Position numbers and translations under genes: made by a program
Notes under the pieces: generated by a model
Seen by the model: the letters and a program-made list of their open reading frames with translations, nothing else
What the model was told of the DNA's origin: nothing
Databases searched by the model: none
Assembly: GCF_024223415.1 (NCBI RefSeq)
Contig: NZ_CP100500.1
Origin: Escherichia coli
GTDB taxonomy: Bacteria > Pseudomonadota > Gammaproteobacteria > Enterobacterales > Enterobacteriaceae
Length of the DNA stretch: 64,000 bases
Reading direction: 5' to 3' (one strand)
In this document: piece by piece, positions 1-64,000 of the stretch
Position numbering within the stretch: position 1 is the first letter of the stretch
How the letters are laid out: every line of letters begins with the position of its first letter

Positions 1-8921: not shown

Positions 8922-9451
8922 TGATCTATCCCCCAACAGGCTAATGCGCTTTCCTGGTCACGACGAATAACCTGTCCATAGCAGTTATTTGAACGGATAC
9001 GGCAGTCACGCCCACCATCCTTTATCCACCAGCGAATCGCCTCGCAGGCGCCTTTTCGATCACCGGCATTAAGCCGCTTATAAAACGTCGACGGGAAACA
9101 CTTACCGGGGCCAATGTTATAGGGACAGAATGACGCAATACCCGCTTTCTGTGGTTCGGTCAGAGGTACTTTAATATTGCGCTCCACCCATGCCAGTGCC
9201 TTATCACGTTCAATAGCGTTAACCTGGTCGCATTTTTCCTTCGACAGCTTCATTCCGGGAAAAACGGGTTTTCCATCCACCATCGTGGCACCCCGACAGA
9301 TGGTCCAGATGCCGGACCCATCGCGGTATGCCGTTGTGTGGTTACCCTCTTTTTCGTCCAGAAACTGATCAAGTATCTGAGGAGCAGATGCGCCAGCACC
9401 AATCAGCGCCAGAACGGCAGCCGACAGGCCGTATCTGATTTTTGCGTTCAT
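8918..9451 (-). CDS. SAR endolysin (T4-lysozyme-like GH24 muramidase with N-terminal signal-anchor-release segment)
   Basis: 177 aa; Gly/Ala-rich N-terminal segment [16 protein letters not shown]; E-x8-D-x5-T catalytic pattern ([16 protein letters not shown]). Confidence 0.88.
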
Positions 9452-9574
9452 GTATATTTATCAGGATCTAAAGGTTTATAACCCTGGATATATCAGGTAT
9501 ATAATCCAGTACCAGCATGTCTCATAAACATACCCGTTCAGGAAAACCAAACGACAACAGATGAGGCTTCAGAA

Positions 9575-9952
9575 ATGAACAGTAAAGAAAATTTGCGCAG
9601 TAGATTTTTGCAACTAATGACAGAAAAAGTTAAATCAGCGCTACTTCCACTTATGGTGGATAATAACGAAGCAACGAGCAGCATCCTTGCAGACCCTTAC
9701 GGTAAACTCTCGCATAAAACGCTGGATATTATTATGAGTGCATTAACACCCCGTATGCTTCAACACCTGAAACAAGATATTAACGCATGGGTGAATGAAG
9801 AATTGAGCCCCCCCTGTTCATGGGACAGACATTATGCATGGCAGCAAAAAATGAGGATTTTCAATTCATTATCACTAAAGTTCAGAGAACCGAAACAGCG
9901 TCCCTTCCCTCTGGAATCAGACAAAAAACAACCTGATCCCACAGGCCCGTAA
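9575..9952 (+). CDS. Hypothetical protein (125 aa), opposite-strand moron between holin and endolysin
   Basis: ATG ORF in visibly AT-rich segment; TATAAT-like hexamer upstream (~9508); no homolog recognised. Confidence 0.5.
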   Translation: MNSKENLRSRFLQLMTEKVKSALLPLMVDNNEATSSILADPYGKLSHKTLDIIMSALTPRMLQHLKQDINAWVNEELSPPCSWDRHYAWQQKMRIFNSLSLKFREPKQRPFPLESDKKQPDPTGP

Positions 9953-10108
9953 TATTTTGAATACCGTGATTATTGATATCACAATGAAAGCTATTCCGCA
10001 CAGTTATGCCCTGCTCCCCACGGGGCATGCCTCATGAAACGTTCCGGGCGTTTCATGTTCCCGGATTTTGTTAAAAGGTATATTATCCCCTCACTCCCGG
10101 GATATTCG

Positions 10109-10381
10109 TCATATTTCTTTTGGTGCCTTTTTCGCAATCTCAGCCACAGCATGTGCCGTAGCCGGAACATTACCGGCATTAGTTCGTTCCAGAATTTCGA
10201 GCAATATGCGGGTTCGTTTTTCCTGCTCCCGTTTGTTAAGGCGATAAGTAAGAACGCCAAGAATGATACTGAACGCCACGCCGATAATAAATCCCCAATC
10301 CTGCAGTGACAGGCTGGCAAAGAACGCAACAAGTCCTGCGCTGCCGTATGCAGCGTTACTGTATCGTTCGTCCATTCTCAT
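10109..10381 (-). CDS. Holin, pinholin-like (two TMDs, first SAR-like), dual-start MRM motif
   Basis: ATG at 10381 and 10375 (MRMDE); AAYGSAGLVAFFASLSL and WGFIIGVAFSIILGVLTY hydrophobic segments; immediately upstream of lysis genes. Confidence 0.75.
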   Translation of the reverse strand: MRMDERYSNAAYGSAGLVAFFASLSLQDWGFIIGVAFSIILGVLTYRLNKREQEKRTRILLEILERTNAGNVPATAHAVAEIAKKAPKEI

Positions 10382-10796
10382 AGTCCCTCACCTCCGCCAT
10401 CCGACATTACGGACGGCAGCAAGTCAGAATCTCGTTATAAAAAAGCCGCACGAAGAGGCTGTTTGTTCAGGTATTTTATCCAGTGCGCCGTAAAACCCCG
10501 ACCTTCAGGGTGTGGAGGATGTCAACATCAATAACTGACATTCTGCCCAAAGCTCCCGAAGATTCCCTTTGCACAATTTCACTGACCGGATCTCAGCACA
10601 AGCCACAGGGAATGGTCAGTGTGACGCTCTCTGTGGCCCCTCCTGAAAAGCCCTGTGGTTTAATCGCGACGGACCTGGCGCGGATATGAAGCAGGCCGTG
10701 AGCACGAGCCTGGAAATTTAGTGCCGACTACCGGAATTGAAGTGGTGGCCTGATGGTTACAACTAAACTGTTCTGCCGACTGAGGTAAGTCGGCAC

Positions 10797-10873
10797 TGGA
10801 CCGCCACCGGGGACTCGAACCTCGCACACTCAACTTAAAGGGTTGACGCTCTTTCCTGATGAGCTAGTGGCGG
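10797..10873 (-). tRNA. tRNA, identity uncertain (anticodon loop CCUUUAA reads UUU but has non-canonical C33; Lys- or Arg-like phage tRNA, possibly decayed)
   Basis: 77-nt cloverleaf: acceptor CCGCCAC/GTGGCGG, D-stem GCTC/GAGC, anticodon stem TCAAC/GTTGA, T-loop TTCGAGT, encoded CCA; 1 nt from neighbouring tRNA. Confidence 0.55.
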
Positions 10874-10874
10874 T

Positions 10875-10950
10875 TGGTGGCCCTTGCTGGATTTGAACCA
10901 GCGACCTGGCGATTATGAGTCGCTCGCTCTCACCACTGAGCTAAAGGGCC
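10875..10950 (-). tRNA. tRNA-Ile2-like (anticodon CAU; Met/Ile-lysidine type), phage-borne
   Basis: GGCCCTTTAGCTCAGTGGTGAGAGCGAGCGACTCATAATCGCCAGGTCGCTGGTTCAAATCCAGCAAGGGCCACCA closely resembles E. coli minor tRNA-Ile (CAU); between Q and lysis genes as in Stx-phage ileZ-argN-argO clusters. Confidence 0.8.
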
Positions 10951-11070
10951 GGGCGCAGGATAATAACGTTACGAAATCAATGTTGCAAGCATTCAAAAAT
11001 CACCTGGTTAAAAATCACCCTTAGCTCCTCCACCAGCGCATTCACCATGTCTATCCGAGATAAGTGGCAC

Positions 11071-11100
11071 AAAAAAACCCGCTTGTGGGCGGGTTTTGTT
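11071..11100 (-). terminator. Candidate tR-prime (Q-antiterminated late terminator); hairpin also terminator-like on plus strand
   Basis: Minus-strand CCCGCCCACAAGCGGG hairpin followed by UUUUUUU, ~60 nt downstream of Q stop. Confidence 0.55.
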
Positions 11101-11160
11101 TGCTTTTGCCATCACGTACAAAATCGGCAAAATATCAGATTTGCATGAAATATATGCCTT

Positions 11161-11850
11161 TCAATCTACTTTTGCAACACTTTGCTTTGAAAATGCCGCC
11201 TTTTGTTTTGAACGTGTTCTCATTACAAACAATAAAGCCTCACTATCCAGTCGGTGAAAAATGTGTTTCATTGCAACCCAGTGACGAGTAAATGTTTTGG
11301 ACCAGTTTTTAGTTGTCACTCCCGCCAGTAATGCCAGCTCCTGGTATTCATAACTTTCCCCACCAAAAAGTTCTGCTTTTACTGCCTGCGCCGCCAGCCA
11401 GATTAATTTTTTCAGGCGTTCCTGCGTTTTCCCTGCAATTTTTCTGGTACCTGATTGAGTATTAAATTCATTCCACGCCCACTGTGTTATCGCGATCTGA
11501 TATTCCCAACAAATACTCCCGCTGTAACTCCACAACAACCAGGCTTTATGATGTTCTTCAAGAGACAGAACAGCCCGCCGCCACGATGATGTCGAAAACT
11601 CAACCGGGCTGACCAGGGCAATTGATGAGCCTTTCGCCAGTGATTGTTTTCCCGGGATTGGTGGATTATCCCGCGTTATCATTTTTCCAGTCACTTCATC
11701 GCGGTACCGGATTTTTTTACGCCTGTAACGCCCTGTATCAAACATGGCATTCTCCTGCCAGGCCTCAAGCTGCCCTTTTGTTGATCCACTCAAATCGGCG
11801 GTGGCAATCATGAGTTGCTGACGAACAAACTGTAAATACTGGTTATTCAT
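11161..11850 (-). CDS. Late antiterminator Q (Phage_antitermQ-type, assigned mainly by position)
   Basis: ATG at 11850 overlaps rusA stop (ATGA); sits between rusA and tR-prime/tRNAs/lysis genes; family assignment by context and approximate recall. Confidence 0.6.
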   Translation of the reverse strand: MNNQYLQFVRQQLMIATADLSGSTKGQLEAWQENAMFDTGRYRRKKIRYRDEVTGKMITRDNPPIPGKQSLAKGSSIALVSPVEFSTSSWRRAVLSLEEHHKAWLLWSYSGSICWEYQIAITQWAWNEFNTQSGTRKIAGKTQERLKKLIWLAAQAVKAELFGGESYEYQELALLAGVTTKNWSKTFTRHWVAMKHIFHRLDSEALLFVMRTRSKQKAAFSKQSVAKVD

Positions 11851-12212
11851 GCGCACTCCAGTTCTGTGATTTTTATCCCCAACCGCCCACCAGGAACAAG
11901 CTGACCGCGCACAATATTAATTTCATCAAACTGCTCGTCGTCTATGAGCAGCCCAGCATGCGTCAGTGCATCCAGTGGTGCCTTCAGGATATTGTCCAGG
12001 TCACGACGGCGCTTATCCGGTGGCTCTGCAATAATTTTTATTGCCAGCCTTCCTGACAGGTTTAATTTCAGTCGCTGCTGGCGAACAATAAGCGCCACAT
12101 CACGGCGATAACGCTCACCGGCTTTTGATACAAAATATGTGCTGCCACGACGTCGCCAGTAGGTATTCACCGTCGGCGGGTAAGGCAAAACAAATTCTAT
12201 GCGTTCAGTCAT
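11847..12212 (-). CDS. rusA: Holliday junction resolvase RusA
   Basis: 121 aa; ERIEFVLPYPPTVNTYW...RDLDNILKAPLDAL RusA signature. Confidence 0.85.
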   Translation of the reverse strand: MTERIEFVLPYPPTVNTYWRRRGSTYFVSKAGERYRRDVALIVRQQRLKLNLSGRLAIKIIAEPPDKRRRDLDNILKAPLDALTHAGLLIDDEQFDEINIVRGQLVPGGRLGIKITELECA

Positions 12213-13268
12213 TCATGCTTTCCACTTCAGGACACCCGAATTTCTCGCGTGCATTAAAAAACGAATCAGCAACAACAGCTGGCTGCCGTGTTTTTCTTCA
12301 AAATCTTTTACCCCGGCGTGCAGTTCGTTATGACATTTACGGCACAGCGGAATAACAAACAAATCATCAGCCTTTGTTCCCATCCCTCCCAGTCCATGAC
12401 CAATGATGTGATGCGGATCATCTGCCTGATTACCGCACGTCATGCATTTCTGCGTTTTTACCCAGCGCGTGTATACAGGCATCTCTTCCCGTTGTGGTTT
12501 CTGGCGCTGGAGATACTGAGCCGGTGACTCCGGATCAACGGCAATGCTGACCACCGCCTCTTCCTGTGGCGGGTTTTGCTGGTGGGCGTGAGGCAGCGGC
12601 GCAAGATTTTTTGTGCGCTGCTTCAGTATGCTGGTGGCGGTCTGCTCTCCCGGTACGATGTCGCTTTCACGGTACATTGAGCGGATTTTTTCCGCACGCA
12701 ACCCCAGCGAACGACGTAATACCGCTTCCGGTAGCGCGTCCGCCACCTGATTGCGGACCGCCCACCAGGATAATTCAGCCAGAGATAATTCACGCTCCTG
12801 CGTACCGCTTATTGCGTGACCGATGACGTCAATCATCCATGCTGACAGGTTTTGATGAGCAAGTTGCTCGAGTGATTCGGATGTCTGGTCACGCAGCTGG
12901 TTGTCGCAGTGCCAGCACAACACCATCGCGCCGGTACCGTAACGATGTATGACGATTTCACTGTGATGATAGTCACCATGAGGCCACTGGCAGGATTTGA
13001 CATGACGCAACAGCCAGTCAGACAGTGCCCCAGCGCCGCCAACAGCACGAATCACCCGATCATCGCTGAAAAATGGCAGTAATGATTTATCCTCCGCCAG
13101 CGGCTGGCGAACGGCAGGGACGACTCCGGATGGCAGGCCGCACGTACTTTTCGGTTCCGGCTCCACCAGCACTCGAGGATTGTGAAATACCGGCATGGAT
13201 TCACGACCGGGCTTAAGGACCACCAGCCCGAGTTCCGGTACCAGAACAGGTCGAAGTAATACCCGCAC
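12213..13268 (-). CDS. DUF968-like phage protein with C-terminal HNH/zinc-finger-like motif
   Basis: 351 aa (GTG start; alternative ATG at 13196); C-terminus CMTCGNQADDPHHIIGHGLGGMG...PLCRKCHNELH. Confidence 0.55.
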   Translation of the reverse strand: MRVLLRPVLVPELGLVVLKPGRESMPVFHNPRVLVEPEPKSTCGLPSGVVPAVRQPLAEDKSLLPFFSDDRVIRAVGGAGALSDWLLRHVKSCQWPHGDYHHSEIVIHRYGTGAMVLCWHCDNQLRDQTSESLEQLAHQNLSAWMIDVIGHAISGTQERELSLAELSWWAVRNQVADALPEAVLRRSLGLRAEKIRSMYRESDIVPGEQTATSILKQRTKNLAPLPHAHQQNPPQEEAVVSIAVDPESPAQYLQRQKPQREEMPVYTRWVKTQKCMTCGNQADDPHHIIGHGLGGMGTKADDLFVIPLCRKCHNELHAGVKDFEEKHGSQLLLLIRFLMHARNSGVLKWKA

Positions 13269-13269
13269 G

Positions 13270-13542
13270 TTACCTCCAGATCCGTTGCTGGAATGTGCGG
13301 GACGGACGCGGTGGGCGTTCGGAGTAAGGAAGCCTGACGGAGATTATCCAGTGACGATAATCGAGGCTGAGGGCTTTCTTAATCTCGTATCCGTGTCTGC
13401 GGTAACACTGAATCAGCCATTCGGCCTGTTCTTCAGTGCATGGAGGGTGTTGGTACCAGTCGGTTTTAAATACGCGAGAACGCCGCCCATGCCTGCTGGC
13501 ACGAACGGCATCAGAATTGTGATTTTTGGTATTGTGCGCCAT
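13270..13542 (-). CDS. Hypothetical nin-region protein (90 aa from ATG 13542)
   Basis: ORF only; ORF-track start at 13623 is TTG. Confidence 0.4.
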   Translation of the reverse strand: MAHNTKNHNSDAVRASRHGRRSRVFKTDWYQHPPCTEEQAEWLIQCYRRHGYEIKKALSLDYRHWIISVRLPYSERPPRPSRTFQQRIWR

Positions 13543-13734
13543 TTGTTTTCTCTGCTGGCGCAGCAGGTGCCAGTTGTTCAGGCTAGCGTGCAGATTGTAA
13601 ACCAGAATTCCCGGAAAAAACAAAACTCGCTCAGGCTGGTATGCTAATCATCACAGTCATGTTTGATGGGGTTAGCTCACATTGGGTGAGGGTTCACGGC
13701 GTTTTCACTAATAATTTACCGTCCCCGCTATACA

Positions 13735-14127
13735 CTACTGCCCAGTTCTAACGAAGTTTTTGAAGGAAACAACTGCCTGATAGAGGTTTGGTTGACAGCC
13801 AAACATATTATCGCAAAAAGGCTGGATGAAAATTCTTGAGGATCCATCTTCATTTGGCATTTTACTCACTTGATAAGCGAGGAGTGGACTATTTGGTGAG
13901 GGGTTATAAGTGGAAATTAGCGTGTCTGTCGCCGTTTGAATTTTCCATGCGGAATTATTAGCCAACCAGAATTGCGCGCGTTTCCAATAAAAGTCACATT
14001 GCTTTTCATCTTTACATGTTAGTGGCTTCATTGCTTCTGCTTTCAACGCAGGATCGACCTTTGCTGCACACCCTCCCAACATTACTGTTGCAATCATTAC
14101 ACCTGCAACTAAAACAAGTTTCTTCAT
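13735..14127 (-). CDS. Hypothetical outer-membrane lipoprotein (moron), 130 aa
   Basis: MKKLVLVAGVMIATVMLGGC signal with lipobox LGGC, +2 Ala; four further Cys; visibly AT-rich segment bounded by hok terminator region. Confidence 0.6.
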   Translation of the reverse strand: MKKLVLVAGVMIATVMLGGCAAKVDPALKAEAMKPLTCKDEKQCDFYWKRAQFWLANNSAWKIQTATDTLISTYNPSPNSPLLAYQVSKMPNEDGSSRIFIQPFCDNMFGCQPNLYQAVVSFKNFVRTGQ

Positions 14128-14270
14128 CTCCCTGCCCCCATCAGTAAAAGTTCGGTTCTCTGATAACTAGAGTTAATCAACGGAAAAACGCCGAAGCGGG
14201 TTAAGTGTGGGTGCATTGAGGATGCCTGACTCATCAGAGGTGGCGAGGGATTTCTCCCTCGCCTGGTCTC

Positions 14271-14426
14271 TTACTCCTCAGGTTCGTAAGCTGTGAAGAC
14301 AGCGACCTCCGTCTGGCCGGTTCGGATTCGTACCTCGCAGAGGTCTTTCCTCGTTACCAGTGCCGTCACAATGACGGTAATACAGATGACGATCAGGGCG
14401 ACTAACATCGCCTTTTGCTGCTTCAT
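14271..14426 (-). CDS. Hok/Gef-family type I toxin (HokD/RelF-like)
   Basis: 51 aa MKQQKAMLVALIVICITVIVTALVTRKDLCEVRIRTGQTEVAVFTAYEPEE matches Hok family; in-frame upstream ATG at 14483 also present. Confidence 0.8.
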   Translation of the reverse strand: MKQQKAMLVALIVICITVIVTALVTRKDLCEVRIRTGQTEVAVFTAYEPEE

Positions 14427-14637
14427 AGCCTGCTTCTCCTTGCCTTTCGGCACGTAAGAGGCTAACCTAGATTTGCCGTTCATAGATTGAGCCTCAGATT
14501 AATGTTAAGCGTCTTGCCGGACGCGTAATGTTAACTGGGGCTTTTCTCTATCTGCCTTTTGGGGTTCATGCCTGAGACAGATAGCCTCAAGCACCCGCTG
14601 CAATTCTACTTAACTCTCCTTTTCCCGCAAACCATTT
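14427..14637 (-). promoter_or_regulatory. hok mRNA leader; expected location of antisense Sok-like RNA (plus strand) and mok-like reading frame
   Basis: By analogy with hok/sok loci; GGCGAGGGA-TTTC-TCCCTCGCC hairpin just 3-prime of hok at 14233-14254; exact sok ends not determinable. Confidence 0.3.
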
Positions 14638-14721
14638 TTATCCCCAGCGGCAAATCGAATACACCACCAGCGCCACCGCCATCGCAATTCCTACCGTTGT
14701 GAATGCTTCAGGCCAGGTCAT
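14638..14721 (-). CDS. Small hydrophobic peptide (27 aa, MTWPEAFTTVGIAMAVALVVYSICRWG), translationally coupled to upstream gene
   Basis: ATG overlaps TGA of 14718-15233 gene (ATGA); single predicted TM helix; not in ORF track (under 60 aa). Confidence 0.35.
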   Translation of the reverse strand: MTWPEAFTTVGIAMAVALVVYSICRWG

Positions 14722-15233
14722 CGTAAAATATCCTCCGCGCTTATCAGTCCATTTCGTTTCAGGTAATCCATCGCCTTCTCCGGTAATTTGCAGTCCGGCT
14801 GAGCTTTTTTCAGTTGACTGACCAGTCGTTTAACCCACATTGTTAATTCGCCAACCTGATTACTGGATGCCAGTGGATTGTCGGCTTTACCCAGAATGAC
14901 AGCACAGCAGGCCTCTTTGAGCACCCAATCAACAGCATCTTTCCATGCTCCTGTTTCGACTGGTGGATTCTCACGCTTTACCTGTTCATAAAAGCGCACG
15001 GCTTTAACCAGTCCTTCTGATGTCACCGGGACTGACGGGGCAGTGAATAAGGCCTGAATCTCATAGCTCGGCCTGTCGTTGCAATCCTCTTTTGTCGGTA
15101 CATATTTCCAGTCACCAACCCACATCTTCTCCTGAAAGTCCGTAACGCCTTTTTTCACGTAGCGATATCGCCATACAACTGGTTTTGCCTGCCCTGCCGT
15201 TTCATGCCCTTCCTGATAATTAATCTCGCTCAT
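14718..15233 (-). CDS. Hypothetical protein (171 aa)
   Basis: ATG start overlaps stop of upstream small acidic ORF (ATGA); no homolog recognised. Confidence 0.55.
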   Translation of the reverse strand: MSEINYQEGHETAGQAKPVVWRYRYVKKGVTDFQEKMWVGDWKYVPTKEDCNDRPSYEIQALFTAPSVPVTSEGLVKAVRFYEQVKRENPPVETGAWKDAVDWVLKEACCAVILGKADNPLASSNQVGELTMWVKRLVSQLKKAQPDCKLPEKAMDYLKRNGLISAEDILR

Positions 15234-15406
15234 TCATCGGCCCACTCATCACAATATGCTTCGACCGGAGTTTTTCCTGCTTCGTAGTCATCACGCCAGG
15301 CTTCAGCATCAGCAGCACTTCCACCACGTAACTCTGCATAATCCATTAACAGTTCATTCCATTCTTCAAAACTGACGTTGTATTTAGTTGAACCAAAACC
15401 AGCCAT
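15230..15406 (-). CDS. Hypothetical small acidic protein (58 aa)
   Basis: ATG at 15406; MAGFGSTKYNVSFEEWNELLMDYAELRGGSAADAEAWRDDYEAGKTPVEAYCDEWADE; stop overlaps next ATG. Confidence 0.4.
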   Translation of the reverse strand: MAGFGSTKYNVSFEEWNELLMDYAELRGGSAADAEAWRDDYEAGKTPVEAYCDEWADE

Positions 15407-15581
15407 TTTGTTCTTCCTCTTCGTCTTTTATTTCGTGATATGAGTAATTGCAGTAGTTAAAGAAAATTTCTTTTGCTTCGTCATGAATTTCATCAGGTGT
15501 TGCGTCATCGTCCACTTCGAATACATCCTCAAAATCTCCACCAGCTATTCCCGTTTCAATAATTATTTTGAACTTTCGCAT
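15384..15581 (-). CDS. Hypothetical small acidic protein (65 aa)
   Basis: ATG ORF; strongly acidic; overlaps next ORF start. Confidence 0.4.
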   Translation of the reverse strand: MRKFKIIIETGIAGGDFEDVFEVDDDATPDEIHDEAKEIFFNYCNYSYHEIKDEEEEQNGWFWFN

Positions 15582-15674
15582 TTCACTACCGCCCTTTCGG
15601 GTGGCCTCCTGCTGTTCTGAGGGTGCAGAAATCCCTACGGTTAAGGATTAAATTTTTAACAGTGCTAAATTTAA

Positions 15675-16031
15675 TTATTCAGTTCTTGATTTTGCCGCCC
15701 TGCGTATCCGCGCTTTCGCGTTACGCTCAATATGAATTAGCTTTTCTATATTTTTTCGCCTTTCCCGTTCCTCCTGGCGCAAGAGCCTTACATCATCTGC
15801 CAGTCTGGTTTCTCTTTTCGCCACAGAGAGCATCCAGTCAAATGGCTCCACAACTGCACCGCAGATTTTACAGCGGACCTGACGCTCTTTTTCGTCAACC
15901 CGGACAGAGGCGTGATGACAATATGGTCTTTCCGATGGCTCATAAAGAAAATTAACCTGATTACGTGGGTCATCCTCTTTTACCGGAAATAAAACAATAT
16001 TACTTAACTCATCTTCTGGTTTTATTTCCAT
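15675..16031 (-). CDS. Hypothetical zinc-finger-like protein with basic C-terminal helix (118 aa)
   Basis: CHH...CKIC motif; C-terminal Arg/Lys-rich heptad-like segment. Confidence 0.5.
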   Translation of the reverse strand: MEIKPEDELSNIVLFPVKEDDPRNQVNFLYEPSERPYCHHASVRVDEKERQVRCKICGAVVEPFDWMLSVAKRETRLADDVRLLRQEERERRKNIEKLIHIERNAKARIRRAAKSRTE

Positions 16032-16084
16032 GCTCCTCTCCTTTGATGCGAATGCCAGCGATAATTGAAGCCTGATAGCTAATT

Positions 16085-16507
16085 TTACTCACAGCCCCCC
16101 TGATAATTTCCCTGATAAAACGCCAGCACGCGCTGCATAACTTCGCTCTTCCTGCACTCGCAACAGATTATGTTCTGACGCCTGTCGTAGCGGCGTATTT
16201 CTCCGTCTGGTAATGACCAGATAAGGTCAGGATCAACCACAACCGGTTTTTTCACCTTTGCCCTGGATAGTTTTTTGCGGGCATTTTGCCAGTCCTTACG
16301 AGCCTGTTCAGACGGGAATAACCCGTAACCAGAGTTGTATACATCACCACTGGCAACCAGCTCTCTGGCAAGAACGCTCAGCAGATATCTTGTCGCACCT
16401 GTTTTCGCTTCCTGTTGTCGTAACGTCTCGCGCGCACTCCGGCGTACCAGCTCAACAACCTGCCCTTTAATTTTTTCCCGCTCTTCTTGTGTAAATACTT
16501 TTGCCAT
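16085..16507 (-). CDS. Hypothetical nin-region protein (140 aa from ATG 16507)
   Basis: ORF-track start 16522 is TTG overlapping upstream stop; ATG 15 nt downstream. Confidence 0.5.
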   Translation of the reverse strand: MAKVFTQEEREKIKGQVVELVRRSARETLRQQEAKTGATRYLLSVLARELVASGDVYNSGYGLFPSEQARKDWQNARKKLSRAKVKKPVVVDPDLIWSLPDGEIRRYDRRQNIICCECRKSEVMQRVLAFYQGNYQGGCE

Positions 16508-16522
16508 AAGCGCCTCCGGCAA

Positions 16523-17293
16523 TCACTTTTCCGATACAACACGGCGGGAAGAATCAGTAATCTGTCGAACAATATCCCGGTGCTTGTTCAGCTCCCGCAG
16601 CGCGGCGCAGACTCGCTCCCACTTCTGAACATGATTTTTCGCCCGACGCAATTCGCGGTTTGCCATATGCAGCGATGGTAAAACCAGGTCATCCGCTCGG
16701 GTTTCAGTAAACGATGGCAACGATTGCACAATATCAGCCACAGTTTCTGTTTTAATATCTTCCTGTGTTGCAGCTTCCTGTACTGGTAACGCAACACCTG
16801 CTGGCTGAGGAAAGGCTTTACCATCAGTTTCCGCTACCGATGCAGACTCCGGCCCTGCCGGTAAGTTGTCGTCCGGCAGGAAGTAACGAAATTTACCGTT
16901 CCGATTAACGCGTGCCAGCCGCCCCGTTGCGGTTACTACCGCCAGTGTGGAAGCAACCTTGCGAGTGCTGACACCGAACTTACCCGCCAGTTCCTCACAC
17001 GTTTTAGCCCCCTCCTGACTGATAAACTCAATCATCATGTCTGCGGTAACTTTTTGTTCGACCTCCCCGGTCAGCATATCCTGTGCTTCAGATTTTACTG
17101 GTCGCTCTTCGGTTACCCGGGATTCACCTTCGCCAGCCAGAAACCAGGTGTGACCAGTTTTATCAACGACGCCATTTCTTTTGAGTTCCCACAGCTCGTT
17201 CAGCACTTCTTCACGACTGATATCAAGTCGCGCAGCCAGCTCTACCGATGTGGCTTTTCCCATCGCTTTCAGTGCGTCAAAAACAGTCTCCAT
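16523..17293 (-). CDS. Hypothetical DNA-binding protein with two winged-helix-like segments (256 aa)
   Basis: N-terminal LAARLDISREEVLNELWELKRNGVV and central ELAGKFGVSTRKVASTL helix-turn-helix-like stretches. Confidence 0.5.
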   Translation of the reverse strand: METVFDALKAMGKATSVELAARLDISREEVLNELWELKRNGVVDKTGHTWFLAGEGESRVTEERPVKSEAQDMLTGEVEQKVTADMMIEFISQEGAKTCEELAGKFGVSTRKVASTLAVVTATGRLARVNRNGKFRYFLPDDNLPAGPESASVAETDGKAFPQPAGVALPVQEAATQEDIKTETVADIVQSLPSFTETRADDLVLPSLHMANRELRRAKNHVQKWERVCAALRELNKHRDIVRQITDSSRRVVSEK

Positions 17294-17325
17294 AAATTTC
17301 CTCCCGGTAAAAATTACTTCTCAAC

Positions 17326-17991
17326 TCAGACAAAACCAGCCGCTTTCCGGCGTTCATACTCCTGTTTCAGCAACTCAATTGGCGTTGGTCCCGACGGGCG
17401 TTTGGGGGCCGCCAGTTGTCGCCGGACTGGCGGAACGCTGAGGCCCATACCAACATGCTTTGACCATTTCGTCAGTTGCCGTTCTGCAAACCGTTTTAAC
17501 TCCCCTTCGGTCATCTGGCGTTCAATCCCCTTTGAACGCATCTCGAGGCATATGTGATACAGCACAGGCTGAGACCACGGGTATTTATCGCTTCCGTCGT
17601 ATCGCCAGGACTCATTGCGCCAGCGTCGGTACTCCTCCATCACAGCCCCCACCGTCAGACCGAATGGATTGGCCCCGCTTTCCGGAATCAGTGCCACAAA
17701 CTCAGCCAGGTCAGGAGGCCATGTTTCACCCGCCCGGCAGCGGTCCATGCACTGGCGGCAGACCTGCCGGATTTGCTGCTCAGTCATCGCGCCAATCTGT
17801 GCAATCCAGAGCTTCGAAGGTGCGGCCCCGTTCTTCCGGGTCCAGCGGTCCGAATAAACCTCCCCCATGAGTTCCCACAGCTTCCAGGCTGTTTCCGTCG
17901 CTGATAAATCCGTTTTCACGTTCCCACTGCTCACGTGCTGCCCGAATTTCCTGAACTGCCCGTGATGCGGTGCCACCTGGTGCTGCTGCAT
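17326..17991 (-). CDS. Replication protein P-like (helicase loader); start uncertain (ATG 17991, 17868 or 17787)
   Basis: C-terminal two-thirds resemble lambda P as recalled (YPWSQPVLYHICLEM vs YPWKSNAHYWLVTNL; ELKRFAERQL vs ELRRKAADEL); 17787 start overlaps O-like stop. Confidence 0.6.
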   Translation of the reverse strand: MQQHQVAPHHGQFRKFGQHVSSGNVKTDLSATETAWKLWELMGEVYSDRWTRKNGAAPSKLWIAQIGAMTEQQIRQVCRQCMDRCRAGETWPPDLAEFVALIPESGANPFGLTVGAVMEEYRRWRNESWRYDGSDKYPWSQPVLYHICLEMRSKGIERQMTEGELKRFAERQLTKWSKHVGMGLSVPPVRRQLAAPKRPSGPTPIELLKQEYERRKAAGFV

Positions 17992-18790
17992 GGTTCACCC
18001 CCTTGCTGACTGGTTTAACCTGCGCCCTGACGTGATTTACGTGACGGGCGAATTTCTGCTCCCACTGAACCTGTGTGAACACTTTCCCCTCCGCCATCCA
18101 GTAATCCCGGAAGGCGGCAAGTTCAGCAGGTGTAAATTCCGGTTCCGGCAAAGCCGCTCCCCACAACGCAGCCCGCCGTCGAAAATCCAGCGACGGATGC
18201 CAGCCATCGGCCATCGGAAATTTCCCGATGGGTTCACTCAGGCCATCCGGAAATTCAGGTTCCGCCACCTGCAACGGCGTACCGTTCGGTTCACTGGTCG
18301 GAGCACTCTCGCGCACGCGCGCGTTATGTGTGGGGTTTAATTCTTTATCTGTATCTTTATTAGTTGCCTTTGTGTTTGCGTCATGTTCAAACACCACACC
18401 AACATTTGTTTGAACACCTGTTAAATCTCTCTCTTGTTTTGTTTGAACATCTGCTTCCTTTCTGCTTCTTCTGGCCTGAACAGATGCTTTTCCGGCGGCT
18501 GATTTTTTGGTTAATTTTTCCCTGACTGATGCCAGATCTTCCTCAATCCGAAGATGCACCCATTCATCGCCGTTATCGTGAAAAAACTCCCGCAAGGATG
18601 GCTCCACATCAGCCCATCGCTCATTAGTCAGACGGGCAATTTTTGCCAGCCTGTTTTTAGGTATTGGCTTTCCTGTTTGCCAGTAATTGAACATCAGCAA
18701 CAAATACGCACCGTGCTCCTCTGCTGATAAATGCATGGTGTCAGCCAGGTAATCAGCGATGTACAGTTGCATGTATGGTAATGCGGCCAT
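17780..18790 (-). CDS. Replication initiator, DUF1376/YdaU-like (lambda O analogue) with internal iteron origin
   Basis: 336 aa; LMFNYWQTGKPIP N-terminal domain; iterons and AT-rich tract inside the coding region of a hydrophilic linker. Confidence 0.6.
   Translation of the reverse strand: MAALPYMQLYIADYLADTMHLSAEEHGAYLLLMFNYWQTGKPIPKNRLAKIARLTNERWADVEPSLREFFHDNGDEWVHLRIEEDLASVREKLTKKSAAGKASVQARRSRKEADVQTKQERDLTGVQTNVGVVFEHDANTKATNKDTDKELNPTHNARVRESAPTSEPNGTPLQVAEPEFPDGLSEPIGKFPMADGWHPSLDFRRRAALWGAALPEPEFTPAELAAFRDYWMAEGKVFTQVQWEQKFARHVNHVRAQVKPVSKGVNHAAAPGGTASRAVQEIRAAREQWERENGFISDGNSLEAVGTHGGGLFGPLDPEERGRTFEALDCTDWRDD
18384..18483. repeat. Origin-like iterons TGTTTGAACA (18407-18416, 18440-18449), inverted copy TGTTCAAACA (18384-18393), partial copy (18476-18483); adjacent AT-rich tract ~18335-18365
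   Basis: Exact 10-mer repeats read directly; arrangement mirrors lambda ori inside O. Confidence 0.5.
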
Positions 18791-18860
18791 AATTGCCTCT
18801 TCTGATACCGAATTCCTTAATCACGTACTACCGAAAGCGATCCGGTATAACTATTGCCAG

Positions 18861-19286
18861 TCAGTGCATCACCACAGCATTACCCGCCGGGCCACCACGA
18901 TTCATCTGATTGAAACCGGCGATTGCCACTGCGATAAAATCATCAGCGTCTCTCACCAGCCGTTCTCGTGTCTCCAGCAGCTCCCTGAAATAGGCTGAGC
19001 TGTGGCTACGCATTCTGGCCACCAGCAAAGGCGGCATTGCCTTTTCGATCGCTGGTAGTAACGCCTGAATTTTTTCAACCGCATCAGGGGTGTCTTTCTC
19101 CACCCAGCGGAAAATTTTCTGGGTATTACGGGCCAGGGCTTCCGGATGGCTGTCGTCATACAGTTCCGGGAACGTCATACCCAGCTCAAAATAAGCCCGG
19201 GTTATTTCAGCTGCCGGAACTTTTTCGCCATCCGGACGCGCCCAGGCATTCATCGCCATGCGGATGTGTTCATGCTTGATTTTCAT
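18861..19286 (-). CDS. YdaT-like protein (Rac-type, function unclear)
   Basis: 141 aa immediately downstream of cro-like gene, overlapping its stop; size and position as Rac ydaT. Confidence 0.45.
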   Translation of the reverse strand: MKIKHEHIRMAMNAWARPDGEKVPAAEITRAYFELGMTFPELYDDSHPEALARNTQKIFRWVEKDTPDAVEKIQALLPAIEKAMPPLLVARMRSHSSAYFRELLETRERLVRDADDFIAVAIAGFNQMNRGGPAGNAVVMH

Positions 19287-19551
19287 GAATCAAGCTCCTA
19301 GTAAGTGGTTGTGTTAACGTTTTGGTATCTTCCAGCTCGGGCCAAATATTCATCCAATCAAAAGGCCTTAGTTGCTGACGTGTAACTTCACCATTACTGG
19401 CTCGCTCAATAAGGACACATAACGATGCCCCTAACATTTGACCTTTACTCAATGCCTTTCTTAGATAACCGATGCTAGTACCACACTCACATGCAAACAT
19501 ACGCTGTTCATCTGACGAAAGAGAATTGAGAAATATTCTTAATTCTTCCAT
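19270..19551 (-). CDS. Cro-like / YdaS-like HTH regulator
   Basis: 93 aa; ACECGTSIGYLRKALS helix-turn-helix; divergent from repressor across operator region. Confidence 0.65.
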   Translation of the reverse strand: MEELRIFLNSLSSDEQRMFACECGTSIGYLRKALSKGQMLGASLCVLIERASNGEVTRQQLRPFDWMNIWPELEDTKTLTQPLTRSLIHENQA

Positions 19552-19581
19552 AGCTACTCCTTAGTAAACACAGCAAAAGAA

Positions 19582-19617
19582 TACCCACAGGTAAACAAAA
19601 GTCAATACCCTTGGGTT
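19582..19617. promoter_or_regulatory. Operator pair (OR-like): TACCCACAGGTA (19582-19593) and TACCCTTGGGTT (19606-19617) between divergent cro-like and repressor genes
   Basis: Palindromic TACCC-N2-GGGTA-type 12-mers 24 bp apart; same motif recurs downstream of repressor. Confidence 0.5.
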
Positions 19618-19652
19618 GTTTACCTTGCGGTAATCGCATCTATTATTTACCT

Positions 19653-20072
19653 ATGGACAAATATGAATTTAGACGACAACAACTCATCAAAATTCGTGAT
19701 GAGAAATGCGATGGTAAAGCGGTTAACGTGGCCAGAAAGATCGGTCGCGAGCCTTCTTATGTATCAAGAATGTTGTACCCAGAGGGGAAAAAAGGAAAAA
19801 AACGGATCGCTGATGATATGGTGGAGATTATAGAAGAGTCCTTTGGGTTACCCCGGGGATGGATGGATGGTATCGTTTCATCATCAACGAACACAGCCTC
19901 CAATTATGAAACAAGGGTTCTAACGCCACGACAACGTATTTTTTTAGATCTCTTAGACGAACTGCCTGAAAGTGAAGCGGATAACTTATTAAAAACTCTT
20001 GAAGAGAAAAAACAGTATTACAATATGATCTACGAAGAAATCCGTAAAAAGAAAGCACAAAACGCATCATAA
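19653..20072 (+). CDS. Prophage repressor (CI/RacR-like HTH)
   Basis: ATG at 19653 (MDKYEFRR); HTH AVNVARKIGREPSYVSRM; divergent to cro-like gene. Confidence 0.7.
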   Translation: MDKYEFRRQQLIKIRDEKCDGKAVNVARKIGREPSYVSRMLYPEGKKGKKRIADDMVEIIEESFGLPRGWMDGIVSSSTNTASNYETRVLTPRQRIFLDLLDELPESEADNLLKTLEEKKQYYNMIYEEIRKKKAQNAS

Positions 20073-20115
20073 CTCACCAAACAACCAGTCACCAGTTAAG
20101 ATACATCAAAAAAAT

Positions 20116-20152
20116 TACCCATGGGTATTTACTTCTTGGATACCCATGGGTA
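20116..20152. promoter_or_regulatory. Second operator pair: two perfect TACCCATGGGTA palindromes (20116-20127, 20141-20152) just 3-prime of repressor gene
   Basis: Exact 12-bp palindromes 25 bp apart, same consensus as OR-like pair. Confidence 0.45.
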
Positions 20153-20474
20153 TCCTTTCTTTCATACCAACCCACCCCGCCCCACAGAACGCAGGGCAAT
20201 ACTTCGAGTTACCAGGCAGTGGTCAGGGGTTAAGTAGCCAGCCCGAGGCGTATGAACATGACGGCAGGGTTTAACTTTAACTATGCAGCAGGTTTTTGTT
20301 CCGCTACCCCGGCGTTAAGGGGAAACAGAGGATTTCTCAGTGGGCGAAGTCAAACATCAGAATGGAAGGCATCCCGGGATCGGCAAAGAAGCAGCAATGG
20401 CGCTTTATATTGACATCAGCGCCATTGCCGGACAGGTAAGAATTATCAGAGCGGTAACTAAGCGGTATGTGCCT

Positions 20475-20675
20475 TTACTTCAGAAAGGCTCCGGTGATTA
20501 CACCGAAGATATTGTCAACGATTTCCTCATCGAATTGCGAGGACTCATCTTCAGTTACAAGGTGACCACAATTTTTGCAGATGGCTCCCGCGAAACTGTC
20601 AGAGCCCTGCGGCTTAAAGGATGTGTCGAAGACTTCGCCACCACATTCTGGGCAAGAAAACTTGATTGTATTCAT
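20475..20675 (-). CDS. Hypothetical zinc-ribbon protein (66 aa; CPEC...CKNC); strand assignment ambiguous
   Basis: CxxC-x23-CxxC pattern; competing 118-aa plus-strand ORF 20340-20696. Confidence 0.4.
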   Translation of the reverse strand: MNTIKFSCPECGGEVFDTSFKPQGSDSFAGAICKNCGHLVTEDESSQFDEEIVDNIFGVITGAFLK

Positions 20676-21484
20676 AACCAATTTCCTCTCGGGTAACAGA
20701 CCCCTCAGAGGATACCACCTCGCCTGACGTGGTTAAAAGCAGGCACACAACACGAAAGCGCACGGCGAGGTAGCTGGTTCATATATAGCCTGTCGTTAAA
20801 TTTTCGTCGACCGTGCGCTTCCGGTTGTGGCACTCCGCGAAATGGCGCGGCGGTAAGCATGGCGGGGTTCCCTTCCCCTTGAGGACACCGGGTTGTCAGG
20901 TTGACCATGCGCCTGAGTGACAACCCCGCTGCAACGCCCTCTGTTATCAATTTTCTGGTGACGTTTGGCGGTATCAGTTTTACTCCGTGACTGCTCTGCC
21001 GCCCTTTTTAAAGTGAATTTTGTGATGTGGTGAATGCGGCTCAGCGCACGCGGAACAGTTAAAACCAAAAACAGAGTTATGGGTGGATTCTCTGTATCCG
21101 GCGTTAATTGTTAACTGGTTAACGTCACCTGGAGGCACCTGGCACCGCATCAACAAAGTTCACTTCGGTGATGAAAGGTAAGAGAAAATGTTGAATGTAG
21201 CTATTGAAAACCAGTACGGGTGGAATTATAGTGCACCTGCACCTCATAAAACGGGTGCCGGGCGTGGAAACCCGAAAGTTACTCGAGCGCATAACCGCGC
21301 CGAAGCGGTTTTTTTATGCGTAATGCACAGCCACATTCAGATAATGGTGGGGCGTGCAGGGCAGCTGCAAGGCTGGCCGGGTTCTCGAGTGACCGGTATT
21401 TCCACCCCTGTACGTCTCGCCACCCTTATGGTCGTGGAAAGCCTCGGTGGTGAGTTAATTAACTTAACACTTGAGGATGCCATC

Positions 21485-22036
21485 ATGGCTACTACCCTTA
21501 CCCTTTCTCACCCTGACGTAACCATTGAAAATGGTCGCGCTGTCACTACGTCTATTGCGATCGCAGAATTCTTCGGCAAGCAGCATCACCATGTTGTTCA
21601 AAAAATAGAGGCCCTCGAATGTTCTGAACGCTTTTTAACCAGCAACTTTTCGCGGGTTAAATTCGAGCACCGTGGCAATACCTACAATGCCTACCAAATC
21701 ACCAAAAACGGCTTCGTTTTCCTGGTGATGGGCTTCACGGGCAAAAAGGCCGCTGCATTCAAGGAAGCCTACATTGCCGAGTTCGACCGCATGGAGGAAG
21801 AACTGCGCCGGAATAACACCACACCCGCTGACAAAATAATCCCGGGTGATGGCCGCACCCTGGTTATCCGCTTCGACGAACACGGCTACATCAAATTCAC
21901 CGAAACCGTTCCTGATGGCGCACTGGTCTGTACTCTGGATACTTTCCGTTTTTATCTGGAAAAGCAGGGATGGACTCTCATAAACCGGGGCGCAATTAAA
22001 AATATGACCGTCGAGCAGTTGCTGAGTATTAAATAG
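21485..22036 (+). CDS. Phage regulatory protein Rha family
   Basis: VTTSIAIAEFFGKQHHHVVQKIEAL...NAYQITKNGFVFLVMGFTGKKAAAFKEAYIAEFDRME Rha-domain signature; GAGGA 8 nt upstream of ATG 21485. Confidence 0.75.
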   Translation: MATTLTLSHPDVTIENGRAVTTSIAIAEFFGKQHHHVVQKIEALECSERFLTSNFSRVKFEHRGNTYNAYQITKNGFVFLVMGFTGKKAAAFKEAYIAEFDRMEEELRRNNTTPADKIIPGDGRTLVIRFDEHGYIKFTETVPDGALVCTLDTFRFYLEKQGWTLINRGAIKNMTVEQLLSIK

Positions 22037-22081
22037 TTTTCTGGAATTTCCTTCATATCACAAATTATTAAGGAGATTATT

Positions 22082-22303
22082 ATGATTGCTCATCACTTCG
22101 GAACCGATGAAATACCACGCCAGTGCGTCACTCCCGGCGATTACGTTATTTACGAAGGCCGGACATATGTTGCATCGGCAAACAATATCGAAAAGCAAAA
22201 ACTTTATATCCGTGATTTCACTACAAAAACATGCATTACTGACCGCATGATTAAAGTCTTCCTCGATCGTGATGGTTTACCTGTAAAGGCGGAGGCATGG
22301 TGA
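22082..22303 (+). CDS. Hypothetical protein (73 aa)
   Basis: ATG with strong AAGGAG RBS. Confidence 0.55.
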
Positions 22304-22422
22304 GCTGTAATAAATAACTGACCCAATACGACATTCAGCTTAATAAATACATAAGGGTCGATTCTTATATGCCAGCAATGGCAGGGATTCGCACAACCTT
22401 AAAACAGCAATGAGGTTTATCA

Positions 22423-24876
22423 ATGAGCACTGATAAAGAAACTTTTGCGCTATATTGCGAAGCTAAAAATGACAAAGTCAGAAAACGCCTTGGGATTAAA
22501 GGTGGTTTTTACTGGACTACAGCAAAAAAATTATCTGTTGCCATCTCCCGCTGCATTACCGCAATGGATGATAACGATTATGATGAAGACGACTTTAAAA
22601 AACCTGTTCGCGTCCATTTGCCCGTTGTTGATGACCTTCCACCGGAAGGCGTGTTTGATACCGAATTCTGTAACCGGTATGAAAAAGGCGGCGAAGATGG
22701 CATCACAATGATATTTATCGCGCCTCCGCCATCCGCGCAGGACAAACCAGCCAGCACTGACAACACCAATGTTAATGGCGAAGACATGACTGAGATTGAG
22801 GAGAATATGCTTCTGCCGGTTTCAGGTCAGATTCTGCCTGTTCGCTGGCTGGCGCAACACGGCGGCGAAAAACCAGTAACGCACGTTTCGCGGGATGAAC
22901 TGCGCTCATTACATAACGCACAGGAAGAAAAACTTCCCGCCGTTACCGCGCTGGCCATCTCAAATAAAGCAGCGCAACTCGAACCGCTGGAGATTCGGGA
23001 TTTGTACAAACTGGTGCGGGACACTGACAAAGTTTTTCCCGCCCCCGTAAATTCAGACCTGGGACTGATGACCTCCTTCATCGAAGCATACCTAGACGCT
23101 GACTACACTGATCGTGGTCTGCTTACAAAAGAGTGGATGAAAGGAAATCGTGTTTCTCGCATCAGTCGCACACCATCCGGCGCTAACGCTGGCGGCGGTA
23201 TTCTTACCGATCGCGGCGAAGGTTTTGTGCATGATAATGCGTCAATGGCATTCGATGTTGCTACAGGAAAACTGGCTCGTTCGATGGATGTGGATATTTA
23301 CAACATGCATCCTTCACATACCAGACGTGTTAACGAAATTATCGCAGAAAATGATCCCTGTTTCTCCGTCTTCCTTAAGGCTTTTCTGAACATGCCAGGC
23401 GGGATGGATTATTCCCGCGCCATCGTGGTTGCCTCCGTGAAAGAAGCACCGGTTGGTATAGAGGCTATGCCCCACCGCGTCACCGAATACCTGAATAAAG
23501 TGCTGACCGAAACCGATCATGCCAACCCTGATCCGGAAATCGTGGATATTGCCTGCGGTCGTTCCTCTGCCCCAATGCCGCAGCGTGTAACAGAAGAAGG
23601 AAAACAGGATGATGAAGAAAAACCGCAACCGTCTGGCGCAATGGCAGATGAACAGCCAACGACTGAAACAGTGGAACCGGATACAACTGAACATCATCCG
23701 GACACGCAGCCGCTGGATGCTCAGCCGCAGGTGAATTCTGTTGATGCGAAATATCAGAAACTGCGGGCAGAACTCCATGAATCCCGGAAAAACATTCCGC
23801 CCCAAAATCCTGTCGACGAAGACAAGTTGCTGGCAACCTCTGGCGGAGAATTTGCTGAAGGGATTAGCGACCCGAATGATCCGAAATGGGTGAAGGGGAT
23901 TGAAACCCGCGATTCTGTGAACCAGAATCAGCAAGAAACGGAACAGAACGACCAGAAAGCGGAACAAAACAGCCCAAATGTGCAACGAAAAGAGCCAAAA
24001 GCGAAACAATCCGAACCAGTAGCGCAACAGGAACCGGAAAAAGTCTGCACCGTCTGCGGTCAGAGCGGTGTCGACAACTGTCCTGATTGTGGCGTGGTGA
24101 TGGGCGACGCAACATACCAGGAAATGTTCGATGAAGAGAATCAGCCTGAAGTTCAGGAAAATGATCCAGAGGAAATGGAAGGCTCTGCGCATCAGAACAA
24201 GGAGAACTCTGGCGGCAATCAGCATCATGCCAGCGATAGTGAAACTGGCGAGACGGCAAATCCCTTAATTAAGATAACCAGTCATCACAAATATAAGTCC
24301 ACAAGCAAAACGTGGTATCACCTGATGATCGACCTTGAAACAATGGGAACCAACACCAATGCACCCATAGTAGTTATTGGTGCGGTTTTCTTCGACCCGG
24401 AAACAGGGGAAATCGGGCCGGTATTTTATATCGTTATCAGCCTGACTGACGCAATGAATACAGGGGCTGTTCCTGATGGTGGCACCATCGAATGGTGGCT
24501 GAAGCAGTCCAGCGAAGCCAGAGCTGCCATTTTAACTGACCAGGTAAAAATGAAAGATGCCCTTTTGCGTTTTCGGGAATTCGTCAATGAACACTCTGAT
24601 GAAAAATTCGTTCAGGTGTGGGGTAATGGCGCAACGTTCGATAACGCAATTTTGCGCACCTCATACGAACGTCTGGACATCCCCTGTCCGTGGCATTACA
24701 GCAACGATCGTGATGTACGCACAATCGTTGAGATGGGGAAAATCACAGACTTCAATGCCAGAAGCGTAATTCCATTCGAAGGCGTGCGCCATAATGCTCT
24801 GGATGACGCTCTTCACCAGGCAAAATACGTAACAGCCGCTATACAAAAACTGATCCCGAATCAGGCTGATTTTTAA
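22423..24876 (+). CDS. Exonuclease: RecE-like N-terminal region fused to DnaQ-like DEDDh 3-5 exonuclease C-terminal domain
   Basis: 817 aa; N-terminal ~590 aa resemble Rac RecE as recalled ([78 protein letters not shown]); C-terminal motifs [27 protein letters not shown]. Confidence 0.8.
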
Positions 24877-24940
24877 TGTTCAACCCCGGTCGTCGCCCAC
24901 CGGCTATAGTGGCGGCGACCATGATTAGCGAACGACGCTC

Positions 24941-25189
24941 ATGGCAAGACTTATTCTGCTCACTGAGTGGGCAAAAGAGGAATTCAGTGAACCGGTCCCT
25001 ACTCCGGGTACGTTAAGTAAATACGCTAAAGCCGGAATGATATTTCCTCTCCCCAAAAAAGTAGGAAGGCACTGGCGAGTGGATCCACGCGCTCGCTTTG
25101 TCGGAATGGTAAACAAGCCGGAGGTGATCGCCACAGATCACCCTGCTTTGAAGAGGATACTGGAAGATGGCGCGCCCGCGAAAATATAA
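24941..25189 (+). CDS. xis: Excisionase (lambda Xis-like)
   Basis: 82 aa directly upstream of and overlapping int; LTEWAKE...RHWRV resembles lambda Xis. Confidence 0.7.
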   Translation: MARLILLTEWAKEEFSEPVPTPGTLSKYAKAGMIFPLPKKVGRHWRVDPRARFVGMVNKPEVIATDHPALKRILEDGAPAKI

Positions 25190-26297
25190 AACCGATGTTC
25201 CGGGTTTATCTCCGTATTTTGACAAAAGAAATAACAAAGTTTACTGGCGTTACAGGCATCCCATCACAGGTAAAAATCATGGACTCGGCAGTATTGACCA
25301 GAAACTGGCGGAAACCATTGCAGCAGAAGCGAACAGCCGTCTTGCCAGACAACAAATGGAGCAAATTCTCAGTCTGCAGGAGAAAATTATTAGTGATACC
25401 GGCGGCGCATCAACCGTTTCCATTTTTCTGAATAATTACAGAAAAATTCAACAGGAAAGATATGAGAACGGAGAGATCAAACTCAGCACGCTGAAGCAAA
25501 AAGCGGCTCCTCTCAGGGTGTTTGATGAACGTTTTGGAGCCAGGCCGCTAGATGCCATAACCGTAAAAGATGTGGTATCGGTGCTGGAAGAATACAAGGC
25601 AAAGGGACATAACAGAATGGGACAAATTTTCAGGAAGGTATTGATCGATGTTTTCCGGGAGGCTCAACAAACGGGTGATGTTCCGCCAGGCTTTAACCCG
25701 GCTGAATCGGCAAAAAAACCGCAAGTGCGGATATCAAGACAGCGACTGACTTTTGATGAGTGGATGATGATTTATAACGCAGCGGAAAAGGATGGTTACT
25801 TTTTACAGCGCGGCATGCTGCTGGCACTGATGACGGGCCAGCGTCTTTCGGATATTTGCAAAATGCAGTTTTCGGATATCCGGGATGGTTACCTTCATGT
25901 CGAACAGCAAAAAACAGGAGCCCGGATAGCCATTCCTCTGGCTCTGCGTTGCGACAAATTAAATCTTACCCTGGGTGACGTGGTGTCATCCTGTCGTGAT
26001 TACATCCTTAGTCCGTGGTTATTGCACCATCATCACGCTAAGGGGATGGGTAAGCGCGGCGGGATGGTTAAACCAGCAACATTAACAGTCGCATTTAAAA
26101 AAGCCCGGGATTCTGTGGATTACAACTGGCGTGCTAATGGCACGCCACCCTCTTTCCATGAGCAAAGATCTTTATCAGAACGATTGTTCAGAGAACAGGG
26201 AATTGATACCAAAATTTTGCTGGGCCATTCGAATCAAAAAATGACCGATATTTACAACGACGCACGCGGTAAAGAGTGGAAAAAACTGGTTATTTGA
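25167..26297 (+). CDS. int: Tyrosine integrase (lambda Int family)
   Basis: 376 aa; C-terminus LLGHSNQKMTDIYNDARGKEWKKLVI parallels lambda Int LLGHKSDTMASQYRDDRGREWDKIEIK (catalytic Tyr). Confidence 0.9.
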   Translation: MARPRKYKTDVPGLSPYFDKRNNKVYWRYRHPITGKNHGLGSIDQKLAETIAAEANSRLARQQMEQILSLQEKIISDTGGASTVSIFLNNYRKIQQERYENGEIKLSTLKQKAAPLRVFDERFGARPLDAITVKDVVSVLEEYKAKGHNRMGQIFRKVLIDVFREAQQTGDVPPGFNPAESAKKPQVRISRQRLTFDEWMMIYNAAEKDGYFLQRGMLLALMTGQRLSDICKMQFSDIRDGYLHVEQQKTGARIAIPLALRCDKLNLTLGDVVSSCRDYILSPWLLHHHHAKGMGKRGGMVKPATLTVAFKKARDSVDYNWRANGTPPSFHEQRSLSERLFREQGIDTKILLGHSNQKMTDIYNDARGKEWKKLVI

Positions 26298-26302
26298 TAA
26301 CC

Positions 26303-26338
26303 AGTTTTGCAGAAGAGTTTTGCAGAGGTTTTGCAGAG
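26303..26338. repeat. Three direct repeats of GTTTTGCAGA (12-13 bp period) between int stop and ompW stop; candidate Int arm-type sites
   Basis: AGTTTTGCAGAAGAGTTTTGCAGAGGTTTTGCAGAG read directly. Confidence 0.35.
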
Positions 26339-26342
26339 AAAA

Positions 26343-26981
26343 TTAGAAGCGGTATCCGGCAGAGAACATAAACACCCACGGATCCAGTCGTACCGCGTCT
26401 TTCACGGGGGTTCCATTAAATTTATAGCTGGCGGTGGTGTCGATATCCATGTACCACACTGACATATTAACCAACCAGTCACGGTTAATCAGATAATCAA
26501 CCCCCACCTGCCCGGCAGCTCCCCAGGAATCTTTCAGACTGAGATCGGAAAGCCCCGCCTCTTTGCCATGATCGTTAAATCCATTATCAAAGAAGGTGGT
26601 GTAGTTAATACCTGCCCCAACATAAGGACGGAATTTGCTGCTGGCATCACCAAAATACCACTGCGCCATCAGTGTTGGCGGCAGATGATGAACGGTTGCA
26701 ATATCGCCGGTCGCCCGGGTGCCGATTTTATGGCGGAACGGCGTCGCTGCCAGTAATTCCACACCAATGTTGTCGGTCGCCATATAAGTAAACGTCAGGC
26801 CCAGTTGAGTGTTATTGGTCACGCTGAATCCACCCAGACTTCCTAACGTACCACCAGCACCTTCTGTAGGACGTACGGTTGCAGAACCTGCACGCATAAA
26901 AAATTCTCCTGCTTCATGCGCAAAGGCACTGCCAGAGAGAAGTGTTGTTACTGCCAAAGCCGCCACTGTTAACTTTTTCAT
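26343..26981 (-). CDS. ompW: Outer membrane protein W
   Basis: 212 aa with signal peptide MKKLTVAALAVTTLLSGSAFA; matches OmpW. Confidence 0.95.
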   Translation of the reverse strand: MKKLTVAALAVTTLLSGSAFAHEAGEFFMRAGSATVRPTEGAGGTLGSLGGFSVTNNTQLGLTFTYMATDNIGVELLAATPFRHKIGTRATGDIATVHHLPPTLMAQWYFGDASSKFRPYVGAGINYTTFFDNGFNDHGKEAGLSDLSLKDSWGAAGQVGVDYLINRDWLVNMSVWYMDIDTTASYKFNGTPVKDAVRLDPWVFMFSAGYRF

Positions 26982-27337
26982 ATCCGCTCCGTCGTTATGG
27001 TTATAAAAACGTGACGAATATACCTACATTGGAGTAACAAATGATCCTACATAGATCACATTACATATGATAATTCACCCTTTATTGATCTGGATTAATT
27101 TAGAAGTTGCATTGAGAATCCTGGTTAACGTGATTTAAATCAATTTTTAAATATTTTCGCTACGCAAATATTAACTTGTTCGCCACTTGCCGCGGTTTGC
27201 CCACGCCTGAAGGCCAGCAATTACCTCCGCTTTACAAAGATATGCTTTTCCATACAAGACCTGATGCTGCCACCCGAGGCTTAACCAGGGTACAATTGCC
27301 CGCTAATTAACACCTGCATAAAACTCAAGGAGAGTGC

Positions 27338-28081
27338 ATGTCTATCACGGCGCAGTCCGTATACCGTGACACCGGAAATTTCTTCCGTAATCAATTTATG
27401 ACCATTCTGTTGGTATCGTTGCTATGTGCGTTTATCACAGTGGTGTTAGGGCATGTTTTCTCACCCAGTGATGTACAGCTTGCGCAGCTCAATGACGGCG
27501 TGCCCGTTAGCGGCAGTAGTGGGTTGTTCGACCTGGTTCAGAATATGTCACCGGAACAGCAACAAATTTTGCTGCAGGCTTCAGCGGCGTCCACTTTTTC
27601 AGGATTAATCGGTAACGCCATTCTCGCCGGAGGCGTAATATTAATTATCCAGCTGGTGTCTGCGGGTCAGAGAGTCAGTGCGCTGCGAGCTATTGGTGCC
27701 AGTGCGCCGATATTGCCAAAGTTATTTATTCTGATTTTTCTGACTACCCTTTTAGTACAGATTGGCATCATGCTAGTGGTCGTTCCGGGAATTATCATGG
27801 CTATTTTACTGGCCCTGGCACCGGTGATGTTGGTACAGGACAAAATGGGCATTTTTGCCTCGATGCGTAGCAGTATGCGGCTGACTTGGGCGAATATGCG
27901 TCTGGTGGCACCCGCAGTACTGAGCTGGTTGCTGGCAAAAACACTGTTGCTGCTTTTTGCCTCTTCTTTTGCCGCATTAACCCCGGAAATTGGTGCCGTA
28001 CTGGCGAACACCTTGAGCAACCTGATTTCAGCCGTATTGCTCATCTATCTGTTCCGTCTGTATATGTTGATTCGCCAATAA
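27338..28081 (+). CDS. yciC: UPF0259 inner membrane protein YciC
   Basis: 247 aa polytopic membrane protein; conserved position next to yciB. Confidence 0.9.
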
Positions 28082-28110
28082 CCTTAAGCATTTGATTACG
28101 GAATCGTAAA

Positions 28111-28650
28111 ATGAAGCAGTTTCTTGATTTTTTACCGCTGGTTGTCTTTTTCGCGTTTTACAAGATTTATGACATCTATGCGGCTACTGCGGCGCTGATC
28201 GTCGCCACGGCGATTGTGCTTATATATAGCTGGGTTCGCTTTCGTAAGGTTGAGAAGATGGCCCTGATCACTTTTGTTCTGGTGGTCGTCTTCGGTGGCT
28301 TGACGCTGTTCTTCCACAATGATGAGTTTATAAAATGGAAGGTTACAGTCATTTATGCTCTGTTTGCGGGAGCCCTGTTAGTCAGCCAATGGGTGATGAA
28401 AAAGCCGCTAATTCAGCGGATGCTGGGTAAAGAACTCACGCTGCCGCAACCGGTATGGTCGAAGCTGAATCTGGCCTGGGCTGTTTTCTTTATCCTTTGC
28501 GGTCTGGCAAACATCTACATCGCATTCTGGCTGCCGCAAAATATTTGGGTCAACTTTAAAGTCTTTGGCCTGACCGCCCTTACCTTAATCTTCACATTGT
28601 TAAGCGGTATCTATATCTACCGCCACATGCCGCAGGAAGATAAATCCTAA
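28111..28650 (+). CDS. yciB: Inner membrane septation-associated protein YciB (IspZ)
   Basis: 179 aa; conserved synteny. Confidence 0.9.
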
Positions 28651-28754
28651 CCAGACTGCCAGTCCTTCGGGGCTGGCGCTGTATCTCCTCTGTTCTCCTC
28701 AGGAAAATCATAGTAGCATCGCGCCTGTGATTTTCCTTTTAAGTCGGTTTTACC

Positions 28755-29153
28755 ATGTCTACAACACATAACGTCCCTCAGGGCGATCTTGTTTTACGTA
28801 CTTTAGCCATGCCCGCCGATACCAATGCCAATGGTGACATCTTTGGTGGTTGGTTAATGTCACAAATGGATATTGGCGGCGCTATTCTGGCGAAAGAAAT
28901 TGCCCACGGTCGCGTAGTGACTGTGCGGGTTGAAGGAATGACTTTCTTACGGCCGGTTGCGGTCGGCGATGTGGTGTGCTGCTATGCACGCTGTGTCCAG
29001 AAAGGGACGACATCGGTCAGCATTAATATTGAAGTGTGGGTGAAAAAAGTAGCGTCTGAACCAATCGGGCAACGCTATAAAGCGACAGAAGCATTATTTA
29101 AGTATGTCGCGGTTGATCCTGAAGGAAAACCTCGCGCCTTACCTGTTGAGTAA
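28755..29153 (+). CDS. yciA: Acyl-CoA thioesterase YciA
   Basis: 132 aa hotdog-fold thioesterase. Confidence 0.9.
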   Translation: MSTTHNVPQGDLVLRTLAMPADTNANGDIFGGWLMSQMDIGGAILAKEIAHGRVVTVRVEGMTFLRPVAVGDVVCCYARCVQKGTTSVSINIEVWVKKVASEPIGQRYKATEALFKYVAVDPEGKPRALPVE

Positions 29154-29192
29154 TAATCAAAAGCCTCCGGTCGGAGGCTTTTGACTTTCTGC

Positions 29193-29912
29193 TTACTGAA
29201 TTTCGGTGGTGCCGTTAATTTTAAACAGGATATTCACCACAATCCCACTGCCTGGCTTACCCGGCTCATAACGCCATCTGCGCATCGCATTTTTCACCTC
29301 ACGCTCAAACATGTTCGCAGGTTTAGCTGAGAGGATTTGCACGTTATCCACGCGACCATCCGGCGTGACATCAAATTTAACTTTAACCTGCCCTTCAATG
29401 CGCAATGCCTGTGCCCGTGCCGGATACTGCGGCTGATTACGGCTTAATGCGCGTGGTCCTGAAGCCACACTGGTAACCGGCTTGCTGGTCGCAGCCGTTG
29501 CCGTACTTGATGTCGGGCGTGCCGGTGCCGTATTTTCAAACGGTGATGCCGGACGCGACTCTACGGGTTTGACATCGCGTTTTGGCTGTTCCTGTACCTT
29601 TTTCACCGGCTTCGGTTTTGGCTTAGGTTTCGGCTTCGGCTTTTCAATGACCACCGGAGCTTCTTTTGGCGGTTCGGGGATCGGCTCAGGTTCCGGTTCT
29701 GGCTTTACCACCGGCTCCGGTGGCGGCTGAACGGCTTGTGGCGGTTCGAGATCAGCAGGCGCAACCATCGTGACAGAAATTGGCTGCGCAGGCGCAGGTA
29801 GTTCAATAACCTGATGTACCGAGGTATAGAGCAGACCCGCCACAACAGCACCATGAATGCAGACCGAAAGTAACGTCGGCCAGGGGAAGCGGCGAGGTAA
29901 ATCAAGGGTCAT
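29193..29912 (-). CDS. tonB: TonB energy transducer
   Basis: 239 aa from ATG 29912 ([11 protein letters not shown]); (EP)n/(KP)n proline-rich spacer; C-terminal domain. Confidence 0.95.
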
Positions 29913-30135
29913 TGAAGTCATAATCATTTCAGTAGAAAAACCAGGTCTCGATTTTAAATGCAAATAGCAATCATATTCAATAAGGCAAGACGATCAGGAT
30001 CAGTGAAAATGTCATTTTTGGCGTAATTGACCTTACTTTACGCATGGTCTTAACAAAGACATCATCTTTCCGTTGCAGATCTTCGCCCTTTCAAATAACG
30101 TACTTTACAACTTTCCCGAACAAGGAGTTGTGCCC

Positions 30136-30432
30136 GTGTTGTATGTTATTTACGCTCAAGACAAAGCTGATAGCCTCGAAAAACGCCTTTCCGTTCGTCC
30201 GGCACATTTAGCACGTTTACAGTTACTGCATGATGAAGGTCGTTTGTTGACAGCTGGTCCAATGCCAGCGGTAGACAGTAACGATCCAGGGGCTGCGGGA
30301 TTTACTGGCTCAACCGTTATTGCTGAATTTGAATCGCTGGAAGCAGCTCAGGCCTGGGCCGATGCTGACCCGTACGTAGCGGCAGGTGTCTATGAACACG
30401 TTTCAGTGAAACCATTTAAGAAAGTGTTCTGA
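30136..30432 (+). CDS. yciI: YciI-like protein
   Basis: GTG at 30136 with AAGGAG 8 nt upstream; 98 aa. Confidence 0.8.
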
Positions 30433-30731
30433 ATAGAGATTCAATATTTAAGGGCACGGTTTTTGCAACCGTGTTCTTGTTTGGCCTTTCCTTATTGCCG
30501 GTCAGTGCATTCACCACCACAAGCAGATAATAACTTTATCTGTATTTCTTTATATGATGTGAGCATGTTCAGGAAAAATGCCCTTTCCTGACGCAGAGTT
30601 GCTCACTCAAAACCTTTGATTACTGCGGATAAAGTCATCTACTATTGTTTAACACATTCACGTGTCGCATGTATGTTCAGAAAATGTGCACGTTAAGATA
30701 ATTAAACAAAATTGTGGTTACAGAGGTATCA

Positions 30732-31985
30732 GTGAGTCACTGGGCTACATTCAAACAAACAGCAACAAATTTATGGGTGACCCTACGGCACGACATTCTC
30801 GCGCTGGCCGTCTTTTTAAATGGATTGCTTATTTTTAAAACAATCTATGGTATGTCGGTCAATTTGCTTGATATTTTCCATATCAAAGCATTTTCAGAGT
30901 TGGATCTCTCCTTGCTGGCAAACGCCCCACTATTTATGCTCGGCGTCTTTCTTGTCCTGAACTCCATTGGCTTACTGTTCCGGGCAAAGCTCGCATGGGC
31001 AATCAGTATCATTTTGTTGTTGATAGCGCTAATTTACACCCTGCATTTTTATCCCTGGCTGAAATTTAGTATTGGATTTTGCATTTTTACGCTGGTGTTT
31101 TTGCTGATACTGCGCAAAGACTTCTCCCACAGTAGCGCCGCAGCCGGGACAATTTTTGCATTTATTAGTTTCACGACATTACTGTTTTACTCAACCTACG
31201 GTGCGCTTTATTTAAGCGAAGGTTTTAATCCGCGAATAGAAAGTTTGATGACCGCGTTCTATTTTTCGATAGAAACCATGTCAACCGTCGGCTATGGCGA
31301 TATTGTCCCTGTTTCTGAATCAGCACGATTGTTCACTATTTCGGTCATTATTTCCGGCATTACCGTTTTTGCCACATCTATGACCTCAATTTTTGGTCCG
31401 CTTATCCGCGGGGGATTCAACAAACTTGTAAAAGGAAACAATCATACAATGCATCGTAAAGATCATTTTATTGTTTGCGGACATTCGATTCTCGCCATCA
31501 ATACGATCCTGCAACTGAATCAACGCGGACAAAACGTAACGGTTATCAGCAACTTGCCTGAAGATGATATCAAGCAACTTGAGCAACGCTTAGGCGATAA
31601 CGCTGATGTTATCCCCGGTGACAGTAATGACAGTTCAGTATTAAAGAAAGCGGGAATCGATCGTTGCCGGGCCATTCTGGCGCTGAGTGATAACGATGCA
31701 GATAACGCGTTTGTTGTACTCTCGGCAAAAGATATGAGCAGTGATGTCAAAACAGTTCTCGCCGTCAGTGATAGCAAAAACCTGAATAAGATTAAGATGG
31801 TACATCCGGATATCATTCTCTCACCGCAACTGTTTGGCAGCGAAATTCTGGCGCGAGTTTTAAATGGTGAAGAGATTAATAATGATATGCTCGTTTCAAT
31901 GTTGTTGAACTCAGGTCATGGTATTTTCAGCGATAACGATGAACAAGAAACGAAAGCTGACAGTAAAGAATCGGCGCAAAAATAG
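30732..31985 (+). CDS. kch: Voltage-gated potassium channel Kch
   Basis: GTG start (MSHWATFKQ); TVGYGD selectivity filter; RCK domain. Confidence 0.9.
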   Translation: MSHWATFKQTATNLWVTLRHDILALAVFLNGLLIFKTIYGMSVNLLDIFHIKAFSELDLSLLANAPLFMLGVFLVLNSIGLLFRAKLAWAISIILLLIALIYTLHFYPWLKFSIGFCIFTLVFLLILRKDFSHSSAAAGTIFAFISFTTLLFYSTYGALYLSEGFNPRIESLMTAFYFSIETMSTVGYGDIVPVSESARLFTISVIISGITVFATSMTSIFGPLIRGGFNKLVKGNNHTMHRKDHFIVCGHSILAINTILQLNQRGQNVTVISNLPEDDIKQLEQRLGDNADVIPGDSNDSSVLKKAGIDRCRAILALSDNDADNAFVVLSAKDMSSDVKTVLAVSDSKNLNKIKMVHPDIILSPQLFGSEILARVLNGEEINNDMLVSMLLNSGHGIFSDNDEQETKADSKESAQK

Positions 31986-32039
31986 AGTTTAAAGACGGAA
32001 GAGTAAACTTATTGGGCACCGCAATGGTGCCCAATACAT

Positions 32040-32213
32040 TTAGATATTGTAGATCGCAAACAATAACGAGTTACGCTGTTTGTTTAGAATGCACTTCCTG
32101 ATGCTGTGGATACGCATATTTCGGCGCGATTGCCCCTCAAGCCAACGCGATTTACGTCGGCTAGCCTGACGCTGCATGCGCCAGCGCCCCACTTCCGTTC
32201 TACTCCGCTTCAT
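32040..32213 (-). CDS. Small basic ORF (57 aa), possibly yciY
   Basis: ATG at 32213 (MKRSRTEVGRWRMQ...); identity from approximate recall. Confidence 0.35.
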   Translation of the reverse strand: MKRSRTEVGRWRMQRQASRRKSRWLEGQSRRNMRIHSIRKCILNKQRNSLLFAIYNI

Positions 32214-32355
32214 GTTAACTACTCTATGCAATAACAGAATGGTCATTATACCCCCGCCCCCGACGCTGACCAGTGCTTTTCCCGCGTTTTTATTTGCCAG
32301 ATGAATCCATATGCGTAAACTCATAACAATGCGCTTTCAAAAGGATTTCTAATCT

Positions 32356-34180
<1,825 letters not shown>

Positions 34181-34232
34181 ATAATCGCTTTCGGCGTGAA
34201 AAAGGGCTGACAACTGTCAGCCCTTATTGTGT

Positions 34233-35237
34233 TTAAAGCGGATCGACTTTCAGGCAAGAAACGGCGTGTCTGAAACTCCCCTCCAGAACAGGACGTGTTT
34301 TGGCGCACTCCGGACCGGCAATCGGGCAACGGGTACGGAAAACACAACCGGAAGGCGGGTTGATCGGCGACGGTAATTCCCCTTCCAGTAACTGGATGGT
34401 TTTGTTCTTCTCCAGATCCGGATCAGGTATGGGGACTGCCGACATCAATGCCCTGGTGTAAGGATGTAGTGGATTGTGGTAGACCTCATCATAGGTCCCC
34501 AGTTCTACCGCATGGCCGAGATACATCACCAACACACGATCGGAAATGTGTTTTATCACGGCCAGGTCATGAGCGATAAAAATTAATGACAATCCCATCT
34601 CACGTTGCAGCTGCTGGAGCAGGTTGACCACCTGCGCCTGAATTGACACGTCCAGCGCCGAAACCGGCTCATCGCAGATAATCAGCTTCGGTTCAAGAAT
34701 AAGAGCACGAGCAATCCCGATACGCTGGCACTGCCCACCGGAGAACTCATGCGGATAGCGGTTAATCAGGTTAGGCAATAATCCGACTTTCAGCATCATC
34801 GCCTTCACGCGCTCGCGAACTTCCTGGCGTGACATTTTCGGATGATAAGTACGTAGCGGTTCAGCGATAATCTCGCCGATGGTCATACGCGGGTTTAGCG
34901 ATGCCAACGGGTCCTGGAAAATCATCTGAATATCACTGCGAACGGCACGCCATTCATCGGGCTTCATGCCCAGCAACTCTTTACCTAACCAGGCAACATG
35001 ACCGTCGGTCGCTTTAACCAGGCCAATGATGGCGCGAGCAAAGGTGGACTTACCGCATCCCGATTCCCCTACCACACCTAATGTTTCCCCTTCATACAGG
35101 CGAAGCGTGACACCATCTACGGCTTTGAGAGTTTTCGGCGGTTGCCAGAACCACTGTTTGCCATCTTTGATTTCAAAGTGCACTTTCAGATCGGCGATTT
35201 CGAGGAGGACTTTTCTTCCTTCGGTTACAGCATTCAT
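34233..35237 (-). CDS. oppF: Oligopeptide ABC transporter ATP-binding protein OppF
   Basis: 334 aa; Walker A GESGCGKST. Confidence 0.95.
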   Translation of the reverse strand: MNAVTEGRKVLLEIADLKVHFEIKDGKQWFWQPPKTLKAVDGVTLRLYEGETLGVVGESGCGKSTFARAIIGLVKATDGHVAWLGKELLGMKPDEWRAVRSDIQMIFQDPLASLNPRMTIGEIIAEPLRTYHPKMSRQEVRERVKAMMLKVGLLPNLINRYPHEFSGGQCQRIGIARALILEPKLIICDEPVSALDVSIQAQVVNLLQQLQREMGLSLIFIAHDLAVIKHISDRVLVMYLGHAVELGTYDEVYHNPLHPYTRALMSAVPIPDPDLEKNKTIQLLEGELPSPINPPSGCVFRTRCPIAGPECAKTRPVLEGSFRHAVSCLKVDPL

Positions 35238-36247
35238 AACAGTTCCTCCACCGGTTTAAAGCAAGCACGCAGACGGCCAGGCGTAAACTCTTCCAGCGGC
35301 GGTGCGCTACTACAAATTTCCATCGCATGCGGACAACGTGGCTGGAACGGGCAACCTTTCGGTAATCGCAGCAAGTTTGGCGGATTACCCGGGATGGTCA
35401 ACATTGTTTCACCTTCCGCATCAAGACGCGGCACCGCGTTGAGCAAACCGATAGAATAAGGATGAACGGGTTGATAAAAGACATCGCGCGCATTGCCATA
35501 TTCCATCGTGCGCCCGGCGTACATTACCAGCACTTTGTCGCAGATCCCCGCCACCACGCCAAGATCGTGGGTGATCATAATGATGGCGGTATTAAATTCC
35601 CGCTTCAGTTCATTTAATAGCGTCATGATCTGCGCCTGTACGGTGACGTCCAGCGCAGTAGTGGGTTCATCCGCAATCAGCAGCTTAGGCCGACATAGCA
35701 ATGCCATCGCAATCATGACTCGCTGACGCATGCCGCCAGAAAATTCGTGCGGGTACATTTTCATACGTTTACGCGCTTCCGGCATTTTTACCGCATCGAG
35801 CATCCGCACCGACTCTTCAAACGCCTCAGCTTTGCTCATGTTCTTATGCAGCATCAGCACTTCCATCAACTGCTCACCGACGCGCATATAGGGATTCAAC
35901 GAAGTCATTGGGTCCTGAAAAATCATTGAGATTTGTTCAGCGCGCAGTTTATTGAGTTCACGCTCTGGCAAATTGAGGATTTCACGCCCATTGAAGGTTG
36001 CCGATCCGCCAATGCGTCCGTTGGCAGCCAACAGGCCCATCAACGCAAATGCAGTTTGCGATTTACCCGAACCAGACTCACCTACAATGCCCAGCGTTTC
36101 TCCGGCACGTAGGGAAAAATTTAAATCATTGACCGCCGTGACGTCGCCGTCCGGGGTACTAAAGGTGACACGCAAATCTTTCACGTTCAGCAGTGCGTCA
36201 GCCTGTTGTTGTGCGAGCGGCACAGTTGCAGTTTCAATTACGCTCAT
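35234..36247 (-). CDS. oppD: Oligopeptide ABC transporter ATP-binding protein OppD
   Basis: 337 aa; Walker A GESGSGKSQ. Confidence 0.95.
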   Translation of the reverse strand: MSVIETATVPLAQQQADALLNVKDLRVTFSTPDGDVTAVNDLNFSLRAGETLGIVGESGSGKSQTAFALMGLLAANGRIGGSATFNGREILNLPERELNKLRAEQISMIFQDPMTSLNPYMRVGEQLMEVLMLHKNMSKAEAFEESVRMLDAVKMPEARKRMKMYPHEFSGGMRQRVMIAMALLCRPKLLIADEPTTALDVTVQAQIMTLLNELKREFNTAIIMITHDLGVVAGICDKVLVMYAGRTMEYGNARDVFYQPVHPYSIGLLNAVPRLDAEGETMLTIPGNPPNLLRLPKGCPFQPRCPHAMEICSSAPPLEEFTPGRLRACFKPVEELL

Positions 36248-36258
36248 GGCTGCACTCC

Positions 36259-37167
36259 TTAACGATCTTTCGGGTCGAGGGCATCACGCAAGCCATCGCC
36301 GATAAAGTTGAAACAAAACAGCGTCACCACGAGGAATCCCGCTGGGAACAACAGTAACCATGGAGAGACTTCCATCGAGTTCGCGCCATCACTCAGCAAT
36401 GCCCCCCAGCTGCTTAACGGCTCTTGCGTACCCAACCCCAGGAAGCTAAGGAAAGATTCAAAGAGGATCATGCTGGGCACCAGTAGCGATGCGTAGACCA
36501 CCACCACACCGAGTACGTTCGGCACAATGTGGCGAATAACAATGCCCGGCGTCGATACACCGCCAACTTGTGCCGCCTCAATAAACTCTTTGCGCTTCAG
36601 ACTCAGGGTTTGCCCACGCACAATACGAGCCATATCCAGCCAGGAAACCATGCCTATCGCCACGAAAATCAGCAGGATGTTTTGGCCGAAAAAGGTCACC
36701 AGCAAAATGACGAAGAACATGAATGGGAAGGAGTTGAGGATTTCCAGCAGACGCATCATTACCGAATCCACCTTACCGCCCAGATAACCGGAAAGCGAAC
36801 CATAAAGTGTCCCGACGACCACTGCCACCAGTGCCGCAGCAACACCGACCATGAGTGAGATACGCCCGCCAATCGCAACGCGCACAAGCAGGTCGCGACC
36901 GGATGAGTCAGTACCAAAGTAGTGACCGGACTCCATATCCGGGGCGCTGGACATCATCGCCCAGTCAGTATCGTCATAGGCAAACTGCGAAAGCATCGGT
37001 GCCAGGATTACAAATAACGCGATCAGCACCAGCACTATCAGACTGGCAACCGCCGCACGGTTATGCATAAAACGTCGACGTGCGTCCTGCCACAAGCTGC
37101 GCCCTTCGACCTCCAGCTTTTCACTGAAATTTTCCAGCGTCTCGCTGTTTTTCTTACTTAACATCAT
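36259..37167 (-). CDS. oppC: Oligopeptide ABC transporter permease OppC
   Basis: 302 aa permease. Confidence 0.95.
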   Translation of the reverse strand: MMLSKKNSETLENFSEKLEVEGRSLWQDARRRFMHNRAAVASLIVLVLIALFVILAPMLSQFAYDDTDWAMMSSAPDMESGHYFGTDSSGRDLLVRVAIGGRISLMVGVAAALVAVVVGTLYGSLSGYLGGKVDSVMMRLLEILNSFPFMFFVILLVTFFGQNILLIFVAIGMVSWLDMARIVRGQTLSLKRKEFIEAAQVGGVSTPGIVIRHIVPNVLGVVVVYASLLVPSMILFESFLSFLGLGTQEPLSSWGALLSDGANSMEVSPWLLLFPAGFLVVTLFCFNFIGDGLRDALDPKDR

Positions 37168-37181
37168 CGCGAGCTCCAGTA

Positions 37182-38102
37182 TCAGTAACGGATTTTCGGG
37201 TCGATAACCGCATATAGCACATCGACAATGGCATTAAACAAAATGGTTAAAGCACCAACCAGGATGGTCAGGCTTAACACTAAGGAATAGTCACGGTTCA
37301 ATGCGCCATTAACGAACAGTTGTCCAATCCCCGGCAAACCATAAATGGTTTCGATAACCATAGAACCGGTAATAATGCCGACAAATGCGGGGCCCATATA
37401 AGAGAGCACGGGTAACAGAGCAGGTTTTAATGCGTGACGTAAAATGATCCGCCGCATAGGTAACCCTTTCGCCCGGGCAGTACGAATAAAATTGGAGTGT
37501 AATACTTCAATCATAGAGCCACGGGTAATACGCGCAATACTGGCGATATAGGCGAGTGACAACGCCACCATTGGCAATATCATGAATTTAAGCGCCCCAC
37601 CATTCCAGCCACCGCCCGGCAGCCAATGCAAAATGATCGCAAATATCATGACTAATAATGGCGCAACCACAAAACTGGGGATAACAACCCCGGTCATTGC
37701 CAGCCCCATCACGGTATAGTCCCATTTGGTGTTTTGTTTTAATGCGGCAATAACGCCAGCACTAACACCCAGTATTACCGCAAGGAAAAATGCTGCGGCT
37801 CCCAGTTTGGCAGAAACGGGAAAACTGGATGCAACCAGGTCATTGACCGAATAATCTTTATATTTAAACGATGGACCGAAATCGCCATGCGCCAGTTGTT
37901 TCAGGTAGCTGAAATACTGTGTCATGATCGGATCATTAAGATGATATTTCGCTTCGATATTGGCCATTACTTCCGGTGGTAAAGTACGTTCGCCGGTAAA
38001 AGGGCTTCCCGGCGCGAGGCGCATCATAAAGAACGAAATAGTAATAAGAATAAATAGCGTCGGAATCGCTTCCAGACAGCGACGTAGAATAAATTTTAAC
38101 AT
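37182..38102 (-). CDS. oppB: Oligopeptide ABC transporter permease OppB
   Basis: 306 aa permease. Confidence 0.95.
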   Translation of the reverse strand: MLKFILRRCLEAIPTLFILITISFFMMRLAPGSPFTGERTLPPEVMANIEAKYHLNDPIMTQYFSYLKQLAHGDFGPSFKYKDYSVNDLVASSFPVSAKLGAAAFFLAVILGVSAGVIAALKQNTKWDYTVMGLAMTGVVIPSFVVAPLLVMIFAIILHWLPGGGWNGGALKFMILPMVALSLAYIASIARITRGSMIEVLHSNFIRTARAKGLPMRRIILRHALKPALLPVLSYMGPAFVGIITGSMVIETIYGLPGIGQLFVNGALNRDYSLVLSLTILVGALTILFNAIVDVLYAVIDPKIRY

Positions 38103-38187
38103 TGCCCTACCTTCTGGCCTGTGCCTTCTGTAATGCGATAAAAATCAGACACCGTGGAGCAGGACACTCCTGCCCCACGTATTGCCA

Positions 38188-39819
38188 TTAGTGCTTCACA
38201 ATGTACATATTTCGGGTGTAGGTATTATCCAGCGGATCTTTGCCGGTATAACCACCAACCCACGGTTTCACCAGACGCGCATTCACGTAGTAATAAACAG
38301 GAACAATGGCCGAATCCTTATCCAGCTGTTGTTCTGCTTTAGTGTACAGAGCTGTGCGCTGCGCCTCGTCAGTCACTTTCAGCGTTTCCGCCATAATGCT
38401 GTCAAAGGCCGGGCTCTTATAATGCGCGGTATTCATCGAGCTGTTCGAAAGCATGGTGTTGAGGAAGGAAGTTGGTTCGTTGTAGTCAGCACACCAGCCT
38501 GCACGGGCCACATCATAAGTACCCTGGTGACGGGTGTCGAGGAACGTTTTCCACTCCTGGTTAACCAGTTTGACGTTTACACCAATGTTTTTCTTCCACA
38601 ATGAAGAGGCAGCAATCGCCAGCTTTTTATGCAGATCGGAGGTGTTATACAGCAGGTTGATGGTCAACGGTTTGTCTGCGGTATAACCCGCTTCAGCCAG
38701 CAGTTTTTTCGCTTCTTCGTTACGTTTTTCCTGGCTCCAGCCAAACCATTCCGGCTGAGTCAATTTTGCGCCATCAGTATACGGTGGAGTGTAACCATAG
38801 GCGGGCATGTCGCCCTGCGCTTTCACTTTATTAACAATGATATCGCGGTCCATACCTAGTTTCAGTGCGGTACGCACACGCACATCGTTGAATGGCGGTT
38901 TCTGGTTGTTAATTTCGTAATAGTAAGTGCACAGGTATGGATCAACGTGAACTTCGTCCGGGATCTCTTTTTTCAGCTTCTGGAACAATTCGATCGGCAT
39001 GTTGTTATACGTCATGTCGATTTCACCACTACGGTAGCGGTTGACATCGGTAACTTCAGAAGCAATAGGCAAATAGGTTACCTGGTTAATAACGGTTTTC
39101 GCGTTGTTCCAGTAGGTCGGGCTGCGTTCAAGAACGATTCGTTCGTTTACGACCCAATCTTTTAAGGTATAGGCACCGTTGGTGACGATATTACCAGGCT
39201 GGGTCCATTTTTCGCCGAATTTCTCGATAGCGGCTTTTGGCACCGGTGAAGTTGATGGGTGAACAAGTAATTTATAGAAGTACGGAACGGGTTCACTTAA
39301 GGTGACTTCTAATGTGTGATCATCAATAGCTTTCACGCCGAGATCGGTAATCGGTTTTTTCCCTTCAAGAATTTCATCAATACCGGCGATATGCCCATAT
39401 TGCAGATAACTGGCATACGGAGAAGCAGTGTTCGGATCAACAGAACGTTGCCAGCTATACACAAAGTCTTGTGCTGTGACTGGCGTGCCATCAGACCATT
39501 TCGCATCTTTACGCAAATGGAAGGTCCAGACTTTCGCGTCTTTATTATCCCAGGATTCAGCGACGCCAGGTGCTGGATGACCGTCAAGATCGCTGACCAG
39601 TAAGCCTTCAAACAGGTCTCGGCTGATATTAGACTCCGGAACACCTTCAATTTTGTGCGGATCTAATGACTGAACTTCTGAACCATTGTTACGTACCAGC
39701 GTTTGTTTTTCCGCCAGTGTGACGCCTGCGGGTACATCAGCTGCCAGCGCGACATTCCCTGCCATTAGCGCAGCCAGAACGCCAGCTGCTACTAAACTTC
39801 TCTTGGTGATGTTGGTCAT
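38188..39819 (-). CDS. oppA: Periplasmic oligopeptide-binding protein OppA
   Basis: 543 aa from ATG 39819 (MTNITKRSLVAAGVLAALMAGNVALA). Confidence 0.95.
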   Translation of the reverse strand: MTNITKRSLVAAGVLAALMAGNVALAADVPAGVTLAEKQTLVRNNGSEVQSLDPHKIEGVPESNISRDLFEGLLVSDLDGHPAPGVAESWDNKDAKVWTFHLRKDAKWSDGTPVTAQDFVYSWQRSVDPNTASPYASYLQYGHIAGIDEILEGKKPITDLGVKAIDDHTLEVTLSEPVPYFYKLLVHPSTSPVPKAAIEKFGEKWTQPGNIVTNGAYTLKDWVVNERIVLERSPTYWNNAKTVINQVTYLPIASEVTDVNRYRSGEIDMTYNNMPIELFQKLKKEIPDEVHVDPYLCTYYYEINNQKPPFNDVRVRTALKLGMDRDIIVNKVKAQGDMPAYGYTPPYTDGAKLTQPEWFGWSQEKRNEEAKKLLAEAGYTADKPLTINLLYNTSDLHKKLAIAASSLWKKNIGVNVKLVNQEWKTFLDTRHQGTYDVARAGWCADYNEPTSFLNTMLSNSSMNTAHYKSPAFDSIMAETLKVTDEAQRTALYTKAEQQLDKDSAIVPVYYYVNARLVKPWVGGYTGKDPLDNTYTRNMYIVKH

Positions 39820-40556
39820 TGTTTTTTGGACTCCCTCATTATAATTACTGGTATTAACCAGCATGTGTAATCCCGGATTGGGACCCTGCACAGGCTCGGA
39901 GACTTTCTGCTGTCAGGTTACTTTATCGTTACGGATTGCTATCACCGACTTTATTTATTCTGGTGATTCAGACGATCACCTTATGTCGATTCGTACTGTG
40001 TCTCCCCTGTCGAGACACATTATTCTTTCACGACGCTCTTTAATTGTTAATTATTCTCATTACCAATAAAGAATCGCCTGGCGGTTGCCCGGAAAGTACC
40101 AAATGCGCTTCTTACTCGCCAATACATTTTGCAAAATTGTTAAGCAATTCTCTTTTATTGACCGTATCAGAATCTATAGCTTGCATCCATGTCTTAACAA
40201 ACATCTTTAAATTCAATCAAATAGAGATTTGTTAAGCATGTCTATCTTTTCTGATTACAGTTCCAGTAGTGAAATGCACAATAATTTAACAATTGATTAT
40301 TATTTAGCACTTTCCTCTACCAAAGGCAGTGGAATTACTAATATCATTTCAATTATTCTTCAGCAAGCCCAGGATTATGATGTGGCGAAAATAACATGAT
40401 GGTGAGGAGAAGCAGTTAAGGAAATCCTTATAACTAACTGTAATTTGAGAAGAATATTTTTACCTATTCCTTTTGCTTTTGATAACTGCGCGGGAACAAA
40501 GTAAAAATAATGACGAAGTAAACGGAGCATGGCAGCTCCGTTTCATTTGAAAGGAA

Positions 40557-41204
40557 TTAATTAAGCAGGCCGGGGAAAATCCCCTTAATACCAGTAACGA
40601 TAAATTCAATCCCCAATGCCATCAGCAATAGCCCCATAATACGCGTAATCACGTTGATGCCGGTCTGGCGTAAAACCCGTACCAGCCACGGTGCCATGCG
40701 GAACAATCCCCAACAACATAAAGCGAACAATGCAATAGCCACAAAGAAACCAAACAGATAGCTAATGCTGTGATAACGCGTACCCCAGACGATGGTAGAA
40801 CTGATCGCCCCTGGCCCCGCCATCAACGGCAACGCCAGTGGCACCACACCAATGCTTTCACGTACCGCGGTTTCTGATTTTTCTTGCTTGTTCTGTTTAT
40901 CCTCTCCAAGCTTGCCGCTGATCATCGACATCGCTATCGTCACCACCAGGATGCCCCCGGCGATACGGAACGAATCAATTGATATACCAAAAAGTTGTAG
41001 AATCGTGTCGCCGAGAAAAAGCGAGATCCACAAGATAATGGCCACAGACAGGTTGGCTGTAAGGTTAGTTTTGTTTCGCGCTGCCGCTGTCTGATAACTG
41101 GTCATGCTGATAAAGACGGGAATAATCCCTACCGGGTTGACCAGCGCAAATAACCCGATGAAAAATTTGAAGTAAACGGGAAAATCAAAAAGGGTCTGAA
41201 TCAC
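40557..41204 (-). CDS. ychE: MarC-family membrane protein YchE
   Basis: 215 aa, GTG start; polytopic. Confidence 0.85.
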   Translation of the reverse strand: MIQTLFDFPVYFKFFIGLFALVNPVGIIPVFISMTSYQTAAARNKTNLTANLSVAIILWISLFLGDTILQLFGISIDSFRIAGGILVVTIAMSMISGKLGEDKQNKQEKSETAVRESIGVVPLALPLMAGPGAISSTIVWGTRYHSISYLFGFFVAIALFALCCWGLFRMAPWLVRVLRQTGINVITRIMGLLLMALGIEFIVTGIKGIFPGLLN

Positions 41205-41680
41205 GGTTAGCTCCGAAGCAAAAGCCGGATAATGTTAGCCATAAATAAGGTTGAAAAGACGCGCTGACAATACGCCTTTTGACAGCATTTTTCACCTCCT
41301 AACTACTTAAAATTGCTATCATTCGTTATTGTTATCTAGTTGTGCAAAACATGCTAATGTAGCCACCAAATCATACTACAATTTATTAACTGTTAGCTAT
41401 AATGGCGAAAAGCGATGCTGAAAGGTGTCAGCTTTGCAAAAATTTGATTTGGATCACGTAATCAGTACCCAGAAGTGAGTAATCTTGCTTACGCCACCTG
41501 GAAGTGACGCATTAGAGATAATAACTCTAATGTTTAAACTCTTTTAGTAAATCACAGTGAGTGTGAGCGCGAGTAAGCTTTTGATTTTCATCGGTTAAGC
41601 AAATCATCACCGCACTGACTATACTCTCGTATTCGAGCAGATGATTTACTAAAAAAGTTTAACATTATCAGGAGAGCATT

Positions 41681-44356
41681 ATGGCTGTTACTAATGTCGC
41701 TGAACTTAACGCACTCGTAGAGCGTGTAAAAAAAGCCCAGCGTGAATATGCCAGTTTCACTCAAGAGCAAGTAGACAAAATCTTCCGCGCCGCCGCTCTG
41801 GCTGCTGCAGATGCTCGAATCCCACTCGCGAAAATGGCCGTTGCCGAATCCGGCATGGGTATCGTCGAAGATAAAGTGATCAAAAACCACTTTGCTTCTG
41901 AATATATCTACAACGCCTATAAAGATGAAAAAACCTGTGGTGTTCTGTCTGAAGACGACACTTTTGGTACCATCACTATCGCTGAACCAATCGGTATTAT
42001 TTGCGGTATCGTTCCGACCACTAACCCGACTTCAACTGCTATCTTCAAATCGCTGATCAGCCTGAAGACCCGTAACGCCATTATCTTCTCCCCGCACCCG
42101 CGTGCAAAAGATGCCACCAACAAAGCGGCTGATATCGTTCTGCAGGCTGCTATCGCTGCCGGTGCTCCGAAAGATCTGATCGGCTGGATCGATCAACCTT
42201 CTGTTGAACTGTCTAACGCACTGATGCACCACCCAGACATCAACCTGATCCTCGCGACTGGTGGTCCGGGCATGGTTAAAGCCGCATACAGCTCCGGTAA
42301 ACCAGCTATCGGTGTAGGCGCGGGTAACACTCCAGTTGTTATTGATGAAACTGCTGATATCAAACGTGCAGTTGCATCTGTACTGATGTCCAAAACCTTC
42401 GACAACGGCGTAATCTGTGCTTCTGAACAGTCTGTTGTTGTTGTTGACTCTGTTTATGACGCAGTACGTGAACGTTTCGCAACCCACGGCGGCTATCTAT
42501 TGCAGGGTAAAGAGCTGAAAGCTGTTCAGGACGTTATCCTGAAAAACGGTGCGCTGAACGCGGCTATCGTAGGTCAGCCAGCCTATAAAATTGCTGAACT
42601 GGCAGGCTTCTCTGTACCAGAAAACACCAAGATTCTGATCGGTGAAGTGACCGTTGTTGATGAAAGCGAACCGTTCGCACATGAAAAACTGTCCCCGACT
42701 CTGGCAATGTACCGCGCTAAAGATTTCGAAGACGCGGTAGAAAAAGCAGAGAAACTGGTTGCTATGGGTGGTATCGGTCATACCTCTTGCCTGTACACTG
42801 ACCAGGATAACCAACCGGCTCGCGTTTCTTACTTCGGTCAGAAAATGAAAACGGCTCGTATCCTGATTAACACCCCGGCTTCTCAGGGTGGTATCGGTGA
42901 CCTGTATAACTTCAAACTCGCACCTTCCCTGACTCTGGGTTGTGGTTCCTGGGGTGGTAACTCCATCTCTGAAAACGTTGGTCCGAAACACCTGATCAAC
43001 AAGAAAACCGTTGCTAAGCGAGCTGAAAACATGTTGTGGCACAAACTTCCGAAATCTATCTACTTCCGCCGTGGCTCCCTGCCAATCGCGCTGGATGAAG
43101 TGATTACTGATGGCCACAAACGTGCGCTCATCGTGACTGACCGCTTCCTGTTCAACAATGGTTATGCTGATCAGATCACTTCCGTACTGAAAGCAGCAGG
43201 CGTTGAAACTGAAGTCTTCTTCGAAGTAGAAGCGGACCCGACCCTGAGCATCGTTCGTAAAGGTGCAGAACTGGCAAACTCCTTCAAACCAGACGTGATT
43301 ATCGCGCTGGGTGGTGGTTCCCCGATGGACGCCGCGAAGATCATGTGGGTTATGTACGAACATCCGGAAACTCACTTCGAAGAGCTGGCGCTGCGCTTTA
43401 TGGATATCCGTAAACGTATCTACAAGTTCCCGAAAATGGGCGTGAAAGCGAAAATGATTGCTGTCACCACTACTTCTGGTACAGGTTCTGAAGTCACTCC
43501 GTTTGCGGTTGTAACTGACGACGCTACTGGTCAGAAATACCCGCTGGCGGACTATGCGCTGACCCCGGATATGGCGATTGTCGACGCCAACCTGGTTATG
43601 GACATGCCGAAGTCCCTGTGTGCTTTCGGTGGTCTGGACGCAGTAACTCACGCCATGGAAGCTTATGTTTCTGTACTGGCATCTGAGTTCTCTGATGGTC
43701 AGGCTCTGCAGGCACTGAAACTGCTGAAAGAATATCTGCCAGCGTCCTACCACGAAGGGTCTAAAAATCCGGTAGCGCGTGAACGTGTTCACAGTGCAGC
43801 GACTATCGCGGGTATCGCGTTTGCGAACGCCTTCCTGGGTGTATGTCACTCAATGGCGCACAAACTGGGTTCCCAGTTCCATATTCCGCACGGTCTGGCA
43901 AACGCCCTGCTGATTTGTAACGTTATTCGCTACAATGCGAACGACAACCCGACCAAGCAGACTGCATTCAGCCAGTATGACCGTCCGCAGGCTCGCCGTC
44001 GTTATGCTGAAATTGCCGACCACCTGGGTCTGAGCGCACCGGGCGACCGTACTGCTGCTAAGATCGAGAAACTGCTGGCATGGCTGGAAACGCTGAAGGC
44101 TGAACTGGGTATTCCGAAATCTATCCGTGAAGCTGGCGTTCAGGAAGCAGACTTCCTGGCGAACGTGGATAAACTGTCTGAAGATGCATTCGATGACCAG
44201 TGCACTGGCGCTAACCCGCGTTACCCGCTGATCTCCGAGCTGAAACAGATTCTGCTGGATACCTACTACGGTCGTGATTATGTAGAAGGTGAAACTGCAG
44301 CGAAAAAAGAAGCCGCTCCGGCTAAAGCTGAGAAAAAAGCGAAAAAATCCGCTTAA
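41681..44356 (+). CDS. adhE: Bifunctional aldehyde/alcohol dehydrogenase AdhE
   Basis: 891 aa; [26 protein letters not shown]. Confidence 0.97.
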
Positions 44357-44382
44357 TCAGTAGCGCTGTCTGGCAACATAAA

Positions 44383-44408
44383 CGGCCCCTTCTGGGGCCG
44401 TTTTTTTG
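44383..44408 (+). terminator. adhE rho-independent terminator
   Basis: CGGCCCC-TTCT-GGGGCCG hairpin followed by TTTTTTT. Confidence 0.65.
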
Positions 44409-44656
44409 TTTACCCAAAGTAACTTTTCCATAAACCGACAGCATTAGCCTTCATCATATTTGCGACGATGTATAACGCCTAAACACAGGGATAGTGTACT
44501 TTACAGGTCACAAGTCAACGTCGGTGCTTAAGAGCCCTGTGAGGCGTATAGCGGCGTTAAAAACTGCCGAGAAGGGTGTATAGCCCGGAAGAAGTGCGTA
44601 AAACGAACTGACAGGATAAAAGTGCCCTGCTCACCCTGTCAGTAAAGAAATTCTTA

Positions 44657-45274
44657 TTAATCGTGGCGATGCCTTTCCTGAATAGCCGTTAATGAGCCGA
44701 CTTGTAACGCCTCTTTATAGTGTTTACGGCATACAGAAACGTATCGTTCATTACCACCAATAACCACCTGCTCACCTTCGTTATAAGGTCTGCCTGCTTG
44801 ATCAAGACGCAGCACCATGCTTGCTTTACGGCCACAAAAACAGATGGTTTTTAATTCAACCAGTTTGTCGGACCATGCCAGTAAGTATTGGCTGCCAATA
44901 AATAATTCACCTCGAAAATCGGTACGTAAACCATAACAAAGTACGGGTATATCGAGTTGATCGACAACCTCCGATAATTCATATACTTGTTGTCTGGTTA
45001 AAAACTGGCATTCATCAACCAGTACGCAATGAATTGCCTGCTGTTCATGTTCCGCACGAATCTCATCAAATAATGATGAATTTTGGTTAAATAATTTTGC
45101 AGGCGATGACAAACCTATACGCGAACTGACTTTCCCGGCACCAAAGCGATCATCAATTTCTGCCGTATATACGACAGTGCGCATGCCGCGTTCCTGGTAA
45201 TTGTATGAAGATTGCAACAATGCTGTAGACTTACCCGCATTCATTGCGGAATAGTAGAAATATAGCTGTGCCAT
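44657..45274 (-). CDS. tdk: Thymidine kinase
   Basis: 205 aa; [20 protein letters not shown]. Confidence 0.95.
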
Positions 45275-45877
45275 CAGCCACAGGCCCTCAATGATATGAA
45301 ATAAAGTTGGCTGGAGTTTATCATAATTCGTCAGTTTTTCAGCTCAACAGTATGCACAGAAGTGGTATATGCGTTCTCCCTTACGAAGCCTTGCATAATC
45401 CTTCTGAGCTATCATTACAACTGCCTCGCTTGTTATAAGCGGGTAAATGACTGCTGGTAACTATTCACAATCTTTAACCTGTTGCGCAAGTAATAGCCCT
45501 CTGTTGACCTCCAGGAGATAGTGCAATACTAAGTCCCTGCTCTTATTGCGACTGTTCTACTTTTCATCATTCGCTTAATAGGGAATTCTCGTAAACACGA
45601 CTAATACAGAAGACTGAAAGGTCGTCAGCCTACGATAATCTCCCCATAAAATGTGACATGAATCAGGAAGTTTTAACCTCACGTGCTGCGAAATCATCGG
45701 TACAAATAGGGCTATATGCCGCGTCTTTTCTGGCTAATTTTATGAAAAGATATTTATTGGCGGCACAAAATAAAGAACAATTTTGAATTCCTTACATTCC
45801 TGGCTATTGCACAACTGAATTTAAGGCTCTATTATTACCTCAACAAACCACCCCAATATAAGTTTGAGATTACTACA

Positions 45878-46291
45878 ATGAGCGAAGCACTTAAAATTCT
45901 GAACAACATCCGTACTCTTCGTGCGCAGGCAAGAGAATGTACACTTGAAACGCTGGAAGAAATGCTGGAAAAATTAGAAGTTGTTGTTAACGAACGTCGC
46001 GAAGAAGAAAGCGCGGCTGCTGCTGAAGTTGAAGAGCGCACTCGTAAACTGCAGCAATATCGCGAAATGCTGATCGCTGACGGTATTGACCCGAACGAGC
46101 TGCTGAATAGCCTTGCCGCCGTTAAATCTGGCACCAAAGCTAAACGTGCTCAGCGTCCGGCAAAATATAGCTACGTTGACGAAAACGGCGAAACTAAAAC
46201 CTGGACTGGCCAGGGCCGTACTCCAGCTGTAATCAAAAAAGCAATGGATGAGCAAGGTAAATCCCTCGACGATTTCCTGATCAAGCAATAA
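45878..46291 (+). CDS. hns: Nucleoid protein H-NS
   Basis: 137 aa; [20 protein letters not shown]. Confidence 0.97.
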
Positions 46292-46315
46292 TCTTTTGTA
46301 GATTGCACTTGCTTA

Positions 46316-46343
46316 AAATCCCGCCATCGGCGGGATTTTTTAT
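46316..46343 (+). terminator. hns rho-independent terminator
   Basis: AAATCCCGCC-ATC-GGCGGGATTT hairpin followed by T-run. Confidence 0.65.
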
Positions 46344-46434
46344 TGTCCGGTTTAAGACAATTTAATAAGAATAAGCTATAAAAAAACGGCGTCGATTGCT
46401 CAACGCCGTTTCGTGGATAACACCGATACGGATG

Positions 46435-47343
46435 TTACTTCTTAATGCCCATCTCTTCTTCAAGCCAGGCTTTAAATTCCGTGCCAAGGGTGTTATGACG
46501 AATACCGTATTCAACGAAGGCCTGCATGTAACCTAATTTATTACCGCAGTCATGGCTCTTCCCTTTCATATGATAGGCTTCAACCGTTTCTTTTTCGATT
46601 AGCATATCAATTGCGTCGGTGAGCTGAATTTCATCACCAGCTCCCGGAGGGGTTTTTGCCAGCAACGGCCAAATATCCGCACTAAGTACGTAACGACCCA
46701 CAATAGCGAGATTAGACGGCGCAACATCCGCTTTTGGTTTTTCAACCACGCCAACCATCGGTACGCTTTCACCCGGCGCTAATTCAACGCCTTTGCAATC
46801 CACAACGCCATATGCGGTCACATCAGCAACCGGTTCAACCATGATCTGGCTATGACCCGTTTCATCGAAGCGGCGGATCATCTCTGCCAGGTTATCCTGT
46901 GACAAATCGGATTCATATTCATCCAGAATAACGTCAGGCAAAATAACAGCCACAGGTTCATCACCCACTACCGGGTGAGCACACAATACAGCGTGTCCCA
47001 GGCCTTTCGCCAGCCCTTGACGAACTTGCATAATAGTCACGTGCGGCGGACAAATAGACTGCACTTCATCAAGCAGTTGACGTTTTACACGTTTTTCCAG
47101 CATTGCTTCCAGTTCGAAACTGGTATCAAAGTGGTTTTCAATAGAGTTTTTAGATGAGTGTGTAACCAGCACAATTTCAGTAATGCCAGCCGCAATACAT
47201 TCATTCACGACGTATTGAATTAATGGCTTATCGACAAGTGGCAGCATCTCTTTCGGGATGGCTTTCGTCGCCGGCAACATCCTGGTTCCTAATCCCGCAA
47301 CGGGGATAACGGCTTTTTTGACTTTCGTATTAATGGCAGCCAT
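46435..47343 (-). CDS. galU: UTP-glucose-1-phosphate uridylyltransferase GalU
   Basis: 302 aa; [33 protein letters not shown]. Confidence 0.95.
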
Positions 47344-47544
47344 TTAAATTCTCCTGGACTGTTCGTGTTTTGAACGTGTTCATATTTCTGTATCGCATCC
47401 CAGTATATCAGCACCCCGGAGGGGCTAAGTTCTGAAAAGGATGCGAGTTAGCATAATTAAGACAATTACTTATACGAATGGCGACGATAGTACCACCAGC
47501 CGACATTAGCTGGTAATGCAAATTTAGCCCGCGTTATCGTTTGC

Positions 47545-48558
47545 TCATTCTGCAGACAACATCAAGCGCAGCCGACCACCGGTTCCCCATATTTGGCATT
47601 GCCAGGCATCGCATCGCTGGCTCAATTGATTCAAATAAGCGTTACCTAAAGTGCCTAACGGAACACCATTACTGATTTGCACCTGGTGTTCGCCGGTATT
47701 TAACGTCGCATTCAGACCCGCAGAAACCAGAATGAGATTTTTCAGTTCGCGATGATAATAGCCAACTAATAGCGGAAACTGCCCCGGCAGATTGGCCTGA
47801 CGGAGTAAATGGTTTACCTGCTTCAATAACGCGCCCAACTCTGGCAACCATTGATTTTGGTGTGCAAGCTGTTCCTGTAATAATCCGTTAAACAATGCGC
47901 GTAATAACAAGGCAGCAAGTACGCCATTATGTCCAGCTCGGGTGACATCAAGGCAATAAAATGCCAGATCGTTTTCCGAAAGTGCGGCAATATCAAGCAC
48001 CAGGCCGGGTTTGTCCGCGGCAACCAATTGACGATAATTAACCCGGCATTGGGAAATCACCTGCTGAACTGGCGGTTGTAGTTCCTGTAATAATTTCGCC
48101 GCTGCAGCAGGGTTATCAACCATTGCATCCCAGTCGCGAAAAAGCCTTTCCTCTTCCTCAACGCGGGAATTAAACATGCTGGGATAGAGACAGGCAAAAA
48201 CCATCTCGCGCAAGCGATTCAGATCTTTAACCGGTTTCAGCAAAACATCTTCAACGCCCAGACGTAACGCTTTGGCAATATCTGCCATATTTTCAGTGGC
48301 AGATATCACCAGAACTGGTGTCTGGTCACCTCTGTTGCGTATATGTTCCAGCAGTTTAAGCCCGTTCATTCGTGGCATCGCGATATCACATATCATCAGG
48401 TCTGGAGTGAAACCTCCCAGCAACTCAAGGGCATCCACCCCATCAGCCGCCAGTACCGTTGTCGCTCCCAATGAGGAAAACCACGAATCCAGAAGCGAGC
48501 GAAATACCTGCTCATCTTCAACAATGAGAATCTGTTTTCCGACCAATGGCTGCGTCAT
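47545..48558 (-). CDS. rssB: RpoS-degradation adaptor / response regulator RssB
   Basis: 337 aa; receiver domain; conserved synteny with rssA. Confidence 0.95.
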   Translation of the reverse strand: MTQPLVGKQILIVEDEQVFRSLLDSWFSSLGATTVLAADGVDALELLGGFTPDLMICDIAMPRMNGLKLLEHIRNRGDQTPVLVISATENMADIAKALRLGVEDVLLKPVKDLNRLREMVFACLYPSMFNSRVEEEERLFRDWDAMVDNPAAAAKLLQELQPPVQQVISQCRVNYRQLVAADKPGLVLDIAALSENDLAFYCLDVTRAGHNGVLAALLLRALFNGLLQEQLAHQNQWLPELGALLKQVNHLLRQANLPGQFPLLVGYYHRELKNLILVSAGLNATLNTGEHQVQISNGVPLGTLGNAYLNQLSQRCDAWQCQIWGTGGRLRLMLSAE

Positions 48559-48649
48559 GTTCTCTCCCCTGACTGGCTTTACTCAATAGTGGCATGCTAT
48601 TGCCACCTGCGCCTGTCAGAATTAACTTAAGTGTAGATAAAAATTCTGG

Positions 48650-49555
48650 TCAAATGTTGGTGCGTACCAACGGCAAAAGTTCGTCCATTTTCTTTTCCAC
48701 TGCCAGCTGCCCGGCCGCAATGGCAGCGTGCGCGCGATGGAAATCAAGCGTAGATATTTGCGGGCAAACAGGTTGAATCAGAATATCGGGCGGATCACCT
48801 GCCATGCGGTTCCTTTTAAGGCGGTTCTCCAGCACCTGGATAGAAGTGGTCATAATCTCTGTTGCCGTTGGTGCTGTCACCGCCCGACGTGTCGTTATGC
48901 TGCCTAACCTTTCTTTCAGACGCGCATGCCACGGCAGAGAATCACCATTCTCGCTATTTTCTTCACTGACATTAAAGGAGAGCAAATCTTGTTGCATCAA
49001 ATGAGCATCGTGCTGCAGGTCGACCGCTATCACAATATCAGCACCCAATGCACGCGTGAGCGAAATAGGAATTGGGTTAACGACTGCCCCATCAACCAGC
49101 CAGTAGCCGTTATGCGCAACGGGTGCCATGAGTCCTGGAATACTGCATGATGCGCGAATAGCAAGATGGAGATCGCCTTCAGTAAACCATAATTCACGCC
49201 CAGTACTTAAATTGGTGGCAACAGCCGCGAAGCGACGGGAACAATTTTCGATCTCTGTTTCCGGCATTATTTCGCGGTATTGATTGAAGACACGCTCGCC
49301 GCGCAGTAACCCACCGCGCTGCCAGGAGAGATCCATCAGGCGTAAAACATCCCAATAACTGAAAGAGGTTACCCAATCTTCCAGCGCAGATAATCGATCG
49401 CATGCATAGGCCGCGCCCACCAGCGAACCAATTGAACATCCTGCAACGATATCAATTTCAATACCCACTTTTTTTAGCGCATTAATAACGCCAATATGCG
49501 ACCAACCTCTCGCCGCGCCAGATCCTAGCGCCAGCCCTATTTTTATCTTTCTCAT
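48650..49555 (-). CDS. rssA: Patatin-like phospholipase RssA
   Basis: 301 aa from ATG 49555 (MRKIKIGLALGSGAARGW). Confidence 0.9.
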   Translation of the reverse strand: MRKIKIGLALGSGAARGWSHIGVINALKKVGIEIDIVAGCSIGSLVGAAYACDRLSALEDWVTSFSYWDVLRLMDLSWQRGGLLRGERVFNQYREIMPETEIENCSRRFAAVATNLSTGRELWFTEGDLHLAIRASCSIPGLMAPVAHNGYWLVDGAVVNPIPISLTRALGADIVIAVDLQHDAHLMQQDLLSFNVSEENSENGDSLPWHARLKERLGSITTRRAVTAPTATEIMTTSIQVLENRLKRNRMAGDPPDILIQPVCPQISTLDFHRAHAAIAAGQLAVEKKMDELLPLVRTNI

Positions 49556-49667
49556 TATTCCCGCAAGATTCCCCTGGAATGCAATCGTAGCCACATCGCT
49601 ACTGCTCGGTTAACATAGTGCTACTCAGGCGGTTAATACGCCGTTATTGTTTCCAGGGAGATTATTT

Positions 49668-50126
49668 GTGTCTCAGCTTTGTCCCTGTGGTAGTGCTGTC
49701 GAGTATAGCCTATGTTGCCACCCTTATGTGTCTGGTGAAAAGGTTGCACCTGATCCAGAACATCTCATGCGTTCGCGTTACTGCGCTTTTGTGATGCAAG
49801 ACGCAGATTATTTAATAAAGACCTGGCATCCATCTTGTGGAGCAGCGGCGTTACGTGCCGAATTGATTGCCGGATTTGCGCATACTGAATGGTTGGGATT
49901 GACCGTATTTGAACATTGTTGGCAGGACGCCGACAATATCGGATTTGTCAGTTTTGTTGCTCGATTTACCGAAGGTGGCAAAACAGGTGCAATAATTGAA
50001 CGTTCGCGATTTTTGAAAGAAAACGGTCAATGGTACTATATTGACGGTACACGTCCGCAGTTTGGCCGCAACGATCCCTGCCCTTGTGGTTCAGGTAAAA
50101 AATTTAAAAAGTGCTGCGGCCAATAA
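49668..50126 (+). CDS. ychJ: YchJ (SEC-C motif protein)
   Basis: GTG at 49668 with GGGAG RBS; CPCGSG...KKCCG motifs at both ends. Confidence 0.85.
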
Positions 50127-50175
50127 TGGTTGACGGTACGGTTTAGCAAACACTCTCAACAAGGTTTTTCCAGCA

Positions 50176-51018
50176 ATGCATTCACTCCAACGTAAAGTTT
50201 TGCGTACTATTTGTCCGGACCAAAAAGGTCTGATCGCACGTATTACCAATATTTGCTACAAGCACGAGTTAAATATCGTACAGAACAATGAATTTGTTGA
50301 TCACCGTACCGGGCGCTTTTTTATGCGCACGGAACTGGAAGGGATTTTTAATGATTCCACCCTGCTGGCGGATCTCGATAGCGCATTGCCAGAAGGCTCC
50401 GTGCGTGAGCTGAATCCTGCCGGTCGTCGCCGGATAGTGATTCTGGTCACTAAAGAAGCGCATTGCCTTGGCGATTTGTTGATGAAAGCCAATTATGGCG
50501 GCCTGGATGTCGAAATCGCGGCAGTGATTGGTAACCACGATACTTTACGTTCTCTGGTTGAGCGTTTTGATATACCGTTTGAGCTGGTAAGCCATGAAGG
50601 GTTAAGCCGCAACGAGCACGATCAAAAGATGGCGGATGCCATTGATGCTTATCAACCTGACTACGTGGTGCTGGCGAAGTATATGCGGGTATTAACACCG
50701 GAATTTGTGTCACGCTTCCCGAATAAGATCATCAATATTCACCATTCCTTCCTGCCAGCGTTTATCGGCGCACGTCCTTATCACCAGGCCTATGAACGTG
50801 GCGTGAAGATTATTGGCGCAACCGCTCACTATGTGAATGACAATCTGGACGAAGGCCCAATCATCATGCAGGACGTTATTCATGTCGATCATACCTACAC
50901 AGCTGAAGATATGATGCGCGCAGGTCGTGACGTCGAGAAAAACGTCTTAAGTCGTGCGCTTTACAAAGTACTGGCGCAGCGCGTCTTTGTTTACGGTAAT
51001 CGGACGATTATTCTTTAA
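50176..51018 (+). CDS. purU: Formyltetrahydrofolate deformylase PurU
   Basis: 280 aa; ACT domain plus formyltransferase domain. Confidence 0.95.
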   Translation: MHSLQRKVLRTICPDQKGLIARITNICYKHELNIVQNNEFVDHRTGRFFMRTELEGIFNDSTLLADLDSALPEGSVRELNPAGRRRIVILVTKEAHCLGDLLMKANYGGLDVEIAAVIGNHDTLRSLVERFDIPFELVSHEGLSRNEHDQKMADAIDAYQPDYVVLAKYMRVLTPEFVSRFPNKIINIHHSFLPAFIGARPYHQAYERGVKIIGATAHYVNDNLDEGPIIMQDVIHVDHTYTAEDMMRAGRDVEKNVLSRALYKVLAQRVFVYGNRTIIL

Positions 51019-51099
51019 TCGCCAGCAAAAATAACTGGTTACCTTTAATCCGTTACGGATGAAAATTACGCAACCAGTTCATTTTTCTCAACGTAACAC

Positions 51100-51127
51100 T
51101 TTACAGCGGCGCGTCATTTGATATGAT
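51100..51127 (+). promoter_or_regulatory. tyrT promoter (-35 TTTACA 51100-51105, -10 TATGAT 51122-51127, GC-rich discriminator)
   Basis: TTTACAGCGGCGCGTCATTTGATATGATGCGCCCCGCTTCCCGATAAGGG matches classic tyrT promoter. Confidence 0.75.
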
Positions 51128-51177
51128 GCGCCCCGCTTCCCGATAAGGGAGCAGGCCAGTAAAAAGCATTACCCCGT

Positions 51178-51262
<85 letters not shown>

Positions 51263-51318
51263 TCACTTTTCAAAAGTCCCTGAACTCTCAAGCGAATCCG
51301 CAATTAAATATTCTGCCC

Positions 51319-51420
51319 ATGCGGGGAAGGATGAGAAGCTTCGACCAAGGTTCGACTCGAGCGCCAGCGAGAGAGCGTTGCCGCAGGCAACGACCCGAAG
51401 GGCGAAGCGCGCAGCGCTGA
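51319..51420 (+). CDS. tpr: Protamine-like protein Tpr (33 aa, Arg-rich) in tyrT 3-prime repeat region
   Basis: [33 protein letters not shown]; location downstream of tyrT. Confidence 0.45.
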
Positions 51421-51422
51421 GT

Positions 51423-51441
51423 AATCCTTCCCCCACCACCA
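51423..51441 (+). repeat. Repeat of tRNA-Tyr 3-prime end (AATCCTTCCCCCACCACCA)
   Basis: Identical to last 19 nt of the tRNA at 51244-51262. Confidence 0.6.
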
Positions 51442-51581
51442 TCGCTTCCTGAAATAATCAAAACATGTTACTCCGAGCTAATTTTGCCCGATGGCACCAC
51501 GTTTACCGGACCTACAATATCCTCCCCTGTAGGTCGGATAAGCGAAGCGCATCCGACAACTCACCCCGCACCGTGCCCATA

Positions 51582-51606
51582 AAAAAACCCCGCCGAAGCA
51601 GGGTCT
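51582..51606 (-). terminator. narGHJI operon terminator
   Basis: Minus-strand GACCCUGCUUCGGCGGGG hairpin followed by UUUUUUU just past narI stop. Confidence 0.6.
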
Positions 51607-51624
51607 ATGTGAACTAAAATTCGC

Positions 51625-52302
51625 TTAGTGACGAGCGCGCACCAGCTGGTACTTACGTGTCAGATACTCCACCGGTACGCTCCAGATGTGTACCAGACGC
51701 GAGAACGGGAACAGCAGGAATAACGTCATCCCCAGCACCAGGTGTAGACGGAAGATAAACGCCACACCATCGAGGTGTTGAGAAGCGCCACCGTGGAAGG
51801 TCACCACCGACTGCGCCCAGCCAACCAGTTTCATCATCTCGCTACCGTCCATATGCTGAGCGGAGAATGGAATGGTCAGCAGGCCCAGCGCGCACTGGAT
51901 AACGAGCAGCGACAGGATCAGGATATCCGCTCCGGTAGTGGTTGCACGCACGCGTGGGCTGAACAGACGACGCTTCAGCAACAGCACGCCGCCAATCAGA
52001 CACAGCACACCGCTGGCACCACCAGCAAACATCGCCATTTTCTGTTTCACTTCAATCGGCAGCCAGGCTTCATACATCCAGTGCGGCGTCAGCATACCGA
52101 AGAAGTGACCAACAAAAATCCCCAGAATACCGATATGGAACAGGTTCGACGCCAGGTTCATCCCTTTGCGATCCAGCATCTGGCTGGACGCCGCGCGCCA
52201 GGTGTACTGCCCGTAGTCATAACGCAGCCAGCTACCAATCAGGAAGACCGCCCCGGCTATGTACGGGTAGATATCAAAGAAGAACATATTCAGGAATTGC
52301 AT
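51625..52302 (-). CDS. narI: Respiratory nitrate reductase gamma subunit
   Basis: 225 aa heme-b membrane subunit; operon order. Confidence 0.95.
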
Positions 52303-53012
52303 TAGTGCTGTCCTCCGGTGGTGATATTCAGATATTGCGGCGCGACGGCACCGGCAAAGCGACGCTGATGAGCAGTGATTGCTGAATCACCGCAGCCTTT
52401 GTCAGCAAAGAATTTAACCTGCTCTTCTTCCCAGACAGCATCCAGCGCCTGCGGCGTATCGTCGCGCGCTTCGTCGGCAATTTTTTCCGCCACTTTGTCG
52501 CTGTCGATAGCGGTATTCGCCAGTTTCATCAGCAGATCAAACAGCACGGCATAACGGCTTTCACGCTGTTGCAGACGCGCGCTCAGCAATGCCAGAATCG
52601 GCGCGATATCTTTCAAACCTTCCACGGCTTCGCTTTGCGGTAGCTGCGCCAGGTACTCCAGATACAGCGGCAGATGGTCCGGCAATTCGCGGCTGTTTAA
52701 CTGCAAGCCGTGCTGCTCGTACTGCGCCAGCAGGTCCACCATCGCCTGGCCGCGGTCGCGGGATTCGCCGTGCACATGTTCAAACAGCAACAGTGACGTG
52801 GCGCGGCCACGGTCGAACAGTTCGCTGTACTGCGCCTGGGCATCGAGCGGATCCATCGTCGTTAAATCGCGCAGGAAAATGCCCAGCGCATGGGCATCCT
52901 CTTTTGGCAGATTTTTCGACGCGGCAATCGCCTCAAACATCTCTTGTTGATGCTGCCATAAGGCAGCATCCGGATATTCAAGGAGACGCGATACAATCAC
53001 GAGTTCGATCAT
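52302..53012 (-). CDS. narJ: Nitrate reductase chaperone NarJ
   Basis: 236 aa; operon order. Confidence 0.95.
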
Positions 53013-54547
53013 GGATGCGGCTCCGTTTTGCTGGTCACATCGATGGCATCGATACGACGGCTGTTGAACAGATTGAATTTGGTATCTGAACCGTGGCAGC
53101 CATCACCAAAGGTAAAGCCGCAGCCATTTTTCTCCGGGAAGGCTTCCCGTGCCAGTTCACGATGACTACTCGGCACCACAAAGCGATCTTCGTAGTTAGC
53201 AATCGCCAGATAACGGTACATCTCCTGTGCCTGGGCTTCGGTCAGACCGACCTCTTCCAGCGCACGGGTATCCACTTTCCCGTCAACGGTTTCAGCACGT
53301 TTGTAATGACGCATCGCCAGCATACGTTTCAGCGCGCGCAGTACCGGTTTGGTATCACCGGCGGTCAGCAGATTCGCCAGATACTGTACCGGAATACGCA
53401 GGCTTTCGACGTCTGGCAGAATGCCGTTGCTACCCAGCTCACCCGCGTCTGCTGCAGACTGAATCGGAGACAGAGGCGGCACGTACCAGACCATCGGCAG
53501 TGTGCGATATTCTGGATGCAGCGGCAGCGCCAGTTTCCATTCCATTGCCATTTTATAAACCGGCGACTGCTGTGCAGCTTCAATAACGCTCAGCGGAATA
53601 CCGTCTTTAATCGCCTGCTCGATGACTTTCGGATCGTTCGGATCGAGGAACACGTCCAGCTGACGCTGGTAAAGATCTTTCTCGTTCTCGGTGCTGGCTG
53701 CACGTTCAATAGCGTCGGCATCGTACAACAGCACGCCGAGATAACGGATACGACCGACACAGGTTTCTGAGCACACGGTCGGCTGACCCGCTTCAATACG
53801 CGGATAGCAGAAGATGCACTTCTCAGACTTACCGCTCTTCCAGTTGAAGTAGATTTTTTTGTACGGGCATCCGGTGATGCACATACGCCAGCCACGGCAT
53901 TTATCCTGGTCGATCAGGACGATGCCATCTTCTTCACGCTTGTAAATCGCACCGCTCGGGCAGGTCGCCACACATGCCGGGTTCAGGCAGTGTTCGCACA
54001 GGCGCGGCAAATACATCATGAAGGTGTTTTCGAACTGGCTATACATCGCCTTCTGGATGTTGTCGAAGTTCTTGTCTTTCGCCAGTTTGTCAAACTCACC
54101 GCCCAGGTCATCTTCCCAGTTCGGCCCTTTTTCGATTTTCGCCATCCGTTCCCCGGTAATCAGCGAACGCGGACGGGCAATCGGCTGCGATTTGCTGCCT
54201 TCCGGCGCGGTATGCAGGTTCTGATAGTCAAAATCGAACGGCTCGTAATAATCGTCGATCCCCGGCAAATGCGGGTTAGCAAAGATTTTACCCAGCAGCA
54301 TGGCTCGGTTACCCATGCGCGGTTGCAGTTTGCCATTGATTTTACGGATCCAGCCGCCTTTGTATTTTTCCTGGTTTTCCCAGTCAGTCGGGAAGCCCTG
54401 GCCCGGCTTGGTTTCCACGTTGTTGAACCACGCGTATTCCACGCCTTCACGGCTGGTCCAGACGTTTTTACAGGTAACTGAACAGGTGTGGCAGCCGATG
54501 CACTTATCGAGATTCAGCACCATGCCGACTTGTGAACGAATTTTCAT
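53009..54547 (-). CDS. narH: Respiratory nitrate reductase beta subunit (Fe-S)
   Basis: 512 aa; multiple Cys ferredoxin clusters. Confidence 0.95.
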   Translation of the reverse strand: MKIRSQVGMVLNLDKCIGCHTCSVTCKNVWTSREGVEYAWFNNVETKPGQGFPTDWENQEKYKGGWIRKINGKLQPRMGNRAMLLGKIFANPHLPGIDDYYEPFDFDYQNLHTAPEGSKSQPIARPRSLITGERMAKIEKGPNWEDDLGGEFDKLAKDKNFDNIQKAMYSQFENTFMMYLPRLCEHCLNPACVATCPSGAIYKREEDGIVLIDQDKCRGWRMCITGCPYKKIYFNWKSGKSEKCIFCYPRIEAGQPTVCSETCVGRIRYLGVLLYDADAIERAASTENEKDLYQRQLDVFLDPNDPKVIEQAIKDGIPLSVIEAAQQSPVYKMAMEWKLALPLHPEYRTLPMVWYVPPLSPIQSAADAGELGSNGILPDVESLRIPVQYLANLLTAGDTKPVLRALKRMLAMRHYKRAETVDGKVDTRALEEVGLTEAQAQEMYRYLAIANYEDRFVVPSSHRELAREAFPEKNGCGFTFGDGCHGSDTKFNLFNSRRIDAIDVTSKTEPHP

Positions 54548-57500
54548 TTTACGCTCTCCTGTACCTGGTCATTGCCTTCGCCATCTAACCAGTCAATGTT
54601 CTTCATCTTACGCACCACAACAAACTCATCGCGGTTAGAACCTACGGTGCCGTAGTAGTTAAAGCCGTATGCCAGATGGGCATAGCCGCCGATCATATGC
54701 GTCGGTTTCGGCGTGATACGGGTGACCGAGTTATGGATACCACCACGCTGTTGGGTAATTTCCGAACCAGGCAGGTTTACGATACGTTCCTGCGCGTGGT
54801 ACATCATGGTCATCCCTGCCGGAACACGCTGGCTGACAACCGCACGGGCAGTCAGAGCACCGTTGCTGTTGAAGACTTCAATCCAGTCGTTATCGGCAAT
54901 ACCCAGATCTTTGGCATCGGCTTCACTCAGCCAGACCACCGGACCACCGCGACCTAAAGTCAGCATCAGGAGGTTGTCGCTGTAGGTGGAGTGGATACCC
55001 CACTTCTGGTGCGGCGTCAGGAAGTTGAGCGCTTTTTCCGGGTTGCCGTTGGATTTCTGGCCTATCACTTCTTTCACCGAACGGGTGTCGATCGGCGGAC
55101 GATAAACCAGCAGGCTTTCACCGAAATCACGCATCCACTGGTGATCCTGATACAGTTGCTGACGACCAGAGAGCGTACGCCATGGGATCAGCTCGTGAAC
55201 GTTGGTGTAACCGGCGTTGTAAGAAACGTGTTCATCTTCCAGACCAGACCAGGTCGGGCTGGAGATAATTTTGCGCGGCTGTGCCTGAATATCGCGGAAG
55301 CGGATCTTCTCATCTTCTTTATTCAGCGCCAGATGCGTATGGTCACGACCGGTAAATTCGCTCAGGGCAGCCCAGGCTTTCACGGCTACCTGACCGTTGG
55401 TTTCCGGTGCCAGTGTCAGGATCATCTCTGCCGCATCAATTGCGGTGTTCAGCATCGGCTGGCCTTTCGCCGGACCTTCCGCTTTGGTGTAGTTGAGCTT
55501 ACGCAGCAGATCCATCTCGCTCTGGGTGTTCCAGGCAATCCCTTTACCGCCGTTACCGATTTTCTCCATCAGCGGGCCGATAGAGGTAAAGCGTTCGTAA
55601 GTTGCCGGATAATCGCGCTCTACGACCATAATGTGCGGTGCAGTTTTGCCTGGGATCAGGTCGCATTCGCCTTTTTTCCAGTCTTTCACATCCAGCGGCT
55701 GCGCCAGTTCAGCGGCAGAGTCGTGCTGGATAGGCAGCGTGACGATGTCGGTTTCTTTACCCAGATGGCCGACGCACACTTCGGAGAATTTCTTCGCGAT
55801 GGCTTTGTAGATTTCCCAGTCGCTTTTCGCTTCCCAGGCCGGATCGACTGCCGCAGACAGCGGGTGAATAAACGGATGCATATCCGAAGTATTCATGTCG
55901 TCTTTTTCGTACCAGGTCGCCGTCGGCAAAATGATGTCGGAATAGAGACAGGTGCTCGACAGACGGAAGTCCAGCGTAACCACCAGATCCAGCTTGCCTT
56001 CCAGACCATTATCCTGCCAGTCCACTTCTTCCGGCTTCACGCCGCCCTGCTGCCCCAGATCTTTACCCTGGATACCGTGCTCCGTCCCCAGCAGGTACTT
56101 GAGCATAAACTCATGACCTTTACCGGAAGAACCGAGCAGGTTAGAACGCCAGATGAACAGGTTGCGCGGGTGGTTTTTACCGTTTTCTGGTTGTTCTGCC
56201 GCAAAACGGATGGAACCCTCTTTCAGGGATTTCACCGTATAGTCCACCGGATTCATCCCGGCTTTTTCCGCTTCGCCAGCGATAGTCAGCGGGTTAGTGC
56301 CTAACTGCGGTGCAGACGGCAGCCAGCCCATGCGTTCTGCACGGACGTTAAAGTCGATCAGGTGTCCGGTATAACGGGATTTATCCGCCATCGGCGACAG
56401 CAACTCTTCCGCCGTGACGGTTTCATAACGCCACTGGCTGGAGTGGTTATAGAAATAAGAAGTGCTGTTCATGTGACGCGCCGGACGCTGCCAGTCAAGG
56501 GCAAACGCCAGCGGCTGCCAGCCGGTTTGCGGACGCAGTTTTTCCTGACCTACATAGTGCGCCCAGCCGCCCCCGCTCTGACCGACACAGCCGCAGAAAA
56601 TCAGCATGTTGATCAGACCACGATAGTTCATATCGAGGTGATACCAGTGGTTCAGCCCCGCACCGACGATAATCATCGAACGACCGTGCGTTTTATCAGC
56701 GTTATCGGCAAATTCACGGGCGATGCGAATAATCTGGCTGCGAGAAACGCCGGTAATCTGCTCGGCCCAGGCCGGGGTATAAGCTTTCACATCGTCATAG
56801 CTGGTTGCACAGTTAACGTCGTTCAGGCCACGTTCCAGACCGTAGTTTGCCAGCGTCAGATCATAAACGGTGGTCACCAGGGCGGTGCTGCCATCAGCCA
56901 GTTGCAGGCGTTTCACCGGCAGTTTGTGCAGCAGCACGTTTTCCAGTTCCACTTTGTTGAAGTGTTCCGTGCCGTCGCCACCAAAGTACGGGAAGCCTAC
57001 CTCAGCGATCTCATCCTGGCTACCCAGCAGGCTCAGTTGCAGCTCGGTTTCTTCGCCAGTTTTGCCGTCGCGCTGCTCAAGATTCCATTTGCCCTTCTCG
57101 CCCCAGCGGAAGCCAATAGAACCGTTCGGCGCAACCATTTCGCCATTGGTATTAAAGGCGACAGTTTTCCATTCCGGATTGTTTTCCTGGCCTAGCGCAT
57201 CAACCAGATCAGCAGCGCGCAGCATACGACCTGCAGCGTAGTAACCGTCGCGTTCTTCCAGCATCACCAGCATCGGCATGTCGGTGTAGCGACGCACATA
57301 GTCGGCGAAATACTGGCTTGGGTTGTCGAGGTGGAATTCACGCAGCATTACGTGGCCCATCGCCAGCGCCATTGCCGCATCGGTGCCCTGTTTCGGTGCC
57401 AGCCACAGATCGCACAGTTTGGCGATTTCAGCGTAGTCTGGTGTGACGGCAACAGTTTTGGTGCCTTTGTAACGCACTTCAGTAAAGAAGTGAGCATCCG

Positions 57501-58287
57501 GGGTACGCGTCTGCGGCACGTTTGAACCCCAGGCGATGATGTAGCTGGAGTTGTACCAGTCAGCAGATTCCGGTACGTCAGTTTGCTCGCCCCAGGTTTG
57601 CGGAGACGCAGGAGGCAGGTCGCAGTACCAGTCGTAGAAGCTTAAGCAAGTACCGCCAATCAGCGAGAGATAGCGTGCACCCGATGCGTAAGAAACCATC
57701 GACATTGCCGGAATTGGCGAGAAACCAGCAACACGGTCCGGGCCGTAGTTTTTGATAGTGTAAACGTTAGATGCGGCGATCAGTTCGTTCACCTCCTGCC
57801 AGGAAGAACGAACAAAACCACCGCGTCCACGCGCCTGCTTAAAGCTTTTCGCTTTATCGGCGTCTTCAATGATAGAAGCCCATGCCTCAACCGGATCGCT
57901 ATGCAGCGCCTTCGCTTCACGCCACATTTTCATCAGGCGTTTGCGCATCATCGGGTATTTCAGGCGGTTGGCACTGTAAAGATACCAGGAGTAGCTGGCA
58001 CCGCGCGGGCAGCCGCGAGGTTCATGGTTTGGCAGATCCGGACGGGTACGCGGATAGTCAGTCTGCTGGGTTTCCCAGGTGACCAGACCGTTTTTGACGT
58101 AGATTTTCCAGCTGCAGGAGCCGGTGCAGTTTACCCCGTGGGTAGAGCGGACGATTTTGTCATGCTGCCAACGCTGGCGATATCCATCCTCCCAGTCACG
58201 GTTGGTATTGAGAAGCTGGCCATGCCCATCGGCAAAGGTTTCACCCTTCTGTTTGAAGTAGCGAAACCGGTCCAGGAATTTACTCAT
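54544..58287 (-). CDS. narG: Respiratory nitrate reductase alpha subunit (Mo-bisMGD)
   Basis: 1247 aa; MSKFLDRFRYFKQKGETFADGHGQ. Confidence 0.97.
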   Translation of the reverse strand: MSKFLDRFRYFKQKGETFADGHGQLLNTNRDWEDGYRQRWQHDKIVRSTHGVNCTGSCSWKIYVKNGLVTWETQQTDYPRTRPDLPNHEPRGCPRGASYSWYLYSANRLKYPMMRKRLMKMWREAKALHSDPVEAWASIIEDADKAKSFKQARGRGGFVRSSWQEVNELIAASNVYTIKNYGPDRVAGFSPIPAMSMVSYASGARYLSLIGGTCLSFYDWYCDLPPASPQTWGEQTDVPESADWYNSSYIIAWGSNVPQTRTPDAHFFTEVRYKGTKTVAVTPDYAEIAKLCDLWLAPKQGTDAAMALAMGHVMLREFHLDNPSQYFADYVRRYTDMPMLVMLEERDGYYAAGRMLRAADLVDALGQENNPEWKTVAFNTNGEMVAPNGSIGFRWGEKGKWNLEQRDGKTGEETELQLSLLGSQDEIAEVGFPYFGGDGTEHFNKVELENVLLHKLPVKRLQLADGSTALVTTVYDLTLANYGLERGLNDVNCATSYDDVKAYTPAWAEQITGVSRSQIIRIAREFADNADKTHGRSMIIVGAGLNHWYHLDMNYRGLINMLIFCGCVGQSGGGWAHYVGQEKLRPQTGWQPLAFALDWQRPARHMNSTSYFYNHSSQWRYETVTAEELLSPMADKSRYTGHLIDFNVRAERMGWLPSAPQLGTNPLTIAGEAEKAGMNPVDYTVKSLKEGSIRFAAEQPENGKNHPRNLFIWRSNLLGSSGKGHEFMLKYLLGTEHGIQGKDLGQQGGVKPEEVDWQDNGLEGKLDLVVTLDFRLSSTCLYSDIILPTATWYEKDDMNTSDMHPFIHPLSAAVDPAWEAKSDWEIYKAIAKKFSEVCVGHLGKETDIVTLPIQHDSAAELAQPLDVKDWKKGECDLIPGKTAPHIMVVERDYPATYERFTSIGPLMEKIGNGGKGIAWNTQSEMDLLRKLNYTKAEGPAKGQPMLNTAIDAAEMILTLAPETNGQVAVKAWAALSEFTGRDHTHLALNKEDEKIRFRDIQAQPRKIISSPTWSGLEDEHVSYNAGYTNVHELIPWRTLSGRQQLYQDHQWMRDFGESLLVYRPPIDTRSVKEVIGQKSNGNPEKALNFLTPHQKWGIHSTYSDNLLMLTLGRGGPVVWLSEADAKDLGIADNDWIEVFNSNGALTARAVVSQRVPAGMTMMYHAQERIVNLPGSEITQQRGGIHNSVTRITPKPTHMIGGYAHLAYGFNYYGTVGSNRDEFVVVRKMKNIDWLDGEGNDQVQESVK

Positions 58288-58679
58288 CGGTTTTCTCCTG
58301 TGGGAGCCTGTCGGCCCTCTGATAAATCGACATTGCTAATGTTTAAGGGCAAGGTAACGCTCTGAAACAGCGTGGGAATTGATAACGATCAAGAGTGATG
58401 GGGATGAAAAATAAAGTAAATTCCTAAGATACCCCTTTAGGATAATTAACAGTTACAGCATAACATGCTGTAAATTAAGACATTTTATACCTGTAGCTAT
58501 TTAAACTATTAAGATTTTTATGCAAATGGGTATTAAGGAGTATTCCCCATGGGTAACATATTAATGGCTCTTAATGAAATCCGGCGAAATAAGCTATATA
58601 ACATTAGTATGTTGTAACTAAATAACGTATAAAAAAAGCGCGACATCATGCCGCGCAAAGGATAATCAAATATTAAGAT

Positions 58680-60071
58680 TTATTTTTTAGAATGCCGACC
58701 ATATACCGCCCAGGTAATCACTACGCAGGCGATATAGAAAATCAAAAATACTTTCATTGCGCCGACTGGCGAACCCGTTAATGCCAGCGAGCTACCGAAC
58801 GCTTTCGGGATAAAGAAGCCACCAATCGCGCCAATCGCAGAGATGAAACCCAACGCCGCCGCCGTGTCGGTTGCCGCTTCACGCATCGCACGTTCGTCAG
58901 ACCCCCCTTCTGCTTTCACGCGATCCATTGTCAGTTTACGGAAGATCACTGAAATCATCTGGAAAGTGGAACCACTACCCAGCCCAGCTGTCAGGAACAG
59001 CGCCAGGAAGACCGCGAAGAACGCCATGAAGCTTCCGCCCTGCCCGTCAGTCGGTAAGGTCAGGAACAGCAGGCCGCTGAAAATCGCCATCAGAATAAAG
59101 TTCACCAGCGTGACACGAGTTCCGCCCAGACGGTCAGATAATGCACCACCTGCAGAACGCGCCAGCGCACCAATAAACGGCCCGAAGAAAGCGTATTGCA
59201 GAATCTGAACATCCGGGAACTGCGTTTTTGACAGCATCGCAAAGCCCGCGGAGAAGCCGATAAAGGAGCCGAAGGTTGCCAGATACAGCAGGCTCATAAT
59301 CCACAGATGACCCCGTTTGAGTACCGGCAACTGCTCCTTGATGGAGGCTTTCGAGGTAGCAAGATCGTTCATGCCAAACCACGCCGCAATGGTGAAGATG
59401 GCAAGGAACGGCACCCATATCCAGGACGCATTCGCCAGATACAGCTCAGTCCCATCCGGCTGTTTGACGCCCTGGCTACCAAATACTGCGAAAATCGACA
59501 GTGATACCACCAGCGGAGCAACCAACTGCATGACGCTGACGCCCATGTTGCCCAGACCACCATTCAGACCCAGCGCGCCACCCTGCTTCTGTTTCGGAAA
59601 GAAGAAGCTGATGTTTGCCATACTGGAAGCGAAGTTCGCGCCAGCAAAGCCGCACAGCAGAGAGATGATGATGAAGACGCTATAAGGCGTGGAGGTATCC
59701 TGCACGGCAAAACCCAGCCAGACACAAGGAATAATCAGAATACCGGTGCTGAACGCAGTCCAGCGACGACCACCGAAGATAGGAACCATAAAGGAGTATG
59801 GAACACGTAATAACGCGCCAGAAACCGAAGGCAGCGCAGTCAACATAAATAGCTGATCGGTCGTAAAATTAAAACCGACTTTCGGTAAGTTCACCGCAAC
59901 AGCGCTGAACAACATCCATACGCAAAACGCCAGCAGCAGACAGGGAACGGAAATCCACAGGTTGCGGCTGGCAATACGTTGACCGCGTTGTTGCCAGAAC
60001 GCAGGATCTTCCGGTCGCCAATCTGTAATGACAGCTCCAGTAGCCCTTTCGGGGGCGGATGAGTGACTCAT
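58680..60071 (-). CDS. narK: Nitrate/nitrite transporter NarK
   Basis: 463 aa from ATG 60071 (MSHSSAPERATGAV); MFS transporter. Confidence 0.95.
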   Translation of the reverse strand: MSHSSAPERATGAVITDWRPEDPAFWQQRGQRIASRNLWISVPCLLLAFCVWMLFSAVAVNLPKVGFNFTTDQLFMLTALPSVSGALLRVPYSFMVPIFGGRRWTAFSTGILIIPCVWLGFAVQDTSTPYSVFIIISLLCGFAGANFASSMANISFFFPKQKQGGALGLNGGLGNMGVSVMQLVAPLVVSLSIFAVFGSQGVKQPDGTELYLANASWIWVPFLAIFTIAAWFGMNDLATSKASIKEQLPVLKRGHLWIMSLLYLATFGSFIGFSAGFAMLSKTQFPDVQILQYAFFGPFIGALARSAGGALSDRLGGTRVTLVNFILMAIFSGLLFLTLPTDGQGGSFMAFFAVFLALFLTAGLGSGSTFQMISVIFRKLTMDRVKAEGGSDERAMREAATDTAAALGFISAIGAIGGFFIPKAFGSSLALTGSPVGAMKVFLIFYIACVVITWAVYGRHSKK

Positions 60072-60409
60072 AGACACCTCTGATACTCGTTTCGATGTCT
60101 GCCACCTTAGTGTCTGTAGCTAAAGGCAATTTGATGTAAATCAAACGATAAGATAACTTTATCTATCATTGATATTTATCATTACCCATAGTGAGTACAG
60201 TGATTTCATAAAAATTATGAGATTTTTCACGGTGCTGTAGAATCCCTACCCTTACCGATGTAAAGCGACTAACCACACGGCAAATAAGGAGTAACTCTTT
60301 CCGGGTATGGGTATACTTCAGCCAATAGCCGAGAATACTGCCATTCCAGAATGTATCGTCACATTCATTAAGGTTATTGCTCATTTAAAGCCTGAAGGAA
60401 GAGGTTTAC

Positions 60410-62206
60410 ATGCTTAAACGTTGTCTCTCTCCGCTCACCCTGGTTAATCAGGTTGCGCTTATTGTGTTGCTTTCTACTGCTATTGGACTGGCAGGGATGG
60501 CGGTTTCTGGCTGGCTGGTGCAAGGCGTTCAGGGCAGCGCCCATGCGATCAACAAAGCGGGATCGCTGCGCATGCAAAGTTACCGTCTGTTGGCAGCAGT
60601 GCCATTAAGCGAGAAAGACAAGCCCTTAATTAAAGAGATGGAACAAACGGCATTTAGCGCCGAGTTGACTCGAGCAGCAGAACGAGACGGACAACTGGCG
60701 CAATTACAGGGTTTACAAGATTACTGGCGTAATGAACTGATCCCTGCGCTGATGCGGGCACAAAACCGAGAAACGGTATCAGCGGATGTCAGCCAGTTTG
60801 TTGCCGGGCTTGATCAGCTGGTATCTGGTTTTGACCGCACCACGGAAATGCGTATTGAGACAGTGGTACTGGTCCATCGGGTAATGGCGGTATTTATGGC
60901 ACTTTTACTGGTGTTCACTATTATCTGGTTGCGGGTGCGACTGCTACAACCGTGGCGGCAACTGCTGGCAATGGCGAGTGCCGTCAGCCATCGCGATTTT
61001 ACCCAACGCGCAAACATCAGCGGGCGCAACGAAATGGCGATGCTTGGAACTGCGTTGAACAATATGTCTGCAGAACTGGCCGAAAGTTATGCCGTACTTG
61101 AGCAGCGGGTTCAGGAGAAAACCGCCGGGCTGGAGCATAAAAATCAGATCCTCTCTTTTTTATGGCAGGCTAACCGCCGTTTGCATTCCCGCGCCCCGCT
61201 GTGTGAACGCCTGTCACCTGTACTCAACGGCTTACAGAATTTAACCCTGCTACGTGATATCGAACTGCGGGTGTATGACACTGATGATGAAGAGAATCAT
61301 CAGGAGTTTACCTGCCAGCCAGATATGACTTGTGATGATAAAGGCTGCCAGCTCTGCCCGCGCGGCGTATTACCCGTTGGTGATCGCGGCACGACCCTGA
61401 AGTGGCGGCTGGCTGACTCTCATACGCAGTACGGTATTTTGCTGGCGACTCTGCCGCAGGGGCGTCATCTTAGCCATGATCAACAACAACTGGTGGATAC
61501 CCTGGTTGAACAACTCACCGCCACGCTGGCGCTGGATCGCCATCAGGAACGTCAGCAACAGTTGATCGTGATGGAAGAGCGTGCCACCATTGCGCGCGAA
61601 CTGCATGATTCTATTGCCCAATCTCTCTCTTGCATGAAGATGCAGGTGAGTTGTTTACAGATGCAGGGCGATGCGCTGCCAGAAAGCAGCCGCGAACTGT
61701 TAAGTCAGATCCGTAACGAACTGAATGCATCCTGGGCGCAGTTGCGTGAATTGCTCACCACATTCCGCTTGCAGCTCACCGAGCCTGGATTACGTCCGGC
61801 GCTGGAGGCGAGTTGCGAAGAGTACAGCGCCAAATTTGGCTTCCCGGTGAAGCTGGATTATCAATTGCCGCCTCGTCTGGTGCCTTCGCATCAGGCAATC
61901 CACTTGTTGCAAATTGCCCGTGAGGCATTAAGTAACGCCCTCAAACATTCGCAAGCGAGTGAAGTCGTGGTGACGGTGGCGCAAAACGATAATCAGGTCA
62001 AACTGACCGTCCAGGATAACGGCTGCGGCGTGCCTGAAAATGCCATCCGCAGCAATCACTACGGCATGATAATAATGCGCGACCGTGCGCAAAGTTTACG
62101 AGGCGATTGCCGCGTCCGCCGTCGTGAATCAGGTGGCACCGAAGTGGTGGTCACCTTTATTCCCGAAAAAACTTTCACAGACGTCCAAGGAGATACCCAT
62201 GAGTAA
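60410..62206 (+). CDS. narX: Nitrate/nitrite sensor histidine kinase NarX
   Basis: 598 aa; HAMP and HisKA_3 ([10 protein letters not shown]) domains. Confidence 0.95.
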
Positions 62207-62849
62207 TCAGGAACCGGCTACTATCCTGCTGATTGACGATCACCCGATGCTGCGAACTGGCGTAAAACAGCTTATCAGTATGGCACCAGATATCACCGTG
62301 GTTGGCGAAGCGAGTAATGGCGAACAGGGTATTGAACTGGCGGAGTCTCTTGATCCCGATCTGATCCTGTTAGATCTCAATATGCCCGGCATGAACGGTC
62401 TGGAAACGCTGGATAAACTGCGCGAAAAGTCCCTCTCAGGGCGCATTGTGGTATTCAGCGTCTCTAACCATGAAGAAGATGTGGTCACCGCACTGAAACG
62501 CGGCGCGGATGGCTATCTGTTAAAAGATATGGAACCGGAAGATCTGCTGAAAGCATTGCATCAGGCAGCTGCTGGCGAAATGGTATTAAGCGAAGCATTA
62601 ACGCCTGTTCTGGCCGCCAGCTTGCGCGCTAACCGTGCCACGACTGAGCGCGATGTTAACCAGTTAACCCCACGCGAGCGCGATATTCTCAAGCTGATTG
62701 CCCAGGGTTTGCCGAACAAGATGATTGCCCGCCGCCTGGACATCACCGAAAGCACAGTAAAAGTGCACGTCAAGCACATGCTGAAGAAAATGAAGCTCAA
62801 GTCTCGCGTGGAAGCAGCGGTATGGGTGCATCAGGAGCGCATTTTCTGA
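62199..62849 (+). CDS. narL: Nitrate/nitrite response regulator NarL
   Basis: 216 aa from ATG 62199 ([19 protein letters not shown]); overlaps narX stop. Confidence 0.95.

Positions 62850-64000: not shown

What the first reader, a model, noticed from the sequence alone, without database searches (positions are those of the whole stretch)
18330..18490. Replication origin (iterons plus AT-rich tract) embedded in the DUF1376 initiator gene
Within the coding sequence of the O-like gene the 10-mer TGTTTGAACA occurs twice 33 bp apart, once inverted (TGTTCAAACA) and once as a partial copy, next to an AT-rich tract. The encoded protein segment is a low-complexity hydrophilic linker. This mirrors lambda ori-inside-O and supports the DUF1376 protein as a true initiator paired with the P-like loader.
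Basis: partly seen in the sequence, partly recalled or inferred. Interest (0 to 1): 0.4.

Follow-up and report, generated by a model that had tools for sequence, protein, structure and literature searches.

The report
Phage replication origin inside ydaU gene
A short array of repeated DNA sites followed by an easily melted AT-rich stretch sits inside the replication-initiator gene of a Rac-like E. coli prophage, and comparison with relatives shows the DNA itself is conserved, so it is most likely the phage's replication origin, an expected lambda-like layout in a protein family still labelled "unknown function".

Summary
TGTTTGAACA occurs exactly at 18407 and 18440, inverted at 18384, with a half copy at 18477. 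A 30-40 bp AT-rich tract (18329-18370) is next to it. All lie in the disordered linker of a 336-aa protein (17780-18790, minus strand) made of DUF1376 plus a DnaT-like domain, upstream of a lambda-P-like gene. No shuffle reproduces such a cluster.

The N-terminal half, including the repeats, is 95.6% identical to K-12 Rac ydaU. Rac carries the active origin oriJ, whose fine position I could not find.

Across 22 diverse DUF1376 loci, from Enterobacterales to Pseudomonas, Moraxella and Sinorhizobium phages, the same gene position holds a repeat array plus a low-GC tandem tract. The prevailing core is GTT-N1-2-AAC, 17-fold enriched there. Synonymous sites are conserved. Arrays with an 11-nt period are read in three frames. 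In Moraxella the AT tract is intergenic. Homology between mosaic relatives breaks right after the AT tract, and the C-terminal tail tracks the loader type.

The N-domain models as a winged helix resembling origin-binding domains. I conclude this is a lambda-type origin inside the initiator gene (confidence about 0.75). It is inferred, not demonstrated. It is a new member of a known kind, of moderate interest.

The parts
17780..18790 (-). ydaU-like initiator gene (336 aa): DUF1376 N-domain, disordered linker, DnaT-like domain, acidic tail
   Evidence: ORF. Pfam DUF1376 E 6e-26 and DnaT E 2e-17. PDB DnaT chains E 3e-20. AF2 models.
18458..18790 (-). Coding region of the N-terminal winged-helix domain plus long basic-ended helix (aa 1-111), the proposed origin-binding domain
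18440..18449 (.). Dyad site TGTTTGAACA (gene strand TGTTCAAACA), first full site in the direction of transcription
   Evidence: Exact match. Lies in an E. coli-clade-specific 12-nt insertion.
18407..18416 (.). Dyad site TGTTTGAACA, second full site
   Evidence: Exact match. A 12-nt unit insertion relative to other clades.
18384..18393 (.). Dyad site TGTTCAAACA, with the central dinucleotide in the opposite orientation; the site conserved in all enterobacterial clades as YGTT-nn-AACR
18401..18422 (.). Interleaved opposite-phase dyads AACAtttGTT and AACAcctGTT, which complete the alternating half-site array
   Evidence: Read from the sequence. The homologous array is AACG-nn-CGTT-c-AACG-nn-CGTT in other genera.
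18477..18482 (.).
   Evidence: Present in the E. coli and Salmonella clades only.
18329..18370 (.). AT-rich, A-rich-on-coding-strand tract ACTAATAAAGATACAGATAAAGAATTAAAC, the candidate DNA-unwinding element
   Evidence: GC 0.37. Least stable 0.07% of 30-bp windows. ACTAATAAAGAT is invariant at DNA level in all 55 aligned genes, including synonymous sites. The (GATACA)n copy number varies.
18315..18324 (.). GC-rich palindrome ACGCGCGCGT, part of a (CG)n-like tract of variable length, directly after the AT tract
   Evidence: A similar TAACGCGCGCGAGC follows the AT tract in Moraxella phage Mcat25.
18328..18342 (.). Mosaic (module) junction, where homology to K-12 Rac ydaU and to other C-terminal types ends
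   Evidence: Variability jumps from 9/42 to 115/138 sites after gene nt 462.
18020..18232 (-). DnaT-like C-terminal-type ssDNA-binding domain (aa 187-257)
   Evidence: pLDDT about 90.
17326..17991 (-). Lambda-P-family helicase-loader gene, overlapping the last ~70 codons of the initiator gene
   Evidence: Pfam Phage_lambda_P E 2e-14. Overlap seen. Raised third-position conservation in the overlap.
19578..19605 (-). pR-like promoter whose transcript would read through ydaS-like, ydaT-like, the initiator gene and the proposed origin
   Evidence: Consensus scan only: TTGACT-16-TATTCT. Gene order.

Best explanation
The element at 18315-18482 is the replication origin of a Rac-like lambdoid prophage. 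It is embedded in the gene for its own initiator and is the counterpart of the K-12 Rac ydaU segment that most plausibly holds oriJ.

**Proposed mechanism** (every step is inferred unless marked as shown):
1. Transcription from the pR-like promoter expresses the ydaS-like, ydaT-like, initiator and P-like genes and passes through the origin.
2. The initiator's N-terminal winged-helix domain binds as dimers to the alternating YGTT/AACR half-site array. The long helix (aa 80-111), which ends in the basic segment KKSAAGKASVQARRSRK, may assist. The dyads are GTT-N1-2-AAC, phased at about 11, 23 and 33 bp.
3. The nucleoprotein complex destabilises the adjacent 30-40 bp AT-rich tract.
4. The DnaT-like domain holds the exposed single strand.
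5. The acidic C-terminal tail recruits the lambda-P-like loader with host DnaB.

**Shown here:** the anatomy, the DNA-level constraint, the family-wide conservation of the layout, the domain folds, and the co-variation of tail type with loader type.

**Not shown here:** binding, unwinding and replication.
For: 1. **The cluster is non-random.** None of 100 shuffles holds such a cluster, and half-site density is the window maximum. The AT tract is in the least stable 0.07% of 30-bp windows.
2. **The layout mirrors lambda.** Sites lie at gene nt 342-407 and the AT tract at nt 421-462. In lambda O the iterons lie at nt 349-433 and the AT tract at nt 434-473.
3. **The constraint is at DNA level.** Third-position identity is 0.67-0.89 in codons 126-153 against 0.2-0.55 elsewhere. 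The known overlap with the P gene gives the same signature and serves as a positive control. Fourfold-degenerate sites inside half-sites (CGT TCA ACG .. GTT) are invariant while the spacers vary.
4. **The repeats are DNA repeats, not peptide repeats.** Arrays with an 11-nt period are translated in different frames in Sinorhizobium phiLM21 (STDVQRTFNGRST) and in Rahnella. In the window the inverted copy encodes VFEH and the direct copies encode VQT. In Moraxella Mcat25 the AT tract is intergenic.
5. **The element is family-wide.**
   - In 13 of 22 loci the linker is the most repeat-rich window of the whole 3-7 kb locus.
   - GTT-N1-2-AAC is 17-fold enriched in the linkers. This includes loci examined after the motif had been defined.
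   - Other clades carry other motifs at the same place: TGCAAATGCA, ATGCGAACGCAT and AAAACCCAAGTGGTT.
6. **The gene is modular.** Homology breaks right after the AT tract. The acidic tail goes with a P-like gene and the IPPGFRG tail with a DnaC-like gene in 9 of the 10 loci compared. In C. braakii L092 the downstream ORF picked by the script was spurious.
7. **The folds fit.** The N-domain is a winged helix similar to origin-binding WH domains. The C-domain is DnaT-like.
8. **A close relative is a working replicon.** The segment is 95.6% identical to K-12 Rac ydaU. Rac has an active origin, oriJ (PMC3945230). In the 8-kb Rac replication region the ydaU linker ranks first for half-site density.
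Against: - No experiment or dataset examined here shows replication starting at this site or the protein binding it.
- I could not find the published fine map of oriJ. The only primers described as 'framing oriJ' amplify 155 bp inside K-12 ydaV, about 0.7-0.8 kb downstream of the repeats.
- Within the E. coli clade the 10-mers are not clearly less polymorphic than their surroundings: 6/30 against 20/60 variable sites.
- Some relatives have lost an exact copy.
- Four of 22 loci have no exact 9-mer repeat in the linker.
- Spacing between half-sites varies (1 or 2 bp), which is unusual for a rigid dimer.
Confidence: 0.75

Rival explanations
1. The conserved sites are a regulatory operator or roadblock array rather than an origin. 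The initiator, or another phage regulator, would bind inside the gene to autoregulate transcription of the initiator and loader genes or to time their expression.
For: Dyad-symmetric sites are typical of operators. The array lies within the operon transcribed from the pR-like promoter. DNA-level constraint alone does not separate an operator from an origin.
Against: - This does not explain the adjoining, DNA-level-invariant, minimally stable AT tract.
- It does not explain the tandem low-complexity tracts that follow the array in every clade.
- It does not explain the module junction at that point.
- The immunity operators of this prophage are a different motif, TACCCAnnGGGTA.
- The only gene common to all 22 loci is the DUF1376 gene itself.
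Confidence: 0.1
2. The conserved AT tract and its flanks are a module-boundary or recombination 'linker' sequence. It would be kept because it mediates exchange of N-terminal and C-terminal gene modules among mosaic phages, and the repeats would be incidental.
For: Homology between relatives breaks exactly after the AT tract. ACTAATAAAGAT..CTAAAAGAA is shared by genes with at least three different C-terminal halves.
Against: - It does not explain phased dyad arrays, whose motif changes between clades while position and architecture stay the same.
- It does not explain the gain of extra site units by 12-nt insertions.
- In lambda the same junction behaviour is a consequence of ori lying between the two O domains; recombination marks are annotated at 39157-39166, just after the AT tract.
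- The two ideas are therefore not exclusive.
Confidence: 0.07
3. The repeats reflect a peptide repeat or low-complexity composition of a hydrophilic linker (for example xxVQxxxxxxx with an 11-aa period) and have no function as DNA.
For: The 33-nt spacing equals 11 codons, and the direct copies both encode VQT. The linker is predicted disordered. TNKD.D.DLKE is conserved as peptide.
Against: - The inverted copy encodes a different peptide (VFEH).
- Arrays with an 11-nt period are read in three frames in phiLM21 and two in Rahnella.
- Synonymous positions are conserved while amino acids vary.
- In Moraxella the AT tract is outside any ORF.
Confidence: 0.04
4. The region encodes a structured RNA or an mRNA element, such as a hairpin that controls translation or decay.
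For: An 11-16 nt inverted repeat links 18383-18398 and 18435-18450. One predicted pair shows G-C to A-U covariation across clades.
Against: The fold is no better than shuffles (z = -1.04). The consensus structure energy is -2.46 kcal/mol with only 9 pairs. The long inverted repeat is specific to the E. coli clade.
Confidence: 0.02

Closest known systems
Bacteriophage lambda ori-lambda inside gene O, with the O initiator and P loader
   Same: - The origin lies inside the initiator gene at the boundary between an N-terminal DNA-binding domain and a C-terminal loader-interacting part.
- Repeated dyad-symmetric sites are followed, in the direction of transcription, by a ~40-bp A-rich AT tract.
- The element sits at nearly the same codon positions in both genes.
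- It encodes a flexible linker.
- A module junction lies just after the AT tract.
- A P-family loader gene lies downstream, and the origin is about 1.2 kb from a pR-like promoter.
   Different: - The initiator shows no sequence similarity to lambda O and belongs to Pfam DUF1376, not the O family.
- The sites are 8-10 bp dyads in an interleaved half-site array, not four 18-19 bp iterons.
- The C-terminal part contains a DnaT-like domain.
- Similarity between the two AT tracts is only compositional (p = 0.25).
Rac prophage of E. coli K-12: ydaU-ydaV and the origin oriJ
   Same: The N-terminal half of the gene, with all three 10-mers and the AT tract, is 95.6% identical. The gene order racR / ydaS-ydaT-ydaU is the same. 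Rac is reported to have an active origin (PMC3945230; Potrykus et al. 2000, cited in PMC11014345).
   Different: - After the AT tract the K-12 gene continues into a different C-terminal half ending in IPPGFRG. It is followed by the DnaC-like YdaV, not by a DnaT-like domain plus a lambda-P-like gene.
- The position of oriJ within Rac is not annotated in NC_000913.3, and I could not retrieve it.
DopC/DopE (Brezellec et al. 2017, PMC5509034)
   Same: An O-like protein carrying a DnaT C-terminal motif is encoded immediately upstream of a lambda-P-family gene. This is the same C-terminal module and loader pairing as here.
   Different: The DopC N-terminus is an HTH_36 (lambda-O-like) domain, not DUF1376. 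The authors found no iterons in dopC and concluded it is no longer an origin. Here the array and the AT tract are present.
Iteron-type plasmid origins with winged-helix Rep initiators (e.g. the pSK41-type RepA, PDB 4pta)
   Different: The match is fold-level only (16% identity). Plasmid iterons are usually 17-22 bp direct repeats outside the rep gene.

Membership tests
Lambda-type phage origin (origin embedded in the initiator gene) | Lies within the initiator's coding sequence, between the DNA-binding domain and the loader-interacting domain | tested here: met
   Sites lie at codons 114-136 and the AT tract at codons 141-154. They sit between the winged-helix domain (aa 1-111) and the DnaT-like domain (aa 187-257).
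Lambda-type phage origin (origin embedded in the initiator gene) | Three or more repeated, dyad-symmetric initiator-binding sites | tested here: inconclusive
   Three exact 10-mer dyads plus extra half-sites are present, non-random and conserved. Binding by the initiator was not testable.
Lambda-type phage origin (origin embedded in the initiator gene) | AT-rich unwinding region immediately downstream of the sites in the direction of transcription | tested here: met
   The tract at 18329-18370 has GC about 0.37 and is in the least stable 0.07% of 30-bp windows. Its order relative to the sites is the same as in lambda.
Lambda-type phage origin (origin embedded in the initiator gene) | Supports initiator- and loader-dependent replication | not testable with these tools
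   Needs cloning or marker-frequency experiments.
Lambda O protein family (Pfam Phage_rep_O / HTH_36 N-domain) | Sequence membership of the initiator | tested here: not met
   Pfam gives only DUF1376 and DnaT. BLASTP against lambda O finds nothing (best E 0.25 over 6 residues).
DUF1376 / YdaU family | Match to PF07120 above the curated cut-off | tested here: met
   91 bits against a cut-off of 30.1, covering aa 5-87 and the full profile. 14,438 representative clusters match at E <= 1e-3.
DnaT C-terminal domain | Match to PF17948 and to solved DnaT chains | tested here: met
   62.9 bits against a cut-off of 25. PDB 6aep, 4ou6 and 2ru8 match at E 3e-20 to 8e-17. ssDNA binding was not tested.
Rac oriJ | Sequence identity to the K-12 Rac replication region | tested here: met
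   95.6% identity over window 18336-18790, including the repeats and the AT tract.
Rac oriJ | Coincidence with the experimentally mapped oriJ | tested here: inconclusive
   No map was retrievable and NC_000913.3 has no such feature. The qPCR primers described as 'framing oriJ' lie in ydaV, about 0.7-0.8 kb away.

The most novel reading that the evidence does not exclude
DUF1376 is a widespread origin-binding module of phage initiators; more than 14,000 representative clusters match it. Its cognate origin is always written into its own gene, directly after the domain.

The commonest recognition code is an array of GTT-S-AAC / GTT-NN-AAC dyads phased at 11 bp, conserved from alpha- to gamma-proteobacterial phages and translated in whatever frame it happens to fall. 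Specificity may reside in the basic end of the long helix (AG-K-A/K-S-A..R+), which would grip 7- or 8-bp dyads much as bZIP proteins accept AP-1 and CRE spacings. That segment co-occurs with the GTTSAAC motif in all loci with such arrays and in none of the five loci with other motifs. Moraxella versus Vibrio phages form a natural swap.

Fusing this module to a DnaT-like ssDNA-binding domain would give an initiator that itself holds the melted strand for P-DnaB or DnaC-DnaB delivery.
Probability: 0.4. Interest if true: 0.6.

Novelty: new member of a known kind. Interest (0 to 1): 0.4.

Why it matters
- It gives DUF1376/YdaU a concrete, testable function. This large family is still annotated as 'unknown function', 'toxin neighbour' or 'primosomal protein'. 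The proposal is that it is the origin-binding initiator of a lambda-like replication module.
- It pinpoints to about 170 bp the likely position and anatomy of the long-known but poorly described Rac origin oriJ and of its many relatives in E. coli. 1,905 of 5,426 complete E. coli genomes carry a match to this gene.
- It gives a simple rule for finding origins in thousands of prophages: look just after the DUF1376 domain for phased dyads plus a low-GC tandem tract.
- It offers a natural system for studying how short dyad arrays and a DnaT-like domain replace lambda's iterons and the O C-domain.
- It is not a new principle. Origin-inside-initiator is textbook for lambdoid phages.

Tried and rejected
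1. **Frame-shift idea.** I first thought the E. coli and Salmonella arrays were homologous DNA read in different frames. The DNA alignment shows instead two in-frame 12-nt insertions in the E. coli clade. The frame-independence argument holds only for arrays with an 11-nt period (phiLM21, Rahnella).
2. **Sequence similarity of the AT tract to lambda's AT tract.** 15 of the first 20 bases match by eye, but the local alignment score is ordinary for this composition (p = 0.25).
3. **RNA structure.** Not supported.
4. **Internal promoter.** No sigma-70-like site lies in the linker.
5. **Within-clade polymorphism as a test of constraint.** It was not discriminating: 6/30 against 20/60 variable sites.
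6. **Literature on oriJ fine mapping and on YdaU/DUF1376 function.** Nothing usable is in the held library. Potrykus et al. 2000 is not held. The Stx 'Eru' replication-region paper does not cover this module.
7. **De Paepe 2014 'oriJ' primers.** They map inside ydaV, in a stretch with no repeats or AT dip. I treat them as a nearby copy-number probe, not a map.
8. **A184/T-type N-domain substitutions as a specificity switch for TGTT versus CGTT half-sites.** C. braakii breaks the pattern, so I dropped the idea.
9. **The immunity repressor as the binder.** Its operators are a different motif.
Full report
**1. What is there**

The finding lies in a minus-strand ORF, 17780-18790, of 336 aa. Pfam finds DUF1376 at aa 5-87 (E 6e-26) and a DnaT DNA-binding domain at aa 191-257 (E 2e-17). 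Solved DnaT chains match at E about 1e-20.

The next gene downstream, 17326-17991 (-), belongs to the lambda P family and overlaps the last ~70 codons. Upstream lie a YdaT-like and a YdaS/Cro-like gene, then a divergent repressor gene. Divergent promoter-like sites sit at 19578-19646.

This is the early-right operon of a Rac-like lambdoid prophage of E. coli. The best genome match is 99.8% identical.

**2.

- TGTTTGAACA is exact at 18407 and 18440, and reversed at 18384. A half copy, TGAACA, lies at 18477, keeping the 33-bp step.
- The 10-mer is itself a dyad (TGTT-nn-AACA). Opposite-phase dyads lie between the copies, giving 10 YGTT/AACR half-sites in 91 nt. That is the maximum of the 64-kb window, whose mean is 1.74.
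- Only three loci in the window hold any 10-mer three times within 100 bp. None of 100 dinucleotide shuffles does.
- GC drops to 0.37 against about 0.6 in the flanks. The 30 bp starting at 18335 are among the least stable 0.07% of the window.
- A full-length AlphaFold model gives pLDDT below 50 for aa 119-175, so the element does encode a disordered linker.

**3. Relation to Rac**

Window 18336-18790 covers the N-domain, all repeats and the AT tract. It is 95.6% identical to ydaU of the K-12 Rac prophage. The alignment ends abruptly right after the AT tract.

The K-12 gene then continues into a different C-terminal half and is followed by the DnaC-like YdaV. Phage-database hits break at the same point.

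Rac is reported to have an active origin, oriJ (PMC3945230; Potrykus et al. 2000, cited). I could not retrieve any fine map. NC_000913.3 annotates none. The only 'oriJ' primers I found amplify a featureless 155 bp inside ydaV, about 0.7-0.8 kb away. Within the 8-kb Rac replication region, the ydaU linker ranks first for half-site density and contains one of the least stable 30-bp windows.

**4. Comparative evidence for a DNA-level element**

I collected 80 IMG/VR loci, 17 loci from species-representative genomes and 11 loci from deposited phages.

*Clades.* Relatives fall into an E. coli clade, a Salmonella clade (about 70% aa identity) and a Klebsiella/Enterobacter/Citrobacter clade (about 55%). 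More distant members follow. The N-domain is nearly invariant among Enterobacterales.

*Synonymous sites.* Third-codon-position identity between clade representatives is 0.2-0.55 in the domains but 0.67-0.89 in codons 126-153. Amino-acid identity there is only about 0.5. The same signature appears in codons 281-336, where the P gene overlaps, which serves as a built-in positive control. ACTAATAAAGAT is invariant in all 55 aligned genes, synonymous positions included.

*Conserved array.* The exact 10-mers are specific to the E. coli clade. The other clades keep an array at the same place:
- Salmonella: AACAcaTGTTcAACAggTGTT...TGTTtaAACA.
- Klebsiella, Enterobacter, Pantoea and Dryocola: AACGacCGTTcAACGggCGTT...CGTTtgAACA.
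- Rahnella: three copies of CGACCGTTCAACG.
- Azotobacter: four copies of ACGTTGAAC/ACGTTGAGC.

In every case a (GATACA)n-type tract follows. Fourfold-degenerate positions inside the half-sites are fixed, while the two spacer bases vary. Two of the three E. coli copies arose as in-frame 12-nt insertions of a TGTTCAAACAAA unit.

*Distant phages, examined after the motif was defined:*
- Pseudomonas PfDIW6 has AACGACCGTT twice plus CGTTGAACG, then (GAAGA)n at GC 0.33.
- Pseudomonas AH02 has AACGAACGTTGAACGG, then (ACAGAT)5.
- Sinorhizobium phiLM21, with only 28% N-domain identity, has 3.5 tandem copies of TTCAACGGACG with an 11-nt period. They are therefore translated in three frames as STDVQRTFNGRST. 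(AGCCAGA)4 follows.
- Moraxella Mcat25 has three copies of CCGTTCAAC. Its ORF stops there, and the AT tract plus TAACGCGCGCGAGC are intergenic.
- Other clades carry other motifs at the same position. Rhizobium and Acetobacter phages have TGCAAATGCA. A Vibrio phage has ATGCGAACGCAT three times, then (TACCCAA)4. An Acinetobacter phage has AAAACCCAAGTGGTT twice.

*Quantification.* The linker is the most repeat-rich 160-nt window of the whole locus in 13 of 22 loci, and lies in the top 6% in 16 of 22. GTT-N1-2-AAC occurs 33 times in 3,740 nt of linkers against 53 times in 101,336 nt elsewhere, a 17-fold enrichment.

**5. Modularity**

- The homology break lies just after the AT tract. Variable sites jump from 9/42 to 115/138 there.
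- I compared ten loci. In six (the window, Salmonella, Klebsiella, Citrobacter L065, Dryocola, Rahnella) genes ending in an acidic ...EE[RW]..D..DD tail are followed by an overlapping lambda-P-like gene.
- In three (Citrobacter MGH106, Enterobacteriaceae L087, Pantoea) and in K-12 Rac, genes ending in IPPGFRG are followed by a DnaC-like ATPase.
- In C. braakii L092 the downstream ORF the script picked was a spurious overlapping frame. The Azotobacter loader type was not resolved.
- Many database proteins share the DnaT-like C-half but carry other N-domains.
- This is the pattern known for lambda O. The RefSeq lambda record shows iterons at O nt 349-433, an AT tract (GC 0.225) at nt 434-473, and recombination marks just beyond. 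These gene positions nearly coincide with those found here.

**6. The protein**

- With a 74-sequence alignment, aa 1-112 fold with pLDDT 90.9 as a winged helix (H23-39, H45-51, H56-69, wing 71-78) followed by a long helix, aa 80-111.
- Foldseek finds MarR- and Rio2-type wHTH domains weakly. These are fold-level similarities only.
- There is no sequence similarity to lambda O.
- The basic end of the long helix, AG-K-A/K-S-A..R+, is conserved as protein, since its synonymous sites vary. It co-occurs with GTTSAAC arrays and is absent from the five loci with other motifs. The otherwise similar Moraxella and Vibrio N-domains form a natural swap. The sample is small and confounded by phylogeny.

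**7. Rivals**

- An operator or roadblock function would explain the dyads. It would not explain the invariant, minimally stable AT tract, the tandem tracts or the junction. The prophage's own operators are a different motif.
- A pure module-boundary sequence would explain the junction but not the phased arrays whose motif changes between clades.
- A peptide repeat is excluded by frame-independence, by synonymous conservation and by the intergenic Moraxella case.
- RNA structure is not supported: z = -1.04, and the consensus energy is -2.46 kcal/mol.

**8. Known relatives and novelty**

The layout is that of ori-lambda. The sequence is a variant of the K-12 Rac ydaU region and hence probably of oriJ. 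The pairing of a DnaT_C domain with a P-like gene has been described for DopC/DopE, where no iterons were found (PMC5509034).

The held literature contains nothing on YdaU/DUF1376 function. I therefore file this as a new member of a known kind. It is a lambda-type, gene-embedded origin served by a different initiator family.

The family-wide rule is the more interesting by-product, but it remains a prediction. The rule is a phased dyad array plus a low-GC tandem tract immediately after the DUF1376 domain.

**9. Verdict**

- Confidence that this is the origin is about 0.75.
- Interest is 0.4.

Noticed in passing
window 17780-17991: The last ~70 codons of the initiator gene overlap the start of the lambda-P-like ORF in another frame. 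Third-codon positions of the initiator are unusually conserved there (0.77-0.89) while its amino acids are not. The overlap occurs in all relatives with a P-like gene.
   Followed up: partly
window 18308-18325: A (CG)n-like alternating tract, ACGCGCGCGTGCGCGAG, lies directly after the AT tract. Its length varies between relatives, up to (CG)8 in Salmonella prophages. A similar TAACGCGCGCGAGC follows the AT tract in Moraxella phage Mcat25. It could be a Z-DNA-prone or slippage-prone element, or part of the origin, like lambda's palindrome.
   Followed up: partly
window 19579-19635 and 20113-20155: Operator-like palindromes of the form TACCCAnnGGGTA occur in two places. Two lie between the divergent repressor and cro-like genes. 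Two perfect copies of TACCCATGGGTAT, 25 bp apart, lie just downstream of the repressor gene. They are presumably the immunity operators.
   Followed up: no
window 6577-6678: GCA(T/C)ATGTCCGGTT occurs twice, 30 bp apart, with an inverted copy AACCGGACATG 47 bp further on. This is one of only three places in the window with a 10-mer present three times within 100 bp.
   Followed up: no
window 26282-26351: There are three to four tandem copies of GTTTTGCAGAG with an 11-13 bp period, next to a 12-nt perfect hairpin (AAAACTGGTTAT / ATAACCAGTTTT). This looks like another protein-binding array.
   Followed up: no
window 42391-42510: This patch has the second-highest density of YGTT/AACR half-sites in the window, at 9 per 91 nt. 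I did not examine it.
   Followed up: no
window 920-929 and 52777-52786: Two further exact copies of TGTTTGAACA (minus strand) lie far from the initiator gene. They could be chance, or secondary binding sites for the initiator.
   Followed up: no
loci L063/L064 and L097 (Kosakonia); proteins P0011-P0016: Some relatives carry a T5orf172/MUG113 (GIY-YIG-like) domain inserted between the DUF1376 domain and the AT tract. It replaces the usual dyad array while keeping ...TNTDPDKDTDLKE.
   Followed up: no
L100 (Pseudomonas phage PfDIW6), gene nt 181-202: Two extra copies of ACGTTGAACG lie 11 nt apart inside the N-domain coding region, in addition to the linker array.
   Followed up: no
L001 2231-2385 (K-12 ydaV): The published semi-qPCR primers described as 'framing oriJ' (De Paepe et al. 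2014, supplement) amplify a segment inside ydaV around its Walker A motif. That segment shows no origin-like features.
   Followed up: yes

What the first reader, a model, noticed from the sequence alone, without database searches (positions are those of the whole stretch)
19582..20152. Four copies of a TACCC-N2-GGGTA palindrome flanking the repressor gene
Two copies lie between the divergent cro-like and repressor genes (19582-19593 TACCCACAGGTA; 19606-19617 TACCCTTGGGTT). Two perfect TACCCATGGGTA copies lie just 3-prime of the repressor stop (20116-20127, 20141-20152). Spacing within each pair is 24-25 bp. This looks like an OR/OL operator system in which the second set sits directly downstream of the repressor gene, at the head of the plus-strand early operon.
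Basis: seen in the sequence. Interest (0 to 1): 0.45.

Follow-up and report, generated by a model that had tools for sequence, protein, structure and literature searches.

The report
Prophage repressor operator sites (OR and OL)
The repeated 12-base palindromes are very probably the DNA sites where a Rac-like prophage's repressor and Cro-like protein control its early promoters: an ordinary lambda-type genetic switch whose recognition sequence (TACC-N4-GGTA) I could not find described anywhere.

Summary
All four 12-mers are at the stated coordinates, far above chance.

The operator reading is supported by comparison, not by experiment.
- The block 19292-20156 (cro-like gene, OR, repressor gene, downstream pair) is swapped as a unit between prophages that share both flanks.
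- In 20 loci from other genera that encode the same N-terminal DNA-binding domain, exact TACC-N4-GGTA occurs 66 times against about 2 expected. Every copy lies at about -73 or -33 of the repressor start codon (-48 in one locus), or in the downstream site or pair.
- The downstream pair always brackets a sigma-70-like promoter. In phage mEp043 and others it precedes an N-like gene, so it is OL/PL.
- Rac K-12 and phage Tritos carry different repeats at the same positions.

The refined core is TACC-N4-GGTA; the centre varies.

In this window the two identical OL palindromes also form a -24 kcal/mol hairpin. A secondary terminator role is possible but is not supported across the family.

Verdict: a new member of a known kind, of modest interest.

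The parts
19582..19593 (.). OR1, TACCCACAGGTA. It lies in the spacer and first bases of the -10 of the leftward promoter PR.
   Evidence: An exact TACC-N4-GGTA at the equivalent position (-75 to -71) occurs in 17 of the first 20 related loci, in mEp043 and in 4 further loci.
19606..19617 (.). OR2, TACCCTTGGGTT. The left half is perfect and the right half degenerate. It abuts the PR -35 and is centred about -41.5 from the repressor ATG.
   Evidence: In 18 loci the left half TACC is invariant and the right half is GGTT, GGCC, GGGC or GACC. The spacing to OR3 is always 15 bp.
19621..19632 (.). It overlaps the -35 of the repressor promoter PRM.
   Evidence: The site is conserved at -35 to -32 in the related loci.
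19578..19605 (-). Predicted PR: TTGACT (19605-19600), 16-nt spacer, TATTCT (19583-19578). It would drive the cro-like and ydaT-like genes.
   Evidence: Consensus scan, 9 of 12 matches. The complement of TTGA (TCAA) is a near-invariant column block in relatives. The scan count for the region is not above the shuffles.
19619..19646 (+). Predicted PRM: TTTACC, 16-nt spacer, TATTAT. The -10 ends 6 nt before the ATG and there is no Shine-Dalgarno sequence, so the repressor mRNA is probably leaderless.
   Evidence: 9 of 12 matches. A TAnAAT-like block 6-7 nt before the ATG is conserved in relatives. Leaderless paaR2 and lambda cI are reported in PMC8630535. The start point is inferred.
19653..20072 (+). 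Repressor gene, 139 aa. It has an N-terminal Xre/cI-type HTH domain (aa 1-73), a disordered linker (77-87) and a C-terminal helical hairpin (92-138).
   Evidence: phrog_5736. There is no Pfam hit and only a weak match to the DicA C-terminus.
19270..19551 (-). Cro-like (YdaS-like) gene, 93 aa.
   Evidence: Pfam YdaS_toxin at 25.9 bits, below the cut-off of 30; phrog_35. Homologous Cro proteins lie divergent from the repressor in most related loci.
20116..20127 (.). OL2, TACCCATGGGTA, flush with the PL -35.
20141..20152 (.). OL1, TACCCATGGGTA. Its last two bases are the first two bases of the PL -10.
20128..20156 (+). Predicted PL: TTTACT (20128-20133), 17-nt spacer, TATCCT (20151-20156). The start would be near 20164.
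   Evidence: Only 8 of 12 matches, so the scan did not report it. It is placed by alignment with relatives, which have for example TTGACG/TATTCT and TTGACT/TAATCT, and with Rac K-12's TTGACA-N17-TATAGT at the homologous spot.
20108..20114 (.). A7 tract just upstream of OL2. It could be an UP element for PL, or the U-tract of a minus-strand terminator.
   Evidence: An A-rich run is conserved upstream of OL2 in most relatives. Minus-strand fold. The role is inferred.
20116..20152 (+). A 16-bp hairpin formed by OL2 pairing with OL1. It is a possible secondary terminator.
   Evidence: terminator-like site.: -24.2 kcal/mol, z -4.9; minus strand -24.0 kcal/mol, z -4.2.
19292..20156 (.). Heteroimmune cassette: the cro-like gene, OR, the repressor gene and OL/PL.
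   Evidence: Homology with Rac K-12, Tritos and 813R8 stops at 19291-19298 and resumes at 20157-20170. The core is present, always in full, in 821 of 5426 E. coli genomes; the flanks are in 3785.
19276..19293 (.). TTGATTTTCATGAATCAA, a perfect match to the YdaT (CII-like) operator, at the junction of the cro-like and ydaT-like genes.
   Evidence: The site was defined by footprinting for CP-933P YdaT (PMC9986795).
18861..19286 (-). ydaT-like (CII-like) gene, 141 aa.
   Evidence: Pfam YdaT_toxin at 39.5 bits, cut-off 21; phrog_163 CII-like.

Best explanation
The palindromes are the operators of the immunity switch of a Rac-like lambdoid prophage.

Shown by sequence and comparison: five sites with the core TACC-N4-GGTA. 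Three (OR1, OR2, OR3) lie between the divergent cro-like and repressor genes. Two (OL2, OL1) lie 43 nt after the repressor stop codon.

Inferred mechanism:
- Dimers of the 139-aa repressor bind each site through the N-terminal helix-turn-helix domain. Each monomer reads one invariant TACC half-site. The four central bases are not read directly and tune affinity.
- Cooperative occupation of OR1 and the intrinsically weak OR2 (24 bp apart) shuts PR, and so the cro-like and ydaT-like genes. OL1 and OL2 (25 bp apart) shut PL in the same way, and so the leader, DicF, the Rha/Ash gene, kilR and exoVIII.
- In both promoters one operator abuts the -35 and the other fills the spacer and supplies the TA of the -10.
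- OR2 is centred near -41.5 of the leaderless repressor transcript, where it could activate PRM. OR3 overlaps the PRM -35 and would shut it when bound by excess repressor or by the Cro-like protein.
- The repressor has no S24 peptidase domain, so induction is not by RecA-mediated cleavage.
- OR and OL are about 0.5 kb apart and might be bridged by repressor oligomers.
For: 1. Statistics within the window.
2. Cassette behaviour: homology to heteroimmune Rac K-12, Tritos and 813R8 ends at 19291-19298 and resumes at 20157-20170, 5 bp or more after OL1. The core occurs as a unit in 821 of 5426 E. coli genomes.
3. Phylogenetic footprint: 20 loci encoding the same N-domain, from Edwardsiella, Klebsiella, Pantoea, Yersinia, Aeromonas, Ferrovum and others, hold 66 exact TACC-N4-GGTA in 134 kb against about 2 expected. 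All are at about -73, -48 or -33 of the ATG or in the downstream site or pair, and none elsewhere. Four more loci show the same.
4. Half-site conservation: over 18 loci TACC is invariant in 143-144 of 144 half-sites, while the centre and spacers vary. Spacings are fixed at OR1-OR2 24-25 bp, OR2-OR3 15 bp and OL2-OL1 25-26 bp. Within E. coli variants every operator substitution falls in the four central bases.
5. The OL pair always brackets -35 and -10 hexamers. It precedes N in phage mEp043 and ORFs with N-like arginine-rich N-termini in L006, L019 and L021.
6. Specificity tracks the N-domain. Rac K-12 has TAGGC-N3-GCCTA at the equivalent five or six positions, including a pair 25 bp apart around TTGACA-N17-TATAGT. 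Tritos has a homologous C-terminal region (77% nucleotide identity over its last 117 nt) but a different N-domain, and carries AGTACAT repeats instead.
7. The protein is an HTH repressor. The AF2 model has pLDDT 85.9, and its N-domain superposes on Xre-type HTH proteins at about 2.5 A. The best whole-chain matches are the phage SPC32H Rep repressor chains.
8. The homologous Cro family co-occurs, and a perfect YdaT site is present.
Against: - There are no binding or transcription data for this protein or these sites.
- The PL hexamers in this window match only 8 of 12, below the scan's threshold. The PR and PRM matches are no more numerous than in shuffles.
- Pfam does not recognise an HTH in the repressor.
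- Binding of the same sites by the Cro-like protein, cooperativity, PRM activation, the leaderless start and looping are all inferred by analogy with lambda, CP-933P and Rac.
- The two OL sites also form a strong hairpin, which offers an additional or alternative role.
- OR2 and OR3 are only 15 bp apart centre to centre, unlike lambda, so the order and compatibility of occupancy is uncertain.
Confidence: 0.85

Rival explanations
1. The downstream pair is only an intrinsic terminator hairpin for the repressor transcript (or for converging minus-strand transcripts), not an operator.
For: - OL2 and OL1 pair into a 16-bp stem of -24.2 kcal/mol (z -4.9), followed by UCCUUUCUUUC.
- On the minus strand the same stem (-24.0 kcal/mol, z -4.2) is followed by AUUUUUUU.
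- No other terminator-like site was found between the repressor stop and 20400.
Against: - The same motif occurs at OR, where no terminator is needed.
- In relatives the pair lies up to 1.9 kb from the repressor, behind cargo genes and directly before N-like genes.
- The conserved bases are the TACC/GGTA half-sites and the promoter hexamers, not the pairing. The hairpin is weak or insignificant in several relatives, for example L017 at -9 kcal/mol, z -0.5.
- A permutation test for OL2-OL1 complementarity is not significant, p 0.2-0.4.
- The plus-strand U-tract is interrupted by C residues.
Confidence: 0.04
2. Dual use. The OL operators are real, and in this Rac-like lineage, where OL directly follows the repressor gene, the two inverted operators also act as a terminator, possibly bidirectional. 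It would stop PRM read-through into the PL operon (kilR and others) in the lysogen, and stop antisense transcription into the repressor gene.
For: - Strong hairpins are kept in all five loci where a short-form repressor is followed directly by OL. The values are: window -24.2, L005 -22.2, E. coli A19 -24.4 (z -8.1), Salmonella L029 -24.4 and L032 -17.6 kcal/mol.
- A19 differs from the window by two fully compensatory pair changes: OL2 centre CATG to CACA, and OL1 centre CATG to TGTG.
- An A-run upstream and a T-rich run downstream flank the stem.
Against: - Two copies of a palindromic operator pair with each other by construction.
- Complementarity is not significant across the family.
- The five loci are close relatives.
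- The compensatory changes in A19 could arise from template-switch correction of a quasi-palindrome, without selection (general knowledge).
- The plus-strand U-tract is poor.
Confidence: 0.3
3. The sites are recognised only by a protein other than the adjacent repressor: the Cro-like protein alone, YdaT, or a host factor.
For: - No binding data exist.
- The Cro family co-occurs with the sites as consistently as the repressor N-domain does in most loci.
Against: - YdaT's footprinted site is a different sequence, TTGATT-N6-AATCAA, and it is present separately at 19276-19293.
- The Klebsiella loci L008, L010 and L011 yielded no Cro homologue, and L013 only an unrelated ORF 221 bp upstream, in the upstream ORF scan. 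All four still carry the sites next to the repressor N-domain.
- The sites are restricted to prophage immunity regions, which argues against a host factor.
Confidence: 0.05

Closest known systems
Phage lambda OR/OL-CI/Cro switch (textbook knowledge; summarised in PMC8630535)
   Same: - Divergent repressor and cro genes flank a tripartite OR.
- The same operator recurs at a second early promoter (PL).
- Operators overlap the -35 and -10 hexamers.
- OR2 lies near -42 of PRM.
- The repressor mRNA is predicted to be leaderless.
- A CII-like activator gene follows cro.
   Different: - The operator core is 12-14 bp, TACC-N4-GGTA, not 17 bp.
- OL has two sites, not three.
- OR2-OR3 spacing is 15 bp, not 23.
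- OL lies 43 nt after the repressor gene, with no rexAB between.
- The repressor is 139 aa with no S24 cleavage domain.
- No N gene was recognised in this window.
CP-933P immunity region: PaaR2/YdaS/YdaT with OR and OL/PL933P (PMC8630535; PMC9986795)
   Same: - Rac-like lambdoid cryptic prophage.
- Short repressor that cannot be cleaved.
- YdaS as Cro and YdaT as CII.
- Leaderless repressor gene.
- A second operator set at a PL-like promoter.
- An identical YdaT site, TTGATT-N6-AATCAA, is present here.
   Different: - The operator sequence differs: the reported consensus half-site is GTTTAGTAA, in four 18-bp palindromes.
- In CP-933P a toxin-antitoxin pair lies between the repressor and OL; here there is nothing.
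- I did not compare the PaaR2 protein sequence directly.
Rac K-12 RacR/YdaS/YdaT with operators O1-O3 (PMC9638921; PMC5700373)
   Same: - Same flanking genes: ydaT-like, DUF1376/ydaU-like, kilR and exoVIII.
- Same leader downstream of PL, 89% identical.
- Same site layout, including a downstream pair 25 bp apart around a promoter.
   Different: - RacR is only 21% identical.
- RacR recognises (T/A)TAGGC-N3-GCCTA(T/A).
- No TACC-N4-GGTA is present in the Rac locus.
- The two are heteroimmune cassettes in a shared backbone.
Escherichia phage mEp043 cI/Cro (closest cultured phage)
   Same: - The cI N-domain is 76% identical.
- TACC-N4-GGTA sites lie at -72, -47 and -32.
- A pair 25 bp apart lies upstream of N.
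- The Cro is homologous.
   Different: - cI is 228 aa; its close homologues of this length class carry an S24 peptidase domain.
- One extra gene lies between cI and OL.
- It has classical N and cII genes.
- I found no paper describing its operators.
Phage 434 operators (own knowledge)
   Same: Short palindromes with invariant outer 4-bp half-sites (ACAA...TTGT) and a variable, uncontacted centre that tunes affinity. This resembles the TACC...GGTA pattern seen here.
   Different: - The sequence differs and the centre is 6 bp.
- The resemblance is recalled, not tested.
Rep repressor of Salmonella phage SPC32H (PDB 5d50, 5d4z)
   Same: Best whole-chain structural matches in the PDB: an N-terminal HTH plus a helical C-terminal domain. 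In 5d50 the repressor is in complex with the antirepressor Ant.
   Different: - The matches are weak: E about 2e-3, TM about 0.45, 16% identity.
- No shared operator is known.

Membership tests
Lambdoid immunity switch (CI/Cro with OR and OL) | Divergent repressor and cro genes separated by a short region holding several copies of one palindromic operator that overlap two back-to-back promoters. | tested here: met
   Three sites lie in the 101-bp spacer 19552-19652. Predicted PR and PRM overlap them.
Lambdoid immunity switch (CI/Cro with OR and OL) | The same operator recurs at a second early promoter (PL) on the far side of the repressor gene. | tested here: met
   OL2 and OL1 at 20116-20152 bracket -35 and -10 hexamers. 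The arrangement is conserved in relatives and lies upstream of N in mEp043.
Lambdoid immunity switch (CI/Cro with OR and OL) | Operators, repressor and cro are exchanged together as a heteroimmune (imm) block. | tested here: met
   Homology breakpoints fall at 19291-19298 and 20157-20170. The core is in 821 genomes, the flanks in 3785.
Lambdoid immunity switch (CI/Cro with OR and OL) | The repressor is a helix-turn-helix protein that binds the operators; Cro binds the same sites. | not testable with these tools
   The HTH fold is predicted. Binding can only be inferred from co-occurrence.
Lambdoid immunity switch (CI/Cro with OR and OL) | The repressor carries an S24/LexA-type autocleavage domain for SOS induction. 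| tested here: not met
   The protein is 139 aa with a helical C-domain and no PF00717. Homologues with the same N-domain do carry PF00717. This feature is also absent from the accepted members PaaR2 and RacR.
Rac-type module (RacR/YdaS/YdaT) | YdaS-like Cro and YdaT-like CII genes downstream of PR, with a YdaT site. | tested here: met
   YdaT_toxin scores 39.5 bits (cut-off 21). YdaS_toxin scores 25.9 bits (cut-off 30, so only a sub-threshold hit). A perfect TTGATT-N6-AATCAA is present.
Rac-type module (RacR/YdaS/YdaT) | The repressor is orthologous to RacR and the operators are TAGGC-N3-GCCTA. | tested here: not met
   Identity to RacR is 21%. The motif here is different.
Rho-independent terminator | A G+C-rich stem-loop followed directly by a U-tract. 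| tested here: inconclusive
   The stem is strong. The plus-strand tail UCCUUUCUUUC is interrupted, while the minus-strand tail AUUUUUUU is good.
Rho-independent terminator | Pairing is conserved or covaries in relatives. | tested here: inconclusive
   The hairpin is kept in five close relatives, with two compensatory pair changes in A19. It is weak in others, and the permutation test is not significant.

The most novel reading that the evidence does not exclude
The two OL operators, kept as inverted copies of each other, do double duty. As DNA they are the repressor's PL operators. As RNA they are a terminator hairpin, possibly bidirectional, that insulates the repressor transcript from the PL operon (kilR, DicF, exoVIII). 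Operator sequence and terminator stem would then be under joint selection in the Rac-like lineage, where OL directly follows the repressor gene.

Separately, one DNA-recognition module and its operators are shared between repressors that cannot be cleaved and S24-type SOS-cleavable repressors. This predicts cross-immunity between prophages that are induced by different routes.
Probability: 0.3. Interest if true: 0.45.

Novelty: new member of a known kind. Interest (0 to 1): 0.3.

Why it matters
This immunity type is present in 821 of 5426 complete E. coli genomes (about 15%). Its DNA-binding module occurs in prophages from Enterobacterales, Aeromonas and even Betaproteobacteria. Yet the repressor is annotated only as a hypothetical protein and has no Pfam family.

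Defining its operator (TACC-N4-GGTA, with three sites at OR and two at OL) has several uses:
- It gives a ready annotation rule for these prophages.
- It predicts which prophages and phages, such as mEp043, should be co-immune.
- It adds a third specificity, next to RacR and PaaR2, for comparing how Rac-like switches keep toxic early genes (kilR, ydaS/ydaT) silent.

It does not change the picture of how such switches work.

Tried and rejected
- **Fourth OR site.** TACCTATGGACA (19648-19659), over the ATG, is analogous to RacR O3. Its TACC is not conserved in relatives; only the coding part ATGGAyAAATA is. I treat it as chance.
- **Family-wide selection for OL2-OL1 complementarity.** The permutation test was not significant, p 0.2-0.4. 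OR1 and OR2 instead show excess direct identity, p 0.01.
- **Structured RNA in the conserved leader (20164-20345), such as a put- or nut-like element.** The fold is no better than shuffles, z +1.3, and there is no Rfam hit there.
- **Sequence search of the PDB with the repressor.** Nothing significant.
- **Pfam search of the repressor.** No family found.
- **Literature search for the exact 12-mer.** No papers. The 13 listed of 14 papers naming mEp043 do not, by title and abstract, deal with its operators; I did not read them.
- **The 2025 YdaT paper.** It does not mention ydaG, sieB or RacR binding sites.
- **The other two near-matches in the window (58544 and 62194, one mismatch each).** They are consistent with the 0.8 expected by chance, so I did not pursue them.
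- **PaaR2.** I did not compare its sequence directly because I had no copy of it.
Full report
**Observation.**
The pattern TACCCNNGGGTA with up to one mismatch occurs 6 times in the window against 0.81 expected, and 0 of 100 shuffles reach that count. The looser exact core TACCNNNNGGTA occurs 4 times against 0.30 expected. All four lie between 19582 and 20152. The region between the two genes therefore holds three sites, at spacings of 24 and 15 bp. The downstream region holds two sites 25 bp apart.

**Genes.**
- The plus-strand ORF from ATG 19653 to stop 20070-20072 encodes a 139-aa protein with no Pfam family. It has a weak match to the C-terminus of DicA and a full-length match to PHROG 5736, 'transcriptional regulator'.
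- An AlphaFold2 model (pLDDT 85.9) has an N-terminal helical domain (helices 3-18, 23-30, 34-40, 54-63), a disordered linker (77-87) and a C-terminal helical hairpin.
- The N-domain superposes on Xre-type helix-turn-helix proteins at about 2.5 A. The best whole-chain matches are the Rep repressor chains of Salmonella phage SPC32H, including its complex with the antirepressor.
- Divergent from the repressor are a 93-aa YdaS/Cro-like gene (19551-19270) and a 141-aa YdaT/CII-like gene (19286-18861).
- Downstream on the plus strand are DicF RNA, isrK and C4 RNAs, an Ash/Rha gene, kilR and an exonuclease VIII-like gene.
- This is a Rac-like lambdoid prophage.

**The sites belong to an exchangeable immunity block.**
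BLAST against Rac K-12, phage Tritos and phage 813R8 shows good homology through the ydaT-like gene up to 19291-19298, and again from 20157-20170 onward. In between there is essentially none. The one exception is the last 117 nt of the repressor gene, which match Tritos at 77%. The right breakpoint is 5 bp or more after the last palindrome, at the predicted start of the PL transcript. In complete E. coli genomes the flanks occur in 3785 of 5426 genomes. The core 19552-20156 occurs in 821, always in full. This is the classical behaviour of an imm region.

**Each heteroimmune relative has its own repeats at the same places.**
- Rac K-12 has RacR-type TAGGC-N3-GCCTA sites in the racR-ydaS spacer. 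These are the published O1-O3 (PMC9638921).
- I also find a pair 25 bp apart downstream of racR, around a perfect TTGACA-N17-TATAGT.
- Tritos CI has a C-terminal region homologous to the window's repressor (77% nucleotide identity over its last 117 nt) but a different N-domain. Tritos carries AGTACAT repeats at both places.
- No TACC-N4-GGTA occurs in these loci.
- Specificity therefore follows the N-terminal domain.

**Phylogenetic footprint.**
- The N-domain (aa 1-73, with REPSYVSRMLY as the putative recognition helix) is 65-85% identical to the N-domains of many proteins. Some are short forms like this one. Many are 221-242-aa forms fused to an S24/LexA peptidase.
- A scan of one genome per species found 21 loci. 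In the 20 with a close N-domain (134,474 bp), exact TACC-N4-GGTA occurs 66 times against about 2 expected from base composition.
- Every copy lies at -75 to -71, -48, or -35 to -32 from the repressor ATG, or in a downstream site or pair 25-26 bp apart, 43 to 1863 bp after the stop. None lies elsewhere.
- The one locus with only 32% identity has none.
- Four further loci fetched through short-form homologues (Salmonella, Serratia, Yersinia, a metagenome) show the same arrangement. So does phage mEp043, the closest cultured phage, whose pair lies upstream of gene N.
- Over 18 loci the half-site TACC is invariant in 143-144 of 144 symmetrised half-sites. Position 5 is a pyrimidine in 124 of 144 and position 6 a purine in 117 of 144. 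The spacers vary.
- OR2 always has a perfect left half and a degenerate right half. OR2-OR3 spacing is always 15 bp, OR1-OR2 24-25 bp and OL2-OL1 25-26 bp.
- Among diverged E. coli copies (down to 87.5% identity), every substitution inside an operator falls in the four central bases.
- A homologous Cro family (MEELRIYLN...CGTSIGYLRKA...) is found divergent from the repressor in most of these loci.

**Promoter anatomy (partly inferred).**
- The consensus scan finds TTGACT-16-TATTCT on the minus strand (19605-19578, PR) and TTTACC-16-TATTAT on the plus strand (19619-19646, PRM). Each matches 9 of 12. The number of such matches is no greater than in shuffles, so they count only in context.
- OR1 fills the spacer and the start of the -10 of PR. 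OR2 abuts its -35.
- Downstream the same design recurs: OL2, TTTACT, an 8-bp gap, then OL1, whose last TA begins TATCCT. These hexamers match only 8 of 12 and were not reported by the scan.
- The alignment of 15 relatives shows better hexamers in the same register, for example TTGACG/TATTCT and TTGACT/TAATCT. Rac K-12 has a consensus promoter at the homologous spot.
- The PRM -10 ends 6 nt before the ATG with no Shine-Dalgarno sequence, and a TAnAAT-like block sits 6-7 nt before the ATG in relatives. A leaderless repressor mRNA is therefore likely, as shown for paaR2 and lambda cI (PMC8630535).
- On that assumption OR2 is centred at -41.5 and OR3 overlaps the -35 of PRM.

**Mechanism proposed.**
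Repressor dimers read the TACC half-sites. Cooperative pairs at OR1+OR2 and at OL1+OL2 silence PR and PL. OR2 may stimulate PRM. OR3 would shut PRM when bound by excess repressor or by the Cro-like protein. The repressor lacks an S24 domain, so induction is not by RecA-mediated cleavage. The steps after 'the sites are conserved with the domain' are inference by analogy with lambda, CP-933P (PaaR2/YdaS/YdaT with OR and OL; PMC8630535) and Rac (PMC9638921).

**The terminator rival.**
- Because the two OL sites here are identical palindromes, they pair into a 16-bp hairpin: -24.2 kcal/mol, z -4.9.
- The plus-strand tail UCCUUUCUUUC is a poor U-tract. On the minus strand the stem is followed by AUUUUUUU.
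- 'Terminator only' is excluded by the family evidence above: the pair lies up to 1.9 kb from the repressor, it sits before N-like genes, and the conserved bases are half-sites and promoter hexamers rather than pairing.
- A secondary terminator role is not excluded. All five loci where a short-form repressor is followed directly by OL keep a strong hairpin (-17.6 to -24.4 kcal/mol). E. coli A19 differs from the window by two fully compensatory pair changes, centres CACA and TGTG.
- Against this, the hairpin is weak in other relatives (L017, z -0.5). A permutation test of OL2-OL1 complementarity over 19 loci is not significant (p 0.2-0.4). Template-switch correction of quasi-palindromes could produce the A19 pattern without selection.

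**Comparison and novelty.**
The architecture is the textbook lambdoid switch. Among Rac-like prophages it has been shown experimentally for CP-933P and, for OR, for Rac. This cassette is a third, heteroimmune specificity. The repressor is 21% identical to RacR and the operator is different. I found no description of this operator or of this repressor family's sites. The literature tools cover only open-access papers, so this is absence of evidence. I file it as a new member of a known kind.

**Verdict.**
- Observation: confirmed.
- Interpretation: supported, with three amendments. There are three OR sites, the core is TACC-N4-GGTA, and a hairpin caveat applies.
- Confidence that these are the repressor and Cro operators of the prophage switch: about 0.85.
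- Interest: modest, 0.3.

Noticed in passing
window 19276-19293: A perfect TTGATT-N6-AATCAA (TTGATTTTCATGAATCAA) overlaps the ydaT-like start codon and the 3' end of the cro-like gene. It sits at the left edge of the immunity cassette. It matches the footprinted operator OM of CP-933P YdaT (PMC9986795), which suggests a CII/PRE-like input to the repressor gene.
   Followed up: partly
window 20953-21004, 21226-21427: Rfam finds DicF RNA (76.7 bits), isrK (67.2 bits) and C4 antisense RNA (73.8 bits), plus a weak a1b1-like target, in the PL operon. The last three overlap the 5' part of the long Ash+Rha ORF 21188-22036. This is a P1 immI-like or Gifsy IsrK-like antirepressor control module.
   Followed up: no
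window 20157-20325: A stretch of about 160 bp begins at the predicted PL start. Parts of it are shared at 89-96% identity by heteroimmune elements (Rac K-12, Tritos, 813R8, phage Evi, Stx2a phages). It shows no significant RNA fold (z +1.3) and has no Rfam hit. Its function is unknown.
   Followed up: partly
window 20340-20696 (+) and 20475-20681 (-): Two overlapping ORFs on opposite strands both have family support. The plus-strand ORF (118 aa) matches phrog_21318. The minus-strand ORF (68 aa) is a zinc-ribbon protein that RefSeq annotates as 'ECs_2282 family'. If the minus-strand gene is real, its transcript runs toward the OL hairpin and its T7 run.
   Followed up: no
L006-L024, L026, L029-L032; proteins P0031-P0120: The same N-terminal DNA-binding module (65-85% identical) is fused either to a short DicA-like helical domain or to several kinds of S24/LexA peptidase domain. 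One operator specificity is thus combined with different induction routes.
   Followed up: partly
L006 4245-5144; L007 4345-5855; L018 4184-5718; L030 3148-4122; L031 3083-4626: In relatives, one to three cargo genes sit between the repressor gene and the OL pair. This is the slot that rexAB occupies in lambda and paaA2-parE2 in CP-933P. They include a P63C-domain and a Bro-N-like protein. They may be defence or exclusion genes.
   Followed up: no
L002 (Rac K-12) 3131-3168: Rac K-12 has two RacR-type sites (TAGGTAATGCCTA and TAGGCTATGCCTA) 25 bp apart around TTGACA-N17-TATAGT, about 100 bp downstream of racR. This is a likely OL/PL of Rac. It did not appear in the passages I searched of the RacR operator paper, which describe O1-O3 only.
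   Followed up: partly
L027 (E. coli A19) 864-900: OL2 (TACCCACAGGTA) and OL1 (TACCTGTGGGTA) are exact reverse complements. Relative to the window this amounts to two compensatory pair changes that keep a -24.4 kcal/mol hairpin (z -8.1).
   Followed up: partly
L008, L010, L011, L013 (Klebsiella): These loci keep OR1 (and, except L008, OR3) and the OL site or pair next to the same N-domain. They replace the OR2 block by TTTGCTATATTTT. The upstream ORF scan found no Cro homologue in them (none in three, an unrelated ORF 221 bp upstream in L013). This is a variant switch layout.
   Followed up: no
proteins P0013, P0019 (E. coli): Some E. coli copies encode a repressor whose N-terminal 50 or so residues come from the +1 frame (the ORF starting at window 19663). 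These are frameshifted, probably inactive repressor alleles.
   Followed up: no
L005: A contig labelled as a Collinsella MAG carries a repressor N-domain 100% identical to the window's and a locus closely matching the E. coli immunity regions. It is probably a mis-binned E. coli contig.
   Followed up: no

What the first reader, a model, noticed from the sequence alone, without database searches (positions are those of the whole stretch)
20697..21484. About 0.8 kb with no convincing ORF but long GC-rich inverted repeats, downstream of the immunity region
Between the zinc-ribbon ORF and the Rha gene the six-frame track shows only short, compositionally odd ORFs. The DNA carries long inverted repeats, for example CGGGTTGTCA...TGACAACCCG around 20900-20940 and CCTCGCC...GGCGAGG around 20716-20775. 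An N-terminal extension of Rha from ATG 21188 is possible but looks non-protein-like. The region could encode a structured regulatory RNA of the early-left operon or an unannotated small-protein gene.
Basis: seen in the sequence. Interest (0 to 1): 0.35.

Follow-up and report, generated by a model that had tools for sequence, protein, structure and literature searches.

The report
Three known prophage regulatory RNAs
The apparently gene-free 0.8 kb holds three already-described phage small RNAs, DicF plus an IsrK/C4 antisense pair that controls translation of the downstream Rha regulator, so the finding is real but ordinary.

Summary
The feature is real, but it is already known. The "ORF-free" 0.8 kb is the RNA-regulatory core of the prophage's early-left operon and consists of two described units.

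1. Window 20735-21162 is 94.7% identical to the ydfC-dicF-dicB spacer of E. coli K-12 prophage Qin. It is a structured leader with conserved hairpins, followed by DicF sRNA (20952-21004, 53/53 identical to K-12).

2. Window 21188-21484 is a P4/P1-type antisense "immunity" module:
- a promoter-like site at 21204-21232;
- an IsrK/seqA-like RNA at 21239-21315 with its terminator;
- a C4/CI-like RNA at 21340-21427;
- downstream C4 targets, one covering the Shine-Dalgarno of Rha (ATG 21485).

All three RNAs score above their Rfam gathering thresholds. Across 38 distinct homologous sequences, the C4 loops, the IsrK sites and the Rha leader co-vary three ways (10 a' and 5 b' loop variants).

PGAP annotates the frame from ATG 21188 as the Rha N-terminus, and Pfam calls it "Ash". 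It shows no codon periodicity yet is kept free of stops, like the nested eta/kil genes of P4.

Novelty is low.

The parts
20735..20951 (+). Leader of the dicF precursor, homologous to the Qin ydfC-dicF intergenic region.
   Evidence: Window 20735-21162 is 94.7% identical to K-12 L004 2163-2592. The RNAalifold consensus on 29 distinct homologues keeps these helices, with only G-C/G-U changes.
20746..20829 (+). Long imperfect hairpin of about 24 bp. The invariant stem arms are 20753-20765 and 20811-20823. It is the probable RNase III substrate that gives the 190-nt DicF precursor.
   Evidence: Inverted repeats I2 and I6. MFE -36.4 kcal/mol, z -4.4. The stem arms are invariant while the apical sequence is replaced in homologues. 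A 190-nt species sharing DicF's 3' end would start near 20818, in the 3' arm. This is my arithmetic from bioRxiv 10.1101/2023.04.14.536235.
20952..21009 (+). DicF sRNA (53 nt, 20952-21004) with its terminator hairpin and U-run.
   Evidence: Rfam RF00039 scores 76.7 bits against a gathering score of 48. It is 53/53 identical to the annotated K-12 dicF. The terminator hairpin has compensatory changes in homologues and folds at z -2.3.
21010..21162 (+). Homologue of the Qin dicF-dicB spacer. Homology ends 18 nt before the position of the K-12 dicB ATG, and dicB itself is absent. It contains PGAP's "partial DicB" call (21083-21157).
   Evidence: In K-12 the frame upstream of the dicB ATG is open and reads VDSLYPALIVNWLTSPGG..., the same peptide as window 21083-21181. 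There is a weak sub-threshold STnc100 match at 21016-21157 (32.5 bits against 47).
21188..21484 (+). "Ash"-type open frame, in frame with Rha. It starts upstream of the internal promoter and runs through both RNA genes. It is the counterpart of the N-terminal part of P4 eta.
   Evidence: ORF 21188-22036. Pfam PF10554 Phage_ASH scores 51.6 bits against 26 over aa 14-108. The frame is open in 35 of 38 distinct homologues. In those 35, frame 0 has no stops at all; the only frame-0 stops (4 of 339 variable-block codons) come from the three frameshifted sequences. The other two frames have 22/349 and 35/347. There is no codon periodicity. The P4 ORF that matches the same Pfam model overlies the P4 CI RNA.
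21204..21232 (+). Sigma-70-type promoter-like site, TTGAAA-17-TATAGT. The predicted start at about 21239 is the 5' end of the IsrK-like RNA. It is the counterpart of P4 PLE and the Gifsy-1 PisrK.
   Evidence: It is the best promoter match in 19400-22400 (10 of 12). It is nearly invariant in 38 homologues. P4 and Gifsy-1 have TATAGT/TATATT hexamers at the same place.
21239..21315 (+). IsrK / P4 seqA-like RNA. It has two 5' hairpins and an intrinsic terminator (stem 21293-21310, U-run 21309-21315). It carries C4 target b1 (21264-21270, in the hairpin-2 loop) and a1 (21278-21287).
   Evidence: Rfam RF01394 scores 67.2 bits against 50. Pairing with C4 is supported by covariation: b1:b' has 5 of 7 pairs covarying and 100% of cells paired; a1:a' has 6 of 9 covarying and 90% paired.
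21340..21427 (+). C4 / P4 CI-like antisense RNA. It has a 17-bp closing stem (21345-21361/21406-21422) and two hairpins. The recognition segments are a' (loop 21381-21393) and b' (21399-21405).
   Evidence: Rfam RF01695 scores 73.8 bits against 45. The MFE structure equals the Rfam consensus (-44.3 kcal/mol, z -3.2). The closing stem is 100% paired, with 8 pairs changing G-C/A-U to G-U on the + strand only.
21434..21478 (+). Downstream C4 targets, equivalent to P4 seqC: b2 at 21434-21440 and a2 at 21468-21478. The a2 site covers the Rha Shine-Dalgarno GAGGA (21473-21477). Between them lies an invariant G/U-rich arm (about 21441-21455) that pairs with a2 and the SD in cis.
   Evidence: Repeat I17. 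Cognate a':a2 duplexes average -15.0 kcal/mol against -6.8 for non-cognate pairs, and the cognate is best in 10 of 10 types. b':b2 averages -9.1 against -3.0. The probability that the SD is unpaired is about 0 in 15 of 20 leader variants.
21485..22036 (+). Rha-family regulator gene read from the nested start. This is the regulated cargo. The C-rich, G-poor first ~35 nt are shared with P4 kil.
   Evidence: The Rha domain (TIGR02681) starts at residue 10 counted from ATG 21485 (Pfam). Third-codon-position diversity is 2-3 times that of positions 1 and 2 only from 21485 onward. Window 21473-21516 is 88.6% identical to P4 8334-8377. MATTLTLSHP here matches P4 Kil MATTLTPSHP.

Best explanation
The stretch is the non-coding control centre of the prophage's early-left operon. 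It is a composite of two known RNA systems, both transcribed on the + strand.

Unit 1, 20735-21162, is the dicF locus of a Qin-type prophage.
- A precursor probably comes from a repressor-controlled promoter near 20129-20157, which is flanked by twin TACCCATGGGTA operator-like palindromes (inferred).
- The precursor folds into conserved hairpins and is cut by RNase III in the 20746-20829 stem. RNase E then cuts just upstream of 20952.
- This releases the 53-nt DicF, which ends at its own terminator and represses ftsZ and other host mRNAs by base pairing.
- These functions are shown in K-12 and inferred here from 53/53 identity.

Unit 2, 21188-21484, is a P4/P1/N15-type RNA immunity module placed in front of a Rha-family, antirepressor-like gene.
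- An internal constitutive promoter (21204-21232) makes a 77-nt IsrK/seqA-like RNA that stops at 21309-21315.
- Read-through transcripts contain, and are probably processed to, an 88-nt C4/CI-like RNA (21340-21427).
- Its two exposed segments, a' and b', pair either with b1/a1 in IsrK or with b2/a2 downstream. The a2 site covers the Rha Shine-Dalgarno.
- The leader also hides that SD in a cis hairpin.
- The default state is therefore no Rha translation from this promoter. The C-rich 5' coding region is left untranslated and is probably open to Rho-dependent termination, as in P4.

Two routes could turn Rha on. Both are inferred from relatives.
- Excess IsrK could titrate or refold the C4 element, as shown for Gifsy-1 IsrK.
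- Transcripts from the upstream early-left promoter carry ATG 21188. Translation of that frame would run through the terminator, the C4 element and the leader, overriding the block, as P4 eta does.

What is shown here: family membership, anatomy, three-way co-variation, the open but unconstrained frame, and the nested start.

What is inferred: RNA processing, the direction of regulation, a role for Rho, and the antirepressor function of Rha.
For: Three Rfam matches lie above gathering scores, all on the + strand.

Unit 1:
- DicF is 53/53 identical to K-12, and the flanks are 94.7% identical to Qin.
- The leader hairpins are conserved in 29 distinct homologues.
- The 190-nt RNase III species and the 53-nt RNase E species are documented for K-12.

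Unit 2:
- The promoter-like site is placed 7 nt upstream of the IsrK 5' end, and an intrinsic terminator lies at its 3' end.
- The named structure is 98.2% paired, against 44% or less when the partners are slid. No shuffle of 500 reached it. It has 130 cells with changes on both sides.
- Cognate and non-cognate duplex energies differ strongly. a':a2 is -15.0 against -6.8, a':a1 is -12.4 against -5.4, and b' is about -9 against about -3 kcal/mol.
- G-U pairs in the C4 stem work only on the + strand RNA.
- The leader hairpin sequesters the SD in 15 of 20 variants.
- The codon signature begins only at ATG 21485, and the Rha domain starts at residue 10 from that ATG.
- The frame from 21188 is free of stops in 35 of 38 sequences despite hypervariable blocks.

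Relatives:
- P4 has isrK and C4 hits inside its 214-aa eta ORF, with a nested Kil start MATTLTPSHP.
- Gifsy-1 has the same isrK-C4-antirepressor layout.
- The literature covers IsrK activation of anrP (PMC4825925), the P4 eta/kil/CI/seqA logic (PMC10111431), and IsrK-C4 systems in lambdoid prophages (PMC3632133).
- The module occurs in 2150 of 5426 complete E. coli genomes.
Against: - No expression, processing or translation data exist for this locus.
- The IsrK element alone does not fold better than shuffles (z -1.2).
- The column-wise test of a':a2 and b':b2 failed (67.6% paired). The a2 register shifts by 2 nt and b2 carries a 3-nt indel between variants. Support for these pairings therefore rests on per-sequence duplex energies.
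- The sign of regulation is unresolved. C4-type RNAs repress in P1, P4 and N15, whereas IsrK activates in Gifsy-1.
- The cargo here (Rha) differs from Gifsy-1 AnrP (ORF6N) and from most of P4 Kil.
- The early-left promoter for the DicF precursor matches only 8 of 12 consensus positions (my reading) and was not picked up by the scan.
- ydfABC and dicB are missing.
- The precursor would run antisense through the zinc-ribbon gene.
- Leader helices show almost no compensatory changes (2 of 59 pairs), because the homologues are too similar.
Confidence: 0.82

Rival explanations
1. The region 21188-21484 is simply protein-coding. In this view a genuine "Ash" domain forms the N-terminus of a 282-aa Ash-Rha protein, as PGAP annotates it, and the RNA-family matches are side effects of sequence conservation.
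For: - The frame is open from ATG 21188 into Rha.
- PGAP annotates it as one CDS.
- Pfam PF10554 is matched at 51.6 bits over nearly the whole profile.
- Many database proteins are named "ash family protein".
- tblastn finds the frame at 37-45% identity in distant phages.
- The frame has no stops in 35 of 38 variants.
Against: - There is no codon-position periodicity, while Rha proper shows it strongly.
- A promoter and an intrinsic terminator sit inside the frame.
- Variation is organised as three-way RNA complementarity, not as conservative amino-acid change.
- The founding member of the Pfam family is the old hypothetical P4 "ash/cI" ORF, which overlies the CI RNA. P4 immunity is known to be RNA-borne.
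- The Rha domain and the codon signature start at ATG 21485.
Confidence: 0.08
2. The stretch is decaying junk. It would be a recombination scar left when ydfABC and dicB were lost and a Rha cassette was spliced in, with RNA genes that are no longer expressed or needed.
For: - ydfA/B/C and dicB are absent, and homology to Qin stops abruptly at 20735 and 21162.
- PGAP sees a "partial DicB" pseudogene.
- Three homologues carry single-T frameshifts.
Against: - DicF is 100% identical to the functional K-12 gene.
- The module is kept upstream of Rha homologues that are only 75-78% identical in protein, yet it stays 85-92% identical in DNA.
- Specificity loops and both target sets have co-evolved repeatedly, which requires ongoing selection.
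- The dicF-module adjacency recurs in 81 of 85 loci held.
Confidence: 0.06
3. The inverted repeats act at the DNA level, as operators, a recombination site or a cruciform, rather than as RNA.
For: - Both strands fold better than shuffles (z -5.0 and -5.3), as expected for any palindromic DNA.
- Real operator-like palindromes do exist nearby at 20116-20152.
Against: - Helices contain many G-U pairs that would be A-C mismatches on the other strand.
- Covariance-model matches are strand-specific.
- The repeats are imperfect, bulged and long-range, unlike protein-binding palindromes.
- The complementary segments lie 100-200 nt apart and come in three copies, which fits antisense targeting.
Confidence: 0.03

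Closest known systems
Phage P4 immunity region (PLE - seqA - CI RNA - seqC, inside the nested genes eta and kil)
   Same: - The order of elements is the same, and the same Rfam families hit: isrK 60.8 bits and C4 74.9 bits in P4.
- The two-segment recognition is the same (b1/a1, b'/a', b2/a2), with a2 over the SD of the nested gene (read).
- A long frame starts upstream of the internal promoter and runs through both RNA genes.
- The nested start is homologous: GAGGnTGCCATCATGGCTAC..., MATTLT(P/L)SHP.
   Different: - The nested product here is a 183-aa Rha-family protein, not the 65-aa Kil.
- The host element is a lambdoid (Rac/Qin-like) prophage, not a satellite.
- The module sits directly downstream of dicF.
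- The recognition sequences differ.
- Whether control here is by Rho-dependent termination, as in P4, is untested.
Salmonella Gifsy-1 isrK - STnc1160/orf45 - anrP locus (Hershko-Shalev 2016, PMC4825925)
   Same: - It is the same module in a lambdoid prophage: promoter, IsrK (79.3 bits), C4-like element (69 bits), then an antirepressor-like gene.
- The AUG at the 5' edge of the C4 element (orf45 start, +107) is conserved here as ATG 21344.
- The read-through mRNA is translationally silent in Gifsy-1. Here the SD is predicted to be sequestered.
   Different: - In Gifsy-1 orf45 stops on the anrP start (ATGA), giving translational coupling. Here the same frame runs in phase into Rha without a stop.
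- AnrP is an ORF6N protein unrelated to this Rha.
- The Gifsy-1 locus lies next to antQ in the late-regulatory region, not in the early-left operon.
- Gifsy-1 has no long open frame upstream of the promoter (12 stops).
Phage P1/P7 immI operon (a1 b1 - c4 - a2 b2 - icd - ant) and the phage N15 CA RNA/antA locus
   Same: - The antisense RNA belongs to the same Rfam family or clan.
- There are two target sets flanking the RNA gene.
- The downstream target covers a translation start.
- The cargo is an antirepressor.
- Specificity is set by a few loop bases. P1 and P7 are heteroimmune (my knowledge: Citron and Schuster 1990).
- The N15 gp32 region is hit by the translated frame.
   Different: - P1 blocks the icd start, and ant follows by coupling.
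- P1 has no IsrK-type terminator product that I know of.
- N15 and P4 act through premature termination.
- No direct sequence comparison with P1 was run here.
dicF of cryptic prophage Qin, E. coli K-12 (ydfABC-dicF-dicB operon)
   Same: - The 53-nt RNA is identical.
- The 217-nt leader and 153-nt trailer are 94.7% identical.
- The same hairpins are present, including the stem where the RNase III cut producing the 190-nt species maps.
   Different: - ydfA, ydfB, ydfC and dicB are absent.
- A minus-strand zinc-ribbon gene lies upstream.
- The IsrK-C4-Rha module, followed by a Rac-type kil, lies downstream.
- The immunity repressor differs from DicA.

Membership tests
DicF RNA (Rfam RF00039) | Covariance-model score at or above the curated gathering score | tested here: met
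   76.7 bits against 48, over the full model 1-52, + strand.
DicF RNA (Rfam RF00039) | Sequence of the characterised K-12 gene, including the terminator hairpin and U-run | tested here: met
   53/53 identical to annotated b1574. The hairpin folds at z -2.3. Two helix pairs show compensatory changes in homologues.
DicF RNA (Rfam RF00039) | Embedded in the Qin-type precursor (leader and trailer) from which it is cut | tested here: met
   94.7% identity over 428 nt to the K-12 ydfC-dicF-dicB spacer. The flanking protein genes ydfABC and dicB are absent here.
DicF RNA (Rfam RF00039) | [quoted passage not shown] | not testable with these tools
   Known for K-12 (and its introduction). Inferred here from identity only.
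C4 antisense RNA / P4 CI RNA (Rfam RF01695) | Covariance-model score at or above the gathering score | tested here: met
   73.8 bits against 45, over the full model 1-87.
C4 antisense RNA / P4 CI RNA (Rfam RF01695) | Long closing stem enclosing two hairpins, maintained in relatives | tested here: met
   The MFE structure equals the consensus. The closing stem and hairpin 2 are 100% paired and hairpin 1 is 98.2% paired. Hairpin 1 has 2 pairs with compensatory changes.
C4 antisense RNA / P4 CI RNA (Rfam RF01695) | Two exposed segments complementary to one target set upstream and one downstream of the RNA gene, co-varying with them | tested here: met
   Upstream set: 11 of 16 pairs covary. Downstream set: the column test was inconclusive because of register shifts, but cognate duplexes are 8 kcal/mol better than non-cognate and best in 10 of 10 types.
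C4 antisense RNA / P4 CI RNA (Rfam RF01695) | Downstream target overlaps the translation start region of the first regulated gene | tested here: met
   a2 at 21468-21478 includes the SD GAGGA (21473-21477), 7 nt before ATG 21485.
C4 antisense RNA / P4 CI RNA (Rfam RF01695) | Matured from a longer transcript (RNase P) and represses the antirepressor operon | not testable with these tools
   Needs RNA end-mapping and genetics.
isrK / P4 seqA / c4-a1b1 element (Rfam RF01394, RF03163) | Covariance-model score at or above the gathering score | tested here: met
   isrK scores 67.2 bits against 50. The overlapping alternative model c4-a1b1 scores only 24.9 against 46.7, so it is not met for that model.
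isrK / P4 seqA / c4-a1b1 element (Rfam RF01394, RF03163) | Own promoter at the 5' end and intrinsic terminator at the 3' end, giving a short RNA plus read-through mRNA | tested here: met
   Met at the pattern level only. TTGAAA-17-TATAGT ends 7 nt before the RNA start, and a 6-bp GC stem is followed by U7. Transcripts were not observed.
isrK / P4 seqA / c4-a1b1 element (Rfam RF01394, RF03163) | Hfq binding and trans-activation of the downstream gene | not testable with these tools
   Shown for Gifsy-1 only (PMC4825925).
P4 eta/kil-type nested genes (Pfam PF10554 Phage_ASH frame) | Frame starts upstream of the internal promoter, crosses both RNA genes and is in phase with a nested start just after the downstream target | tested here: met
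   PF10554 scores 51.6 bits against 26.
P4 eta/kil-type nested genes (Pfam PF10554 Phage_ASH frame) | Amino-acid sequence of the Ash part under purifying selection, that is, a true protein domain | tested here: not met
   Diversity is equal at the three codon positions (0.105/0.113/0.110), against 0.096/0.069/0.223 in Rha. Only openness of the frame is maintained.
P4 eta/kil-type nested genes (Pfam PF10554 Phage_ASH frame) | Translation of the long frame suppresses termination and makes upstream transcripts immunity-insensitive | not testable with these tools
   Known for P4 (Forti 1999, as summarised in PMC10111431).
Rha family regulator (PF09669 / TIGR02681) | Rha domain above the curated cut-off | tested here: met
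   PF09669 scores 91.4 bits against 29.9. TIGR02681 scores 88.7 against 45.95, starting at residue 10 from ATG 21485.

The most novel reading that the evidence does not exclude
The "Ash" frame may be a transit ORF. Its amino-acid sequence would be irrelevant, and it would be kept free of stops only so that ribosomes loaded on derepressed early-left transcripts can plough through the IsrK terminator, the C4 element and the SD-sequestering leader, overriding RNA immunity.

In parallel, the combinatorial recognition sequences seen among near-identical modules (10 a' and 5 b' loop variants) may work as a heteroimmunity code. Up to nine co-resident copies per E. coli genome could then each gate their own antirepressor without cross-talk. 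An invariant G/U-rich arm would serve as a universal cis anti-SD for every a2 variant.

If so, Pfam PF10554 and the NCBI "ash family protein" name label an RNA locus rather than a protein domain.
Probability: 0.35. Interest if true: 0.4.

Novelty: already known. Interest (0 to 1): 0.2.

Why it matters
For biology it matters little. DicF, IsrK/seqA and C4/CI are textbook phage riboregulators, and their presence in lambdoid prophages has been noted before (PMC3632133, PMC10111431).

For annotation it is a useful example.
- RefSeq/PGAP labels this DNA as the N-terminus of Rha, as an "ash family protein" or as a "partial DicB", and lists no ncRNA.
- The module occurs in about 40% of complete E. 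coli genomes.
- The data here give a clean illustration of three-way co-variation that sets antisense specificity.
- They also show a frame that is selected to stay open without any constraint on its amino acids.

Tried and rejected
1. Small-protein genes in 20697-21187. Only short ORFs of 90 aa or fewer occur there. The one PGAP calls, "partial DicB" at 21083-21157, is the in-frame leader that precedes dicB in K-12, not part of the 62-aa DicB. Rejected.

2. Ash as the P4 epsilon antirepressor, as one preprint states. Rejected, because P4 epsilon matches PF25738. PF10554 matches the old P4 "cI/ash" ORF that overlies the CI RNA.

3. Column-wise covariation test for C4:a2/b2. It gave no signal at the register derived from the window and a stronger one at slide -2. 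The cause is a 2-nt register shift of a2 and a 3-nt indel at b2 between variants. I replaced it with per-sequence duplex energies using cross-type controls.

4. Its left arm lies outside the conserved block, and its right arm falls in the variable apical part of the RNase III-type hairpin. Probably chance.

5. The terminator call at 20116-20152. I reinterpreted it as twin operator palindromes.

6. Forti 1999 and Sabbattini 1995 could not be read. The P4 mechanism is therefore cited through PMC10111431 and from my own knowledge.

7. AnrP as a Rha homologue. Rejected, because it carries an ORF6N domain and BLASTP finds no similarity.
Full report
**The observation**

The window between the minus-strand zinc-ribbon gene (20475-20681) and the Rha domain lacks a credible protein gene. 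Six-frame listing gives only short ORFs, plus one long frame from ATG 21188 that runs into Rha.

GGGTTGTCA/TGACAACCC lies at 20890-20898/20918-20926, and ACCTCGCC/GGCGAGGT lies at 20717-20724/20764-20771. Arms of 8-9 bp within 120 nt are roughly what chance gives in 870 nt (my estimate), and the 20886-20932 hairpin alone is not exceptional (z -0.85).

The region as a whole folds much better than dinucleotide shuffles (z -5.0 for 20697-21484). Individual elements do too: z -4.4 for 20744-20831 and z -3.2 for 21340-21427.

**What is there**

A scan against Rfam gives three matches above the curated gathering scores, all on the + strand.
- DicF at 20953-21004: 76.7 bits against 48.
- isrK at 21239-21315: 67.2 bits against 50.
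- C4 antisense RNA at 21340-21427: 73.8 bits against 45.

The region is therefore two known RNA-regulatory units placed head to tail.

**Unit 1: dicF**

Window 20735-21162 is 94.7% identical to the ydfC-dicF-dicB intergenic DNA of cryptic prophage Qin in E. coli K-12. Window 20952-21004 is 53/53 identical to the annotated K-12 dicF gene. Homology starts 121 nt after the K-12 ydfC stop and ends 18 nt before the K-12 dicB ATG. ydfA, ydfB, ydfC and dicB themselves are absent.

An RNAalifold consensus on 29 distinct homologues keeps the following elements:
- a long hairpin whose invariant arms are 20753-20765/20811-20823, with the apical sequence replaced between lineages;
- a small hairpin at 20835-20850;
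- a long-range helix at 20824-20831/20928-20935;
- the DicF terminator, which shows compensatory changes.

In K-12, DicF is cut from the polycistronic transcript by RNase III, giving a 190-nt species, and by RNase E, giving the 53-nt species (bioRxiv 10.1101/2023.04.14.536235). A 190-nt RNA sharing DicF's 3' end would begin near window 20818, inside the 3' arm of the roughly 24-bp hairpin. This is my arithmetic, not a measurement.

The "long GC-rich inverted repeats" of the finding are thus the processing structures of the dicF precursor. The exception is the CCTCGCC repeat, whose left arm lies outside the conserved block and is probably fortuitous.

**Unit 2: an IsrK/C4 immunity module in front of Rha**

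The best sigma-70-like match in 3 kb, TTGAAA-17-TATAGT at 21204-21232, ends 7 nt before the IsrK 5' end. An intrinsic terminator (stem 21293-21310, then U7) closes IsrK. The C4-like element follows, and its MFE fold equals the Rfam consensus.

Reading the sequence, the C4 loop a' (21381-21393) and the single-stranded b' (21399-21405) are complementary to two target sets.
- In IsrK: b1 (21264-21270) and a1 (21278-21287).
- Downstream: b2 (21434-21440) and a2 (21468-21478). The a2 site includes the Shine-Dalgarno GAGGA, 7 nt before ATG 21485.

**Test against relatives**

A scan of viral contigs with the Rha protein returned 80 loci. Of the loci held at that point, 82 of 84 matched the upstream module, mostly at 85-92% DNA identity, although Rha itself falls to 75-78% protein identity in most of them. 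These gave 38 distinct upstream sequences.

In the alignment, variation is concentrated in six short blocks that change together. On the named structure, 98.2% of cells are paired, against 44% or less when partners are slid. None of 500 shuffles reached it. For b1:b', 5 of 7 pairs have changes on both sides. For a1:a', 6 of 9 do.

The column test for the downstream targets was inconclusive, because a2 shifts register by 2 nt and b2 carries a 3-nt indel between variants. Per-sequence duplex energies with cross-type controls settle it.
- a':a2 is -15.0 kcal/mol for cognate pairs against -6.8 for non-cognate, and the cognate is best in 10 of 10 types.
- a':a1 is -12.4 against -5.4.
- b':b1 and b':b2 are about -9 against about -3.

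The many G-U pairs in the C4 stem work only on the + strand RNA, which argues against a DNA-level role. In 15 of 20 leader variants the SD is also fully sequestered in cis by an invariant G/U-rich arm (about 21441-21455) that can pair with every a2 variant.

**The frame from ATG 21188**

PGAP annotates Rha from 21188 (282 aa). Residues 14-108 match Pfam PF10554 "Phage_ASH" (51.6 bits). Databases name such products "ash family protein".

The Pfam name goes back to the hypothetical 137-aa "ash/cI" ORF of phage P4. That ORF matches PF10554, and it overlies the P4 CI RNA, which scores 74.9 bits as C4. P4 seqA scores 60.8 bits as isrK. P4 epsilon belongs to a different family.

In the window's homologues, nucleotide diversity in 21188-21484 is flat across codon positions (0.105/0.113/0.110). 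From ATG 21485 on it is 0.096/0.069/0.223. The Rha domain begins at residue 10 from that ATG. The extension is therefore not constrained as a protein.

Yet the frame is open in 35 of 38 distinct sequences, and the three exceptions are single-T indels. Frame 0 has no stops in those 35 sequences. The other two frames have 22/349 and 35/347 in the variable blocks. The b2 indel is 3 nt.

This "open but unconstrained" pattern matches P4. There the long gene eta starts upstream of the constitutive promoter PLE and runs through seqA and CI, and kil is nested in phase. Translation of eta from upstream-promoter transcripts prevents immunity-dependent termination (Forti 1999, as summarised in PMC10111431).

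The P4 214-aa ORF and its nested Kil start (MATTLTPSHPE) are visible. The window's Rha begins MATTLTLSHPD, and window 21473-21516 is 88.6% identical to P4 8334-8377. That shared segment is C-rich and G-poor, which would suit a Rho-loading site. This is inference.

**Other relatives**

Gifsy-1 carries the same layout: promoter, IsrK, C4-like element, then an antirepressor-like gene. There, IsrK read-through mRNA is translationally silent. Short IsrK activates anrP in trans through orf45, and a stable RNA, STnc1160, lies downstream of IsrK (PMC4825925).

The orf45 AUG sits at the 5' edge of the C4 element, and the same AUG is conserved here at 21344. In Gifsy-1 orf45 ends on the anrP start (ATGA). 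Here the frame continues in phase into Rha. AnrP is an ORF6N protein unrelated to this Rha, so the RNA module is shared while the cargo is swapped.

IsrK-C4 systems in lambdoid prophages have been pointed out before (PMC3632133). The module is found in 2150 of 5426 complete E. coli genomes, with up to 9 places per genome. In the rows shown it is annotated as Rha, as ash, or not at all.

**How it most likely works**

- Early-left transcripts probably start at a weak promoter near 20129-20157, bracketed by two perfect TACCCATGGGTA palindromes. Degenerate copies lie in the divergent repressor/cro region at 19582 and 19606, so these look like operators. This step is inference.
- Independently, the internal promoter makes IsrK plus some read-through RNA that supplies the C4-like RNA.
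- C4 pairing to b2/a2, together with the cis hairpin, keeps the Rha start closed.
- Excess IsrK (by analogy with Gifsy-1), or translation of the 21188 frame on upstream transcripts (by analogy with P4), would open it.

Membership, anatomy, co-variation and the frame statistics are shown here. Processing, the sign of regulation, Rho involvement and an antirepressor role for Rha are inferred.

**Verdict**

Everything found belongs to described families that a routine Rfam scan detects, so novelty is "already known" and interest is low.

The residual interest lies in three points:
- the systematic mis-annotation of this RNA locus as protein;
- the transit-ORF reading of the Ash frame;
- the combinatorial specificity variants.

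Noticed in passing
window 20116-20157, 19582-19617: Two perfect 12-bp palindromes TACCCATGGGTA lie 13 nt apart at 20116-20127 and 20141-20152. Degenerate copies sit at 19582-19593 and 19606-19617 in the divergent repressor/cro intergenic region. The scan gave 6 matches with up to 2 mismatches, against 1.6 expected. They look like OL/OR operators around a weak promoter (TTTACT-17-TATCCT, my reading). The pattern scan called this spot a terminator, and Rfam gave weak mir-2041 hits there.
   Followed up: partly
window 21083-21157 (and K-12 locus L004 2475-2609): PGAP's "partial DicB, missing C-terminus" is not part of the 62-aa DicB. It is the frame upstream of the dicB ATG, which is open in K-12 (VDSLYPALIVNWLTSPGG...). 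True dicB is absent from the window. Rha is followed instead by a Rac-type kil (22082-22303).
   Followed up: yes
P4 locus L085 8168-8812 (- strand); Pfam PF10554: The Pfam "Ash protein family" and the NCBI name "ash family protein" trace back to a hypothetical P4 ORF that overlies the CI RNA and seqA. A preprint equates Ash with P4 epsilon, but epsilon matches a different Pfam family (PF25738).
   Followed up: yes
L002 2988-3000 and 3860-3890; window 21150-21178: In strain KFu019 the IsrK-C4-Rha cassette sits between dicF and an intact dicB, and it is flanked by a short imperfect direct repeat (CAAAGTTCA / CAAAATTCA). The translation-start regions of dicB (GAGGACGCGATAATG), Rha (GAGGATGCCATCATG) and P4 kil (GAGGCTGCCATCATG) are alike, which suggests cassette exchange at this joint.
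   Followed up: partly
window 21485-21520: The first ~35 nt of Rha coding sequence are C-rich and G-poor. They are nearly invariant among homologues whose Rha proteins diverge to 75%, and they are shared with P4 kil (88.6% over 44 nt). This is a candidate Rho-utilisation element.
   Followed up: partly
window 21441-21455: An invariant G/U-rich arm (CCUCGGUGGUGAGUU) pairs in cis with every a2 variant plus the SD through G-U wobble. The predicted probability that the SD is unpaired is about 0 in 15 of 20 leader variants.
   Followed up: partly
window 20340-20696 (+) versus 20475-20681 (-): A 118-aa + strand ORF with no family match overlaps the minus-strand zinc-ribbon gene (ECs_2282 family). 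If the early-left promoter reading is correct, the dicF precursor is transcribed antisense through that gene.
   Followed up: no
window 21016-21157: A sub-threshold match to Rfam STnc100 (32.5 bits against 47) lies in the dicF-dicB spacer, which also contains a 23-nt imperfect inverted repeat (21054-21076/21090-21112).
   Followed up: no
window 14421-14596 (-), 10800-10950 (-), 51178-51441 (+): Other Rfam hits above threshold in the window are a sok antitoxin RNA (112 bits), two adjacent tRNAs, and a tRNA followed by an RtT element (137 bits). The last may mark chromosomal DNA outside the prophage.
   Followed up: no
L043, L019 (T8 instead of T7 in the IsrK terminator tail); L045 (extra T in C4 b'): Three homologous loci carry single-T indels in homopolymer runs that break the Ash frame. 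These could be sequencing errors or decaying copies.
   Followed up: no

Follow-up and report, generated by a model that had tools for sequence, protein, structure and literature searches.

We found that a prophage in the window (the whole 64,000-nucleotide stretch of Escherichia coli DNA analyzed here) encodes a chimeric exonuclease of 817 amino acids, and sequence comparison confirmed that this chimera is real and intact, with a RecE-type N-terminus joined to an exonuclease domain of predicted opposite polarity. The protein is built from three parts, namely, a folded region (residues 1 to 390), a tether (residues 391 to 632), and a DEDDh domain (residues 633 to 817). Its predicted 3'-5' exonuclease activity is well supported by homology; by analogy with T4 DexA and EcD, the chimera is expected to digest DNA from its 3' ends in the 3'-5' direction by a two-metal (Mg2+) mechanism. 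The intact reading frame begins with an ATG that has a GAGG Shine-Dalgarno sequence ∼7 nucleotides 5' of it, and it agrees exactly with the open reading frame given in a first-pass annotation of the same DNA (22423 to 24876, plus strand, 817 amino acids). The protein WP_059327931.1, which PGAP annotates as “3'-5' exonuclease,” is 99.8% identical to it. The features of the locus are collected in Table 1.

Table 1. Window coordinates of the chimera gene, its parts, its neighbors, and the Chi sites
Feature	Position	Strand	Basis or remark
Chimeric exonuclease gene (817 aa)	22423..24876	+	Stop codon included; ORF list and translation
Folded N-terminal RecE-family region (aa 1-390)	22423..23592	+	Alpha/beta domain aa 1-100, then all-helical domain aa 120-380
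DNA homology to K-12 Rac recE (78.5%)	22761..24269	+	blastn; right edge is the junction, codon 616
Acidic tether (aa 391-632), net charge -29	23593..24318	+	Common to RecE; composition
Conserved 14-residue motif (aa 480-493)	23860..23901	+	Nearly invariant in alignment, Rac RecE and YdfE-type variants included
CxxC-x7-CxxC zinc ribbon (C542, C545, C553, C556)	24046..24093	+	Four cysteines invariant in 6/6 proteins
DEDDh 3'-5' exonuclease domain (aa 633-817), predicted	24319..24873	+	Pfam PF16473, PDB match, AF2/Foldseek
Catalytic D637	24331-24333	+	Alignment
Catalytic E639	24337-24339	+	Alignment
Catalytic D740	24640-24642	+	Alignment
Catalytic H790	24790-24792	+	Alignment
Catalytic D795	24805-24807	+	Alignment
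kil (FtsZ inhibitor)	22082..22303	+	PHROG 294; 88.8% DNA identity to Rac kilR (blastn); annotation of relative
xis (excisionase)	24941..25189	+	PHROG 629, E 5e-34; 64-bp gap after the chimera gene
Integrase	25167..26297	+	PHROG 7244 / PHROG 1; annotation of relative
ompW	26343-26981	-	Prophage end adjoins ompW
Seven co-oriented Chi octamers (GCTGGTGG)	9026..19026	-	Pattern count; minus strand is the virion top strand

Architecture of the chimera

The first-pass annotation had likened the N-terminal region to RecE, and the relationship turned out to be closer than suggested there. BLASTP aligned residues 58 to 616 with residues 50 to 591 of K-12 Rac RecE at 70% identity over 559 aligned residues, and the Pfam model PF06630 (Exonuc_VIII) matched the N-terminal region with an E value of 3e-26. 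The DNA homology to recE ends at codon 616, just 5' of the point where RecE's 5'-3' nuclease domain begins. Nothing alike was found past RecE residue 591 in the BLASTP comparison of the two proteins, and the Pfam scan of the chimera gave no match to DUF3799. The NCBIfam model for RecE (NF007259) was matched at positions 1 to 620 of 877, with a score of 1019 that stays below the cutoff of 1269. Comparison of the fold of the N-terminal scaffold gave no functional clue.

The tether was modeled only from residue 430 onward, and the modeled part is mostly disordered with short conserved elements; AlphaFold2 (AF2) pLDDT falls below 50 at residues 494 to 537 and about 560 to 625. Residues ∼465 to 616 are conserved throughout the alignment of six proteins, even where the N-terminus is of another kind, and this stretch shows a low dS of 0.2 to 0.3, compared with 0.6 to 1.1 in its flanks. 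It includes the 14-residue motif, for which we infer a possible function as a partner-binding element, and the zinc ribbon, which was modeled as short strands with a pLDDT of about 70.

That three DEDDh motifs stand in place of a PD-(D/E)XK nuclease had been proposed in the first-pass annotation, and all three are present: MIDLETMG at residues 635 to 642 (nucleotides 24325 to 24348), a 12-residue motif at residues 733 to 744, and HNALDDA at residues 790 to 796. The Rv2179c-like Pfam family PF16473 matched residues 633 to 805 with an E value of 1.5e-67 (model positions 2 to 175 of 177), which places the start of the domain at about nucleotide 24319 instead of the ∼24295 given before. The five catalytic residues are invariant in an alignment with DexA, EcD, and the stand-alone homologs, and the position corresponding to DexA D169 aligns ambiguously. 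A phmmer search identified T4 DexA (8KEL) as a PDB sequence match to the domain (E value, 5e-10). The fold is DexA-like: AF2 modeled the domain with a pLDDT above 90, and a Foldseek search of the PDB with residues 633 to 817 returned DexA at the top (E value, 4e-12), followed by RNase T and REXO2/Orn. Examined separately from the N-terminal region, as had been suggested earlier, the C-terminal domain differs in fold from the RecE nuclease by both PF16473 and Foldseek. Rv2179c itself was absent from the PDB sequence matches and from the top 50 fold matches of the domain. DexA and EcD are both DNA 3'-5' exonucleases in vitro (PMC12153337).

Distribution, scaffold variants, and selection

The first-pass annotation had implied that this architecture is rare, which did not hold. 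Its DEDDh part occurs in 1,411 of 5,426 complete E. coli genomes (about a quarter), and at least 80% of the chimera gene was found in 1,036 complete E. coli genomes, with matches at up to 8 places per genome. Carriers include O157:H7 and other Shiga-toxin-producing strains, and a chimera-type gene is also present in the isolated plaque-forming phages Tritos, Evi, mEp460_ev081, and HannyBb. The chimera is thus widespread among E. coli prophages, has an annotation from PGAP already, and fits a published class, the Tritos class described below. Literature searches on Rv2179c-like/PF16473/DUF5051, on ydfE with exonuclease, and on RecE with DnaQ retrieved no explicit description of the chimera.

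To place the N-terminal region in a broader context, we counted cluster representatives of at least 450 amino acids with homology to the RecE N-terminus. These comprise 18 with the RecE nuclease, 14 with the DEDDh domain, and about 45 with neither; the DEDDh fusion has been retained in 14 clusters that share less than 50% identity. In 36 proteins with neither nuclease, Pfam detected only Exonuc_VIII, together with RecT in two of them and a weak DUF3799 match in one. The RecE-type scaffold is therefore a platform that occurs with either nuclease type or with none, and its role, that is, the function of the N-terminal 590 residues of RecE, is accordingly independent of nuclease polarity and of RecT.

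All three parts of the chimera gene are under purifying selection, with a dN/dS of 0.04 to 0.23 for the DEDDh domain, and the window allele of this domain is diverged from the common O157-type allele (dS of about 0.9 to 1.1). The gene offers an obvious entry point for studying recombination and replication in phages of this kind. Many phage and prophage records (e.g., those of Tritos and the vB_Eco phages) label the gene “exonuclease VIII, dsDNA 5'-3' exonuclease.” Given that the catalytic domain has a different fold and, as predicted, the opposite polarity, RecET-like recombineering inferred from this label would be wrong.

Operon setting and possible role

The prophage is a lambdoid Rac/Qin-like element integrated at ompW, and the chimera gene lies upstream of xis and int in a repressor-controlled early-left operon with the order kil-exo-xis-int; in our description of this operon, it is the last gene. 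The operon also contains host-directed genes, e.g., kil and DicF. Promoter-like sites scored no better than those in shuffled sequence, and none was found in the 119-bp gap before the gene. Since the gene sits in the early-left operon behind kil and no promoter exceeded the shuffled background, it should be silent in the lysogen. Rac recE is silent in the lysogen as well. Production of the chimera would be limited to induced or infected cells.

A two-component recombinase such as lambda Red or RecET combines a 5'-3' exonuclease with an annealase; at this locus the nuclease is of the DEDDh type and there is no annealase. PHROGs scans of the 20 open reading frames between Q and int detected no annealase, SSB, or Gam/Abc2, and the annotation of a 99.8%-identical relative shows none of them anywhere in its 47-kb prophage. 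The earlier claim that no RecT/Bet partner accompanies the gene and that xis and int come next was therefore upheld, and a RecT just beyond the region first read was not found either. The same annealase-less position directly before xis and int recurs in all contexts examined (6 E. coli prophages, 2 phage records, and 5 diverged clusters), so that related prophages, whose inspection for RecT had been suggested, gave none.

This arrangement resembles one described by Zheng et al. in 2025 (PMC12315714), who report DnaQ-like nucleases in lambdoid Rec modules. In that paper, the “Tritos” class (class B, Table 1 of that paper) is defined by a nuclease without annealase, SSB, or anti-RecBCD and by 7 to 21 top-strand Chi sites, and use of RecBCD by phages of this class is argued for. 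The window prophage likewise has an early-left nuclease gene and lacks annealase, SSB, and anti-RecBCD. Its seven co-oriented Chi sites (at 9026, 11030, 13163, 13220, 14664, 15538, and 19019) fall between the lysis genes and cI, at the right end of the virion map. About half of the prophage lies in the window, with a total of 7 Chi sites on the top strand and 2 on the bottom strand, all of them toward the right of the map. In 10 kb, about 1.1 per strand would be expected, although the interval was picked post hoc. Chi density is about host-like, with 9 sites in 26 kb of the window prophage and 9 (6/3) in the 47 kb of the relative's whole prophage, and the nearby chromosome shows a strand bias of 6/0 in the same direction. 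The cluster is thus suggestive and counts as weak support for reliance on RecBCD, because the interval was chosen post hoc, the density is host-like, and the relative's prophage is not enriched.

From this context we tentatively favor, with somewhat less than even confidence, a role for the chimera as a lytic-cycle 3'-5' DNA end-trimming enzyme that is tethered by its RecE scaffold and serves a phage reliant on host RecBCD/RecA. Scaffold and tether would bring the nuclease to where RecE's goes, i.e., to phage DNA ends or replication intermediates, and the enzyme would cut back 3' tails or flaps in an annealase-less, Chi-carrying phage. The resulting blunt or 5'-tailed ends could be used by host RecBCD-Chi-RecA, which would provide the recombination for concatemer formation, and the chimera gene would amount to a single-gene “nuclease-only” (Tritos-type) recombination module. 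The first-pass annotation was right, in enzymological terms, that the 3' tails on which annealase-driven recombination depends cannot come from a 3'-5' exonuclease, and its suggestion of genome-end processing, itself speculation, is compatible with end trimming. In favor of end trimming, the stand-alone homolog of Klebsiella phage phiKp_30 lies inside a full recombination module. Against it, the founder of PF16473 is an exoribonuclease, and the Chi signal is weak. In addition, Zheng et al. note that recombination is usually reduced by 3'-5' exonucleases, which destroy 3' tails, and they exclude DnaQ-type genes adjoining int from the Rec modules (PMC12315714).

A broader version of the end-trimming proposal, which we regard as unlikely, is that the RecE N-terminal region and tether form a general delivery platform that docks onto a host factor located at the replisome or at DNA ends, and that phages swap the polarity of the nuclease to suit the way they recombine. 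Self-sufficient annealing would call for a 5'-3' domain with RecT, and a 3'-5' domain alone would ready the ends for RecBCD-Chi-RecA. If true, this would assign a function to the N-terminal two-thirds of RecE and supply the missing phage component behind the recombination-dependent growth of annealase-less, Chi-bearing lambdoid phages.

Less likely still, the domain could act in host takeover or anti-defense, on RNA or on small nucleic acids of the host whose 3' ends are free (e.g., transcripts, sRNAs, or nucleic acids of defense systems). PF16473 is named for Rv2179c, its founding member and a stand-alone bacterial 3'-5' exoribonuclease; the structural neighbors RNase T, Orn, and REXO2 have RNA or short oligonucleotides as substrates; and the host-directed kil and DicF share the operon. 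However, DNA is the substrate of DexA and EcD, the closest characterized relatives in both sequence and fold, the phiKp_30 homolog is encoded between SSB and Abc2, and the DEDDh domain stands in for a DNA end-resection nuclease on a common scaffold. The anti-defense function proposed in the first-pass annotation found no support; no known anti-defense family was matched.

EcD is also the basis for reading the chimera as an HREX-type exclusion or defense nuclease, in which incoming phage DNA modified with 5hmC would be degraded by the DEDDh domain, starting at the 3' ends, as reported for EcD. EcD degrades T4 DNA and, when expressed from a plasmid, protects against T4 (PMC12153337); we traced it through the cloning primers to a 193-amino-acid gene whose product is 35% identical to the chimera domain and has the catalytic residues in common. 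We nevertheless consider this reading improbable. At the position of DexA D90, a tetramer contact that is Ala (A78) in EcD, the chimera keeps Asp (D712), and at the position of DexA Trp152, the proposed 5hmC reader, it has Ser (S760), whereas EcD has Trp and the O157-type allele has Tyr. Since these two diagnostic residues of PMC12153337 differ and the position of the gene after kil in the early-left operon, where no promoter match exceeded the shuffled background, predicts silence in the lysogen, the transfer of the HREX/5hmC function from EcD was rejected as the primary reading. PADLOC returned only a generic weak DEDDh match for the chimera and backed no known defense system. The “bacterial defense” nuclease EcD is itself the product of an early-operon gene from a P2-like prophage, so that its natural role may also be lytic, which bears on how the EcD result is read.

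More improbable yet is nucleotide scavenging, i.e., the conversion of DNA fragments to mononucleotides for phage replication, as by DexA in T4. DexA, which plays that part in T4, is the relative closest to the domain among those of solved structure, but its identity to the domain is only about 29%, a conserved scaffold and tether of 630 residues would be needless for bulk degradation, and breakdown of the host chromosome is not known from lambdoid temperate phages. Finally, we give hardly any credence to annealase-driven recombination with a RecT/Bet borrowed from another resident prophage or to a functionless, decaying recE relic: several lambdoid prophages often share one E. coli genome, the gene matches at up to 8 places per genome, and some alleles are split or IS interrupted (strain 135, strain GF60, and K-12 ydfE), but 3'-5' polarity would take away the 3' tail required by an annealase, the chimera lacks the C-terminal nuclease domain of RecE to which RecT binds, and a relic is at odds with an intact reading frame in >1,000 genomes, purifying selection in all three parts, carriage by plaque-forming phages, and a fusion kept across the 14 diverged clusters.

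Comparison with known systems

Rac RecE (exonuclease VIII, P15032; nuclease-domain structure 3H4R) shares the Exonuc_VIII domain, the acidic tether, and the zinc ribbon with the chimera, and both loci have kil upstream and xis and int downstream. The first 57 residues differ between the two proteins, and the chimera has none of the PD-(D/E)XK 5'-3' nuclease domain of RecE but the DEDDh domain instead. Unlike Rac recE, the chimera gene is not followed by recT, ralR, or rcbA.

On the side of the nuclease, T4 DexA (exonuclease A; PDB 8KEL/8KEN) and EcD belong to the same DEDDh family and fold, with five catalytic residues aligned with those of the chimera at about 29% and 35% identity, respectively. 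Both are stand-alone proteins of about 190 to 227 amino acids, whereas the chimera domain is fused to a scaffold. Mycobacterium tuberculosis Rv2179c is, like the chimera domain, a member of PF16473. Closer relatives are the stand-alone DnaQ-like nucleases of epsilon34 (in PMC12315714) and phiKp_30, which are 54 to 60% identical to the C-terminal domain and have the start motif and the early-left location in common with it, but which are unfused and only about 185 to 190 amino acids long. The order in phiKp_30 is N, Erf, SSB, DEDDh exonuclease (54% identical to the chimera domain), and Abc2; the gene in the window lacks these partners.

A further counterpart is the “exonuclease VIII” of Tritos, whose operon (dicB/kil, exo, xis, and int) is arranged as in the window prophage and whose tether and DEDDh domain are like those of the chimera (70% identity over residues 465 to 816). 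Its N-terminal region, in contrast, is of the YdfE type, spans about 450 amino acids, and aligns with the RecE type only at about residues 325 to 365. Like the window prophage, Tritos has no annealase, SSB, or anti-RecBCD gene, and it carries Chi sites.

Domain architecture and homology to RecE

The gene directly before xis is one intact open reading frame of 817 codons (ORF list, translation), with an ATG start and a GAGG ribosome-binding site ~7 nt 5' of it. A first-pass annotation had described its product as a RecE-like N-terminus fused to a DEDDh exonuclease domain, and this structural observation was correct: Pfam places two domains (see table), with a weak RNase_T match over the same stretch as PF16473, and all three DEDDh motifs were found (aa 635-642, 733-744, and 790-796). 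The resemblance to RecE is one of homology, as aa 58-616 align with residues 50-591 of K-12 Rac RecE at 70% identity in BLASTP, and no BLASTP match to K-12 Rac RecE was found past aa 616. At the DNA level, positions 22761-24269 of the window are 78.5% identical to recE, and homology ends at codon 616. This break falls just inside the RecE nuclease domain as defined in a review (residues 564-866; PMC11611040), immediately 5' of the crystallised catalytic core (3H4R). In NCBIfam, the model for the RecE equivalog is covered only at positions 1-620 of 877, and the score of 1019 falls short of the cut-off of 1269; the protein thus shares the RecE N-terminus without being a RecE itself.

At the C-terminus lies a DEDDh exonuclease domain that belongs to the DexA/Rv2179c family. 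Among solved structures, T4 DexA (8KEL/8KEN; E 5e-10) is its one relative by sequence, and in an AF2 model of aa 430-817 the pLDDT exceeds 90 throughout aa 633-817. In a Foldseek search of the PDB, DexA was the top match (E 4e-12), ahead of RNase T, REXO2, and oligoribonucleases. Residues D637, E639, D740, H790, and D795 align with the catalytic residues of DexA, and all five are invariant in an alignment of DexA, its E. coli homologue EcD, and stand-alone enterobacterial homologues; between alleles, the dN/dS of the domain is 0.04-0.23. The stand-alone relatives (~185-190 aa, with a 12-residue N-terminal sequence, letters not shown) are ~60% identical to the domain and occur often in Klebsiella, Salmonella, Citrobacter, and related genera. 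Two near-identical alleles (99.4-99.8%) are disrupted, namely, those of strain 135 (L003 6001-8454) and GF60 (hit H11). The former is annotated as two ORFs, one for a "RecE family" protein of 622 aa and one for a "3'-5' exonuclease" of 183 aa that starts at the methionine of MIDLETMG; the latter is interrupted by an IS3 element. Many 183-aa "stand-alone" E. coli database entries may thus be fragments of split fusion alleles.

Features of the exonuclease gene, its product, and the surrounding prophage
Feature	Position	Strand	Remark
Two phage tRNA genes	10797-10950	-	between Q and lysis genes
sok antitoxin RNA	14421-14596	-	Rfam RF01794, 112 bits
cI-like repressor	19611-20072		
DicF sRNA	20953-21004	+	Rfam; after cI-like repressor, before Rha/Ant-like ORF
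Rha/Ant-like ORF	21188-22036		282 aa; before kil
isrK RNA	21239-21315	+	Rfam
C4 antisense RNA	21340-21427	+	Rfam
kil	22082-22303		directly before exonuclease gene
Exonuclease gene	22423-24876	+	817 codons
Exonuc_VIII (PF06630)	aa 57-189		Pfam E 3e-26
14-residue motif	aa 480-493		conserved element in tether
CxxC-x7-CxxC zinc ribbon	aa 542-557		conserved element in tether
Rv2179c-like 3'-5' exoribonuclease (PF16473)	aa 633-805		Pfam E 1.5e-67
xis	24941-25189		directly after exonuclease gene
int	25167-26297		then ompW

The scaffold and its acidic tether

The RecE-family N-terminal region (scaffold) could be modelled with confidence over aa 1-400 (pLDDT 89.6) as a small alpha/beta domain and, after it, an all-helical one, and fold comparison of this model found no similar solved or annotated structure beyond its own family. 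The scaffold is joined to the nuclease by a tether (aa 391-632) that is acidic (net charge -29) and disordered at aa 494-537 and ~560-625 in the model from aa 430 on; a helix adds to the conserved elements listed in the table. Of all parts of the protein, the tether is shared most widely: it is conserved in Rac RecE and every prophage variant aligned, including those in which most of the first ~450 residues show no sequence relation to the RecE type, with an alignable stretch only at about aa 325-365. Its synonymous divergence is 0.2-0.3, compared with 0.6-1.1 in the flanking parts, suggesting that the tether is a homologous-recombination joint through which prophages exchange their scaffold and nuclease modules. 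Over aa 461-620 (window 23803-24282), synonymous divergence was 3-5x below that of the N- and C-terminal flanks in every pairwise comparison.

An alternative N-terminus is also seen in K-12 ydfE (L020 5079-5999, Qin prophage of MG1655), a pseudogene truncated at an IS2 insertion and a remnant of such an exonuclease version, 88% identical to aa 1-256 of an 823-aa protein of the strain E2865/phage Tritos type. Pfam YdfE_C gives faint matches inside diverged RecE-type scaffolds.

Prophage context and expression

In E. coli DG341-1, a 99.8% identical gene lies in a 47-kb lambdoid prophage at ompW. In the window, the gene is followed by xis and then int, as the first-pass annotation stated, and its claim that a RecT partner is lacking holds for the 20 ORFs from Q to int: a PHROGs scan found replication proteins, a RusA resolvase, an HNH/DUF968 protein, and regulators, and no annealase, SSB, Gam, or Abc2. 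The Rac order is different (recE, recT, ralR, rcbA, xisR, intR). Since no promoter-like site stands out 5' of the gene, expression is expected from the early-left promoter, only after induction.

The isrK and C4 RNAs lie inside the 5' part of the "Rha/antirepressor" ORF, a layout resembling P1/P7-type c4-ant or Gifsy isrK-anrP immunity, so that the true antirepressor start may be downstream of these RNAs. The sok RNA points to a toxin-antitoxin locus of the hok/sok type in the nin region of the prophage; in DG341-1, a ParDE pair takes its place in roughly that region. ARAGORN calls the two tRNAs Lys(ttt) and Met(cat), whereas PGAP calls tRNA-Arg and tRNA-Ile in the close relative; the CAT-anticodon tRNA is probably Ile2-type, and the ttt anticodon may be a real departure from the usual Arg-tct. 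Compared over window 1-27000 with NZ_CM144243.1, the complete genome that matches it best, the prophage is a mosaic, in that blocks 5949-6710, 8252-8669, 13585-14636, 16503-17298, and 19299-21113 have no megablast match there and block 11071-13584 is only 88.7% identical.

Proposed role, distribution, and comparison with known systems

The protein is very probably an active 3'-5' exonuclease and, going by its family, would be Mg2+ dependent and act on DNA 3' ends. A specific role in end processing is a more doubtful, though possible, assignment: scaffold and tether would guide the nuclease to the ends of phage DNA or to replication intermediates, as the context suggests, and the nuclease would trim 3' tails or flaps there. 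RecBCD needs blunt or nearly blunt ends, and trimmed ends could let host RecBCD-Chi-RecA carry out the recombination for concatemer formation. In the prophage half of the window, the virion top strand carries 7 Chi sites and the bottom strand 2; the 7 all fall in the interval from the lysis genes to cI, at the right end of the virion map. The density is near the E. coli average, the adjoining chromosome has the same strand bias, and the whole prophage of the close relative has 6 and 3 in 47 kb. The Chi count is thus weak support for a host-recombination role. Overall, end processing is our best explanation, held tentatively and at somewhat less than an even chance.

Action on RNA, as in the exoribonuclease that names the Pfam family, or in anti-defence is unlikely. 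So, to a slightly greater degree, is exclusion or defence, the activity reported for EcD, which digests T4 DNA and protects cells when plasmid expressed, in the work that solved the DexA structure (PMC12153337). From the cloning primers in its supplement, we traced EcD (L009 5989-6570, E. coli S19-651, NZ_CP075852.1) to a P2-like prophage, where it is a 193-aa gene of the early operon. It is accompanied there by integrase, cox-like HTH, ParE-like, Dam, and replication endonuclease genes, and its phage origin matters for the natural role proposed for it. EcD is only 35% identical to our DEDDh domain, and two diagnostic positions differ, as the window protein keeps D712 (DexA D90), where EcD has Ala78, and has S760 in place of DexA Trp152. 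The defence reading is therefore not directly transferable, and the place of the gene in its operon speaks against its being expressed in lysogens. Nucleotide scavenging is improbable, and a borrowed annealase or a relic very improbable.

The DEDDh part occurs in 1,411 of 5,426 complete E. coli genomes, and 1,036 complete genomes contain at least 80% of the gene. Four further E. coli contexts, including O157:H7, have dicB/kil, (DUF1482), an 808-823-aa exonuclease, xis, and int at ompW and potC attachment sites, with no annealase. PGAP names the gene "3'-5' exonuclease" or "exonuclease", isolated phages (vB_Eco series, Tritos, Evi, mEp460_ev081, HannyBb, PPompW prophages) label the homologue "exodeoxyribonuclease VIII", and full-length PHROGs families exist (phrog_2082, phrog_607). 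We searched 1.84 billion cluster representatives with aa 1-625 and typed the scaffold-bearing proteins of at least 450 aa with phmmer; 18 had a RecE-type nuclease, 14 a DEDDh domain, and ~45 neither. The last group, which corresponds to the "RecE-2" proteins of Zheng et al. (PMC12315714), has Pfam Exonuc_VIII only, save two members (alignment A4) whose polypeptide also contains a Pfam RecT domain (best E 2e-42); the combination is either a true fusion of RecE scaffold and RecT or a gene-calling read-through. Among five diverged DEDDh fusions, an excisionase-type gene or integrase came next in all five contigs, and no annealase was near in the four long enough to show the neighbourhood.

In the literature searched, no explicit account of the RecE-scaffold::DEDDh swap and no test of the protein was found. 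In the P22-like Klebsiella phage phiKp_30, a DEDDh exonuclease 54% identical to our domain belongs to a complete recombination module (N, Erf, SSB, exonuclease, Abc2). Zheng et al. report DnaQ-like nucleases in the Rec modules of lambdoid phages and left sporadic DnaQ-type genes near int out of these modules; their class B "Tritos" type (Table 1; n = 4 phages) has a nuclease, lacks annealase, SSB, and anti-RecBCD, and carries 7-21 top-strand Chi sites. The Tritos nuclease is an 823-aa homologue, 70% identical over aa 465-816, whose gene likewise lies directly before xis-int. The chimera is widespread; PGAP annotates it with the correct polarity, PHROGs includes it, and a published class covers it. 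The window gene is a diverged allele within this known kind.

What the first reader, a model, noticed from the sequence alone, without database searches (positions are those of the whole stretch)
26298..26420. Integration junction at the ompW 3-prime end with triple GTTTTGCAGA repeats
The integrase stop (26297) and the ompW stop (26343) are 45 bp apart, and the gap is filled by three direct GTTTTGCAGA repeats at 12-13 bp spacing, a layout typical of arm-type Int sites. The att core is therefore likely within or just inside the ompW 3-prime end, meaning the last codons of ompW may be phage-supplied. The other att copy is outside the window.
Basis: inference. Interest (0 to 1): 0.35.

Follow-up and report, generated by a model that had tools for sequence, protein, structure and literature searches.

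The report
Phage integrase arm sites beside ompW
This is the integrase-side junction of a lambda-like prophage inserted in the E. coli ompW gene; the three short repeats are most likely docking sites for the phage integrase, so the finding is correct but ordinary.

Summary
Three exact GTTTTGCAGA copies (26304, 26317, 26328; spacing 13 and 11 nt, not 12-13) fill the 45-nt gap between the int stop (26297) and the ompW stop (26343).

An empty-site alignment shows the repeats are not native ompW flank. The last 31 codons and stop of ompW (26343-26439) are a diverged phage-supplied copy. The only block shared by attP, attB and both junctions is TCGATATCCATGTACCACACTG (26440-26461), about 100 nt inside ompW. 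The other junction lies about 54 kb away in a near-identical genome, outside the window.

The integrase is a lambda Int homologue with an arm-binding N-domain. A fourth motif copy sits 119 nt beyond the core in the other arm. Homology between phages ends just after that copy.

The same triple follows related integrases that target icd, a ushA-like gene and one unidentified gene. Phage 21 and e14 have the same 3+1 layout with other motifs.

I conclude that the repeats are arm-type Int sites of a phage-21-like attP (about 0.85). Binding itself is untested.

Integration of this prophage family (PPompW) into ompW is already published; the arm motif appears undescribed. Side lead: the phage-supplied ompW ends vary in the last surface loop.

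The parts
24941..25189 (+). Excisionase gene (xis), overlapping the start of int
   Evidence: 82-aa ORF. Pfam Exc PF07825, E 3.3e-07. Annotated as excisionase in NZ_CP033635.1 and LC567822.1.
25167..26297 (+). Lambda-family tyrosine integrase (376 aa) with an N-terminal arm-DNA-binding domain
   Evidence: Pfam Arm-DNA-bind_1 PF09003 (E 4.3e-22, residues 2-71) and Phage_integrase PF00589. Matches lambda Int structures 5j0n/1z1b at E ~4e-55 over residues 14-375. 96-99% identical per domain to the PPompW_132418 IntE.
26280..26309 (.). Hairpin (stem 26286-26293 / 26297-26304, int stop codon in the loop) flanked by A6 and T4. Candidate two-way terminator for ompW and int.
   Evidence: The ompW-sense RNA folds into a 12-bp stem followed by U-rich sequence: -14.7 kcal/mol, z = -5.05, 0 of 200 shuffles as good. 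A T-A pair here is C-G in other PPompW junctions, a compensatory change. The simple terminator scan did not call it. Function is inferred.
26304..26313 (+). Repeat 1 (outermost), proposed arm-type Int site, by position the counterpart of lambda P'3
   Evidence: Exact GTTTTGCAGA. Invariant in all related junctions.
26317..26326 (+). Repeat 2, proposed arm-type Int site
   Evidence: Exact GTTTTGCAGA. Invariant in all related junctions.
26328..26337 (+). Repeat 3 (nearest the core), proposed arm-type Int site
   Evidence: Exact GTTTTGCAGA. Only its first base varies (G/A) in relatives.
26343..26439 (-). Phage-supplied 3' end of ompW: third base of codon 181, codons 182-212 and the stop
   Evidence: Diverged from native ompW (29 nt differences in 96 nt) but in frame. 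There are 8 aa changes, all within aa 185-196. There are 0 aa changes in aa 197-212 despite 7 nt changes. The same segment is contiguous with phage DNA in the intact attP of phage 204576 and IMG/VR contigs.
26440..26461 (.). Core identity block TCGATATCCATGTACCACACTG, shared by attP, attB and both junctions. Strand exchange must occur here.
   Evidence: Three-way alignment of the window junction, empty BL21 site and far junction. Coordinates. The phage-specific G at 26439 bounds it on the left; the far junction diverges after ...CACACTG on the right. A secondary-site junction in E. albertii rlmC suggests exchange near the right end, 26458-26461 (inference).
26462..26981 (-). Host-derived part of ompW (codons 1-173 and the first nucleotide of codon 174)
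   Evidence: 9 nt differences in 519 nt and no aa change against BL21 ompW. Pfam OmpW, E 3e-79.

Best explanation
Window 26298-26461 is the integrase-proximal arm plus core of the attachment site of a lambda-like prophage of the published PPompW family, inserted in ompW.

Shown by sequence comparison: the phage attP carries its own diverged copy of the last 31 codons of ompW. Recombination within the 22-bp block at 26440-26461 therefore leaves ompW full-length. After insertion, the end of the gene, its stop codon and the downstream hairpin are phage DNA.

Inferred: the three GTTTTGCAGA repeats between the ompW stop and the int stop are arm-type binding sites for the N-terminal domain of the integrase. 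They would correspond to lambda P'1-P'3 and to the three dodecamers of phage 21. Together with a fourth copy 119 nt beyond the core in the other arm, they mark the outer limits of an attP of about 290 bp. Int molecules bound at these sites would bridge to the core through bent DNA to assemble the recombination complex for integration and, with Xis, for excision.
For: (a) The repeats are exact and unique in the window.

(b) They are absent from the empty ompW-yciE site. They are contiguous with core and phage DNA in intact attP sequences of phage 204576 and several IMG/VR contigs.

(c) Int has the lambda Arm-DNA-binding domain (PF09003, E 4e-22) and aligns over its full length to lambda Int structures.

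(d) A fourth copy, GTTTTGCAG(A/G), lies 119 nt past the core in the other arm. It is invariant in 5 distinct diverged arms, and homology between those arms collapses directly after it.

(e) In 6 distinct int-side arms, 0 of 27 motif positions vary, against 5 of 19 other gap positions and 56 of 131 non-motif positions over the whole arm.

(f) The same triple, with the same spacing, follows the stop codon of integrases only 49-69% identical that target other genes: icd (L011, L023), a ushA-like gene (L091, L095, L108) and an unidentified gene (L090). It was present in 12 of the 13 loci whose int ORF is intact and that have downstream sequence.

(g) The 3+1 layout recurs with other motifs. Phage 21 has GTTTTGGGGAA three times after the int stop, annotated in OL657228.1 as attP subsites P1P2P3, plus one copy 118 nt beyond the icd homology. 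e14 has GTTATCAAAA three times plus one copy 118 nt from the core boundary. In lambda, P'1-P'3 abut the int stop.

(h) Integration of PPompW phages into ompW with a 121-bp duplication, and attP detected by PCR after induction, are published (PMC8112680).
Against: No binding or deletion data exist for this motif.

The repeats lie 102-136 nt from the core, further than lambda P' sites at about 46-90 nt. No good IHF consensus was found in that arm; only one 1-mismatch site was found, in the other arm.

Overall N-domain identity does not cluster by motif. The window Int is 49-67% identical to the GCAG-motif icd integrases and 49-53% identical to phage 21 and e14 Int.

One related locus (L093) lacks the repeats after int.

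The other arm was taken from a near-identical genome and from phage records, not from the window's own genome.

The conservation statistics rest on a few related sequences.
Confidence: 0.85

Rival explanations
1. The repeats bind the excisionase or another accessory protein, as the tandem X1-X1.5-X2 Xis sites of lambda do, rather than the integrase.
For: Three direct repeats at roughly one helical turn also describes lambda Xis sites (own knowledge). An Exc-family xis gene lies just upstream.
Against: The motif occurs in both arms, at the outer edges of the conserved attP. Lambda Xis sites lie in one arm only, the arm distal to int (own knowledge). By position the int-proximal triple corresponds to lambda P'1-P'3 and to the phage 21 sites annotated as P1P2P3.
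Confidence: 0.07
2. The repeats act at the RNA level, as part of the new ompW 3' UTR or of the int mRNA 3' end (stability control or a small-RNA or Hfq site).
For: They lie between the ompW stop and a strong hairpin (z = -5.05) that probably ends the ompW transcript, so they would be transcribed.
Against: In the icd-targeting relative L011 a GC-rich hairpin directly downstream of the icd stop lies between the icd end and the repeats, so the repeats are probably not in that gene's transcript. A fourth copy sits in the other arm, far from either gene. Rfam finds nothing at this position.
Confidence: 0.04
3. The repeats are a functionless slippage duplication, or native host sequence downstream of ompW.
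For: Short tandem arrays can arise by replication slippage. No function has been shown directly.
Against: They are absent from the empty site. They are invariant across diverged phages while neighbouring bases vary. They are retained next to integrases about 50% identical at other loci.
Confidence: 0.03

Closest known systems
PPompW prophages of STEC/EPEC (Nakamura et al. 2021, PLoS Pathog, PMC8112680; GenBank LC567818-LC567841)
   Same: Same integrase (96-99% aa per domain) and same insertion into ompW. The 121-bp imperfect duplication corresponds to window 26341-26461. The three repeats are identical.
   Different: The window prophage carries a different version of the supplied ompW end (TTASYKFNGTPVKDA against TTAKYKSGVTTVKDS). 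It lacks the 21-bp attB-in-prophage sequence described in that paper. The paper does not mention arm-type sites (0 occurrences).
Phage 21 attP in icd (OL657228.1; Wang et al. 1997, J Bacteriol 179:5705, cited from memory; existence of the reference confirmed, paper not held)
   Same: Homologous Int (49% overall). Three tandem ~12-mers start within about 10 nt of the int stop, with spacing 13/12 against 13/11 here. A diverged copy of the target gene's 3' end lies between the repeats and the core. One further copy in the same orientation lies 118 nt beyond the core boundary.
   Different: The motif is GTTTTGGGGAA, not GTTTTGCAGA. The target is icd, not ompW. The supplied gene end is 165 nt against 97 nt, and a terminator lies between the repeats and the gene end rather than beyond the repeats.
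Cryptic prophage e14 of E. coli K-12 (icd)
   Same: IntE is 50% identical. Three copies lie in the arm carrying the supplied icd end, and one copy lies 118 nt from the core boundary in the other arm.
   Different: The motif is GTTATCAAAA (GTTTTGATAAC when read in the int direction). int is separated from the repeats by inserted genes (ymfD, ymfE, lit).
Phage lambda attP: P'1-P'3 and P1/P2 arm-type sites bound by the Int N-domain
   Same: Int is homologous with the same three-domain layout. Three tandem arm sites lie between core and int, the outermost overlapping the int stop. Further sites lie in the other arm.
   Different: The lambda motif is CAGTCACTAT. The lambda P' sites lie about 46-90 nt from the core, with a clear IHF site between. 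Lambda inserts between genes and supplies no gene end. The lambda P arm has two sites, one of them inverted.

Membership tests
Lambda-type attP with arm-type integrase sites | Integrase carries an N-terminal arm-DNA-binding domain in addition to core-binding and catalytic domains | tested here: met
   PF09003 E 4.3e-22 (residues 2-71), PF22022 and PF00589. Full-length alignment to lambda Int structures 5j0n/1z1b.
Lambda-type attP with arm-type integrase sites | A short motif unrelated to the core sequence is repeated in both arms of attP | tested here: met
   Three copies lie 102-136 nt on the int side and one copy lies 119 nt on the other side of the core.
Lambda-type attP with arm-type integrase sites | The motif is phage DNA and is absent from the unoccupied bacterial site | tested here: met
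   No copy in the BL21 ompW-yciE region. Present in phage records with intact attP.
Lambda-type attP with arm-type integrase sites | The motif follows the integrase lineage rather than the target gene | tested here: met
   The same triple follows related integrases that target icd, a ushA-like gene and another gene. Phage 21 and e14 Int, which target icd, use other motifs.
Lambda-type attP with arm-type integrase sites | Int N-domain physically binds the motif | not testable with these tools
   Needs gel shift or footprinting.
Lambda-type attP with arm-type integrase sites | Sites for DNA-bending proteins (IHF) lie between arm sites and core | tested here: inconclusive
   Only one 1-mismatch IHF consensus match, at +110 to +122 in the far arm. 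None in the int-side arm.
Phage 21 / e14-type attP that replaces the 3' end of the target gene | attP holds a diverged in-frame copy of the target gene's 3' end, so the gene stays intact after insertion | tested here: met
   26343-26439 encodes aa 182-212 plus stop. ompW is a full 212-aa ORF and the native end is left as a remnant at the far junction.
Phage 21 / e14-type attP that replaces the 3' end of the target gene | 3+1 arrangement of repeats, with the single copy about 118 nt from the core boundary | tested here: met
   The distance is 119 nt here, 118 nt in phage 21 and 118 nt in e14.
PPompW prophage family (PMC8112680) | Integrase at least 90% identical to the O145:H28 PPompW integrase, and ompW split by the insertion | tested here: met
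   96-99% aa identity per domain to the PPompW_132418 IntE. The paper's criterion is nucleotide identity to EC112648_1574, which was not tested directly. The window holds the int-side junction; the ompW remnant at the far junction was seen only in the near-identical genome NZ_CP033635.1.

The most novel reading that the evidence does not exclude
Integration of these phages may act as a cassette swap of the last surface loop of OmpW (the beta7-beta8 connection, aa 185-196). At least four phage-borne versions exist, one with a 5-aa insertion, and all keep the final beta-strand unchanged. A degenerate-pattern scan of 100,044 species genomes found no native gene encoding the window's version. The shared loop ending VKDxVRLDPW was found only once, and there it was phage-borne. 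If the altered loop changes recognition of OmpW by colicin S4, OmpW-dependent phages or the conjugation protein TraN-alpha, lysogeny would remodel a surface receptor simply through the choice of attachment site.
Probability: 0.2. Interest if true: 0.55.

Novelty: new member of a known kind. Interest (0 to 1): 0.25.

Why it matters
It matters little for basic biology. The ompW insertion site and this prophage family are published, and arm-type sites are textbook lambda biology.

The practical gains are three. First, the attachment site of a very common E. coli prophage family is now delimited: an int-ompW junction was found in 1,714 of 5,426 complete genomes. The site is about 290 bp, with a 22-bp exchange block and a 9-nt arm motif, GTTTTGCAG. 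This helps call prophage boundaries exactly and design attP/attB assays.

Second, there are now three related arm motifs in one integrase family: GTTTTG followed by CAGAR, GGGAA or ATAAC. This gives a natural series for studying how the N-domain reads DNA.

Third, lysogens carry an OmpW with a phage-chosen surface loop, which may be worth testing.

Tried and rejected
Rfam at E <= 1 over 20000-30000 found nothing at the junction, only DicF, isrK and C4 further upstream.

The simple terminator scan did not call the hairpin at the int stop. Folding did.

The IHF consensus scan gave one weak site, so the bending architecture is unresolved.

I expected integrases sharing the GCAG motif to cluster by N-domain identity. 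They do not. Only a PGL (this group) against PNL (phage 21, e14, lambda) difference was seen, and that is too weak to use.

e14 does not carry GTTTTGCAGA, so the intE gene name in the PPompW records does not imply shared arm specificity.

A full-text search for the motif found only unrelated primers. Searches for arm-type sites of phage 21 found no held paper. Wang et al. 1997 could not be read, so what I say about it is from memory.

A search for a second copy of the ompW end or the core in the window was negative.

L008, L012-L018 and L015 from the viral pattern scan are unrelated chance or coding repeats.

Scans of species genomes for a native source of the phage-borne OmpW loop found none.

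Full report
**What is there**

The window is E. coli chromosome. ompW lies at 26343-26981 on the minus strand, followed by yciC, yciB, yciA and tonB. To its left are a 376-aa integrase gene (25167-26297, +), an excisionase gene (24941-25189), an exonuclease gene and the rest of a lambda-like prophage that runs to the start of the window.

The int stop and the ompW stop are 45 nt apart. This gap holds three exact GTTTTGCAGA copies, at 26304, 26317 and 26328. No other exact copy exists in the 64 kb window.

**Where the junction is**

I aligned the window with the unoccupied ompW-yciE region of BL21. I then added the far junction of a 99.8%-identical lysogen, NZ_CP033635.1, which lies about 54 kb away beside yciE. 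Three zones appear.

- From the ompW start to 26462 the window is host sequence: 9 differences in 519 nt and no amino-acid change.
- TCGATATCCATGTACCACACTG (26440-26461) is the only block common to the int-side junction, the far junction and the empty site.
- From 26439 to the stop at 26343 the window carries a diverged copy of the ompW end. The native end survives as a remnant at the far junction.

Left of the ompW stop there is no similarity to the native flank, so the repeats are phage DNA. The stretch 26341-26461 is the 121-bp imperfect duplication annotated in the PPompW phage records and reported by Nakamura et al. 2021. That study also detected attP by PCR after induction. No second copy of the core or of the ompW end is in the window.

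**Intact attP**

Phage record CP025907.1 (phage 204576) and several IMG/VR contigs hold the two arms joined. The order is int stop, three repeats, ompW-like end, core, then an AT-rich arm.

In that far arm a fourth copy, GTTTTGCAG(A/G), lies 119 nt past the core in the same orientation. It closes a well-conserved block, and immediately after it the arms of different phages lose all similarity. The four copies therefore bracket a conserved attP of about 290 bp.

**Why the repeats are probably integrase arm sites**

The integrase has the lambda Arm-DNA-binding domain (PF09003, E 4e-22) and aligns end to end with lambda Int crystal structures.

Across six distinct int-side arms, none of the 27 TTTTGCAGA positions varies. 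By contrast, 5 of the 19 other gap positions and many positions of the ompW-like segment do vary.

A pattern scan of viral contigs, and a search for relatives of the integrase, found the same triple at the same spacing directly after the stop codon of more distant integrases. These are only 49-69% identical and sit next to the 3' ends of other genes: icd (L011, L023), a ushA-like gene (L091, L095, L108) and an unidentified gene (L090). The triple was present in 12 of the 13 loci whose int ORF is intact and that have downstream sequence. The motif therefore travels with the integrase lineage, not with ompW.

The layout recurs with different motifs in three known systems.

- **Phage 21:** GTTTTGGGGAA occurs three times starting 11 nt after the int stop. 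The deposited record annotates these as attP subsites P1P2P3. A terminator follows, then a 165-nt icd end, the core, and one more copy 118 nt further on.
- **e14:** GTTATCAAAA occurs three times after the supplied icd end, with one copy 118 nt from the core boundary in the other arm.
- **Lambda:** P'1-P'3 lie between the core and int, and the outermost overlaps the int stop.

Read in the int direction, the three relatives share a GTTTTG head followed by CAGAR, GGGAA or ATAAC.

From memory, Wang et al. 1997 delimited the phage 21 attP at 366-418 bp, so as to include the outermost repeated dodecamers. They attributed its length to the need to supply the icd 3' end. The reference exists, but I could not read it.

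**Weak points**

- Binding is not shown.
- The int-side repeats are 102-136 nt from the core, further than in lambda, and I found no convincing IHF site in that arm.
- Whole-domain identity of the N-domains does not sort by motif.
- One relative (L093) lacks the repeats.
- The far arm comes from other genomes.
- The sequences used for conservation are related and few.

**Rivals**

- Xis sites are unlikely because the motif is in both arms, at the outer edges of attP.
- An RNA role in the ompW 3' UTR is unlikely. In the icd-targeting relative L011 a GC-rich hairpin separates the gene end from the repeats, and Rfam finds nothing at this position.
- Native or functionless sequence is excluded by the empty site and by the conservation.

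**Additional features**

The int stop codon sits in the loop of a hairpin (26286-26304) flanked by A6 and T4. In ompW-sense RNA this is a 12-bp stem followed by U-rich sequence (z = -5.05). One stem pair is T-A here and C-G in other PPompW phages. It probably terminates ompW, and possibly int, replacing the native ompW terminator lost to the far junction. This is inference.

In the E. albertii type strain the same int, repeats, ompW-like end and core are joined to rlmC, giving a chimeric ORF. Intact rlmC shares ACTGGCAG with attP. This looks like a secondary-site insertion and suggests that exchange occurs at the right end of the 22-bp block.

**Side lead**

The supplied ompW end keeps the last strand (VRLDPWVFMFSAGYRF) unchanged through 7 synonymous substitutions. 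It changes 8 of 12 residues at aa 185-196, the beta7-beta8 connection. This connection is an extracellular loop in eight-stranded barrels with periplasmic termini (established topology; OmpW structures 2f1t and 2mhl).

Other phages of the family carry other versions, one with five extra residues. Degenerate scans of 100,044 species genomes found no native gene with the window's version. The shared ending VKDxVRLDPW was found only in the phage-borne copy in E. albertii.

OmpW loops matter for TraN-alpha-mediated conjugation, shown for loop 3. Whether this loop swap has any effect is untested.

**Verdict**

The system is a member of the published PPompW prophage family, with a phage-21-like attP. 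The arm motif itself seems undescribed, but it is a routine instance of a known mechanism, so interest is low to moderate.

Noticed in passing
window 26343-26439 (ompW aa 182-212); L005, L009, L030-L032: The phage-supplied ompW ends differ among phages only in the beta7-beta8 surface loop. The versions are TTASYKFNGTPVKDA here, TTAKYKSGVTTVKDS, TKASYKLNGAPVKDS, and TTAKYKSDGRKLAKGSYSDN with five extra residues; the native sequence is TTANYKLGGAQQHDS. The last strand is invariant. No native gene with these loops was found in 100,044 species genomes.
   Followed up: partly
L034 5600-6035 (Escherichia albertii NBRC 107761, NZ_BBMY01000048.1): The same int, triple repeat, ompW-like end and core are joined to rlmC instead of ompW. 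This creates a chimeric 121-aa ORF (RlmC N-terminal part fused to the OmpW C-terminal part). Intact E. coli rlmC shares ACTGGCAG with attP, which suggests a secondary attachment site.
   Followed up: partly
window 26280-26309: A hairpin holds the int stop codon in its loop, with A6 upstream and T4 downstream. One stem pair shows a compensatory T-A to C-G change in related phages. It is a candidate two-way terminator that replaces the native ompW terminator.
   Followed up: partly
window 20953-21427: A cluster of prophage small RNAs lies upstream: DicF (20953-21004, 76.7 bits), isrK (21239-21315) and C4 antisense RNA (21340-21427). All score above Rfam gathering thresholds.
   Followed up: no
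L020, L026, L031, L032 (core region): Some junctions carry a variant core...CATGTACCAGACCG or ...CCAGACTG, instead of ...CCACACTG. In L026 the sequence beyond the core is neither ompW nor the usual phage arm. These may reflect other host alleles or further secondary sites.
   Followed up: no
L033 (E. coli KCJ3K291, NZ_CP054407.1): An ISKpn26 (IS5-like) element is inserted in the ompW 3' end close to the phage core region. The 3' end of ompW is thus a target for more than one kind of mobile element.
   Followed up: no
whole window: The 21-bp attB-in-prophage sequence (GTCATGCAGTTAAAGTGGCGG), which lets Stx phages insert into O145:H28 PPompW prophages, is absent from the part of this prophage inside the window, allowing up to 2 mismatches.
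   Followed up: yes
L091, L095, L108 (viral contigs), about 70 nt downstream of the triple repeat: Integrases 54-59% identical, with the same GTTTTGCAG triple, sit next to the 3' end of a ushA-like 5'-nucleotidase gene (ending ...PKGEIVYK). This may be a further gene-3'-end attachment site for the same integrase family, presumably in other Enterobacterales.
   Followed up: partly
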